NCBI GenBank assembly: GCA_043812195.1
Contig: JBDRML010000041.1
Coordinates: forward strand, 1-33,759
Reading direction: 5' to 3'
Origin: Candidatus Woesearchaeota archaeon
GTDB lineage: Archaea > Nanobdellota > Nanobdellia > SCGC-AAA011-G17 > PNOQ01
Length of the DNA: 33,759 bases
In this document: positions 1-33,759 of the stretch, in pieces
Layout of the letters: each line of letters starts with the position of its first letter
Numbering within the stretch: the first letter of the stretch is position 1
Program-made: the position numbers and the translations under genes
The notes under the pieces: generated by a model
Told to the model about the DNA's origin: nothing
What the model saw: the letters and a program-made list of their open reading frames with translations, nothing else
The model's database searches: none

Positions 1-1
1 A

Positions 2-103
2 AATGCAGAAGTTAGAGCACTACACACACCAGAAGTTGCAGGCGTTGTATGTGAAGAAATGACATGTACTCCAATTGATATAACTGTCGAACAAACAGCA
101 TAA
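2..103 (+). CDS. 3' end of an upstream gene (partial), possibly a pilus-locus protein
   Basis: Open frame from the window edge, NAEVRALHTPEVAGVVCEEMTCTPIDITVEQTA*, followed by a T-rich tract. Confidence 0.6.
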   Translation, partial: NAEVRALHTPEVAGVVCEEMTCTPIDITVEQTA

Positions 104-109
104 ACTTAA

Positions 110-130
110 TTTTTTTCTTTTTTTCTTTTT
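110..130 (+). terminator. Archaeal oligo-T terminator candidate
   Basis: T-rich run tttttctttttttcttttt just after the stop at 103. Confidence 0.45.
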
Positions 131-177
131 AATATAATAGAAATGTTTAAATAAACCCTAATCAAATTTCTAACGTA

Positions 178-723
178 ATGAATAAAAGAGGGGATATCTG
201 GATTTCAGCAGTATTATACATGGCTTTAGGCATAGTAGTTCTAACAATAGTTCTTGCAGCAGGTTTGCCTGTAGTAAACAAAATGAAAGACAGACAAACT
301 TTAACACAAACAAAAAATGTAATGAACACTCTAGATCAAAATATCAGAACAGTATACAATGAAGGTCCATCTTCAAAAAGAACTGTAGAAGTAAAAATAG
401 GCAGAGGAGAATTTAAGATTATAGCTGATACAGAAGAAATACAATGGAGCATGGACACAAAAGCACTTCTATCAACACCATGTGAACTAGGAGAAGTATG
501 CACCCCAATTAATGAAGGAAATTTACAAATCCTAACACAAGCAAAAACAGTAAAAGGAGAATACACTGTAACAATAACATTAGATTATTCAGAAAATATA
601 GACTTAAATTACACATCCTCACAAAGTATAATCTCAGGAACAAATAAAATATCAATTTTGAACACAGGGCCAAATGATGATCAAACAAAAACTCAAATAC
701 TACTAGAACAAGTAGACATCTAA
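178..723 (+). CDS. Archaeal type IV pilin-like protein (class III signal peptide)
   Basis: N-terminus MNKRG|DIWISAVLYMALGIVVLTIVLAAG: basic residues, Gly, then a hydrophobic helix; directly upstream of the secretion ATPase. Confidence 0.8.
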   Translation: MNKRGDIWISAVLYMALGIVVLTIVLAAGLPVVNKMKDRQTLTQTKNVMNTLDQNIRTVYNEGPSSKRTVEVKIGRGEFKIIADTEEIQWSMDTKALLSTPCELGEVCTPINEGNLQILTQAKTVKGEYTVTITLDYSENIDLNYTSSQSIISGTNKISILNTGPNDDQTKTQILLEQVDI

Positions 724-725
724 AA

Positions 726-3700
726 ATGAGAAAACTACCAGAATTACCAGAAAAAGGAAGAACAATATTTAAAATAGAAGTAGAGCCAGAAATTCCAACA
801 TTTGCAGATGTAAAAAAACAAGATGTAGATATAAGATACTCTTTACTAGCACCTTATGCTTATGCTCATATTTTCTGGGATGAAAAAGCAAAAGAAATAG
901 TATACTATTTAGAAGAACCAGAATTAACAGCAAGTGAAAGAAAAATTCTAAATTTATTAGAAGATGGAATTAAAGAATTAGTAAATATGAGTTACTTACA
1001 ATTAAAAAAAGGAGAAACAATCATAGAATACTTAGAAAAAAATCTGAAAGTCATGCTCACAGAATTAAGAATCACATTAACAAAAGATTCCTACTTAAAA
1101 ATTATGTACTACATTTACAGAGATTTCGTAGGCTTAGGAAAAATAGAACCATTAATGAACGATTATTTTATAGAAGATATCGAATGTAATGGAACAGAAT
1201 ACCCAATATACATAGTTCACAGAAAATTCAGAAATCTAAAGACAAACATAATCTTCAAAAAAACAAAAGACTTAGCAACATTTGTAGAAAAACTAGCGCA
1301 AAAATCAGGCCAATATATTTCTTATGCAACACCTTTACTAGACGCAGCTTTGCCAGACGGTAGTGTGGATTACGAAGAACCTGTTATTTTTAAAGAGAAT
1401 AATACAATAAAAATAAGTAAAATTGGAGAATTTGTAGATAAATTCTATAAAAAAGACAAATCTAATACACCAATAAAAGTAGAAAAAATAGAAATACCCT
1501 GTTTTGATCAAAAAACACTAAAAATAAATTGGAAACCAGTAGATTATGTATATAGACACAAAATAAATGAGAATTTATATGAATTAATATTAGAATATGG
1601 GAAAAAAATAAAATTAACAGGAGCCCATAGTATATTTAGCTTAATAAAAGAGGGGGTAAAACCAACCAAAACAGAAGATCTAAAAGAAGGAGATTATGTT
1701 GCATACCCTTTAAAGATACCCCAAATAAATAACATAAAAGAAATCAATATGGCGGAAAAACTTTCTAAAACACAGCACTCAAACAAATTAATTTTAAATA
1801 ATATACCTGCAAAAATATTTGAAGAGAAAGAAGAAGAGGTTATGGATTTTTTAAAAGAAAATTATAAAATGCCGAGACACACATTCATAGAACACAGAAG
1901 AAAAAAAATTCTACCACTTAAATTATACAAAATTTTAAAAGAAGAAACATTAAGAAAATGCAGTATTAAAACAACTTCAGCCGTAGGCATTCCAACATTC
2001 CTAAAAGTAGATAAAAATTTGATGAAAGTATTGGGGTTATACATTGCAGAAGGATGGACATCAAGAATTAAGAACCACTATCGTTTATATTTTTGCTTAG
2101 GAGCACACGAATTAGAATTGATAAAAGAATTAAAAGATGCACTAAAAGAAACTTTTAATATTTCTGCTTATATTGAACCAGAAAAATCTAATGCTGTAAA
2201 GATAGTCGTAAATAGTTTTATATTATGGATTCTTCTAACTGAAGTTTTAAAATTGTCTAAAGGGACAAAGAATAAAAGAATACCAGAAATAGTATTAAAT
2301 GCAAATATCGGGCTACAACAAGAATTCCTAAAATATTGGAGTTTGGGAGATTACGGAAGCACATCAAGCAAAATGCTGCAAAATGATATAAGTTATTTGT
2401 CTATATTCAATAGTGATATAGTAGCATTTTATGACAGACAAAGAGAATCAATAATAGACAATAGGGTAGTTAAATCACACGAATTTTATACAAACTTCTT
2501 TGTTAGATCAGTATCAAATGACCATTCACACATGATTCCTATGGAAATGTTTAATCCATTAAAAAATACTCACCACAGATTTATTAACAAAAAATTGAGT
2601 AGGGATAGACTTAAAAGAATATTAAATGAAGAGAGATACAACAAATTTAGAGATCTAAAAAACACCAAAGATAGAAAATTTTTAAATGAATGGACAAAGA
2701 GAGGATTTATTCAAGGAAATATTTTAACAGATAAAGGAGATGAATTATTAAGCGAAATAGATACAATAAACAAAATAATAGACTCAGATCTCGGGTTTGC
2801 CAAAGTAAAAAAGATAAACAGAAAAAAATCCACATCAGAATTTGTATATGACCTTAGTGTAAAAGGACACGAGAATTTCATAAGCGGAACTGGAGGCATT
2901 TGCTGTCATAATTCAAGAATTAATGCAACATTCACAGAAGATATTTCATCTCGCGGACCTACTTTTACAATTAGAAAATTTACAAAAAAACCTTGGACAC
3001 CAACACAATTAATGTACTTAAGAACAGTATCACCAGAAATGCTAGCATATTTATGGCTCTTAATTGAATACGAAAAAAACATAATGGTAATAGGTGGAAC
3101 AGGTTCAGGAAAAACTTCTTTGCTAAATGGTTTAAGTTTCTTCATACCACCACAAGCAAGAGTAGTCTCAATTGAAGATACAAGAGAATTAAATATAGAA
3201 CACTTAAATTGGCTTCCATCAGTTGCAAGATCTGGAGTTGGATTAGCAAATTTAGTTGGACAAAAATACGGAGAAATCACATTATTTAATCTATTAAAAG
3301 AAAGTTTCAGAATGAACCCAGACTATGTTATTATAGGAGAAATTAGAGGAGAAGAAGCTTATGTTTTATTCCAAGGAATGGCTTCTATTAAAGGAGATGA
3401 AACCTTATTATTATTAAACCACGATAAACCAAAGAATATAGCAATCAAAGATTTAAAGCCAAACATAATATATAAAGCAATTTCTTTAGACAAAGAAGGC
3501 AATATGAAAATAATGCCTGTTAAAAAAAGATTAGTGCATCCTGCAAGAAATGAGTTATATGAAATAACAACAAAAACAGGAAGAAAAGTTACAATAACAC
3601 CAAACCATTCAATTTTAACAGAAGAAAATAATAAAATCAAATCAGATTATGCAGAAGATCTCAAGAAAGGAGGAAAGATTTTAATACCTGCCAAAATCCC

Positions 3701-5183
3701 ATGCAATTATGCAAATGAATCACATCTAAATTTATTAGAAGAATTACCTGATGCAAGAGTATTTGCCCCAAAATATATCAAAGAAGCAGTTAAAAAATTA
3801 GGATACGACAAAGCAAGCAATATATGCAAAATAAAGAGTATTTCAGATTATTACAGCAATTTCTCAAAATCAAAACCATCATCACTAAATATCGAAAGTT
3901 TTAAAGAATTAATGAAGCAAGCCAAAATAAATTATAAAATAGAAGATTTAAGAATAAAATATGATAACAACAGCAAAAGTTTGCCTGCTAAACTTGAAAT
4001 AAGTGATGAATTATTAAGACTACTAGGATATTACGCTAGTGAAGGAACATTGCAAAACAAAAAAAAGAATTCTAAATTAGCTCTTTACGCAAAAAGAGAA
4101 AAAATATTAGAAGATATGAAACAATGTATAACTAAAATTATAAAAGAAGATCCAAGACAAAGAAAATGTGAAAGAGGATATGGTAGTTCAGAAGAGTTAA
4201 GCTTTTCAAACAAACCACTAATATCTTTAATAGAAAATTTATGCAAAAAAGGATCTCTTAATAAAACAATACCAGATTTCATTTTTGGTCTTTCAAAAGA
4301 AAGAATCGGGCAATTTTTAAGTGCACTATATTCTGGAGATGGTACATTCACTAAAAATTATTATGGTTATTTCACAATATCAAAGAGCTTAACAGATAAA
4401 CTGGCAAAATTACTATTAGTTTATGGAATAGTTCCTATCATAAGAGAAAGAAAAAGGAGAAAAAACAAAGATTACGAAGTTATTTTCTACAGACATGATC
4501 AGAAAAAAGAATTTTTAAAATACATGAATCCAATCAGAGAAAATTTACCAATAGGAAATCCTTCAAATAAAAAACAAAATATAATAAATGATTTTTATAT
4601 AGACAAAATAAAAGATATTAAAAAAATAAAACTAGAGAAACCAGAGCCAGTATACGATATTTCAATTCAGGGCTCAAGGAATTTTATAGGAGGGTTTGGG
4701 GGTGTAATGTTGCACAATTCTGGACACCCATCTTTCGGAACAATGCACGCAAATGATATTGATACAATGATTAAAAGACTTGAAACTCCACCAATTAATC
4801 TATCTCCATCATTAGTAGAAACAATGGATGCAGTGTGTGTAATGGTCCATTCAAAAGTAGCAGGGAAAGCAGTAAGAAGAGTAAAAGAAGTAACAGAAAT
4901 AATATCTGTAACTGGTTCAAAAGCAACAACAAACAATGTATTTCAATGGAATCCAACAAGTGACACATTTGCCTTTTCAGGAAGAAGTTTCATATTCAAT
5001 GAATTAACAAGTCAAGAAGGAATCCCACAAGAAGAACTAACAAGAGAATTCAGAAGAAGAACAGCATTACTAATCCAATTATACAACCAAGGAATTTTCG
5101 ATTTTAGTACAGTGCAAAAGATAATCAATACATATAGTAAAGTCCCAGAAAAAGTATTAGCAGAGTACGGAGTTCAATTATGA
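726..5183 (+). CDS. Type IV pilus/type II-IV secretion ATPase (FlaI/TadA/VirB11 family) with two inteins; spliced protein about 523 aa
   Basis: Walker A GGTGSGKT, Asp box SIEDTRE, Walker B YVIIGEIRG, His box SGHPSFGTMHA; followed by two T2SS-F membrane genes. Confidence 0.93.
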   Translation: MRKLPELPEKGRTIFKIEVEPEIPTFADVKKQDVDIRYSLLAPYAYAHIFWDEKAKEIVYYLEEPELTASERKILNLLEDGIKELVNMSYLQLKKGETIIEYLEKNLKVMLTELRITLTKDSYLKIMYYIYRDFVGLGKIEPLMNDYFIEDIECNGTEYPIYIVHRKFRNLKTNIIFKKTKDLATFVEKLAQKSGQYISYATPLLDAALPDGSVDYEEPVIFKENNTIKISKIGEFVDKFYKKDKSNTPIKVEKIEIPCFDQKTLKINWKPVDYVYRHKINENLYELILEYGKKIKLTGAHSIFSLIKEGVKPTKTEDLKEGDYVAYPLKIPQINNIKEINMAEKLSKTQHSNKLILNNIPAKIFEEKEEEVMDFLKENYKMPRHTFIEHRRKKILPLKLYKILKEETLRKCSIKTTSAVGIPTFLKVDKNLMKVLGLYIAEGWTSRIKNHYRLYFCLGAHELELIKELKDALKETFNISAYIEPEKSNAVKIVVNSFILWILLTEVLKLSKGTKNKRIPEIVLNANIGLQQEFLKYWSLGDYGSTSSKMLQNDISYLSIFNSDIVAFYDRQRESIIDNRVVKSHEFYTNFFVRSVSNDHSHMIPMEMFNPLKNTHHRFINKKLSRDRLKRILNEERYNKFRDLKNTKDRKFLNEWTKRGFIQGNILTDKGDELLSEIDTINKIIDSDLGFAKVKKINRKKSTSEFVYDLSVKGHENFISGTGGICCHNSRINATFTEDISSRGPTFTIRKFTKKPWTPTQLMYLRTVSPEMLAYLWLLIEYEKNIMVIGGTGSGKTSLLNGLSFFIPPQARVVSIEDTRELNIEHLNWLPSVARSGVGLANLVGQKYGEITLFNLLKESFRMNPDYVIIGEIRGEEAYVLFQGMASIKGDETLLLLNHDKPKNIAIKDLKPNIIYKAISLDKEGNMKIMPVKKRLVHPARNELYEITTKTGRKVTITPNHSILTEENNKIKSDYAEDLKKGGKILIPAKIPCNYANESHLNLLEELPDARVFAPKYIKEAVKKLGYDKASNICKIKSISDYYSNFSKSKPSSLNIESFKELMKQAKINYKIEDLRIKYDNNSKSLPAKLEISDELLRLLGYYASEGTLQNKKKNSKLALYAKREKILEDMKQCITKIIKEDPRQRKCERGYGSSEELSFSNKPLISLIENLCKKGSLNKTIPDFIFGLSKERIGQFLSALYSGDGTFTKNYYGYFTISKSLTDKLAKLLLVYGIVPIIRERKRRKNKDYEVIFYRHDQKKEFLKYMNPIRENLPIGNPSNKKQNIINDFYIDKIKDIKKIKLEKPEPVYDISIQGSRNFIGGFGGVMLHNSGHPSFGTMHANDIDTMIKRLETPPINLSPSLVETMDAVCVMVHSKVAGKAVRRVKEVTEIISVTGSKATTNNVFQWNPTSDTFAFSGRSFIFNELTSQEGIPQEELTREFRRRTALLIQLYNQGIFDFSTVQKIINTYSKVPEKVLAEYGVQL
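1362..2912 (+). mobile_element. Intein 1 (517 aa) with LAGLIDADG-type endonuclease domain
   Basis: LPDG|SVDYEEPV start, block B LTGAHSIF, VLGLYIAEG, block F/G VYDLSV...CCHN|S; removal restores LPDG-SRINAT. Confidence 0.92.
3384..4718 (+). mobile_element. Intein 2 (445 aa) with LAGLIDADG homing endonuclease
   Basis: QGMA|SIKGDE start, block B ITPNHSIL, LLGYYASEG and LSALYSGDG motifs, VYDISI...MLHN|S; removal restores QGMA-SGHPS. Confidence 0.93.
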
Positions 5184-5347
5184 CATACGAAATCATAAAT
5201 AAAAATGCTCAAACATTAAAAGAATTAGCAGAGAAATATCAAGATCTTAAAATCCAAAAACAGACTTCAAAAGTAAAAAAACAATCAGAAAAAATAAAAA
5301 TCTACATGCTTAATTTATTAAGAAGCATAGAGGATTTATCAGAATAA
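5180..5347 (+). CDS. Small 55-aa helical protein not in the ORF track
   Basis: ATG overlaps the ATPase stop (ATGA); MTYEIINKNAQTLKELAEKYQDLKIQKQTSKVKKQSEKIKIYMLNLLRSIEDLSE*; next gene starts 1 nt after its stop, so it exactly fills the operon gap. Confidence 0.7.
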   Translation: MTYEIINKNAQTLKELAEKYQDLKIQKQTSKVKKQSEKIKIYMLNLLRSIEDLSE

Positions 5348-5348
5348 A

Positions 5349-6518
5349 ATGCCAAATGATATACTTGAATACACTAAAAAAATACTCGAACTTTCAGAAG
5401 AGATTAAACTACATGAAAACGAGGGAGATTTAGAGAAACATAAAGATCTTCTTAAAAAAATAAATGTTGCAGCAAAAGATTTACAATTCATAATAGAAAA
5501 TGACAAAGTAGAAAAAAAGAAAGTATCCACATCAAAAGAAGAGAAAGGAAAATATCTAAAAGAATTAAGATTAACAAAAGAAGAAGTTAAAAAATTCGCA
5601 AAAGATATCAAAAAACCTAAAAAAGAAGAAGAAATAAAATCCCATATTTACAAAACAAATTTCTATGCAAAACTAGCAAATTATTTCTTAGAAAATATAT
5701 CTTTTAAATTAATAAGAAAAAATCCAGAGAATTTCAAATCTCTATTTTATGACATAAGAGCAGCAGGAATAAGAATCTTATCAGAAACTTATCTAAGTAT
5801 CATCTTATTCTCAACTATAATAGCATTTCCCCTAGCTTTAATAATAACATTCTTCGCTTCATCATTCAATATATTATTAGCATTCGGCATAGGAATTTTA
5901 GCATCAATAGTAACATTCGCATTCACATGGTCATATCCAAACTTAGCAAAGACAGAAAGAAGTAAGAAAATAAAAGAAGAATTAGTCTTTGCAATAGTTC
6001 ATATGGCAGCAGTTGCTGGTTCAGGAGCACATCCAATAAAAATATTCGAATTATTAGTAGACTCACATGAATATCAAACAATAGAAAGAGAACTCCAAAG
6101 AGTTCTAAATTACATAAATTTATTCGGATACAGTCTATCAACTTCTTTAAGAGCAGTAGCTAATACCACACCCTCAGATGAATTCAAAGAATTATTACAC
6201 GGAATGAGCTCAACCATAGAAACTGGAGGAGACATAAAAGATTATTTACAAGAAAAATCAAAAGACGCCTTGATGCAATTCAAATTCGATCAAAAAAAGA
6301 AACTAGAAGCTCTTGCAACATACTCAGATATTTACACAGGAATTTTAATAGCAGGACCATTATTATTCATAGTAACTTTAGCAATCTTAGAAAAAATATC
6401 TCCAGAATTAGGAGGAATTTCAATAGGATTAATAGCCAATTTATCTGTATTCCTAGCCCTACCATTGCTAAATATATTTTACATATTATTCCTACAATCA
6501 GTGAGGTCTGAAATATGA
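5349..6518 (+). CDS. Type II secretion system F family membrane platform protein (TadB/C, FlaJ-like)
   Basis: Several TM segments, AAVAGSG...LFGYSLSTSLRAVANTTPSDEFKELL...ETGGD T2SSF signature, operon position. Confidence 0.88.
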   Translation: MPNDILEYTKKILELSEEIKLHENEGDLEKHKDLLKKINVAAKDLQFIIENDKVEKKKVSTSKEEKGKYLKELRLTKEEVKKFAKDIKKPKKEEEIKSHIYKTNFYAKLANYFLENISFKLIRKNPENFKSLFYDIRAAGIRILSETYLSIILFSTIIAFPLALIITFFASSFNILLAFGIGILASIVTFAFTWSYPNLAKTERSKKIKEELVFAIVHMAAVAGSGAHPIKIFELLVDSHEYQTIERELQRVLNYINLFGYSLSTSLRAVANTTPSDEFKELLHGMSSTIETGGDIKDYLQEKSKDALMQFKFDQKKKLEALATYSDIYTGILIAGPLLFIVTLAILEKISPELGGISIGLIANLSVFLALPLLNIFYILFLQSVRSEI

Positions 6519-7375
6519 AACTTAAATCAATACACCTAACAGGATTCGTAATAGGTTTCTTATTATTAATAATAGACTTAATAGTTTTCCTTCAAATGGA
6601 ATCAAGATTATTCAAACCTCTAATCGCAATTTCAATTTTATCAATGATACTTCCCTTCTGGTTAGATATAATAAAAGAAGGAAAAAGACATAAAGAACTG
6701 GAAGAAAAATTCCTAGAATTTGTAAGATCAATAACAGATTCTGTAAAAGCAGGCATTCCAATTCCAAAAGCTATAATAGAAGTTTCTCACGCAGACTACG
6801 GAGCTTTATCACCATTTGTAAGAAAATTAGCTTACCAAATAGAATGGGGAATTCCTTTAAGAGACGCATTCATGAGATTTGCAAAAAACACAGAAAACAA
6901 AGTCATCAGAAGATCAATGTCAATAGTCATAGAAGCAGAGCAAAGTGGTGGAAATATTCAAGATGTTTTAATAGCAGTCACAAATTCAGTAATTCAAATT
7001 AAGAAAATAAAAGAAGAAAGAAGATCAAATGCATTTTCACAATTAATACAAGGTTATTTTGTATTCTTCATATTCATAGGAATAATGGTAATATTACAAG
7101 TATACTTAATGCCACAGCTAACAGAAATAAGTGGAACAGTATTAACAGGAATAGAATCCGGAATCACAACAGGATTCTATGAAGGTGAGGGTGAAGCAAC
7201 AGCAGCTATAATAGATTTCAACACAATATTTACTGGTATGATATTAATACAGGGCTTTTTTGCAGGACTAATGGTAGGAAAATTTGCAGAAGGACAACTA
7301 AAAGCAGGATTAAGACATTCTCTAATACTAGCTGTGTTAGGTTACTTAATATTTACCTTAGCAACAGGGTTTTAA
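6515..7375 (+). CDS. Second T2SS-F family membrane platform protein (TadC-like)
   Basis: SVKAGIPIPKAI...DYGALS...QIEWGIPL...EQSGGN and C-terminal GKFAEGQLKAGLRHS; ATGA overlap with previous gene. Confidence 0.88.
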   Translation: MKLKSIHLTGFVIGFLLLIIDLIVFLQMESRLFKPLIAISILSMILPFWLDIIKEGKRHKELEEKFLEFVRSITDSVKAGIPIPKAIIEVSHADYGALSPFVRKLAYQIEWGIPLRDAFMRFAKNTENKVIRRSMSIVIEAEQSGGNIQDVLIAVTNSVIQIKKIKEERRSNAFSQLIQGYFVFFIFIGIMVILQVYLMPQLTEISGTVLTGIESGITTGFYEGEGEATAAIIDFNTIFTGMILIQGFFAGLMVGKFAEGQLKAGLRHSLILAVLGYLIFTLATGF

Positions 7376-7376
7376 A

Positions 7377-8135
7377 ATGAAAAAAGGTCTAATGTACATA
7401 GATTGGTCAATAAGTGTAGCAATTTTCATAGTTTACTTAATAGGATTATTCATATACATTGCACCAGCATTAAATCAAGATTACTCAGAAGATTATCTAA
7501 AAACATTAGCAAAAACAGGATTTCAAGAAAATACAACAAACACTCTTTACAAATATCCAATTTTTATAAAACATCATGATGCAGGAATAGATTATCAATT
7601 CTCAATGGATGCACCTTCTAATATAAATTTAAATGAGCTTAAGACAGCAATCTACGATGAAGACCTAACACAAATAGAAGCACAAATAGAAGATAATACT
7701 CCAAATCCAGATAAAGTAACAGTTCATATTCCAAATATAGACGCAGAAGTAACAAAAACAATTTACATGATAATATCAGAAGAAATATACGAATCAATTC
7801 CTTATGTGGGGGGAGAAGATCCAATAAATGAATACGAATATGCTTTCGGAGTCCCAGAAGTTCTAACTGGATTATCACAAACAAAATTCAATGAATTAAA
7901 AGCTCTAAGTTATGAAGAAATAAAAGAAGTACTAAAATACCCAGCAGAGAGGAATATAGCAATTGATGTTTATTTCTATAATGAGTTAGGAGAAATTATA
8001 CCAGAAAATACATTATCAATACAACCAGACATAAAAACACAAAATAATACAGTCTATGCAACTCAATGGAGCACATGGGAAATTAATAAAAACTCTAATC
8101 TACTACCCATTACAATAAGAATACTAACTTGGTAA
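7377..8135 (+). CDS. Pilin-like protein with class III signal peptide
   Basis: MKKG|LMYIDWSISVAIFIVYLIGLF; ends in ILTW. Confidence 0.7.
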   Translation: MKKGLMYIDWSISVAIFIVYLIGLFIYIAPALNQDYSEDYLKTLAKTGFQENTTNTLYKYPIFIKHHDAGIDYQFSMDAPSNINLNELKTAIYDEDLTQIEAQIEDNTPNPDKVTVHIPNIDAEVTKTIYMIISEEIYESIPYVGGEDPINEYEYAFGVPEVLTGLSQTKFNELKALSYEEIKEVLKYPAERNIAIDVYFYNELGEIIPENTLSIQPDIKTQNNTVYATQWSTWEINKNSNLLPITIRILTW

Positions 8136-8139
8136 AAAA

Positions 8140-8580
8140 ATGAATAAAAGAGGATACATGAAAACACTAGAAGCTCTTTTAGCTATTGTAATATTTTTAG
8201 TAGCTTTATTCGCAATATTATCTGTGCAACCATCAAAAGAAGATCTTAAACCACAAGACATAGAATTAATGCAAGATACTATTTTAAACCAAATACAACA
8301 TAATGAAGTTTATAGAACAGAAATCCAGAATGATAACATAGGGATAGGTAGCGATATATATACATTCATAAATGATAGATTGCCTTTTACATTAGATTTT
8401 ATAATAAAATCATGTGATGATGTAAACACAAATTGCAATATCGATACAGACCCAAAATATATTGATTTTCAAGCAGCAGATAAAGTCTACGCAGATAGTA
8501 TAATAATTTCAGAAGAAACAGAAAACCCAGAAAATTCATATCAATCAAGATTATTCATTCTTTATTTATGGAGAAAATAA
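8140..8580 (+). CDS. Minor pilin-like protein with class III signal peptide
   Basis: MNKRG|YMKTLEALLAIVIFLVALF; ends in LYLWRK. Confidence 0.75.
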   Translation: MNKRGYMKTLEALLAIVIFLVALFAILSVQPSKEDLKPQDIELMQDTILNQIQHNEVYRTEIQNDNIGIGSDIYTFINDRLPFTLDFIIKSCDDVNTNCNIDTDPKYIDFQAADKVYADSIIISEETENPENSYQSRLFILYLWRK

Positions 8581-8627
8581 ATCTTTTAACATAACATTAA
8601 AATAGAAAAGTTTATATAGTAGTTATT

Positions 8628-9137
8628 ATGGATAATATAATGATTAAAGAAGGAAAATACACAGTAGAAACTTTCTCCAAAGAAAAAAATCTAACAAGAC
8701 AATCAGCTATCAATCTACTCTCAAAACTTAAAAAATCAGGTTTAGTAACTGTCAGCGGCGGAGGAAAACAGAAAAGAATATACACCATAACAAAAGTTCC
8801 ACAAAAACAAACTAATGGATTGTACGATATTCTTAATAAATACAGTCCAGAAAAATTAGTACCCAAATTTAAACATATTATAAAAGGCAAATACACTATT
8901 GAAAATGCACTAATAGATAGCATACTTATAGGAGACAAAAGAACACTTGATGCAGCAACACATCTTTTTAGACACATATCAAGCTGGAAAAGACTTTTTA
9001 ATTTAGCAAAAAAACATAAAGTAGAAAAAAAATTATACGACTTATATTTTATAGCAAGAAAAACCACTAAAGTTAAAAAAATGCCAAAGAGGTATCTTAA
9101 TAATGATAAATACAAAAGATCAAGAACAGCTCTTTAA
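8628..9137 (+). CDS. Winged-helix protein, putative AbiEi-like antitoxin/regulator
   Basis: N-terminal LTRQSAINLLSKLKKSGLV...RIYTI wHTH-like segment, YTIENALID motif, overlaps the nucleotidyltransferase gene; own promoter gaaaagtttatata near 8605. Confidence 0.55.
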   Translation: MDNIMIKEGKYTVETFSKEKNLTRQSAINLLSKLKKSGLVTVSGGGKQKRIYTITKVPQKQTNGLYDILNKYSPEKLVPKFKHIIKGKYTIENALIDSILIGDKRTLDAATHLFRHISSWKRLFNLAKKHKVEKKLYDLYFIARKTTKVKKMPKRYLNNDKYKRSRTAL

Positions 9138-9744
9138 GCTAATAGTAGACTATCTTGAAGAAGATATTGAATGCATTGCAATTGGAGGCACAGCTATGAT
9201 GTTCTCTGGTTATAAAACAGCAACAAAAGACATTGACTTAGTTTTCAAATCTAATAAAGACAGAAATATATTTATTAAAGCAATTGAAAAGATTGGATAC
9301 AAGCAAAAATCTCTATTAGGAATTTACGATGAAAAAAGAAAAGACAGCAAAAACAAACCATTATTATTTTCAAGAGGAGATGAAAGATTTGATTTATTTG
9401 TTAAAAATGTATTTGGTTTCAATTTAGATTTTGATATAAACAAAATAATCCAGAGAAATGATTTTTTAGGTAAGAAAGAACTAATAGTTTACGTTCTCCC
9501 AAAAGAAGACCTAATTCTTTTAAAATCAATAACAAGCAGAGAAAGAGACTATGAAGATATAGAAACAATAATCAATACAGATAATGAAATTGACTGGGAT
9601 TACATAATAAATGAAGCAATAAAACAAAAAAAGAACAATTCATGGATACTAATAGATTTAGAAGAAACACTTCAAAAATTAAAAACTAAAGCATTTATTC
9701 CAGACAAATACTTTAAAAGGATTTACAAAGAGCAAAAGAAATAA
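9103..9744 (+). CDS. Pol-beta-superfamily nucleotidyltransferase (DUF6036/AbiEii-like)
   Basis: IGGTAM...TKDIDLV and EDLILLKS..RERDYED motifs. Confidence 0.75.
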   Translation: MINTKDQEQLFKLIVDYLEEDIECIAIGGTAMMFSGYKTATKDIDLVFKSNKDRNIFIKAIEKIGYKQKSLLGIYDEKRKDSKNKPLLFSRGDERFDLFVKNVFGFNLDFDINKIIQRNDFLGKKELIVYVLPKEDLILLKSITSRERDYEDIETIINTDNEIDWDYIINEAIKQKKNNSWILIDLEETLQKLKTKAFIPDKYFKRIYKEQKK

Positions 9745-9804
9745 CGAAATCTTTATAAGTTTCTAAAGCCCAACCTTTCAAGAATACAAAAGGGGAGACA
9801 ATTA

Positions 9805-10425
9805 ATGATTAAAAAACTAAAATCTTTTTTTTACAGAATATTCAAAAAAAGGAAGCATATCAAACTGGGTTTCTACGGGCCGCCGAATGCTGGTAAGACC
9901 ACTTTGTGTAATAAAATATGCGAAGATTGGATTGGTGAAGAAATGGGTTCTGTTTCTAAAATCCCTCACGAAACAAGAGAGATTAAAATAAAAGAAAAAG
10001 TAACCATGAAATCTAATGGAAAAGAACTTTCTTTCAATATTATAGACACACCTGGAATCGCAACAAAAGTAGACTATGAAGATTTCATGAAATTCAAAGT
10101 CAATAGAAAAGATGCAAGAAAAAGAGCCAGAGAAGCAACAAAAGGAGTTATAGAAGCAATCAAATGGTTAGACAATGTAGACTGCGTGATTGTAGTTTTA
10201 GATGCAACTAAAAATCCTTACTCACAAGTTAACATAACTATTATAGGAAATTTAGCAGCAAGAGACATTCCTGTATTAATAGTAGCAAACAAAATAGATT
10301 TAAAATCAGCTAATGTAAAGAAAGTAGAAGCTGCATTTCCACAATATCCTGTTATAGCTATCTCAGCAGAAATGAGAGAAAATATTGAAAACTTTTATAA
10401 AGAGGTATTTAAATTAGTTAAGTGA
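9805..10425 (+). CDS. oapA: Archaeal small GTPase OapA/ArvA (Era-like)
   Basis: G1 GPPNAGKT, G2 HETR, G3 DTPG, G4 NKID, G5 ISA; followed by DUF2073 and Zn-ribbon genes. Confidence 0.85.
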   Translation: MIKKLKSFFYRIFKKRKHIKLGFYGPPNAGKTTLCNKICEDWIGEEMGSVSKIPHETREIKIKEKVTMKSNGKELSFNIIDTPGIATKVDYEDFMKFKVNRKDARKRAREATKGVIEAIKWLDNVDCVIVVLDATKNPYSQVNITIIGNLAARDIPVLIVANKIDLKSANVKKVEAAFPQYPVIAISAEMRENIENFYKEVFKLVK

Positions 10426-10426
10426 A

Positions 10427-10807
10427 ATGATTTCATTCCAATATATCCCTTATAGAGAACATTCAAGATTGGATACTGAAAAAAAATTAAGCAAAATTTT
10501 AAAAATAGTAAGAAAAGATAAGATAGTTCTAATGCAGGGCAGATTAAAATCTTCAGAAGAAGCACAATTAATAGAAAGAACCATGGGACAAATCACAAAA
10601 GATTTCCCAGGAATTTCATTCTGCACCATATACCCAGAAAATAACAATACTAAAAAACCCAACCAGATTCAAACAAAATTAAAAAACTTAATTTATAATT
10701 TAATATTAGGTAACAGAGATTGCTTAACTATTGTTGGTCCTGCATCGATCGTGACCGAAATTAGAAAAAATCCAAATAAGATAGATTTATTAACAAAATC
10801 TATCTAA
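10427..10807 (+). CDS. oapB: DUF2073 family protein OapB/ArvB
   Basis: KIVLMQGRLKSSEEAQLIERTM...FPGI...LTIVGPA pattern; synteny. Confidence 0.8.
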   Translation: MISFQYIPYREHSRLDTEKKLSKILKIVRKDKIVLMQGRLKSSEEAQLIERTMGQITKDFPGISFCTIYPENNNTKKPNQIQTKLKNLIYNLILGNRDCLTIVGPASIVTEIRKNPNKIDLLTKSI

Positions 10808-10817
10808 CCCCAAACAT

Positions 10818-11207
10818 ATGCCTCACCAATGTGTCAGATGTGGAAAATTATATGAAGATGGAACTCCCCATTTATTAAAGGGGTGTACAGATTGTGATGG
10901 CAAGTTTTTCTTCTTTATTAAAAAGTCTTCAGTTGAAAAAGCTCAGAAAATTTCAGAATCTCTAACACCTGATGATAGAAAACATGTAGAGCAAGAAGTC
11001 CAAAAAATTTTAGAACAATCAGATGAGGATACAGATTCACCAGTATTTTTAGATATAGAAAATATTAGAGTTCCACAAGTAGGAAAATATGAAATAGACA
11101 TAGTAGACATGTTCAAAGGTAAACCAATAGTAGCCAAATTAGGAGAAGGCAAATATATAATAGATATTATTTCTGCATTTAAAGAGTCTATTGGAAAGAA
11201 AAAGTAA
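10818..11207 (+). CDS. oapC: Zn-ribbon protein OapC/ArvC (DUF2072)
   Basis: MPHQCVRCGKLY...LKGCTDCDGKFFFF and GKYEID...GKYIIDI. Confidence 0.85.
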   Translation: MPHQCVRCGKLYEDGTPHLLKGCTDCDGKFFFFIKKSSVEKAQKISESLTPDDRKHVEQEVQKILEQSDEDTDSPVFLDIENIRVPQVGKYEIDIVDMFKGKPIVAKLGEGKYIIDIISAFKESIGKKK

Positions 11208-11738
11208 TTAATTTATCTTTATTTGTATAGGAACCTCAACACCTCCCCAATATAATAAATTTAATTCACCCATAATTCGATATCTGCCAGATTTTACTAG
11301 AAAATCATCATTTTCTGCAGGAGTTCCATTATCATTTTTCATATTCCAATAGGTCTGAAATTTCTTAGTTTCATAAGCATCTAAACTAAAATCTATTATT
11401 GTATCACAAGAAGACATAATCCGAATATTCTTCCAAACCTCATCGCTATCTTGTTCAACACAAAATTTATACATTAACGTATTTTCACAGGCCATAATCG
11501 GCCCCAAACTTAATCTTCTCTCTGTTAAATTAGATACACTATAAGTAAGATCAACAATTTCATTGAGACTGTAAATATATTTATCTGCTTCCATACGATA
11601 AAGAACATCATGATATGTAATTGAATTGACATTAGTAAGGGAGACCGGTATTTCTGGTCTTGTAACACCACTTCCACACCCGTTTAGTATAGGTAATCCT
11701 AAAAGAATTGTTGCAAGAGCTTTTCCAATTTTTCTCAT
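11208..11738 (-). CDS. Lipoprotein with BsuPI-like Ig-fold (proteinase inhibitor-like) domain
   Basis: Probable start MRKIGK, lipobox LNG-C; DKYIYSLNE...SVSNLT...ETKKFQTYWNMKNDNG...SGRY pattern; paralog of 14506-15039. Confidence 0.6.
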   Translation of the reverse strand: MRKIGKALATILLGLPILNGCGSGVTRPEIPVSLTNVNSITYHDVLYRMEADKYIYSLNEIVDLTYSVSNLTERRLSLGPIMACENTLMYKFCVEQDSDEVWKNIRIMSSCDTIIDFSLDAYETKKFQTYWNMKNDNGTPAENDDFLVKSGRYRIMGELNLLYWGGVEVPIQIKIN

Positions 11739-11819
11739 GTTTATTCCCAATTTTCTAAATTTTAAAGTTATATTTAAATCTTTCTATTTTTTACCATGGG
11801 CATGTAGTAAAAATAGAGA

Positions 11820-14426
11820 TTAATAAAGTTTAGATGTAAATATTCTTTTTATTATATTTAATATTTTATCAATTGTATTTTGTTTATTTGAATAAAGTGG
11901 GCCACCTTCTGAAATCATTGCTTGTTCATATGGCAAACTTTTTCCACCAGGACAATAACCACACTCTAAGCATGCATCTGAACAACAATCTCCATATTCA
12001 ACGCATAAAGAATCACACCAGCAACCCCCGGGAGCAAGTTCATCACACTCAGTAGCCTGACAACCACAGTCTATAGGACAATTGATGTCTGTTTCTCCTT
12101 CTTGACATTCTCCATTTCCACAGCTAGGACAAGCACCGCAATCTTCAGGACAAGTTGAACAAATTTCATTGTCATTACACTCTCCATCACCACATTCCAG
12201 CCCCACATAACAAAAATCATAATTAATATCAGAACAATTAAAAACTTCACCAAATTTATTGCCATATCCCCAAAAATTGTTAATACTATTACCTGAGCAA
12301 TATAAATCATAATAACTATTATTACAAGCCACATTATAATCTATAACATTATAAATGTCATAAAAATTAGATTCGCATACGATACCATAATCACTACCCG
12401 ACACTATGTTACCATGAATATAATTGTAGTTCACGTAATCATATAAATGTATTCCAACAAATGTATTATTAATATTATTATTATAAATATCAGAGTCTTC
12501 ACTATAAGTTATCCAAATTCCGCGTCGAAAATTCTCAATTAAACAATTTTCCACTTTAGCCCCATATCGCCCTTCGACTGATACCCCATTACTATTACCA
12601 ACACCAGTAAGCTTATGTCCATTACAATCTAAAGTTACGTCATTTCTAACTATCTCCAAACCATTTTCCACACAATTAATAATATCATTTTGAAGTATAG
12701 TGTCTCTAAATATCTTGTTTCCACATTCACAATTACCATCACAAGAACAAGAATAATAATCAATATTATCACAACCAGATCCAACTAAAAAATTATTATC
12801 ATAACCAGTATTGTCTGTAGGTATATTTACACAAACCAAATCTCTATCATTATCACAACCAAAATTATATGAGATATGATTATTGTGAACATCGTTACCA
12901 CCTAAATAAATACCATCACCATTATTTGATAGTGTGTTTGAATTAATTTCATTATTAGATGAACTATAAACTAAACTTATTCCTCTTGCATTATTGATAA
13001 GTCTATTTTCATACAAATAAGCATCTGAACTATCTAACAATGAAATACCCACATTAAAATTAGATATTTCACAATTTCTAATATTTACATTATTCTTATT
13101 ATTAATATTAATCCCGAGTCCCTCCCCAATACCATTAATCCTATGTCCATCACAATCTATAGTGATATCATCAGCACCAATTATAACACCATCAGCACTA
13201 CAATCAATCAAATCATAGTTCAACACAACATTAGTTCTAATTTCATCCCCACAGCCATACGTCCTTTTTATTGGATAAGGAGTCACAAGCTTAAGATAAT
13301 TATCTCCGTCTATTTTAACACATTCAGCACAGGGAGAATAATCATTTAGAGAGCTATAAAAAGATGATCCAGCTGTCCAACCAATATCCATAAGTTGAAA
13401 CATTCTATTTTGCCACATAACAGCATAATCCCAACAAATATCACATTGGTCTTCATGCATTTTACAATATCCAACCGTTACACTTCCAATATCTCGGCCC
13501 TTCCTGAAAGCATAAGAAAAACTTCCAGGTCCAGTGTAACACATTCCATCACAACTACCTATAAAAGTAAAAGGCATAGCTGGATAATCCTCAATCCATT
13601 CCCCAACTTCATATGCACTAGTATATTCATAATGTTCTCCATTTATACAACCACTATTAAAACTCAAGCTATCACCATGTGCTGTCTCATAAAATACAGC
13701 AGTATCATACGATTCTATATGGCTCCTTACTTTACTTTCAGTAGGCCACACTTCATAATTCGTAGAATATCCCATAGCATCAAACCAATACCTAGCATTT
13801 TCTGCCTGCCCGCTCCATAAACCACTACAGGGTTGTTCATGTTGTGGTCCAGTTAATGAAAATCCTGTATATGGTGGTGGAATTCCATAACCTAAAAATT
13901 CTCCAGTTATGGCATCAATAACTGAAATAATCAATTCATAATCATAGATGCTTCTTACTACCCAAGATGGATCTTTAGGGGTTGGCTCAATTAGATAAAC
14001 ATCAGATTCTGGTGATATAATATAAAGACTACTTCTTAGAGGAATCCCTTTCACTTTAGATTCGGCTTCATCCTTAGAAACTTTAATTTTAGGCAACTTA
14101 TTAGGGATATCATCTCTCCAATGTCTATTAATTTCAACAAATTTATCTAAATCTTGATCCCAGTTATATATTAATAGATCTTTCTCAACAATAGCATCTC
14201 CTAGTTTTCTTTGATAATAATATACATCAATATCATTGATTACTGTTCTTTCAAAGGGTATTCCTTCTGGAAGAGATGTGAGATACTCTAATTCAGGCAA
14301 ATCTTTTATTGCAGAATCTTGTATCGGAGAAAGGAACTTTTTACCAAAATCAGTTTCACAGCCAGATATAAATACTAACACAACAATAAATATAATAAGT
14401 TCAATTGATATTTTTTTAATTATCAT
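11820..14426 (-). CDS. Large secreted lipoprotein: putative clan CD (gingipain/caspase-like) domain, two NosD/parallel beta-helix blocks and a Cys-rich tail
   Basis: Lipobox ISG-C; YETAHG and FIGSC dyad-like motifs; two DC[DN]GH-initiated beta-helix blocks; CGDGEC/CGNGEC repeats; somatomedin-B-like CWCDSLCVEYGDCCSD. Confidence 0.7.
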   Translation of the reverse strand: MIIKKISIELIIFIVVLVFISGCETDFGKKFLSPIQDSAIKDLPELEYLTSLPEGIPFERTVINDIDVYYYQRKLGDAIVEKDLLIYNWDQDLDKFVEINRHWRDDIPNKLPKIKVSKDEAESKVKGIPLRSSLYIISPESDVYLIEPTPKDPSWVVRSIYDYELIISVIDAITGEFLGYGIPPPYTGFSLTGPQHEQPCSGLWSGQAENARYWFDAMGYSTNYEVWPTESKVRSHIESYDTAVFYETAHGDSLSFNSGCINGEHYEYTSAYEVGEWIEDYPAMPFTFIGSCDGMCYTGPGSFSYAFRKGRDIGSVTVGYCKMHEDQCDICWDYAVMWQNRMFQLMDIGWTAGSSFYSSLNDYSPCAECVKIDGDNYLKLVTPYPIKRTYGCGDEIRTNVVLNYDLIDCSADGVIIGADDITIDCDGHRINGIGEGLGININNKNNVNIRNCEISNFNVGISLLDSSDAYLYENRLINNARGISLVYSSSNNEINSNTLSNNGDGIYLGGNDVHNNHISYNFGCDNDRDLVCVNIPTDNTGYDNNFLVGSGCDNIDYYSCSCDGNCECGNKIFRDTILQNDIINCVENGLEIVRNDVTLDCNGHKLTGVGNSNGVSVEGRYGAKVENCLIENFRRGIWITYSEDSDIYNNNINNTFVGIHLYDYVNYNYIHGNIVSGSDYGIVCESNFYDIYNVIDYNVACNNSYYDLYCSGNSINNFWGYGNKFGEVFNCSDINYDFCYVGLECGDGECNDNEICSTCPEDCGACPSCGNGECQEGETDINCPIDCGCQATECDELAPGGCWCDSLCVEYGDCCSDACLECGYCPGGKSLPYEQAMISEGGPLYSNKQNTIDKILNIIKRIFTSKLY

Positions 14427-14505
14427 TACCTCTCAATGAAATTTTTATATATTCTGGCTTTTATAATTTTCTATTTCCCTAATCAAAGAAATAAAATATC
14501 AAAAG

Positions 14506-15039
14506 TTATTCTATAATATGAATCGGTATCTCAAGACCAACCCTTTCAAGACCATTATATTCTCTTAACGCACCCTTCACAAGATACGTTCCAGTATCTG
14601 CAGGAAAATCATCTTCAGGATATGGTGTCCCATTATCATTTCTCAAATTCCATATTACACAAAATTCTTTAGTCTCATTAGGATTTAAATAAAGTTTAAC
14701 AAAATCAGAATCTGGAATGTCATAAAAATTTCTCCAGATTTGACCACCAGCTTCTTTCTCAACAGAAAAGTCACATTTAGCATACTCCACATCAACCACT
14801 TCACATATCTCTCTTCTTTTGTCAACTAGATTAGTTATACTATAACAAACTTGCATAGAATCTTCTCCTTGAATATAAGCTTGTTTATCCGTTCTTATCC
14901 AATATTCTATATTATCCCTAACAGAATGACTAGGATTAATATTTCTTTGAGATATCACAGGATTTTTATCACAACCACTTGCTAACAAAGTTACTCCTAA
15001 AACAAGTCCCGCTAGCCCTAAAAAGGCATTTTGTTTCAT
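14506..15039 (-). CDS. Lipoprotein with BsuPI-like domain (paralog of 11208-11738)
   Basis: Lipobox ASG-C; TDKQAYIQGE...SITNL...NETKEFCVIWNLRNDNGTP...GTYLVKG. Confidence 0.6.
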   Translation of the reverse strand: MKQNAFLGLAGLVLGVTLLASGCDKNPVISQRNINPSHSVRDNIEYWIRTDKQAYIQGEDSMQVCYSITNLVDKRREICEVVDVEYAKCDFSVEKEAGGQIWRNFYDIPDSDFVKLYLNPNETKEFCVIWNLRNDNGTPYPEDDFPADTGTYLVKGALREYNGLERVGLEIPIHIIE

Positions 15040-15185
15040 TTTTTATAAAATAATTTAATTATTTATAAACCTTTCCATTTTGTTATCACTAATTAGAAAT
15101 TATATTTGCTTTAAATCAAAGTTGTTTCATAGAGAAGATATGATTTTTTACCACTACTATTCTTTCACTATTTAAATAGTCTTAT

Positions 15186-15317
15186 CCAAAAACAGGCAAA
15201 TACGAAATAGACATAATTGATATGTTCAAAGGAAAGCCAATTGTCTGCAAAGTAGGCGAAGGCAAATACGTAATAGATATTATTTCTGCATTCAAAGAAA
15301 CTGAAAAGAAAAAGTAA
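15186..15317 (+). repeat. Diverged direct-repeat copy of the oapC 3' end (partner 11073-11207)
   Basis: PKTGKYEIDIIDMFKGKPIVCKVGEGKYVIDIISAFKETEKKK* versus PQVGKYEIDIVDMFKGKPIVAKLGEGKYIIDIISAFKESIGKKK*; about 35/43 aa identical by hand count; no 5' part. Confidence 0.92.
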
Positions 15318-15381
15318 CCACCTTTAAGAAGTAAAAAATAGAAAGATTTAAAAAGGTAACAAATATAAAAATATTATAAAA

Positions 15382-15960
15382 ATGCTAAAAAAAATTAATA
15401 CCATTAACACTAACAGCTCTAATAGGATTAGCACCATTAGCAAATGCTAAAAGAGATTTTAGTGCATATTTTACTACAGAAACAAGTTCTCCAGAAACCT
15501 CGAAATAGGTGTATTTTATACTCCAGTTACATCAGAATATTTTAGATTAGGAATACATGGATCAATTAGAAGAGAGAAAAGTCTTCCATATCTATCAGGA
15601 GGAACAGTTGGAGTTAGGTTGGGAACAGAAATAAACCCAATTAACCTAATTGTTGATGAAAGAAACCCAATTTATCTAACTGTTGGTACAAAAGGGCAAT
15701 TTTATTTCACTCTTCCAGGAGAAGTAGATAAAGATAATGATGGGACAATTGATGGACCAGCAGAGATCGGCACAATAGGACTTTTTCAAGTGTATTGTGC
15801 AAAAAAATTATACAAAGGAATAGAATTAATAGGAGCTTACTCATTTAAACATATAAATTTTAAAAGTGATATCAAAAACTTAAAAACTAAATTTCCCATC
15901 AATGAAAATAAACTAGAAGTAGGTCTAAGAATTTCAACAAATCTTAAAATTAAAAAATAG
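15382..15960 (+). pseudogene. Doubly frameshifted secreted beta-strand-rich protein
   Basis: ATG 15382, shift in an A8 run gives signal peptide KLIPLTLTALIGLAPLANA; second shift near 15500 joins the frame of track ORF 15619-15960. Confidence 0.65.
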
Positions 15961-16094
15961 ATAAATCTATCTAATCATTATATCTGCACCAATCTCGTGA
16001 GGAAGGTATTCGTTATAATATATATTATTAGTAAATTCCCCCCCCAGGAACAAAATCATCCATGCTGAAGGTGCCTCCTATTTGTTTAGAATAA

Positions 16095-16304
16095 TGCATA
16101 AAAGTTGTTGCAAAATTTGTTGAAGTACTTTGTTATAATACTCCTTTACCAAGACAATCTGGACACGGAACTGTGTGGTGTGATAATATTAAAATAAAAG
16201 AAAGATTATCAGGGGGAAAACCAACACTTCCATATGATACTCCATCTAATGAAAATTCTCAATTAGGCGTTAATATACCTATAAAAATTAAGTATTCCAG
16301 ATAA
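16095..16304 (+). pseudogene. Orphan 3' fragment of a probable secreted protein
   Basis: Frame without an upstream start, ...GHGTVWCDNIKIKERLSGGKPTLPYDTPSNENSQLGVNIPIKIKYSR*; CBM-like last strand plus GGK-LPY motif. Confidence 0.5.
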
Positions 16305-16470
16305 AAAATTTCTGTTAAATAATAACAAAAGGTCATGGCCATAAACAAAAGTAATCTGGTGCATTAATTGGGCTTTAGCAACAGTTAAAATCAAAGTTTT
16401 GAAGATATGTTATTACTCTAAGATAGAAAATAAAAAAGTTTATAAGGGGGGTTTTATTTTCAAATTTAAT

Positions 16471-17607
16471 ATGTTAGGTCCATACACTACAAACAAAGAT
16501 GGAACAATTTCCTACAAGGGAAATAAAGTGTTTAAACCTATAAAAAATATCAATTCTATAGATGTTCCTATTGAGGAATTTGAAAAAAGAGTAGAACAGT
16601 TTAATACAGATAAAATGTGGGGGCATATAGCGAAGATCAACCATCAAATAAATATGTCAGCAAATTTATACTTCGAAGAATTAGGTTCAACATTTACAGC
16701 ATTGCCTTCAACAACTAGGATGATTTCATCACCAGGAGCAGTGTATAGCAAAGAAGCTGTTAATTATACAACAGATACGTGCCCTATAACTATTAAATGG
16801 TTTGAGTTGCCAAATGAGGCATTTCTTTCAGAATCTTCACAAATCTATTTAGAATTAGCTTTAATGCAAAAAGGAATAGATAGTGTTTATTCAATTTATA
16901 ATTCTTTCAGAAAAGAAAAAGCAGATGCAACACATCTGTCTGAATTTCACCACATTGAATATGAAGGAAAAGTAGACCAAATAAAGAACGAAACAATTGC
17001 TTTGGGTTTAATAAAAAGAATAATTTTAGACCTTTTAAAAAATAATAAGGAAGATTTAGAATATTTTTTATCTAATGAAAGACTAAAAGAACTTGAAGAA
17101 TTTGCAGAGAAAATAATGGATATTCCAAAAATTACATTTAAAGAAGCACTTAACTTACTTTTTAAAGAGACAGGCAATAAAAAATATAAGGAGTTTAGTC
17201 TTAAACATTTTAAATCCTGGGAAGAGGTCAAAATAACAGAAATATTAGGCAATATGATTTTAATTAGAGAATTTCCTCTATTAGAAGTGCCTTTTTATCA
17301 TGCAGTTGTTGATGGAAGAGAACCAAAAGTGGCTAATAATGCTGATATAATCTGGTCAGGGTATAGAGAAATAATTGGAAGCGGTCATAGAGTAAGATCA
17401 GAAAAAGAACTTGAAGAAAAATCAGAAATATTTAATCTTCCTAAAGAAGATTATGAACCTTATCTTCAGACAAGAAAATCAAAAAATTATAAAGCAACAT
17501 CTGGTTTTGGGCTTGGTTGGGAAAGATTATTACAAGGGCTTTTAGAAATGCCTTTCATATGGAGTGCTAACCAATTTCCAAGAGTTGATGGGACTTTGAA
17601 ACCTTAA
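16471..17607 (+). CDS. Class IIb aaRS catalytic-domain paralog (AsnRS/AspRS-like, no anticodon-binding domain; asparagine synthetase-like)
   Basis: LSESSQIYLE, motif 2 SFRKEKADATHLSEFHHIEYE, EIIGSGHR, motif 3 GFGLGWERLL; no OB fold; ATG 16471 after TATA-like aagtttataa preferred over TTG 16399. Confidence 0.85.
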   Translation: MLGPYTTNKDGTISYKGNKVFKPIKNINSIDVPIEEFEKRVEQFNTDKMWGHIAKINHQINMSANLYFEELGSTFTALPSTTRMISSPGAVYSKEAVNYTTDTCPITIKWFELPNEAFLSESSQIYLELALMQKGIDSVYSIYNSFRKEKADATHLSEFHHIEYEGKVDQIKNETIALGLIKRIILDLLKNNKEDLEYFLSNERLKELEEFAEKIMDIPKITFKEALNLLFKETGNKKYKEFSLKHFKSWEEVKITEILGNMILIREFPLLEVPFYHAVVDGREPKVANNADIIWSGYREIIGSGHRVRSEKELEEKSEIFNLPKEDYEPYLQTRKSKNYKATSGFGLGWERLLQGLLEMPFIWSANQFPRVDGTLKP

Positions 17608-17608
17608 A

Positions 17609-18445
17609 ATGGAAATAGAAAAATTAACTGCTAAAGATATAGAAGGGATGGATTATAACCAATTAATAGGTTTAACCAAGGAAACAAATAGGATTCCAGG
17701 TGGAAGAAAAACTGTATTTGAAATTGCCAATAGGATTTGTTTGGATAGAAAAAGCAAGGTATTAGAAATTGGAACTAGCACCGGGTTTACTGCAATTGAA
17801 CTGAGCAAATTAGTAAGATGTAAGATAACTTCAATTGATATTAATGAAATGAGTTTAAAAGAAGCTGAAAAGAGAGCAATTTCAGAAGGCTTTGATGATA
17901 TAAAATTCTTAAAGGCAGATATTAATGAACTCCCCTTTGAGAATGAAAGATTTGATTTAGTAATTATTGGAAATGTACTTTCATTAATGTCAAATAAAGA
18001 AAAATCTTTCAATGAATGTAGGAGAGTATGTAAAAAAAGCGGATTTATTGTTTCTGTTCCAATGTTCTATGTTGAGACTCCTTCAGAAAAAATTATTAGG
18101 TCTATTTCTAGGGCAATTCAAGTAAATATTAGCCCTTTATATAAGAAAGATTGGGATGTTTTCTTTAATATTCCTGAATTAGAAGTGTACTTCAGTGAAG
18201 ACTATAAATTTGATTATATAGGGGATGATGCAATTGAAAAATTTGTTGAAGAGATATTAAAAAGAGAGCACCTTAAAAAATTAGATAAAGAAGCATTAGA
18301 AGTTTTAAATAAGAAATATAAGGATTATATGTTCTTATTTAGGGATAATCTCTCGAAAATGGGTTTTAGTATTGTTATTTTATCCAACAAGAGGCTTTGG
18401 GAAGATCCAGAATTATATACCTCTAAAAAGATTGTAAAAATATAA
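17609..18445 (+). CDS. Class I SAM-dependent methyltransferase
   Basis: Motif I VLEIGTSTG, ITSIDIN, ADINELPFENERFDLV, RRVCKKSG. Confidence 0.9.
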   Translation: MEIEKLTAKDIEGMDYNQLIGLTKETNRIPGGRKTVFEIANRICLDRKSKVLEIGTSTGFTAIELSKLVRCKITSIDINEMSLKEAEKRAISEGFDDIKFLKADINELPFENERFDLVIIGNVLSLMSNKEKSFNECRRVCKKSGFIVSVPMFYVETPSEKIIRSISRAIQVNISPLYKKDWDVFFNIPELEVYFSEDYKFDYIGDDAIEKFVEEILKREHLKKLDKEALEVLNKKYKDYMFLFRDNLSKMGFSIVILSNKRLWEDPELYTSKKIVKI

Positions 18446-18448
18446 AAA

Positions 18449-19765
18449 ATGGCAAGAGTAAAATCTAACCAAATTCAAGAACTTCCTTTAGAGACCAGAG
18501 TAAGTTTAAAGGGGAGGATTATCTTAAAAAGGGATTTTGGAAAGAGAGTTTTTTACACATTAAAGGATGATGAGGGATTAGTTCAAGTTTCTTTAGAAAG
18601 AGGCTCTTTCGAAAAAGAAGAGAATTATAAAGAATTAAAAAAAGGATTGAGTATTGGGGACATTGTAAGTCTTGATGGAATAACGAGTCTTTCAAATACT
18701 GGAACACCAACATTAGCAATAGCAGAGGTGGATATTTTGACAAAATGTAGAAAGCTTTTACCAGATAAGGATAAGGGTTTAAATAATTATAATCAGTATA
18801 CTAATAGAGGTTTACATTTATTGACGGACAAGAATGCTTTAAGTAAATTTAGGAGACTTAATTTTCTCAGAAGATCGGTTCGAGATTATTTACACCAACA
18901 AGGATATGAAGAAGTAGACACAGGCATACTTAAATCAGTTTCTGATACTTCAATGTCTGCGGAATTTGTAACCACTGGAAATTGGACATCCTCTCCACTA
19001 TATTTAAGAAAATCTACTGAAATGAGGTTAAAACAATTAATGGTTGGAGGATTAGAAAAGATATTTGAATTAGGAAAAGAATTTAGAAACGAAGGAGTTT
19101 CATCACAATTTTTACCTGAATTCACTGCATTAGAATTGTATGGGGCATATTTAGATTATAAAGATATATTAAATTTAACTGTTGGGATGATGGATAGGAT
19201 TAATGAAGAAGTTGGAGAACCAGAATCAAAACCTACCCATTTTTGGGAAGTGTTCTTATATGGTTTTATTCAGGAAGAAACAAAGACTGATATGAGGGAT
19301 GCTTCTTTAGAACAAATTAAGGAATTAATACATCCAGAGATCTTTAAAGAATATTCAAATCATCCAGCAATGAGAGCCTTTTATATTTATGACACTTTTA
19401 GGAGCCTTCTAAAAAAATATCCTGAACAAAATATTGTACTTCATGGAGTTCCTTTAGAAGTTTCTCCATTAGCAAAAACATTTGACAATGAACCAACACT
19501 AGTGGAAGAGTTTAGATACTTTGTTAAAGGTACTTCTTTTTGTGGTGGGATGACGGAGTTAACAGATCCACAAGAGCAATGTAGAAGGATAACTAATCAA
19601 GCAGAATATCTTGGAAAATCATTAGATGATATTGATAACCAATTTACTGAATTATTAGAATATGGATTACCCCCTTGTGGTGGATTAGGGCTAAGTCTAG
19701 AAAGGCTTATGATGATTTATGCAGAAACAAAAAATATAAAAGAGGTTGTATATTTTCCCTTATAA
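18449..19765 (+). CDS. Class II lysyl-tRNA synthetase-like protein, divergent paralog
   Basis: N-terminal OB fold (GRIILKRDFGK...IGDIV), LKQLMVGGLEKIFELGKEFRNEG, motif 3 YGLPPCGGLGLSLERL...VVYFP. Confidence 0.85.
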   Translation: MARVKSNQIQELPLETRVSLKGRIILKRDFGKRVFYTLKDDEGLVQVSLERGSFEKEENYKELKKGLSIGDIVSLDGITSLSNTGTPTLAIAEVDILTKCRKLLPDKDKGLNNYNQYTNRGLHLLTDKNALSKFRRLNFLRRSVRDYLHQQGYEEVDTGILKSVSDTSMSAEFVTTGNWTSSPLYLRKSTEMRLKQLMVGGLEKIFELGKEFRNEGVSSQFLPEFTALELYGAYLDYKDILNLTVGMMDRINEEVGEPESKPTHFWEVFLYGFIQEETKTDMRDASLEQIKELIHPEIFKEYSNHPAMRAFYIYDTFRSLLKKYPEQNIVLHGVPLEVSPLAKTFDNEPTLVEEFRYFVKGTSFCGGMTELTDPQEQCRRITNQAEYLGKSLDDIDNQFTELLEYGLPPCGGLGLSLERLMMIYAETKNIKEVVYFPL

Positions 19766-19774
19766 AGATAAAAA

Positions 19775-20806
19775 ATGAAACTTAAACCAAACAAGCTGAA
19801 AAAAGGCGATACAATAGCATTTATAGCCCCTGCTTCAGGATTTGCAGCACTTGTACCACATAGGCTTGAAAAAGCCAAACAATTCTTTGAAGAAAAAGGG
19901 TATAAAGTAAAGATATTTCCAACTGCTACTAAAAATATAGGCTTAAGTTCAGACACTCCTGAAAATCGTGCAAAGGACTTTAATGATGCTTTCCGGGATT
20001 CAAAAATAAAAGCAATAATCTGCACAATAGGGGGAAATTCCTCACATCAAATATTAGAGTATTTAGATGCTGATTTAATAAAAAAGAATCCAAAAATATT
20101 TTGCGGATATTCAGATATAACTTCCTTGCATTTCTTTCTTAATAAAATATGTAATTTAGTTACTTTTTACGGTCCGACAGTAATACCTGAATTTGGAGAA
20201 ACATTAAACTTGGAAAAATATACTGTAGAATATTTCTTTAAAGCAGTTGCTAATTCTGAACCTATCGGTGAAGTTAAGCCCTCAAAGAAGTGGACTGATT
20301 TTAAAGAGTTGAATTGGCTTGAAAAAGAAGACCTAAAAATCGAAAGGAAATATAAACTAAATAAAGGTTACGAATGGCTAAAGAAAGGGAAATCAGAAGG
20401 AGAAATTATGGGGGGATGTATCACTTCTATGATGCATACAAGAGGAACCAAATATTGGCCAGATTTTGAAGGGAATATCTTGTTATTAGAAACTCCTGAA
20501 GGAGAAAGTTTTGATAAGGGAGAATCAATTGCAAACATAGATGCATTTTTAACAGATTTAAGAATTTCCAACGTTTTTGAAAAGATTAAAGGAATTGTAT
20601 TCGGGCGAGGATTTGGTTACAATGAAGATGATTTAAAAAAGTTAAAAGGTTCAATGTTAGAAAATAGCAGAGGGAATAATTTTCCAATTTTGTTCAATGT
20701 TGATATTGGCCATTCTGATCCTAAGATAACAATTCCTTTAGGGGTTAAAGTAAGTTTAGATTCAGAAAAAAATTGTTTTACAATACTAGAATCAGGTGTA
20801 AAATAA
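19775..20806 (+). CDS. S66 family peptidase (MccF / LD-carboxypeptidase)
   Basis: LKKGDTIAFIAPAS, GYSDIT (Ser), ILLLE (Glu region), DIGHSDP (His), TIPLG. Confidence 0.92.
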   Translation: MKLKPNKLKKGDTIAFIAPASGFAALVPHRLEKAKQFFEEKGYKVKIFPTATKNIGLSSDTPENRAKDFNDAFRDSKIKAIICTIGGNSSHQILEYLDADLIKKNPKIFCGYSDITSLHFFLNKICNLVTFYGPTVIPEFGETLNLEKYTVEYFFKAVANSEPIGEVKPSKKWTDFKELNWLEKEDLKIERKYKLNKGYEWLKKGKSEGEIMGGCITSMMHTRGTKYWPDFEGNILLLETPEGESFDKGESIANIDAFLTDLRISNVFEKIKGIVFGRGFGYNEDDLKKLKGSMLENSRGNNFPILFNVDIGHSDPKITIPLGVKVSLDSEKNCFTILESGVK

Positions 20807-20897
20807 AATAGCAATTAATAAGAGATTTTCTTTTAAAATAAAAGAAGCAAAGCTTGATAATAGATTAAATCTTGCTTGATATTTCTATTAATTCTCT

Positions 20898-21782
20898 TCA
20901 CTTATTTGCTGTCTTAAACTTCAAAGAAGGTATAGCAACCTCTGAAGGAGTTTTGTAATTTAATGCTTCGTGCTTTTTTATAAAATTGTAATATATCTCA
21001 ATTCCTTTCATTAATGAATAAGCAGAGTGAATTGAGCCGTGCAATCCTCTAAATGCTCTTGTTCTTTGTCTTATTGAATTATGAACTCTCTCAACCCAAA
21101 TATTAAATCCTTCTCCTTTTGAAGCATTTACAACTTTATGAGTTATCTTGTGCTTTCCTATGTTGTTATCATAACCCCAAGTTTTCTTAACTAAATTAGT
21201 GTAAGTTGTTAATCCATCTGTTGTAACAATTTTAACTCTCTCTTGTGTTTTATCTTTGACTTTGTTTAGAACAGATTTTAATTCCTTCTTGTTTCTGTTC
21301 TTTGCATAAGTAGAGTTAATTAAAAATCTTGTCTTAACATCAATAGCATTTATACTCCAATTTTTATCTATTCCTCTACTGCCTTTTTTGTGGCTTAATC
21401 TTCTATGGTATTCCATCTCATCAACTTCTATGTAAGAGCCAGAATTAATTTGAAGTTTATCAGTATATTCTAAAATTTGAACAGAGTATTTTCTAATCCA
21501 TCTCAATATTGTGCTGTGGTCTGAATTGTGTGGAAAGAATGCTTTGAAGTGTTCCTGCACTCCACGAATAGATAATCCTCTGAAAAACAAATCTAGAGCA
21601 CAGGTTATTTTTTGAGAGTTGTTTCTCATTCTATAAAAACCACTTCTCTCTATGAATTTTTTATTACAAGATTTACAGAAATATCTTTGTTGCTTTCCGT
21701 GTGCTTTTGTTTTGAAAGAGCCCCGCTTAACTACATCTTCTTTTCTTTTACAATACGGACATTTAATCTCTTTAATTCTCAT
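20898..21782 (-). mobile_element. IS1/IS6-like DDE transposase with N-terminal zinc finger; probable premature stop near the C-terminus
   Basis: ATG 21782 MRIKEIKCPYC...CKSC, HTH, EVDE / TTDG / VER, YYNFIKKHEALNYKTPSE; frame continues after TGA as RELIEISSKI*; termini not identified. Confidence 0.85.
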
Positions 21783-21784
21783 AG

Positions 21785-21832
21785 AATTATTAGGCACCCG
21801 AACTATATAAACCTTTCGGTGCCCGAATAATT
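21785..21832. promoter_or_regulatory. Transposase promoter bracketed by an imperfect inverted repeat (operator candidate)
   Basis: aattattaggcacccgaa ... ttcggtgcccgaataatt flanks the minus-strand BRE/TATA gaaaggtttatata; a third similar box lies at 22031-22053. Confidence 0.65.
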
Positions 21833-21874
21833 ATGGAAGAGGAAAATTAATTAAAATAAAATTGAAAAGCAGAA

Positions 21875-22033
21875 TTAGTCTTCTTCTATAATTATTTTCT
21901 TTTTTTCGAGTCTTACTTTAACTTCCTTATTTTTTAATCCACTATCTTCAACAATTTTTTTAGGAAGATTAATTCTATATTTAATATAAGTTGTATCTCC
22001 AATTTTTTTATCAAAAACTTTCATAATTTTCAT
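21875..22033 (-). CDS. 52-aa AbrB/MazE-like DNA-binding protein (not in ORF track)
   Basis: MKIMKVFDKKIGDTTYIKYRINLPKKIVEDSGLKNKEVKVRLEKKKIIIEED*; xxLPKxIV...G...V.V....KIII swapped-hairpin pattern. Confidence 0.7.
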   Translation of the reverse strand: MKIMKVFDKKIGDTTYIKYRINLPKKIVEDSGLKNKEVKVRLEKKKIIIEED

Positions 22034-22150
22034 AGAATTATTAGGTGCCCGAAGTTTTTAAGTCTTTCTAAATAAGCATATTTAAGACCAATTAACGCAC
22101 CAGTGAAAGACAAAAGAAAATTTTATAAACCTAAAAACCACTCCCAAAGA

Positions 22151-23101
22151 ATGAAATTTATGAGAAAAGCAATAAAGTTTATAGCAATTCCAATATTAAC
22201 TTCATCAATATTTTTAACTGATTGCAATACCAATAAAATACCTTCTAAGCCACAATCAGAAATAGGAAATATAATATATACAAGAGGAGAAGATGGAGTT
22301 ATAGGAAAATTATACACCAGCGATATTTACGGTGAAAATGAAAGATTGGTTTTAGACTGTGATTCTTGTATGCAGCCAACCTTCAGCCCAGATGGTGCCA
22401 AGATAGCTTATATTAAGCAAATTGGAGAAGATATCAGCGAAATATTCTTAATAGATTCAGATAGAGAAGAAACTAGATTAACTACCTTAGAAACCATTAC
22501 TAAAGATCCAACGTGGAGCCCAGATGGTTCCAAATTAGCATTTAGTTCAACTGGCTTAAAAGGAAATAAGAACAAGGAAAATTTAGATATATATATTATA
22601 AACTTAAATGGAGAAGAATTAAGAAGATTAACACAAAATAATTGGGTTGATGAGCAGCCATCATGGGCAAATAATGGTCAATGGATATTTTTCGTATCAA
22701 ACAAAACAGGGGCAAGCAACCTATATACTATGAGAAGTGATGGCAGCAATAAAATAGCCATAACTAACAATTCAGATTATAACGCCTATTGGCCATTGTT
22801 AAGTAACGATGGTTTAAAACTTTTATACACAATAGAAGAAATAACCAATGAAGGAAATTCAAAAATTATAGTTAGAGATTTTTTAAGCGGAGAAGAGTTA
22901 GGATTAACAAATTCTACATATGTTAGCGGAAGATTCAACAGAGCAATATGGGATAAAGCTGGAAAAAAAGCATTATTAGTTTCTAGTAATAAAGAAAGTG
23001 AAAATATGGAAATATCTTTGTTTGATACCAAAGATTATAAAATTACAAAAATAACAAATAACAATCACAATGAATATTTTCCACATTGGAGAAATAATTA
23101 A
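22151..23101 (+). CDS. TolB-like PD40 beta-propeller protein, secreted
   Basis: Repeats PTFSPDGAKIAY, PTWSPDGSKLAF, PSWANNGQWIFF, EYFPHW; N-terminal signal/lipobox-like LTD-C; start ATG 22151 or 22160. Confidence 0.85.
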   Translation: MKFMRKAIKFIAIPILTSSIFLTDCNTNKIPSKPQSEIGNIIYTRGEDGVIGKLYTSDIYGENERLVLDCDSCMQPTFSPDGAKIAYIKQIGEDISEIFLIDSDREETRLTTLETITKDPTWSPDGSKLAFSSTGLKGNKNKENLDIYIINLNGEELRRLTQNNWVDEQPSWANNGQWIFFVSNKTGASNLYTMRSDGSNKIAITNNSDYNAYWPLLSNDGLKLLYTIEEITNEGNSKIIVRDFLSGEELGLTNSTYVSGRFNRAIWDKAGKKALLVSSNKESENMEISLFDTKDYKITKITNNNHNEYFPHWRNN

Positions 23102-23402
23102 GATTTTTCTCTTCCCATTTCTTAACAACAGAAAAACTCTTATCTAAAAACTTTTCAAAATCCTTATTCTTTCTCCAGATTTTAACTAATTTTTCTCTTA
23201 ATTCTTTATGCATAGGATATCCTTTATCTTTAATTTTCAATAAGTCACGAAATTCTTCATTTAAAATAAAAGTTGTAGCTTCCTTAAGGTGTCCAATTAA
23301 TTCTTTACCAATTTTTTCTTCACAATAACTCCAATAATGCCAATGAAACATAAAATGCATCATTTCATGCATCATTGTTTTGATTTGCGCATCTGGGAAT
23401 GG
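23100..23402 (-). pseudogene. 3'-half fragment of an HEXXH protein, paralog of 26623-27327
   Basis: PFPDAQIKTMMHEMMHFMFHWHYW...GHLKEA...DKGYPMH matches 27019-27300; upstream sequence shows no similarity. Confidence 0.85.
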
Positions 23403-23544
23403 GAAAATATGGTAGAAAAAGAGTAAAAGATAAATTTTATAATAAGAAAAATAAAAATTTGTTACGGTTTTTAAAAGCAAGCTGTGAAAGAAAACTTTTC
23501 CTGCTTTGACCTTAGGGCAGTTCACAAAATATGAATACAAATTT

Positions 23545-24081
23545 TTATTCTAAATAAACATTTTCAGAATCCTTTATATTCTCTTCAAAATCACCCTTCA
23601 AATTAATTCCTTTAATAAACAATCCATCTTTATTCTTTTCAATAATTGAAACAGAGCAGTTGTCTAAGACAAGGTTTTTCCATAGATTTTTTTTGCTTTT
23701 AATAATTTTGTTTAGAAAATATCTTATAAAATTCCCGTGGCAGAAAATAGCAAAGTTACCTTCGTTTTCAATAATTTCATCAAGAAAATCGTCTGCTCTT
23801 TTTTTATCCTCCAATTCTCTGTTTGGAGAAGCCCCTTCTTTTTTAGGACCTCCGACCAAAACTCTATAAACTTCTCTTAATCTTTTGTCTTCAACAAAAT
23901 TTTCAGAGTATTCTTTAGCAGTTTCTTTTGCTCTCTCTAAATCACTTGTGTAAACTTTATCAATTTTTAATTTTTTTAATTTTTTAGCTAATTCCTTAGA
24001 TTGCAAAACTCCCTTTTCGCTAAGTTTTGCTTCTCCTTCCTGGATTTCTGTATGTCCATGTCTTATTAAAAAAAGCCTCAT
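23545..24081 (-). CDS. Histidine phosphatase (phosphoglycerate mutase family)
   Basis: LIRHG, YTSDLERAKETA, LREV, FCHGN. Confidence 0.92.
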   Translation of the reverse strand: MRLFLIRHGHTEIQEGEAKLSEKGVLQSKELAKKLKKLKIDKVYTSDLERAKETAKEYSENFVEDKRLREVYRVLVGGPKKEGASPNRELEDKKRADDFLDEIIENEGNFAIFCHGNFIRYFLNKIIKSKKNLWKNLVLDNCSVSIIEKNKDGLFIKGINLKGDFEENIKDSENVYLE

Positions 24082-24124
24082 AATTTTAAAGAAATGATAA
24101 AGTATATAAAATTAATTGTTTCTC

Positions 24125-24148
24125 CAGTATCTCCTTGCGGAGATACTG
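24125..24148. repeat. Perfect 10-bp hairpin
   Basis: cagtatctcc-ttgc-ggagatactg. Confidence 0.8.
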
Positions 24149-24474
24149 AAGATAATAGAAAAATTCATAAATGAATATGAAAAAGTTAGTAAATTATCTG
24201 TACGAAGAAAGTTAATAATCCCTTTGATTATTTTTGATAACTGTAAATTATGTTTATGGTTTTTTTATAATAATAAATCAAACAAACAATTAGTTCGGGA
24301 TTTCATAAACGAAACTAAACTATTATTTAATGAATTAAGAGCTCATAAAAATTAAAGTTGAAAGAGCATTTAAACAAATAAAAGTATTAGGTATAGTGTA
24401 TAAATTTTAAGGAAAATGAAAGAATTTTGGAAAGACTGGAAAAACGTATCAGAATTGGGAAAAAATGCAACTCT

Positions 24475-25413
24475 TTAGAATTTTCCTTGTTCAAATTCCT
24501 TAAGAATTTGCCTATGTTCATCTAAAATCCAACCAAGTCTTTTTTGCTTGAACCAAATTGTTCTGGAAACAGCCAACAAATGTAAAAGAAAATATCCTTT
24601 TATTAGCTTCAATTCCTTTTTTGTGAAATGTTTTTTATATCCTCTTAAAAAATGTTTAAAATTTTTGCTATCATCAACTTTAAATCTTATCCAATATGCA
24701 GTTTGTCCAATATCTGCTAAGCTATGGCCTTTCATAGCATTATCAAAATCGAATATTCCAGTGGTATCTCCTTTAGAATTTACATTTAGATTTGATAAAT
24801 GATAATCCCAGTGAAGAGGAACAAAGTCTATTTTCTCATTCTTCAAGATTTCCCAAAATTCGCTTAATTCTTTTTCTAAAAAATCAAAATAATTATTAAA
24901 TTTTCTACTAAAAAATTTAAGATATTTTTTAACTCTTAGCAGTGTCCATTTTTTCCATTCTTGCTGATTTTTTATCTCATGATGCTGATGAATCCAAAAA
25001 GATGGAATTTTCAATTGATGAATTTTTCTTAAATTTTCTCCGGCATTAAATAGAATGTTTTTCTGTAAATTTTGATTTCTATTCTTATATACATTACTAG
25101 CAACGTCACCTAAGCAATATTCCATAATTGAAATGAATTTCTTATCAATAACACCATCAAAAAATACTTTGGGCGCAGGAATTTTATATTCATTTAAATA
25201 ATTGAGAATTTTGTTATTTTGGTGAATTTTATTTTTATTCTTTAACTTACTTAATTTTGCAACAACTATTTTAGGATGGTTGCTGATTCTAACCTTGAAA
25301 GTTGAACTAACTAAACCTGTGGAAAATTCTTCATAAGATTTAATATTTGCTTTTGGGAACGATTTTTGAATAATTCTTTCTATTTTCTTTTTGTTGAATT
25401 TTAATTTGCTCAT
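24475..25413 (-). CDS. Aminoglycoside phosphotransferase/choline kinase family protein
   Basis: IPAPKV, IMEY, LHWDYHLSN (HxDxxxxN), GIFDFD. Confidence 0.88.
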   Translation of the reverse strand: MSKLKFNKKKIERIIQKSFPKANIKSYEEFSTGLVSSTFKVRISNHPKIVVAKLSKLKNKNKIHQNNKILNYLNEYKIPAPKVFFDGVIDKKFISIMEYCLGDVASNVYKNRNQNLQKNILFNAGENLRKIHQLKIPSFWIHQHHEIKNQQEWKKWTLLRVKKYLKFFSRKFNNYFDFLEKELSEFWEILKNEKIDFVPLHWDYHLSNLNVNSKGDTTGIFDFDNAMKGHSLADIGQTAYWIRFKVDDSKNFKHFLRGYKKHFTKKELKLIKGYFLLHLLAVSRTIWFKQKRLGWILDEHRQILKEFEQGKF

Positions 25414-25459
25414 ATACTATTTAAAAATACCTTATTTTTAATGTTTTCTAAAAAATGTC

Positions 25460-25688
25460 TTAATTATAGTTATTTGTCCAACTACTTTTTTATTAACTAG
25501 GATTACAAATTTGCATGCTTTTTCTGTTTTCCAGTTTTTTATATCCTTGGATATTTTATCTTTTATGTAAGATTCGGGAACTGGATATGGATGAACTGGA
25601 TTAAGTGTCTTTAATATTTCCTTATCTGAAAGTATTTTTGCAATATCTTTTGCATATGATGCTTTAATTTTTTTAGTTCTGTTTTCAT
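25460..25688 (-). pseudogene. Truncated, frameshifted RimJ/RimL-type GNAT acetyltransferase
   Basis: MKTELKK/IKASYAKDIAKILSDKEILKTLNPVHPYPV...NWKTEKACKFVILVNKKVVGQI; shift in an A7 run; acetyl-CoA-binding half missing. Confidence 0.6.
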
Positions 25689-25703
25689 TGTTTAGATGTG
25701 TTT

Positions 25704-26549
25704 TTATTTTGTTAATACAGTAATTTTCTCTTTTTTAATGTCTAAAAACCCCAATTTATTTTGGGGAATAAATTTTTCATCATGAAAATCGCTTCCTCCA
25801 GAAAGTTTGAGATTATATTTTTTAGCCATGTGTTCTCCGAATTTTATTTCCTCTTTATTTGTATTAGGAACATAGATTTCTAGCCCATCTAATCCATATC
25901 TTATGAGCTCCTTGATTAGGGTTTCTTGCTCTTTAAAAGTTTTAAATTTATCTTCATATTTATACATGGATAAATGCGCTAAAACGGCGATTCCCCCTGC
26001 TTCATGAATTATTTTAATCGCTTCATCTGCATAAATTTCATCATATAGCTGTTTAAGATAACATGGACCTCCCTTGATTAATGCTTTTATGCCTTCTTTA
26101 ATGCTTTTAACTAGTTTTTTGTCTAAAAGAACCATGGCAATGTGTGGAACACTTGGGAATCCTTTTGTCTTGGCTTTAATTTCATTAAAAGTTATGTTTG
26201 TTTTGAAATAGTTATTGACTAATCTTAAAATTTTCCTTATTTTTATTTTTCTTAGTTTAATTTTTCTGTTTGATAGTTCTTTTATTTTTTTATGTTTGTG
26301 GTTAAAATATAATCCAACCATGTGAATTTTTTCTTTAGAACATCTTACTTTGGAACTAATTTCTATTCCTGTTATGATTTCTATATCCTTCCCTTCAGAA
26401 TATTTTAATGCACTTGATAAGGCAGAAACAACATCATGGTCAGTAATTGATAATATTTTTACTTTTCTCTTTATAGCTAAATCTATAATTTCCTTTGGGC
26501 TTAATGAGCCATCTGAGTATATCGTGTGGGTGTGTAAATCAATTTTCAT
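25704..26549 (-). CDS. PHP domain phosphoesterase (TrpH/YciV-like)
   Basis: IDLHTHTIYSDG, ITDHD, GIEIS, VLAH, GLDGLE, GGSDFH. Confidence 0.92.
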   Translation of the reverse strand: MKIDLHTHTIYSDGSLSPKEIIDLAIKRKVKILSITDHDVVSALSSALKYSEGKDIEIITGIEISSKVRCSKEKIHMVGLYFNHKHKKIKELSNRKIKLRKIKIRKILRLVNNYFKTNITFNEIKAKTKGFPSVPHIAMVLLDKKLVKSIKEGIKALIKGGPCYLKQLYDEIYADEAIKIIHEAGGIAVLAHLSMYKYEDKFKTFKEQETLIKELIRYGLDGLEIYVPNTNKEEIKFGEHMAKKYNLKLSGGSDFHDEKFIPQNKLGFLDIKKEKITVLTK

Positions 26550-26622
26550 AAATTATCTGAATTTGTGGCGTTTATATTAATTATGGAGATACTTTTTTAA
26601 ACTAAATTAACTATGTTATTTG

Positions 26623-27327
26623 ATGGTGCCTAAACTTGTTTTTAAGAAAAACAAAAAATTAGATATTATTAATTGTTATAATGCTATAAATGGTAAAAGT
26701 TTTGGCACTTATTTTAAGTCATTTACTGAAGATTTCATTAAAAAAATAAAAGATAAACCTTTTGAAGAAGTGAAAGAAATAATTAAGGAGAAAATAGATT
26801 TTGCTTATGAAAGAGATAAAGAGAGAATTGAATTTGTACTGAAAGAATCTGAAAAGGGATGGATGAGAATAAATGATGAATTCTTTAATAGATTAGAGAA
26901 AATAATGAAAAAAAAGTTTTTACCTAAAAAAATTACAGTTTATGCTACTGTTTTGGGAAGATGTGACTATAATTATAGTTTAGATGATCCATTTTTTAAG
27001 ATTTCTATAAGATCTTCACCAATTCCTGATACACAAATTAAAACTATGATGCATGAAATGATGCATTTTATGTTTCATTGGCACTATTGGGATTATTGCG
27101 AGAAAAAAATCGGCAAAGAACTAACAGGCCATCTTAAAGAAGCTCTAACATTTATTTTAAATGAAGAATTTAATGATATAGGGGGATATGAAGATAAAGG
27201 ATATCCTATGCATAGAGAATTAAGGAAAAAACTAACCAAAATTTGGAGAAAAGACAAAGACTTTGAAACATTTTTGGATAAAAGCATTAATGTTATGAAA
27301 AGATTTAAACACAAAAAAAGAATTTGA
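26623..27327 (+). CDS. HEXXH zinc metallopeptidase-like protein
   Basis: MHEMMH with a downstream LKEAL glutamate (gluzincin-like arrangement). Confidence 0.65.
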   Translation: MVPKLVFKKNKKLDIINCYNAINGKSFGTYFKSFTEDFIKKIKDKPFEEVKEIIKEKIDFAYERDKERIEFVLKESEKGWMRINDEFFNRLEKIMKKKFLPKKITVYATVLGRCDYNYSLDDPFFKISIRSSPIPDTQIKTMMHEMMHFMFHWHYWDYCEKKIGKELTGHLKEALTFILNEEFNDIGGYEDKGYPMHRELRKKLTKIWRKDKDFETFLDKSINVMKRFKHKKRI

Positions 27328-27583
27328 AAAATTAGTAAAGGCTAAAGGATTAAAAATAGAACTTAATTCACAACCCAACTTAAAAAAAAGAGATCTAAAC
27401 ATTAGTGAAGCAGAGATACTCATTACAGGAGATAATAATATTTTATTAGATGAAGCTAAAACTATAGTAGGAAAATTTACAGACATAATGAAAGAAGATG
27501 CCAAAGTTGTCTGGCAATGTAATATTTCTGAAGAAAAGAAAGACAAAATAGAAGTTATCAGAAAATTTTCTTTTGAGAAATAG
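27299..27583 (+). pseudogene. 94-codon frame lacking a 5' start, resembling the FtsZ C-terminal domain
   Basis: EAEILITGDNNILLDEAKTIVGKFTDIMKEDAKVVWQCNISEEKKDKIEVI resembles the FtsZ-C pattern ALINITGG.DLTLEEA..IV......DA.IIWG..ID. Confidence 0.45.
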
Positions 27584-27653
27584 GCAAACAAAACATTTAT
27601 AAATACATCCTTGCAACATATATGCTAGAGTATATACTTACTCAGGGGGGAAA

Positions 27654-27830
27654 ATGAAAAATATCTATGTGGGCAAAGAAGAATATTTGGCTGATTTTAT
27701 TGAAGACCCGATAAATTTAGAATACAAAACGCCATACGGTGGAAAATGTACAAAATGTAGTACATGTACAAAATGTGGTGGTAAATGTAGTAAATGTTCA
27801 TTAGATAGAGAAATCGCGGATGAATTATAA
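27654..27830 (+). CDS. Putative RiPP (azole-containing peptide) precursor, 58 aa, not in ORF track
   Basis: MKNIYVGKEEYLADFIEDPINLEYKTPYGG-KCTKCSTCTKCGGKCSKCS-LDREIADEL*; G-rich RBS agggggg just upstream, TATA-like tttataaa near 27596, heads the YcaO/SagB operon. Confidence 0.82.
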   Translation: MKNIYVGKEEYLADFIEDPINLEYKTPYGGKCTKCSTCTKCGGKCSKCSLDREIADEL

Positions 27831-27850
27831 TCGCGATTTCTTTTTTCTTT
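27809..27850 (+). terminator. Hairpin plus T-run at the 3' end of the precursor gene
   Basis: agaaatcgcg (27809-27818) pairs with cgcgatttct (27832-27841), followed by tttttcttt. Confidence 0.65.
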
Positions 27851-27858
27851 CTAAAAAA

Positions 27859-28431
27859 ATGGTGAAAATAAATTTTTTTTACAGCAACCAACTTCAATTC
27901 AATATACTTAATTGCCCATACAATTGGAAAAAACTAGATAATTTTTTAAATAAATTAGAAAGGTTATTTAATAAAAATAAAATATATATATTAAACGAGA
28001 TTAAAAGATTAACAGGAATAAAATGGAAACAAAAAAGCATTGATGTTTGGCTTTTCGAAGGTTGGAAATCTTCTATCTCTTATCCACTTCTTTTGAATAC
28101 TTATGAATATAATCTAGATTTTTGTTTTTTTAATTTAGTTCATGAATTAATTCATAATAATTTAATAAATTTCAAGGAATTAAATATAAAAGATAAAATA
28201 AAAGGATGGGATGCAAATGAATTAGAAGCAATTGTTGAATTAATTACTTTAAATGTTTTTAAGAACATATATTCTGAAAAAAAATTAAAAAAAATGTGTA
28301 AATTATCCGAACTAGATGGATCTTATAAGTATATATGGATTAGAGTAAGAGAATTAGAAAAAGAAATAGATTTTTCTAAAACGACGATAATTGAATGGTG
28401 TAAAAGTAAGAAATATGTTATTTCAAAATGA
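27859..28431 (+). CDS. HEXXH (gluzincin-like) metallopeptidase, candidate leader/follower protease
   Basis: LVHELIH plus NELEAIV; start ATG 27859 preferred; ATGA overlap with ycaO. Confidence 0.7.
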   Translation: MVKINFFYSNQLQFNILNCPYNWKKLDNFLNKLERLFNKNKIYILNEIKRLTGIKWKQKSIDVWLFEGWKSSISYPLLLNTYEYNLDFCFFNLVHELIHNNLINFKELNIKDKIKGWDANELEAIVELITLNVFKNIYSEKKLKKMCKLSELDGSYKYIWIRVRELEKEIDFSKTTIIEWCKSKKYVISK

Positions 28432-29705
28432 ATTATAAAAAAACATTTAACAAAATGAAAAAATTAATTGGCACTAAAAAAATAATCAATAGTATTCACA
28501 AATCCTTACAGTTTACAGATGAACCTAAATTTTTTCAATACACAGCATTTATGAATAATTATTCAAAAAAAACTTCAGCCCCCTTTGATAAAGAAGAATG
28601 TTATGGATCTGGATTAGATATAGATGAAGATTTAGCTAAGATAAAAACAATTGGAGAGTGTATTGAAAGATATTGCCTTGCAATATTTCAAAATAAAAAT
28701 TTTATAAAAGAAAAGTATACAAAATTATCAAAAGAAACTAACATTTTGAACATACTAGATTTAATTAACTTTACAAATAAACCAGAAGAATATTTTTCCA
28801 AAATAAAAAATAAAAAAATAAATTGGTCAGAAGGTTATGATTTTTTAAAAAATAGAAAAGTTCTAATTCCTTCTCAATTAATATATGTTCCATATTATGC
28901 AAAAGAACCAACTATAAGACTTCCATTAAGTAGCGGAGCTGCCTGTGCCGAAAGCAAAAAAGAAACAATATATAAAGGTATATGCGAGCTTATTGAAAGA
29001 GATTCTTTTATGATATATTATCTAAATAAAATTTCACCAGAAAAAATAAATTTAAACTCTATAAAAAATAAAGAAATAAATGAGATGATATCAAGATTTA
29101 AAAAATATTTTTTAGAAGTTCACCTTTTAAATATTACTACAAATTTAAAAGTTCCATCAATTCTTTGTATACTAATTGATAGAACAGGAGTTGGCCCAGC
29201 AATTTCCATTGGAGCTAAATCAGATTTAAATATCTACAAAGCAATAAGAGGATCAATATTAGAAGCACAACATGGCAGAACATGGATAAGATGTAAAATG
29301 ATTATGGGTGAAAAAATAAAAAGTAGTAAAGAAATTAAAAGTCCTGAAGATAGAGCATTATATTGGGCAAACAAAAAACAAATCCAAAAATTAGATTATA
29401 TGATTAATTCAAAAAAAACAATATCAATTAAAAAAGTTAAAAGCAAAAAATCAAATATAAACTCTAATTTTAAAGATATAATAAAAATAATAGAAGATAA
29501 AAAATACAATATTTATTATAAAGATATCACAACAAAAAAAATTGAAGATGCCGGATTCAAAGTAATAAAAACGATTATTCCACAATTACATCCTCTTTTT
29601 TTATTTGAAGAATGTAAATACTTATATAGCGAAAGATTAAAGAAAGTTCCAATTGAACTAGGACATAATAAAAAATTAAATAAAGAAGTCCACCCCTTTG
29701 TTTAA
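28428..29705 (+). CDS. ycaO: YcaO family cyclodehydratase (stand-alone)
   Basis: GECIERYC, SSGAACA, ICELIERD ATP/Mg motifs; C-terminal HPFV tail. Confidence 0.93.
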   Translation: MNYKKTFNKMKKLIGTKKIINSIHKSLQFTDEPKFFQYTAFMNNYSKKTSAPFDKEECYGSGLDIDEDLAKIKTIGECIERYCLAIFQNKNFIKEKYTKLSKETNILNILDLINFTNKPEEYFSKIKNKKINWSEGYDFLKNRKVLIPSQLIYVPYYAKEPTIRLPLSSGAACAESKKETIYKGICELIERDSFMIYYLNKISPEKINLNSIKNKEINEMISRFKKYFLEVHLLNITTNLKVPSILCILIDRTGVGPAISIGAKSDLNIYKAIRGSILEAQHGRTWIRCKMIMGEKIKSSKEIKSPEDRALYWANKKQIQKLDYMINSKKTISIKKVKSKKSNINSNFKDIIKIIEDKKYNIYYKDITTKKIEDAGFKVIKTIIPQLHPLFLFEECKYLYSERLKKVPIELGHNKKLNKEVHPFV

Positions 29706-29708
29706 AAA

Positions 29709-30446
29709 ATGGAAAATAAATTAAGAAAGATACATGAAGAAACGAAAATAGAAATTAAACCATCTTATAAAAACGAAGAATATCCAAAATCATGGATTAA
29801 AATATATTACAAAAATTACCCACGTTTTAAAAAAATAAAATTACCAAAACCAAAGAAAATAAGCAAACAATTATATGAGGTTATTTTATCAAGATCTTCT
29901 ATTCGTAATTTTAATAAAAAATCTATAACTATAAGAGAAATTTCTGAAATATTATATTATTCATGCGGAATTACGAATTATCATAATTCAAAATCGATAG
30001 ATGAAACTAAAAGATCATATCCTTCAGCAGGAGGAAGATATCCTATAGAAATCTATTTGGCCATTTTTAAATGTGAAGGCATTAAACCAGGAATTTACCA
30101 CTATAATGTAAAAGGACATTATCTCGAATTAATGATTCCAGGAAATCATATGAATAAAATAAATGGAGTAACCTATCAAGATATGATAATTAAAAGTTCA
30201 ATAACTTTTCTCCTAACCGGAGTTTTTAGTAGAACACAAGTAAAATATGGTACTAGAGCTTATAGATATATTCTATTAGATCTAGGTCATATGGCTCAAA
30301 ATATTTACTTAGTATCTACCAATCTCCAAATAGGTTGCTGCACAATAGGGGGATTTAGTGACGAAAAAATAAATAATTTTTTAGATTTAGATAAAAGTGA
30401 ACAAGTTTTATATATGGGAGTTTTAGGGAAATATGATAAAAATTAA
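29709..30446 (+). CDS. SagB/ThcOx-type FMN-dependent azoline dehydrogenase
   Basis: SRSSIRNF, RSYPSAGGRYPIEIY, GIYHY, KYGTRAYRY, DLGHMAQN. Confidence 0.93.
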   Translation: MENKLRKIHEETKIEIKPSYKNEEYPKSWIKIYYKNYPRFKKIKLPKPKKISKQLYEVILSRSSIRNFNKKSITIREISEILYYSCGITNYHNSKSIDETKRSYPSAGGRYPIEIYLAIFKCEGIKPGIYHYNVKGHYLELMIPGNHMNKINGVTYQDMIIKSSITFLLTGVFSRTQVKYGTRAYRYILLDLGHMAQNIYLVSTNLQIGCCTIGGFSDEKINNFLDLDKSEQVLYMGVLGKYDKN

Positions 30447-30960
30447 TCTAAAATCTAGTTGGATATTGAATGATTTCTTTTTGAAAACAGGGCAAGAGAA
30501 AAATCAGAAGAAAAAAGAAAGAGAAGTAAAAAAATTATTTAATAATAATAAATCATACATTTTCAAAATGTTAAAAAAAATAACAAAGTTAGATTGGAAA
30601 CGAGATTCATTAGACATCTGGATAATAGGTGGCACTTTTCCAACCAGTCCATTTCCAAATTTTTTAAATGTAAATGAAAGCAACAATTATTTACTATTTG
30701 ATATTATTTATTTATTAATTCATAATCTTCTTATACAAAATGATTTTTATTCAAAGTTATTTAAGGATGAAGAATACGACAATACAAAACTTGAAGCTAT
30801 AGTTTTTCTATTAACTAAAAAAATATTGGAGGGAATACTCACAAAAAAAGAATTAATCGAAATAATAGAAAAAACTAAAAAAGAAGGATTTAACCAATAT
30901 ATTTGGGATGAAGCAAATCTTTTAGAAAAAAATAATAAATATCTTTCTTTTTTTAAGTAA
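30433..30960 (+). CDS. Degenerate paralog of the 27859-28431 HEXXH protein
   Basis: Aligns throughout (W..DSLDIW, IHNL, LEAIV, YIW) but HELIH is replaced by YLLIH. Confidence 0.7.
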   Translation: MIKINLKSSWILNDFFLKTGQEKNQKKKEREVKKLFNNNKSYIFKMLKKITKLDWKRDSLDIWIIGGTFPTSPFPNFLNVNESNNYLLFDIIYLLIHNLLIQNDFYSKLFKDEEYDNTKLEAIVFLLTKKILEGILTKKELIEIIEKTKKEGFNQYIWDEANLLEKNNKYLSFFK

Positions 30961-31284
30961 AATTATTTTTTCCCTTTCAATTCTTATAGCTTTTTCTCCC
31001 GCTCTTTTTCTTGCATCATCCAAAAAAGCTAATGTTTCTTCTTTATTCATTATGGTTTAATTCTCCATTTCTAGCCTAAAACCTCTATCATCTATAAGAG
31101 TTTCTTCAGGAATATTAGATATTCCCCCAATTTCCAATTTCTTACACACTTACACATTTCGTTCTTACCATAAAAAAAGGCAATAAAAAGCCATTTATAA
31201 ACCCTTTCCTGGTGTTTGGGAAACTTTAAGAGAGCCCTCTTACCTGCATTGTTACCTTAGAGGGTGCTAAAGAGAATAAAAAAA

Positions 31285-31428
31285 TTATTTCTTCTTTTTC
31301 TTTGGTTTATCCCAATAAGCAGATTTGCATTTTGGGCATAAAATTGGATATTCTTTTTTTCTAGGAATCCATTCATGTTTGCAACGTTCACATTTGTATC
31401 CTTTTACTTGTATTTTTATCTCTGACAT
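31285..31428 (-). CDS. 47-aa Zn-ribbon protein (not in ORF track)
   Basis: MSEIKIQVKGYKCERCKHEWIPRKKEYPILCPKCKSAYWDKPKKKKK*; two CxxC pairs; TATA-like element upstream. Confidence 0.75.
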   Translation of the reverse strand: MSEIKIQVKGYKCERCKHEWIPRKKEYPILCPKCKSAYWDKPKKKKK

Positions 31429-31607
31429 ATAACTTTTTAGAACTTTTATTCTTTATAAACTTTACTTTAATAGGTATTAACTACATAGTTATTAATTTAC
31501 TACCGAAAGATTTATATATATTAACTTACTTATATAATTATTAATTAGTTAAGTAAATAAAGGGATTCAGAAGAATCCCTAGATCCCATCAAATCCGTCA
31601 AGATAAA

Positions 31608-31706
31608 ATGAAATCCAATAATGTAAAAGATAATAAGTATAAAAATCTTTGCTGTTCAAAGTGCAAATGTAAACATATCAAGAAGAATGGAAAGGTAACC
31701 GTTTAG
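31608..31706 (+). pseudogene. 5' remnant of an IS1/IS6-like transposase
   Basis: MKSNNVKDNKYKNLCCSKCKCKHIKKNGKVTV* resembles the CPYC...VVKRG start of the transposase at 21782; hairpin agggattc-agaa-gaatccct at 31561-31580. Confidence 0.5.
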
Positions 31707-31759
31707 CTAGTACCACAAAATAGCAAAAGATATAAATAGTATATACTTATTAAAATAAA

Positions 31760-33415
31760 ATGAAATTGCAAAATAAAATAATATTATACACTTTAATATT
31801 TGTATTAATATCAAGTACATTAGCAGCTTCAAGTTGTGCAGTTATTCAAAAAAGCGGAATTTATGTTGAAGATCTTTCTAATGTAGATTATGTACCTGGC
31901 CAGGTTGTAGTTTTAATTAAAGAAAATAGATTAGGAGACACTCAAATTGAAAATATGTTAAGACAAGCAAGTCCAGTTTCAATAAACTCAATAGATAAAT
32001 TGCATAAATATGATTTAAAATCAAGTCCAAGAAATCATGGTAAAAGAATGTTCACCTTAAATTTTAATGAAAATATAAATCCAAAATATGTTTCTAATAT
32101 AATATCTAAAAATTCTTTGGTTTTAATAGCAGAGCCGGAATATATAGGATATTTAACTTCTATACCTAATGATCCTTTATTTTCAGATCAATGGGGTTTG
32201 CATAATACAGGCCAAAATGGCGGAACACCAGATGCAGACATAGATGCACCAGAAGCATGGGATCTTGAAACAGGTTCTGAAGATATAATAATTTCAATAA
32301 TAGACACAGGAGCTGATTTAGATCACGAAGATTTAGTTGATAAACTGCTTCCAGGTTGGGATGTTTTTAATCATGATTTAATTCCAGAAGATACCTCTGG
32401 TCACGGGACAATGGTTACCGGAATAGCAGCAGCATCTACAAATAATAATTTAGGTATCGCAGGAACATGTCCAGACTGTATGATTTTACCAGTTAAAGCA
32501 GGAAATAACTCTTTCTTAGCATCCAATATATACTATGCCATCGAATATTCTTTAAATAATCCGAATAATTTAGAAGGCATACCTGAAAACCAGAATATTG
32601 CAAATATAATATCAATGCAGGTTGCATTTTCATCCCCAAGCACATTTCTTAGATGGGGTGTAGAAGACGCATATGCTATGGGTGTTATTTTAGTTGCTGG
32701 TGCTGGTAATAATAACAACAATACACCAAGATACCCAGCAGCATTTCCAGAAGTTATTGGTGTGGCTGCGACAGATGAAAATGATGTCAAGACAACTTTT
32801 TCAAGCTATGGTACGTGGGTTGATGTTGCATCACCAGGAATTAATATATGGAGTACCTATCTTTTAGGAAATTATAATTATGGTTGGGGCACATCATTCT
32901 CAACACCATTCGTCTCTGGCGTAATTGGTCTAATACTATCAAAAAACCCAGATTTTAGTAATGAGGAAGTAAGACAAATTTTAATTGATACATCAGATCC
33001 AGTAACAGGTTTCCCGGAAATAATTGGTGGAAGAATAAACGCATATCAAGCATTGCTTGCAACTCCAGAACCAAACTATGCGCCAGATTTATTTCCAATA
33101 GATAACATAATAATTCAAGAAACAGAGCCAGTAATAATAATAGCTGAAGCAATAGATCCGAATAACGATGAAATAATATTTTCAATTAATGATTCAAGAT
33201 TTGAAAGCACAGCACTTCCAAGAGACGGAGACATTCAAAAAATGATGTTTAGCTGGACCACGGGTTATCAAGATCAAGGAATTTATCAGTTTGAAGTCAC
33301 AGCAAGCGATGGAGAATTAGAAGATACAGAATTAGTAAATGTTATAATAAACAATAAACCATTGGGTGGAAAAACATTACCATACCAACAATATATTCCT
33401 GAAGAAGGTTATTAA
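31760..33415 (+). CDS. Secreted S8 (subtilisin/thermitase-like) serine protease with C-terminal Ig-like domain
   Basis: Signal peptide, prodomain, IIDTG (Asp), GHGT (His), GAGN, GTSFSTPFVSG (Ser), VTASDGELED Ig-like tail. Confidence 0.93.
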   Translation: MKLQNKIILYTLIFVLISSTLAASSCAVIQKSGIYVEDLSNVDYVPGQVVVLIKENRLGDTQIENMLRQASPVSINSIDKLHKYDLKSSPRNHGKRMFTLNFNENINPKYVSNIISKNSLVLIAEPEYIGYLTSIPNDPLFSDQWGLHNTGQNGGTPDADIDAPEAWDLETGSEDIIISIIDTGADLDHEDLVDKLLPGWDVFNHDLIPEDTSGHGTMVTGIAAASTNNNLGIAGTCPDCMILPVKAGNNSFLASNIYYAIEYSLNNPNNLEGIPENQNIANIISMQVAFSSPSTFLRWGVEDAYAMGVILVAGAGNNNNNTPRYPAAFPEVIGVAATDENDVKTTFSSYGTWVDVASPGINIWSTYLLGNYNYGWGTSFSTPFVSGVIGLILSKNPDFSNEEVRQILIDTSDPVTGFPEIIGGRINAYQALLATPEPNYAPDLFPIDNIIIQETEPVIIIAEAIDPNNDEIIFSINDSRFESTALPRDGDIQKMMFSWTTGYQDQGIYQFEVTASDGELEDTELVNVIINNKPLGGKTLPYQQYIPEEGY

Positions 33416-33480
33416 TCTAACAATAATTCTATAAATATATAAACAAAAAGAATATAAATTAAAAAATTTAATTTTCATTA

Positions 33481-33759
33481 ATGAAAAAAATAAAAAGTAT
33501 CATTAACAATAAACTAATAATAACTTCAATAATTTTAATTATTCTTATTGGAAGCATTTTAATTATTAAAAATATCAATCCAACAACAAACAAAATTACT
33601 GGTCTAGCAAGTCTGCCAGCCCCTAATTGTATTGGACTTCCAGATGGCTGTGTATTAGCATCGAAACCATGGATTTGCATTGATGAACAATCATCTCAAG
33701 AATGTAGTGCTTGTGGGTGTCCAACTGGAAATGTATGTTTAAATGATGGATCTTGTACA
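33481..33759 (+). CDS. 5' part of a membrane-anchored Cys-rich surface protein (runs off the window)
   Basis: Basic N-terminus, TM helix, KITGLA, then C..CGCP.G.VC..DGSC; no stop before the window end. Confidence 0.75.
   Translation, partial: MKKIKSIINNKLIITSIILIILIGSILIIKNINPTTNKITGLASLPAPNCIGLPDGCVLASKPWICIDEQSSQECSACGCPTGNVCLNDGSCT

Follow-up and report, generated by a model that had tools for sequence, protein, structure and literature searches.

A four-gene operon inside a repeat-bounded island

The 33,759-nt stretch of DNA analysed here (the window) comes from an ultra-small groundwater archaeon of the DPANN group and contains a small, mobile operon of four tightly packed plus-strand genes, with intergenic gaps of 1, 3 and 9 nt between the window ORFs. 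The first gene (16471–17607) encodes AsnL, a 378-aa AsnRS-like protein of the AgnA type that consists of a class IIb catalytic core and has no anticodon-binding domain; the second (17609–18445), a 278-aa class I SAM-dependent transferase of the AgnB1/MccD type; the third (18449–19765), LysL, a 438-aa divergent extra class II LysRS-like protein with an OB domain, a catalytic core and a remodelled active site; and the fourth (19775–20806), a 343-aa S66 serine peptidase of the MccF/AgnC5 type. ORF calls, Pfam and NCBIfam agree with the spacing and gene identities given in an earlier, sequence-only reading of this DNA. The 378 residues of AsnL are counted from an ATG, a start backed by more than 100 homologues of equal length; the longest ORF opens with a TTG at 16399.

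Inverted repeats of 20 nt and direct repeats of 7 nt enclose the cassette together with a transposase gene. The left (16356–16375) and right (22084–22103) terminal inverted repeats, recovered as a pair in a repeat search, are 90% complementary, and with up to 3 mismatches allowed the repeat occurs in the genome at these two positions only. The direct repeats, read from the sequence, are two copies of ACAAAAG (16345–16351 and 22110–22116), a possible target-site duplication, and seven letters fit both sides of the joint from 16344 to 22110. The transposase (20898–21797, minus strand, 299 aa) is a DDE enzyme with an N-terminal zinc ribbon, which matches Pfam DDE_Tnp_IS240 at 35.2 bits and stays below the NCBIfam cut-offs for both IS6 (73.4 against 125) and IS1 (52.4 against 100). 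An 82% copy of 45 nt over the 5' end of its gene (21773–21817), found by repeat search at 22024–22068, is a remnant of a second IS end. AsnL is present in 2 of 41 related genomes and absent from the other 39. Judged from the sequence, the operon is transposon-borne and accessory.

For several genes that the sequence-only reading had tentatively attached to the cassette, we find no support: the His phosphatase (ORF 23545–24081), APH kinase (24475–25413) and PHP (25704–26549) genes are all present in the window but fall beyond the repeats of the island and do not accompany the cassette elsewhere, and a RimL/GNAT remnant, also proposed to lie nearby, was not found by ORF and domain searches of the window. 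The window ORFs scanned encode no transporter domain or exporter. A look through RNA runs gave none that contains this DNA.

AsnL and its relationship to AgnA

The one Pfam domain recognized in AsnL is the class II D/K/N core (PF00152, residues 54–372, 103.5 bits); an OB anticodon domain is missing, in line with its initial description as an anticodon-less AsnRS-like enzyme; lacking this domain, AsnL is therefore not an AsnRS. Like AsnRS and archaeal asparagine synthetase A (AS-AR), it has the fold of a class IIb catalytic core together with motifs 2 and 3, but falls far under all AsnRS and AsnA family cut-offs in NCBIfam (135 against 414 for AsnRS, 109 against 389 for asparagine synthetase A). 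Its arginines of motifs 2 and 3 are intact and conserved in 91 sequences, and AsnRS-like pocket residues are retained. AsnL as a whole is very conserved, with 64–95% identity among close relatives, and the predicted model (pLDDT 94.1) has its best fold match in the P. horikoshii AsnRS 1x54 (TMq 0.79).

The partial matches to asparagine synthetase A models (the best being NF005055), together with plasmid relatives that are automatically annotated as 'asparagine synthetase A', would fit a role in ordinary metabolism, with AsnL as an archaeal-type asparagine synthetase acting on Asp, NH3 and ATP and its neighbours as unrelated housekeeping genes. We regard this as highly improbable: the protein lies outside the asparagine synthetase A families, the family profile scores the solved archaeal asparagine synthetase at only 36.6 bits against 92 bits for AsnRS, conserved linkage to methyltransferase, S66 and synthetase-paralogue genes extends over two domains of life, and AsnL is missing from nearly all of the related genomes searched.

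AsnL is homologous to AgnA, the AsnRS-like protein of the agrocin 84 cluster (27.5% identity, E 2e-25, BLASTP). Our tree groups 68 AsnL rows with 6 AgnA-like plasmid proteins, separately from AsnRS and with an SH-aLRT of 100, in a clade that joins long branches and carries the tree tool's warning to that effect; within it, AsnL is a distinct sister family of AgnA and much more conserved. An insert (TT...SSP...D-x-x-P) and changes in the active-site pocket are common only to AsnL and the AgnA-like proteins and are missing in AsnRS. Natural fusions join AsnL to a methyltransferase in one protein (P0124), and the AgnA-like core to a methyltransferase in another (P0238) and, in further proteins, to GNAT or HIT domains.

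Shared parts with agrocin 84 and microcin C clusters

The methyltransferase (Pfam PF13847, 75.8 bits) aligns over its full length with AgnB1 (39.6% identity over 270 aa, E 3e-69, BLASTP) and is 43–44% identical to the methyltransferases of the Streptomyces and Xenorhabdus clusters. Its closest solved relative is MccD (5fcd), a moderate match in the PDB search at 70.5 bits, with the next methyltransferase at 50.3; identity to E. coli MccD is 28% over 187 aa (E 4e-23), and with E. coli MccD as query, homologues turn up in 47 of 81 sequences (the window and 80 loci). The fourth gene product combines the N (128.7) and C (93.4) domains of Pfam Peptidase_S66, scores 88 against the NCBIfam LdcA cut-off of 378, and matches MccF-type proteins in the PDB at 163–210 bits, LdcA at 65 bits. 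By these matches it belongs to the MccF clade, being 31.8% identical to E. coli MccF and 31.6% identical to AgnC5 (E 2e-55, BLASTP); 56 of the same 81 sequences contain a homologue of E. coli MccF. It keeps the equivalents of Ser118, His311, Glu243 and Trp186, and in the S66 alignment Ser118 and His311 are each present in 57/57 rows and Trp186 in 54/57. According to PMC8323819, Ser118 is the catalytic serine of MccF and Trp186 its adenine-stacking residue.

The order of the genes is shared as well. In the annotated record of pAgK84 from Rhizobium rhizogenes K84, agnA is followed by the SAM methyltransferase gene agnB1 and by agnB2, which encodes a resistant LeuRS that, like LysL, is a second copy, with the MccF-like agnC5 further on. 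Homology and synteny of AsnL, the methyltransferase and the S66 peptidase with AgnA, AgnB1 and AgnC5 thus bear out the suggested agrocin 84 analogy, and the suggestion that AgnB1 is a methyltransferase proved right, as both this record and PMC8323819 describe it as SAM-dependent. Unlike the window, which comes from a DPANN archaeon and places a LysRS-like protein at the position of the immunity LeuRS, the rhizobial cluster comprises 17 genes, including that for the exporter AgnG. BLASTP queries with AgnC1 and AgnC4, encoded by pentanamide-tailoring genes, gave no match at E 1e-3, and those with AgnC2 and AgnC3 gave no window protein.

The likeness to microcin C (E. coli and McC-like clusters) lies in the methyltransferase, in the MccF-type peptidase and in further genes of related loci: HIT (MccH-like) genes lie in 13 of 79 loci; two loci have GNAT (MccE-like; MccE2-like) genes and three have PLP decarboxylase (MccE1-like) genes. 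HIT hydrolases are described as an immunity against peptide-nucleotides in PMC7157772. Unlike in microcin C, an AsnRS-like enzyme occupies the place of MccB: neither the window nor 79 of 80 loci have an MccB (ThiF-like) gene beside AsnL, and the single match (L059) lies ~6.6 kb away from it; in the 95 nt upstream of AsnL, we see no short MccA-like ORF with a terminal Asn. By homology, the agrocin 84 cluster has the whole core trio, and microcin C clusters have two of its members.

Outside the window, the trio is found in DPANN archaea, haloarchaea and CPR bacteria, and on plasmids of cultured bacteria; plasmids of Peribacillus, Xenorhabdus, Bradyrhizobium and Streptomyces carry it beside an AlaRS, LeuRS or ProRS-like gene. 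Among the 49 loci whose AsnL is flanked by at least 4 kb on both sides, the methyltransferase gene is present in 41, the S66 gene in 40, an extra synthetase-like gene in 38 and methyltransferase plus S66 in 36, and every locus has at least one of these partners; the loci are mutually related and were chosen via AsnL, and the counts therefore overstate independence. In most of 79 loci these partners adjoin AsnL, so the four-gene arrangement is not a chance one.

Such an island could serve resistance alone: its S66 hydrolase, LysL as a drug-insensitive LysRS, and the other two proteins as drug modifiers would act against aminoacyl-nucleotide antibiotics made by neighbours, and nothing would be synthesized. 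PMC8323819 describes MccF homologues as often standing alone as resistance genes; two relatives (G007 and G019) have S66 genes 64–67% identical to that of the window with no AsnL nearby, and the exporter-less island is mobile like many resistance cassettes. We nevertheless consider this unlikely, since AsnL retains the full adenylation machinery and groups with AgnA, whose cluster is required for agrocin production. The natural fusion of AsnL to the SAM enzyme, moreover, suggests two-step synthesis rather than two separate detoxifiers, and no resistance mechanism known to us relies on an AsnRS-like ligase.

LysL and the exchangeable extra synthetase

LysL combines an OB domain (PF01336, 42.1) with the catalytic core (PF00152, 168.2) and aligns end to end with solved LysRS, OB domain included (233 bits to 9jkl). 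It differs from class II LysRS in having no N-terminal helix and in falling under the family cut-off (TIGR00499, 307.6 bits against 427.6). Compared with E. coli LysU, Glu of 'DRFE' has become Arg, Glu of 'GRE' has become Ser and the motif-2 'RHN' reads 'QFL', changes kept in 6/6 members of the LysL subfamily. Both of the replaced Glu residues are Mg ligands in LysU, and LysL may not be a working LysRS. AsnL and LysL are extra copies: the genome also encodes an AsnRS, an AspRS and a class I LysRS that exceed curated cut-offs, so that LysL is not the housekeeping LysRS. In 5/5 other LysL genomes there is likewise another LysRS above its cut-off, and 5/5 genomes with the ProRS-like gene have a housekeeping ProRS.

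The extra synthetase of the trio can be of the Lys, Pro, Leu, Met or Asn type, and the partner type switches ~23 times on the AsnL tree. With an AsnL that is very conserved and keeps AsnRS-like pocket residues, this switching fits poorly with a simple model that has AsnL determine the side chain and the partner provide matching immunity; at least two different synthetase paralogues occur together in several loci, more than a single target would call for.

Anticodon-less synthetase paralogues often modify macromolecules, and EpmA is a LysRS paralogue that lysylates EF-P. By analogy with EpmA and GluQRS, AsnL could aminoacylate a protein or tRNA base, the methyltransferase methylate the adduct and the S66 enzyme remove it; an aminoacylation–methylation system for proteins or tRNA was among the options of the sequence-only reading. 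On the EpmA model of NCBIfam, LysL reaches 145 bits, and an RlmN/Cfr-like radical SAM gene stands beside LysL in 7 loci, all seven loci with that gene having LysL. Unlike EpmA, LysL retains the anticodon-binding domain. The sporadic spread and mobile location of the operon, its homology and synteny with an antibiotic cluster, the links of related loci to HIT, GNAT, decarboxylase and ABC-2 exporter genes, which are typical of peptide-nucleotide antibiotics, and the adenine-stacking Trp kept by the S66 protein all argue against such a role, which we consider rather improbable.

A candidate pathway to an aminoacyl-nucleotide

We favour, at a probability of roughly 60%, a biosynthesis-plus-immunity cassette for an aminoacyl-nucleotide inhibitor of synthetases. 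Of the original proposal of an antibiotic-type locus, the kinship with agrocin stands on homology and synteny, and the choice among its three options (synthesis with immunity, resistance, or macromolecule modification), like the chemical steps, product and target, is one that we infer. In the pathway that we propose, AsnL would bind ATP and an Asn- or Asp-like acyl substrate and form a non-hydrolysable mimic of an acyl-adenylate, an N-acyl phosphoramidate of adenosine. MccB performs the corresponding step in microcin C, and the same step has been proposed for AgnA, whose function is put forward in the literature as a proposal only. The SAM enzyme would decorate the nucleotide with a methyl or 3-amino-3-carboxypropyl group, as MccD does on the microcin C phosphoramidate, and the S66 enzyme would cut the acyl-N bond and shield the producer, as MccF does. 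For LysL, we see about even chances that it keeps tRNA-Lys charged while the housekeeping enzyme is inhibited, the role of AgnB2, or that it supplies or specifies a lysyl part of the product.

On present sequence evidence, the operon is compact and belongs to a widespread family of gene clusters whose invariant core consists of AsnL, an AgnB1/MccD-type SAM transferase and an MccF-type S66 peptidase. Since these core genes are common to the agrocin 84 and microcin C systems, the operon probably makes, and shields its owner from, a nucleotide that inhibits tRNA charging.

Extra synthetase-like genes in a compact operon

The window, which makes up the entire contig C41 of a 938-kb genome (45 contigs, ~29% G+C), carries four closely packed genes on the forward strand, separated by gaps of only 1, 3 and 9 nt. 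The first, AsnL (16471–17607, +), encodes an AsnRS-like protein of 378 aa that consists of a class IIb synthetase core only (PF00152, 103.5 bits), with no OB domain. MT, a class I SAM methyltransferase gene (17609–18445, +), starts 1 nt past AsnL and is followed by LysL (18449–19765, +), whose LysRS-like product of 438 aa combines an OB domain with a PF00152 core, and by an S66 peptidase gene (19775–20806, +) encoding both S66 domains. The products of AsnL, LysL and the S66 gene each fall below the curated cut-off of the family model they best resemble: AsnL scored 135.3 against the AsnRS model NF003037 (cut-off 414) and lacks PF01336, the OB anticodon-binding domain, which sets it apart from AsnRS; LysL scored 307.6 bits against the LysRS model TIGR00499 (cut-off 427.6), short of membership in class II LysRS; and the peptidase scored 88 against the LdcA model NF008424 (cut-off 378). 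A sigma-70 promoter and terminator scan of the window, of a kind ill-suited to archaea, returned 31 promoters versus 29.5 in shuffles and 2 terminators versus 2.4, and two metatranscriptome runs contained only three short contig pieces from outside the four genes, with no bearing on their expression.

AsnL and LysL are extra copies in this genome, which also encodes a housekeeping AsnRS (477 bits, cut-off 414) and AspRS (685 bits, cut-off 443) on contig C15 and, on contig C16, an archaeal LysRS of class I (464 bits, cut-off 148). The sequence-only reading had left room for LysL being the sole housekeeping LysRS of the genome; the class I enzyme, being above its cut-off, therefore removes that concern. 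In each of the five other genomes where LysL lies beside AsnL, another LysRS scores above the cut-off (class I in one, class II in four). For loci in which AsnL has a ProRS-like partner, a housekeeping ProRS above the cut-off was present elsewhere in 5/5 genomes checked, and for those with a MetRS partner, a second copy was present in 2/5 genomes, the partner being the sole detectable MetRS in the other three, which are MAGs of unknown completeness. Separately, we observed that the AspRS of the window genome (G000 C15, locus L001, 140–2775) is of the bacterial type NF001750 and only 451 aa long, matches this 590-position model in two stretches and seems to lack the bacterial insertion domain; its gene overlaps that of AsnRS by 4 nt.

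Judging from sequence comparison, AsnL is a member of a family that is large and has sharp limits. Of 7998 candidates scored in a word-indexed search, 602 proteins reached E ≤ 1e-10; the best 120 of these 602 are 64–100% identical to AsnL and nearly all 378 aa long. A 50%-identity library contained 45 representatives at E ≤ 1e-30. The nearest homologues are from records titled Woesearchaeota, Pacearchaeota and Nanoarchaeota, which, together with the archaeal class I LysRS, leads us to assign the window genome to a DPANN archaeon. When one genome per species was scanned, 97 relatives were confirmed and 80 loci retained; the hosts are DPANN archaea, haloarchaea (Natrinema, Haloarcula), many CPR/Patescibacteria and MAGs labelled Bdellovibrionales, Gammaproteobacteria and others. 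Because a close copy was detected in only 2 of the 41 genomes near that of the window (G000 itself and G033), AsnL is an accessory gene and has probably spread by horizontal transfer; the remaining matches in these related genomes are AsnRS-sized ORFs with 31–36% identity.

An initial structure model of AsnL, based on 22 close relatives, reached a pLDDT of only 49.9 and was superseded by one from a 91-row alignment (mean pLDDT 94.1), whose best fold match was the Pyrococcus horikoshii AsnRS with Asn-AMP (1x54; TMq 0.79, 27% identity). Conservation extends to the arginines of motifs 2 and 3 and to the Arg with which AsnRS/AspRS read the Asn/Asp side chain; the most likely ligands of AsnL are therefore ATP and a substrate resembling Asn or Asp. 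An enzyme with these properties might be considered for plain asparagine synthesis, an explanation we find barely credible; the best asparagine synthetase A model, NF005055, gave 109.4 (cut-off 389), well outside membership, and the archaeal asparagine synthetase AS-AR (3p8t) gave 36.6 bits against the AsnL family profile.

LysL aligned end to end with a solved LysRS (233 bits). Compared to E. coli LysU, the Glu of 'DRFE' is replaced by Arg and the Glu of 'GRE' by Ser, both of which are presumably Mg ligands in LysU; motif-2 'RHN' reads 'QFL', with loss of the His-Asn pair, and the 'GGA.ARPF' loop is replaced. These changes are common to 6/6 members of the subfamily; LysL retains 'E-x-Y' as well as the arginines of motifs 2 and 3. 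In HisRS, an Arg stands in for one Mg. Given this precedent and the replaced glutamates, LysL may still adenylate, yet its active-site sequence marks it as something other than a standard LysRS, one that would fit an immunity enzyme insensitive to the drug or, equally, a biosynthetic ligase that has been re-tooled. In 7 loci, though not in the window, LysL is accompanied by an RlmN/Cfr-like radical SAM gene.

Parts in common with the agrocin 84 and microcin C clusters

Searching plasmids with AsnL by tblastn, we obtained a match to agnA of pAgK84, which carries the agrocin 84 (agn) cluster and in whose record agnA is followed by a SAM-dependent methyltransferase gene, agnB2 (agrocin-resistant LeuRS), agnC1–C4 and the MccF-like agnC5. 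By BLASTP, MT matched AgnB1 at 39.6% over 270 of 273 aa (E 3e-69), AsnL matched AgnA at 27.5% (E 2e-25), and the S66 peptidase matched AgnC5 at 31.6% (E 2e-55). Like agn, the window encodes an AgnA-type AsnRS-like enzyme without an anticodon domain, an AgnB1-type SAM enzyme directly 3' of it and an MccF-like counterpart of AgnC5. The position of AgnB2, the second-copy synthetase that confers immunity in agn, is taken in the window by a second-copy synthetase-like gene, LysL, which is LysRS-like with altered Mg-ligand positions and would be a candidate for such a role. Of the pentanamide and sugar-phosphate tailoring genes and exporter of agn (AgnC1–C7, D–G), those used as BLASTP queries had no counterpart among the window proteins: AgnC1 and AgnC4 gave no match, and AgnC2, AgnC3 and the ABC ATPase matched no window protein. 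Between AgnC1 and the ProRS-like neighbour family no link emerged (no BLAST match; hhalign probability 4.7%). In its passages on agrocin 84, PMC8323819 (2021) describes the exact pathway as unknown, including the origin of the phosphoramidate bond, reports a proposal that AgnA joins the pentanamide to AMP via a phosphoramide bond, and presents AgnB1 as a SAM-dependent enzyme and AgnB2 as an immunity LeuRS that is ~1000-fold less sensitive. The same passages mention an extra MetRS in actinobacterial agn-like clusters, and place such clusters only in Rhizobiales and Actinobacteria on the basis of BLASTP against RefSeq bacteria (PMC8323819).

In a quick maximum-likelihood tree of 84 rows, 68 AsnL and 6 AgnA-like plasmid proteins formed one clade (SH-aLRT 100), separate from AsnRS, at a point where, according to a program warning, long branches meet. 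Three features also set AsnL and the AgnA-like proteins together apart from AsnRS: an insert, TT...SSP...D-x-x-P; an acidic residue where the AsnRS 'QSxQ' motif has its first Gln; and 'GxG(H/E)R' instead of 'GGSQR'. Similar gene sets occur on further plasmids, from cultured bacteria: MT, AgnA-like and S66 genes in Peribacillus, adjoining genes for AlaRS, an AlaRS-related protein, an MFS pump and an ATP-grasp enzyme; AgnA-like, MT, S66 and PNP_UDP_1 nucleosidase-family genes, then LeuRS, in Xenorhabdus bovienii; and the order S66, AgnA-like, HAD, MT in Bradyrhizobium. A plasmid of Streptomyces sp. NBC_01707 (L107, 6947–14972) encodes AgnA-like, MT, FAD/molybdopterin dehydrogenase subunits, ProRS-like and S66 proteins, the ProRS-like one being homologous to the DPANN ProRS-like family (28%, E 9e-47); the window MT shares 43–44% identity with its counterparts in Streptomyces and Xenorhabdus. 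The AgnA-like row of L107 is preceded by genes of condensation-domain, AsnB-like and MFS type. Phosmidosine is a prolyl phosphoramidate of 8-oxoadenosine with a methyl phosphate ester, and the phosmidosines are a group of nucleotide antibiotics. They are phosphoramidates produced by Streptomyces (PMC6429109), and, as speculation, L107 could be a cluster for a prolyl/8-oxoadenosine-type phosphoramidate nucleotide such as phosmidosine.

The connection extends to microcin C of E. coli (mcc cluster). The closest solved relative of MT in the PDB is MccD (5fcd; 70.5 bits, E 1.7e-18), the next methyltransferase reaching 50.3; MT aligned with E. coli MccD at 28% over 187 aa (E 4e-23), and AgnB1 at 27% over 259 aa (E 9e-28). 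As in mcc, the window therefore encodes an MccD-type SAM-dependent transferase, for which transfer of a methyl or of an aminocarboxypropyl group is a prediction. The peptidase matched E. coli MccF at 31.8% (E 5e-53), and its PDB scores were 163–210 bits for MccF-type proteins and 65 for LdcA. Across 57 aligned S66 proteins, Ser118 and His311 never vary, residue 243 is a Glu in 48 and an Asp in the other 9, and Trp186 is kept in 54/57 rows, the window protein included; positions 243 and 311 complete the catalytic triad. By these comparisons the peptidase belongs to the MccF clade and not to LdcA. [quoted passage not shown]

Among 81 sequences (the window and 80 loci), E. coli MccD matched 47 and MccF 56; the GNAT part of MccE matched 2 loci and its decarboxylase part 3; PLP decarboxylase family and ABC-2 exporter genes adjoin AsnL in some loci, and MccD-, MccE1-, MccE2-, MccF- and HIT-type parts all occur around AsnL. 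Unlike mcc, the window holds no MccA and MccB pair: E. coli MccB had no match in the window, its sole match in the genome lying on contig C23, and matched only 1/80 loci, distantly and not adjacent to AsnL.

Gene fusions connect the ligase with a SAM enzyme, and also with enzyme types that disarm aminoacyl-nucleotides. In P0124 (667 aa), AsnL is fused to a second type of methyltransferase (49% over 279 aa versus the stand-alone enzyme); P0238 joins a methyltransferase, and P0163 and a Pantoea plasmid protein a GNAT (Acetyltransf_3), to an AgnA-like core; and P0206, P0208 and P0210 (1300–1570 aa) combine carnitine acyltransferase, Asparaginase_2 and HIT domains with an AgnA-like core. On the Pantoea agglomerans plasmid (L101, 8824–11335), the C-terminal Acetyltransf_3 piece and AgnA-like core are followed by an MFS transporter, and the fusion gene is among the matches listed on six P. 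agglomerans plasmids (H1–H5, H21).

Recurring neighbours and a small mobile island

To describe the neighbourhood, 1215 ORFs were called and clustered from the window and 80 loci; L090 and L093, with no intact AsnL ORF under table 11, were excluded, leaving 79 loci including the window. Counts refer to genes ≤6 kb from AsnL, with a subset of 49 full-flank loci having ≥4 kb on both sides, and, as the loci are mutually related and were picked via AsnL, they are descriptive and not tests. An AgnB1-type methyltransferase was present in 46/79 loci and a second class I type in 17/79, so that 63/79 (41/49 with full flanks) had either. S66 peptidases occurred in 53/79 (40/49), extra synthetase-like genes in 58/79 (38/49), MT and S66 together in 47/79 (36/49) and HIT proteins in 13/79; S66 or HIT was found in 43/49, and no full-flank locus lacked every one of these partner types. 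S66 genes in 5/41 related genomes are the sole control for background frequency. The association of AsnL with a methyltransferase, an S66 peptidase and an extra synthetase, proposed from one sequence and to be sought by a neighbourhood survey, is thus recurrent. Natrinema gari and N. altunense, cultured and tractable haloarchaea that carry the system, have AsnL followed by a DrrA-like ABC ATPase, an ABC-2 permease and S66 (L067/L068, ~9150–12033), with an AgnB1-type MT ~3 kb upstream. S66 genes 64–67% identical to that of the window also occur in G007:C10 (L113) and G019:C46 (L112) with no AsnL, MT or LysL nearby, and may be orphan immunity against a neighbour's product.

The synthetase partners are diverse: ProRS-like but lacking the editing insert (26 loci, in some of them as a tandem pair), LysRS-like (14, including the window), weakly HisRS-like under the Pfam cut-off (8), full-length AsnRS (7), MetRS (5) and LeuRS-like without the CP1 domain (4). 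The window AsnL shares 82% identity with an AsnL whose partner is LeuRS-like and 79% with others whose partners are ProRS-like; the type of partner switches at least 23 times on the AsnL tree, and between Lys and other partners 13 times for 14 Lys rows, on a tree that is poorly resolved. AsnL sequence does not track the type of partner, and AsnL would therefore represent a common step and the synthetase a swappable module. A protein or tRNA modification system strikes us as highly unlikely.

In the window, the four genes lie between two copies of a 20-nt inverted repeat (16356–16375 and 22084–22103; 18/20 complementary), flanked by the 7-nt direct repeat ACAAAAG (16345–16351 and 22110–22116), together with a DDE transposase gene (20898–21797, −) and a remnant of the 5' end of a second transposase. 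The inverted repeat has no other occurrence in the genome and is absent from every other compared locus at ≤4 mismatches. Near-identical DNA was found in two groundwater metagenome runs from two studies (shares 0.92 and 0.73), the former of which may be the window's source sample; contigs of both runs cover all 30 bins of 15500–22300, and one 289-nt contig in X1 joins 16344 directly to 22110 with only 23 letters on its short side, weak evidence of an empty site. We regard a resistance-only island as quite improbable.

The suggestion that the nearby His phosphatase, APH kinase, PHP and RimL-like genes are related tailoring or detoxifying functions was not supported. The first three lie outside the island borders; APH and PHP (and a 165-aa ORF) have no counterparts near AsnL elsewhere, and the His phosphatase has weak ones in 3 loci only. 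No RimL-like remnant was detected by Pfam in ORFs ≥100 aa, by tblastn with E. coli MccE, or, at E up to 1, in 7 of the 14 stop-to-stop frames (≥40 aa) of 15040–16470.

Elsewhere on the contig, ORFs 23043–23540 (−) and 26620–27327 (+), in opposite orientation and 76% identical over 99 aa, lie on either side of the group formed by the His phosphatase, APH kinase and PHP genes and may delimit another repeat-bounded insertion. A YcaO cyclodehydratase gene (28428–29705, 168 bits) adjoins one for a nitroreductase-family protein (29709–30446; within 27820–30960), with unannotated small ORFs on the flanks and then an S8 subtilase (31760–33415); this looks like an azoline/thiazole-oxazole peptide (TOMM-type) cluster, and the contig may thus hold a second natural-product locus. 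At 178–8135 lie genes for a DUF7289 protein and for a pair of T2SSF-family membrane proteins, along with a 1485-aa ORF; this is probably a locus for an archaeal type IV pilus or for adhesion. Both T2SSF genes have homologues among the neighbours of AsnL in loci L036 and L056.

A candidate biosynthesis-plus-immunity cassette

These comparisons place the operon in a family of clusters with a core common to agrocin 84 and, in part, microcin C. Both compounds are Trojan-horse aaRS inhibitors built on an N-acyl phosphoramidate of a nucleotide, and because the core is common to them we favour a biosynthesis-plus-immunity cassette (probability about 0.6), in which AsnL would build an acyl-phosphoramidate nucleotide, the MccD/AgnB1-type MT would decorate it and the MccF-type S66 peptidase would shield the producer. 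The AgnB2 precedent and second-copy status of LysL point, by analogy, to an immunity enzyme. The constancy of AsnL, the free swapping of its partners, the presence of several different partners in some loci and the remodelling of LysL together suggest instead that the synthetase paralogue supplies the amino-acid part.

A further reading, which we consider unlikely, casts AsnL as a ribosome-independent stand-in for MccA and MccB and the neighbouring paralogues as Trojan-horse builders. AsnL would convert free asparagine or aminoacyl-asparagine and ATP to an isoasparaginyl (aspartamide) adenylate via the adenylate-succinimide route used with MccA and MccB, and the synthetase paralogues (Lys, Pro, Leu, Met, His-like; sometimes 2–3 per locus) would not be immunity genes but would build the amino-acid or short-peptide 'Trojan-horse' part. 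If true, this would be a new route to peptidyl-nucleotides using tRNA-synthetase paralogues, and a weapon of ultra-small DPANN/CPR symbionts against hosts or competitors, spread on small transposons.

For the favoured biosynthesis-plus-immunity cassette, the AgnA/AgnB1/MccF core forms here a minimal two-to-four-gene unit, present in hundreds of genomes, compared with the 17 genes of the agn cluster, and the key phosphoramidate chemistry is therefore directly testable in vitro. A search of the main texts in a paper library brought up none that connects MccF, agrocin or AgnA with DPANN, CPR/Patescibacteria or Woesearchaeota; related clusters might already be among the agn-like or mcc-like lists in figures 6 or 9 or the supplement of PMC8323819. 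The common MccD- and MccF-type parts connect the agrocin and microcin C systems and suggest a large unexplored family of synthetase-directed nucleotides, in which a swappable synthetase paralogue would set the target or the carrier. The cassette would be one of the earliest antibiotic-type clusters attributed to DPANN archaea and CPR bacteria and, as these have genomes of <1 Mb and live on other cells, would be relevant to their competition with, or control of, the hosts.

Follow-up and report, generated by a model that had tools for sequence, protein, structure and literature searches.

An intact YcaO–SagB gene cassette likely to direct the synthesis of a linear azol(in)e-containing peptide in a DPANN archaeon

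The DNA analyzed here, a stretch of 33,759 nucleotides (the window), comes from a DPANN archaeon whose genome has ~0.94 Mb and carries a cassette of ~3.3 kb with five genes (precursor, zincin, YcaO, SagB, and zincin paralog), all on the + strand. We consider it likely that this is an intact LAP/TOMM-type cassette that yields a linear azol(in)e-containing peptide by the pathway proposed below. The product is most likely a linear polyazole peptide made by YcaO and SagB without a partner protein and trimmed by the zincin. The first-pass annotation had described a DPANN-type YcaO/SagB RiPP cluster with a small open reading frame (ORF) as its substrate, and every computational test run supported this description, but nothing was found in favor of the macrocycle that it had also suggested. 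The gene order and overlaps that it gave agreed with the ORF list. The features of the locus were as follows.

27597..27606, + strand: TATA-like A/T box, candidate archaeal promoter element (read from the sequence)
27645..27650, + strand: G6 run, Shine-Dalgarno-like, 4 nt 5' of the ATG
27654..27830, + strand: precursor peptide gene, 58 aa; leader 1-30 (family motif 15-19), core 31-49, acidic follower 50-58
27743..27797, + strand: 9-bp (three-codon) tandem repeat, ~4-6 copies, encoding the Lys-Cys-Ser/Thr repeats of the core
27803..27852, + strand: RNA hairpin across the precursor stop codon, then a U-rich tract (predicted by folding)
27820..28431, + strand: zincin-like protein of an unnamed family with HExxH (H108-E109-x-x-H112 in the 203-aa reading)
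28428..29705, + strand: YcaO cyclodehydratase, SagD type, 425 aa, YcaO domain only (TIGR03604, PF02624)
29709..30446, + strand: SagB-type FMN dehydrogenase, 245 aa, Lys-Tyr motif K179-Y180 (TIGR03605)
30433..30960, + strand: zincin paralog, 175 aa, HExxH lost (aligned site YLLIH)

The five genes of the cassette are tightly coupled and each of them is intact; the G+C content of the cluster is 22-25% versus a window mean of 28.8%. SagB was located directly 3' of YcaO in 40 of 50 related locus rows, and 9 of the 10 rows without this adjacency end at a contig edge. Some relatives contain broken genes, with YcaO split in locus L045 and genome G186 and SagB split in L037/L038, and transposase fragments flank one related locus.

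Residues 31-49 of the 58-aa ORF contain 6 Cys, 6 Ser/Thr, and 5 Lys, as the first-pass annotation had stated. Cys, Ser, and Thr thus account for 12 of the 19 core residues, and the ORF has the makeup of a LAP precursor, a leader with a Cys/Ser/Thr-rich core beside the enzyme genes. The length of the ORF by itself is within chance, and the window ORF list holds many spurious ones of such size; we regard it as a real gene because it is conserved at related loci. The peptide encoded at the syntenic locus L006 matched it with an E value of 2e-9 (BLASTP), an identical 58-aa protein exists in a public protein collection, and its coding sequence was unchanged in contigs from two other metagenome runs. 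The precursor matched no Pfam or NCBIfam family. A model built for the precursor family gave matches in 42 of the 50 related locus rows, corresponding to 33 distinct peptides from hosts that are mostly DPANN archaea. Common to these peptides are an IENAPY-type leader motif, a core that is hypervariable and rich in Cys or Ser, and a GLExKV-type follower motif at the C-terminus; the leader motif [IV]E[NDSG][APV] was present in 29/33 peptides versus 7/1394 of the remaining small ORFs at these loci. The check that had been proposed, a search for small Cys-rich ORFs at homologous loci, did not refute the precursor, since one was found 5' of YcaO in nearly all of them. The cores were rich in Cys/Ser/Thr in every sub-family and alternated between Cys-rich and Cys-free, Ser-rich types while leader, follower, and synteny remained constant, which fits a requirement for heterocyclizable residues rather than metal binding. 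The Gly-Gly leader end noted earlier is present in the window peptide but is not a family trait, since the junction is mostly hydrophobic-Gly, with Gly-Gly in some members. A C39-type double-glycine leader was rejected on this ground and because the C39 peptidase model PF03412 had no match in the genome.

We also inspected the signals flanking the precursor gene. The A/T stretch TTTATAAATA is located 50-57 nt 5' of the precursor start and is a plausible TATA box; A/T-rich boxes are frequent anyway in a window of 28.8% G+C. The G-rich ribosome-binding site reported in the first pass was found as the G6 run; the whole window holds 17 such runs (≥5 G) when its two strands are counted together, and GGAGG/GAGGT-like sites precede other window genes. 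The G6 run has a 1-nt deletion in one metagenome contig. Tandem Repeats Finder reported the core repeat with a period of 9 and with 3.8 and 5.7 copies. The predicted hairpin had a folding energy of -17.1 kcal/mol (z -3.34), and equal stability was reached in 0 of 200 shuffles; it is not conserved, as a z value below -2 was obtained for none of the six related loci folded. Lying between the precursor and the enzyme genes, the hairpin may be an attenuator or a stabilizer.

Family assignments of YcaO and SagB were made at the NCBI curated cut-offs. YcaO matched PF02624 (E 3.9e-49) and, with 239.3 bits, passed the 219.25 cut-off of TIGR03604, the model of the SagD family thiazole/oxazole maturases, whereas its score against the McrA-thioamidation model TIGR03266 was 102 bits, below the cut-off of 365. 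The structural model of the 425-aa protein (pLDDT 90) aligned over its full length with LynD, of which it covered the YcaO domain alone (346-775; Z 36.6, 395 aligned). The nearest solved structure by sequence was MJ1094 (E 1.4e-13), with MusD at E 1.8e-8, and in the fold comparison MJ1094 (Z 38.2, 363 aligned) and LynD were close to tied, with McbD at Z 30.4. The C-terminal tail of the model aligned to residues 424-425 in LynD, MusD, TruD, and McbD, and to 412 in two methanogen YcaOs. Among 31 YcaO sequences, 25 columns were invariant, including the acidic ExxER and ExxERD motifs, which we take to bind ATP/Mg, and DEP[KR] was found near the N-terminus in 31/31. A Pro-rich C-terminus is said to mark azoline-forming YcaOs in the available part of one account (PMC8442711); PxP occurs within the last 8 residues in 28/31 relatives, and the window YcaO has one Pro there. 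In the YcaO tree, clades tracked the accessory type, with support of 100/100 for the DUF2268 clade and 98/96 for the clade of the window, L006, and L007. SagB scored 156.6 bits against TIGR03605, above the cut-off of 78.4. Azoline oxidation is the known role of the SagB dehydrogenase. The KYG motif was present in 27 of 32 distinct full-length SagBs, including that of the window, and its KY pair is described as catalytic in McbC in the accessible portion of PMC8442711.

The first zincin probably starts at position 27859 and has 190 aa, because homologs begin there and the stored copy of the protein has 190 aa. It contains HELIH at residues 108-112 of the longer reading, and the third zinc ligand might be E136 of a conserved LEA, although this is a guess. 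Its model (pLDDT 89.4) has a zincin fold; among the 50 fold matches listed, nearly all were HExxH-type metallohydrolases, and the best of those listed were catalytic domains of M1 aminopeptidases (1z1w_A, Z 10.8, rmsd 3.6, 158 aligned). Pfam matched 0 of 41 members of the zincin family, apart from one weak SprT-like match. An assignment of the two window zincin-fold proteins to DUF2268 (PF10026) was rejected, with no match up to E 0.1, and hhalign against the DUF2268 proteins of the loci gave a probability of 14%, around HExxH. The downstream gene is 35% identical to the first zincin (E 1e-21). The first-pass annotation had called it an HEXXH paralog; however, the motif is lost, and from its sequence it looks like a dead peptidase (pseudo-peptidase). 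HExxH was lost from the downstream copy in 4/4 loci with the five-gene layout and was missing in 23 of 77 zincin-family representatives, and it was kept in 9/9 single-copy zincins and 13/13 DUF2268 rows. Each complete archaeal locus except L016 had one HExxH protein, an unnamed zincin in layouts A and B and a DUF2268 protein in layout C. Bacterial relatives had an M16 peptidase in place of the zincin.

It had been claimed that no E1-like/RRE partner, TfuA, or exporter accompanies these genes, and this held for the cluster. No E1-like, ThiF-like, RRE, or TfuA gene and no exporter or immunity gene was found in the cluster, YcaO has a single domain, and none of the 50 related locus rows had an E1-like, ThiF-like, or RRE partner. 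In the genome used for the profile searches, which is 90% complete, TIGR03603, TfuA PF07812, and PqqD had no match, and TIGR03882 gave 12.6 bits, below the cut-off, on one housekeeping-like ThiF gene of another contig. The cassette therefore differs from typical LAP systems, in which a leader-recognition partner (E1-like C or ThiF-like F with an RRE) is present "in most cases" and is usually required for leader recognition by canonical azoline-forming YcaOs (PMC7136475). The description of the architecture as unusually minimal accordingly stands against canonical LAP systems but not within its own clade, where this is the norm, and such an architecture is also described for CPR bacteria in the part of PMC7298704 available to us.

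We propose the following pathway. The 58-aa precursor would be translated with its motif-bearing leader and its 19-residue core of Lys-Cys-Ser/Thr repeats. The SagD-type YcaO would then cyclodehydrate core Cys, Ser, and Thr to azolines, using ATP and without an E1-like/RRE partner, and the SagB flavoprotein would oxidize these to thiazoles and (methyl)oxazoles. The HExxH zincin may remove the leader near the conserved hydrophobic-Gly junction. The paralog, unable to be a peptidase, is probably a non-catalytic helper that binds the peptide, binds its active paralog, or has a protective function. Several points speak against this pathway: the nearest solved structure to YcaO by sequence is the thioamide-forming MJ1094, its Pro-rich C-terminus is reduced, a leader-recognition partner is missing, the cluster has no exporter or immunity gene, the third zinc ligand of the zincin is putative, and the zincin family lacks a Pfam model.

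How the substrate is recognized can be explained in two ways. Tentatively, YcaO itself may read the leader or follower, forming a leader-directed, RRE-free azole synthetase for which the dead zincin has been recruited as a peptide-holding helper; either or both of the IENAPY-type leader and the GLExKV-type follower would be read, perhaps via the invariant N-terminal DEPK element. Alternatively, but with a rather low probability, the zincin-fold proteins, mainly the dead paralog, replace the E1-like/RRE partner: their peptidase groove would bind leader or follower, they would present the core to YcaO, and proteolysis would be secondary or absent. This alternative overlaps with the proposed pathway and does not exclude it. 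Such a replacement is consistent with the zincin-type gene beside YcaO-SagB in every complete archaeal locus but L016 and with the clades that track accessory type, and the retention of HExxH-less copies (4/4 loci, 23/77 representatives) points to a non-catalytic role under selection; AmiB provides a precedent for a cryptic partner overlooked by sequence methods, as described in the section of PMC8442711 at hand. However, the unfailing presence of HExxH in single copies and DUF2268 rows fits a working peptidase, the fold is that of a zincin and neither E1-like nor a winged helix, and the accessory, M16 in bacterial relatives and none in L016, appears interchangeable, like leader peptidases.

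Two other explanations concern the product and the substrate. It is improbable that YcaO alters the backbone in another way, such as by thioamidation or by amidine or macrocycle formation via the follower, giving a product that is not a polyazole. By sequence, no solved structure is nearer than that of MJ1094, a YcaO that forms thioamides and works without TfuA, and the Pro-rich tail of the window YcaO is weak. Also, the follower is conserved, and partner-less YcaOs of bottromycin pathways form macroamidine and thiazoline (PMC7136475). These points are countered by the scores against TIGR03266 and the SagD model, by the SagB dehydrogenase adjoining YcaO, by Cys/Ser/Thr-rich cores in all sub-families, and by the tail, which aligns fully in LynD, MusD, TruD, and McbD but stops at 412 in the methanogen YcaOs. 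A thioamide system of the YcaO-TfuA or McrA type was rejected on the missing TfuA match and the TIGR03266 score. Least probable of all, and highly improbable, is a reading of the small ORF as a CxxC mini-protein that binds metal or as a non-gene, with its proximity to YcaO incidental, or of the cassette as a silent passenger in decay. The regular CxxC spacing could bind metal, and decay would be in keeping with the broken relatives, the transposase fragments, and the low G+C content of the cluster, but the Cys-free members L004, L039, L040, and L050 retain leader, follower, and position, the five window genes are intact and tightly coupled, and the precursor coding sequence is identical across the metagenome runs.

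The cassette would help to answer the question of how a SagD-type YcaO finds its substrate without an E1-like/RRE partner, for which the conserved leader and follower motifs offer defined handles; the active/dead zincin pair poses a second tractable question, and the small size of the cassette permits synthesis and testing in one experiment. If YcaO does read the peptide itself, azoline-forming YcaOs would have a third way of recognizing their substrates, in addition to E1/ThiF-RRE partners and the follower-only mode of bottromycin, and this would be the smallest known complete polyazole pathway, on a mobile cassette common to DPANN archaea and CPR bacteria. The organism, with its small genome, probably lives on other cells; we speculate that a Lys-rich polyazole made by it could affect its host or competitors. 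To our knowledge, no archaeal YcaO-type RiPP has been characterized. Archaeal YcaO-type clusters have been called widespread and unexplored in the available portion of PMC12144867.

Among known proteins, MJ1094 (PDB 6pe3/6peu), the YcaO of McrA-glycine thioamidation, resembles the window YcaO as an archaeal, single-domain, partner-less enzyme nearest to it by both sequence and fold, but the window YcaO fails TIGR03266 and its gene is coupled to those of SagB and of a small precursor. On the evidence of the window, the host is not a methanogen. The window zincin shares HExxH and the M1 catalytic-domain fold with gluzincins (Z 10.8-9; thermolysin Z 7.1) but, at ~190 aa, is far smaller than M1 enzymes. 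DUF2268 proteins (PF10026) fill its slot in sister loci, whereas the two window proteins have no Pfam match. Bottromycin precursors have a follower and are not known to have a leader; by contrast, the window cassette has a conserved leader and a SagB dehydrogenase. The likeness to the stand-alone YcaOs of bottromycin lies, by description (PMC7136475 and the part of PMC4603692 consulted), in the follower of the precursor and the partner-less azoline formation proposed here.

Among azole-peptide clusters, the canonical LAP/TOMM systems McbBCD and SagBCD (PMC7136475) share with the window a SagD-type YcaO with SagB, a leader-bearing precursor, and a Cys/Ser/Thr-rich core, but the window lacks their C (E1-like) or F (ThiF-like) partner or RRE, both in the cluster and fused to YcaO. 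As far as the accessible text of Cox et al. 2015 (PMC4603692) describes them, haloazolisins and thermoacidophisins are likewise archaeal azole-peptide clusters, and most haloazolisin precursors are rich in Ser, like those of the layout C relatives; however, haloazolisins have cyclodehydratases that are fused and whose C domain can hardly be recognized and thermoacidophisins have discrete C and D proteins, whereas the window has no C part and a different leader family from either. The closest layout is that of the CPR LAP clusters, of which the available part of Sharrar et al. 2020 (mBio, PMC7298704) gives 110 in 93 further CPR genomes, with a nitroreductase beside YcaO in 89. According to that text, these also combine a precursor next to YcaO, a nitroreductase-type dehydrogenase, a peptidase, no E1-like partner, and ultra-small genomes, so the minimal layout (precursor, YcaO, nitroreductase, and peptidase) is already published for CPR bacteria. 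In the Levybacteria locus L010, which is of this type, YcaO is 38% identical to the window YcaO and the peptidase is M16. The window cassette differs in its unnamed zincin with a dead paralog, in its leader, which is of the IENAPY type rather than the DAKEF type with a Pro/Cys core seen in L010 and L014, and in its archaeal (DPANN) host.

The precursor gene heads a run of five genes, flanked and overlapped by the elements below.

26620-27327, +, 235-aa HEMMH protein, directly upstream of the cassette
50-57 nt upstream of the precursor start, A/T box
4 nt 5' of the precursor ATG, G6 run
27654-27830, +, precursor ORF, which reads MKNIYVGKEEYLADFIEDPINLEYKTPYGGKCTKCSTCTKCGGKCSKCSLDREIADEL
27743-27797, 9-bp tandem repeat encoding core residues 31-49 of the precursor
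27803-27852, +, G+C-rich hairpin (by folding) over the precursor stop codon, with a U-rich tract 3' of it
27820-28431, first zincin
28428-29705, YcaO
29709-30446, SagB
30433-30960, zincin paralog

The four ORFs after the precursor overlap or abut, in agreement with the tightly coupled gene run described in the first-pass annotation. The 425-aa protein was identified as a YcaO (PF02624, E 3.9e-49) and passed the NCBI curated cut-off of TIGR03604 (SagD thiazole/oxazole maturase; 239.3 versus 219.25), and the 245-aa protein passed that of the SagB family TIGR03605 (156.6 versus 78.4), confirming the identities previously given to both. In a locus map of 50 rows, which includes the window and several mutually duplicate rows, SagB lies directly 3' of YcaO in 40 rows, and nine of the remainder stop at a contig edge. 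The SagB of the window carries a Lys-Tyr pair at K179-Y180; a Lys-Tyr pair is described as catalytic in McbC (PMC8442711).

The precursor features reported earlier were recovered. Residues 31-49 contain six Cys, six Ser/Thr, and five Lys, as had been stated for the core, and both the TATA-like box and the G-rich ribosome-binding site correspond to elements present upstream of the start codon. The G+C content of the window is 28.8%, and just 17 runs of at least five G were found in it, both strands counted. The hairpin at the stop codon has a predicted energy of -17.1 kcal/mol (z -3.34), and none of 200 shuffled sequences was equally stable. A conserved role for it as an attenuator was rejected because a significant fold was found in none of six related loci; among the loci folded, the hairpin is specific to that of the window. 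In L007, a related locus, a long U run lies 3' of the precursor gene in place of the hairpin. No second copy of the precursor emerged from a search of the genome, in which just one further match (E 0.27) was obtained. Two metatranscriptome runs were compared with the locus; one gave no match, and the other gave only ~30-nt matches of 90-95% likeness in an A/T-rich stretch.

Furthermore, we examined the precursor position across the related loci. A precursor model was built from 30 upstream ORFs picked by hand, leaving out L033, L042, L047, L049, and duplicate rows. It matched 42 of the 50 rows (E < 1e-4), a count that includes the 30 ORFs matching by construction. This result answers the earlier suggestion to look for small Cys-rich ORFs upstream of related YcaOs. 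The eight rows without a match comprise three bacterial loci, in which a different small Cys-rich ORF occupies the precursor position, three loci truncated at a contig edge (L012, L043, and L044), and two (L013 and L045) in which no precursor was seen. The family consists of 33 distinct peptides that share a hydrophobic-Gly junction. An IENAPY-type leader motif, [IV]E[NDSG][APV], was present in 29 of the 33 peptides, compared with 7 of the 1394 remaining small ORFs in these loci, and a GLExKV-type C-terminal follower was found in 27 of 33 by a loose pattern. The precursors of the window and L006, its closest cassette relative, aligned with an E value of 2e-9. No Pfam or NCBIfam model covered the family when 27 precursors were searched; single chance-level matches were obtained, the best being to heterocycloanthracin/sonorensin (E 0.0036, 1 of 27). 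Among 5.8 billion proteins, 21 members were found, named no further than "hypothetical protein". The core is hypervariable, being either Cys-rich or Ser-rich without Cys, while the leader, follower, and gene position remain constant. At the level of sequence, this pattern argues for heterocyclization substrates rather than metal-binding mini-proteins.

An alignment of 31 YcaOs of the clade contains 25 invariant columns, including the acidic ExxER and ExxERD motifs, which we take to be involved in ATP/Mg binding. DEP[KR] near the N-terminus is present in all 31 sequences, and PxP within the last eight residues in 28; the latter is absent from the YcaO of the window, which retains a single Pro. 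In the predicted model (pLDDT 90, pTM 0.92), residues 1-424 align to residues 346-775 of LynD (Z 36.6), which constitute the YcaO domain of LynD alone, and the model thus leaves no space for an E1-like or RRE domain. TIGR03603, TfuA, PqqD, and Peptidase_C39 had no match in the genome, which is 90.4% complete. TIGR03882 gave a sub-threshold score of 12.6 bits on the only ThiF-family gene of the genome, located on another contig (C23, 36790-37440; 229 bits, 246-aa frame). A prediction of the complex between YcaO and the precursor gave no verdict either way (score 0.00 in two runs, controls not folded).

The main rival explanation for the chemistry is thioamidation, and the structural comparison provides a point in its favor, as residues 1-412 of the YcaO model align to MJ1094 with a Z score of 38.2. 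By contrast, the presence of SagB in the cassette and the core composition of the precursors speak against it, as do the family scores, since the YcaO passes TIGR03604 but fails the McrA-thioamidation cut-off (102 versus 365). Thioamidation is thus disfavored, and the sequence comparisons support the earlier interpretation as an azole RiPP cluster, with corrections.

Two of these corrections concern the zincins. The first zincin probably starts at 27859, where its homologs begin; the stored copy of the protein is 190 aa. The downstream gene had been described as an HEXXH paralog, but all four downstream copies of its layout, that of the window included, are without the HExxH motif, and we infer from this loss that it is a pseudo-peptidase. 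The motif is kept in every upstream or single zincin copy and in every DUF2268 protein. Three archaeal gene orders, which differ in the accessory gene, were distinguished. Layout A (precursor, zincin, YcaO, SagB, and zincin paralog) occurs in the window, L006, L007, and L022; layout B (precursor, YcaO, and SagB) ends with one zincin of the same family; and layout C has these same first three genes and ends with a DUF2268 protein (PF10026, E 8e-26 and 8e-22). In two of the bacterial loci, the accessory is an M16 peptidase. In a tree of the 31 YcaOs, accessory type tracked the clades, with support of 100/100 for the DUF2268 clade and 98/96 for the window with L006 and L007, while the placement of L022 and the bacterial pair was not resolved. 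The window zincins were rejected as DUF2268 members, and no literature linking DUF2268 with YcaO was found. In the Aenigmatarchaeota locus L016, the position after SagB is taken not by a zincin but by a 640-aa radical SAM protein (7953-9878, -) that bears a zinc ribbon at its N-terminus; the precursor there has nine Cys, and the radical SAM protein may add a further modification.

The zincin family comprises 77 representatives among 1.84 billion proteins, named no further than "hypothetical protein" in the sources; 51 keep HExxH, 23 are without it, and 3 were not alignable. None of 41 members matched a Pfam model, save one weak SprT-like match, and the closest Protein Atlas clusters were without name, with Peptidase_M78 at 0.87 as a lead only. 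The best matches of the predicted zincin model (pLDDT 89.4) were M1 aminopeptidase catalytic domains (1z1w_A, Z 10.8, rmsd 3.6, 158 aligned), and the lower-ranking matches listed were nearly all other HExxH-type metallohydrolases. This fold assignment comes solely from the wide VIA search, as Foldseek against the PDB returned nothing at E up to 0.001. From a weak but collinear hhalign alignment with the family (probability 16.7%, E 0.0015), the HEMMH protein upstream of the cassette might be a third, very distant zincin copy; BLASTP gave E 0.013 over 41 residues.

As a whole, we infer a scheme in which the partner-less YcaO would carry out ATP-dependent cyclodehydration of the precursor, SagB would perform the subsequent oxidation, the HExxH zincin would remove the leader near the conserved Gly, and the dead paralog would fill a non-catalytic role. 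For the accessory proteins, the main rival to this assignment is that zincin-fold proteins substitute for the missing recognition partner.

The window also contains the following genes.

726-5183, +, 1485-aa secretion ATPase of type II/IV (PilB/T2SSE-like), broken up by inserted intein material
5349-6518, T2SSF-like membrane partner genes after this ATPase
16399-17607, +, 402-aa class II aminoacyl-tRNA-synthetase-like protein, catalytic domain only
18449-19765, +, 438-aa class II aminoacyl-tRNA-synthetase-like protein, catalytic plus OB anticodon-binding domain
31608-31706, +, 32-aa Lys/Cys-rich ORF between the cassette and the S8 protease gene
31760-33415, +, S8 subtilase with a hydrophobic N-terminus, prodomain-like region, and Ig-like C-terminal part

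Two stretches of the ATPase match Intein_splicing, and its intein material also includes a LAGLIDADG domain plus a Hint module. The two synthetase-like genes lie near each other, and the 402-aa product may be a paralog that serves a different function. The 32-aa ORF was rejected as a second precursor because the precursor model did not match it at E up to 1; it probably arose by chance in A/T-rich sequence. The S8 subtilase is not kept beside related cassettes and is therefore probably outside the pathway.

A related YcaO was found in 2 of 60 relatives of the window's genome and, among 400 further genomes of the phylum, in 11 at E up to 1e-20 (9 of them < 1e-50), indicating a sparse distribution of the system. 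When species-representative genomes were scanned, 14 loci were obtained, 11 of them under titles of DPANN archaea (Nanoarchaeota/Nanobdellota, Pacearchaeota, Woesearchaeota, Diapherotrites, Iainarchaeum, and Aenigmatarchaeota) and 3 from bacteria (Levybacteria, a Gammaproteobacteria MAG, and Cyclobacteriaceae); scanning of metagenomes added 33, one identical to the window. The same-family genome G014 carries a locus that also appears under a Woesearchaeota title (L004 = L015), supporting the archaeal DPANN assignment. The flanking genes vary from locus to locus. L006, whose YcaO is 52% identical, is flanked by fragments of a DDE_3 transposase (17-223) and a TnpB/Cas12f-like TNB-domain protein (3640-3945), which hints at transfer of the cassette on mobile elements. 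The G+C content of the cassette is 22-25% versus the window average. YcaO is in two pieces in L045 and in contig C14 of genome G186, as is SagB in L037/L038; such splits reflect either decay of the copy or faulty assembly. The cassette copy of the window is intact, and near-identical DNA with an unchanged precursor coding sequence was found in contigs from other groundwater metagenome runs.

A minimal LAP cluster has been defined by three components, A, B, and D, the last of which is usually joined by a C or F partner; the same source mentions partner-less YcaOs in bottromycin and omitted partner-less clusters from its mining (PMC7136475). For CPR bacteria, a LAP cluster of YcaO, nitroreductase, peptidase, and an 84-aa precursor has been reported, along with a further 110 of this kind from CPR genomes (PMC7298704). 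YcaO-type RiPP clusters have been counted across archaea, including DPANN, and called uncharacterized (PMC12144867), and the portions of the literature on YcaO in DPANN consulted gave no description of the precursor family. Archaeal haloazolisins and thermoacidophisins are described as having C parts (PMC4603692), in contrast to the YcaO of the window, whose model has no E1-like domain. Compared with the main texts of these papers, three findings appear to be new: the family of archaeal precursors marked by its leader and follower motifs, the family of unnamed zincins, and the conserved pair of active and dead zincins.
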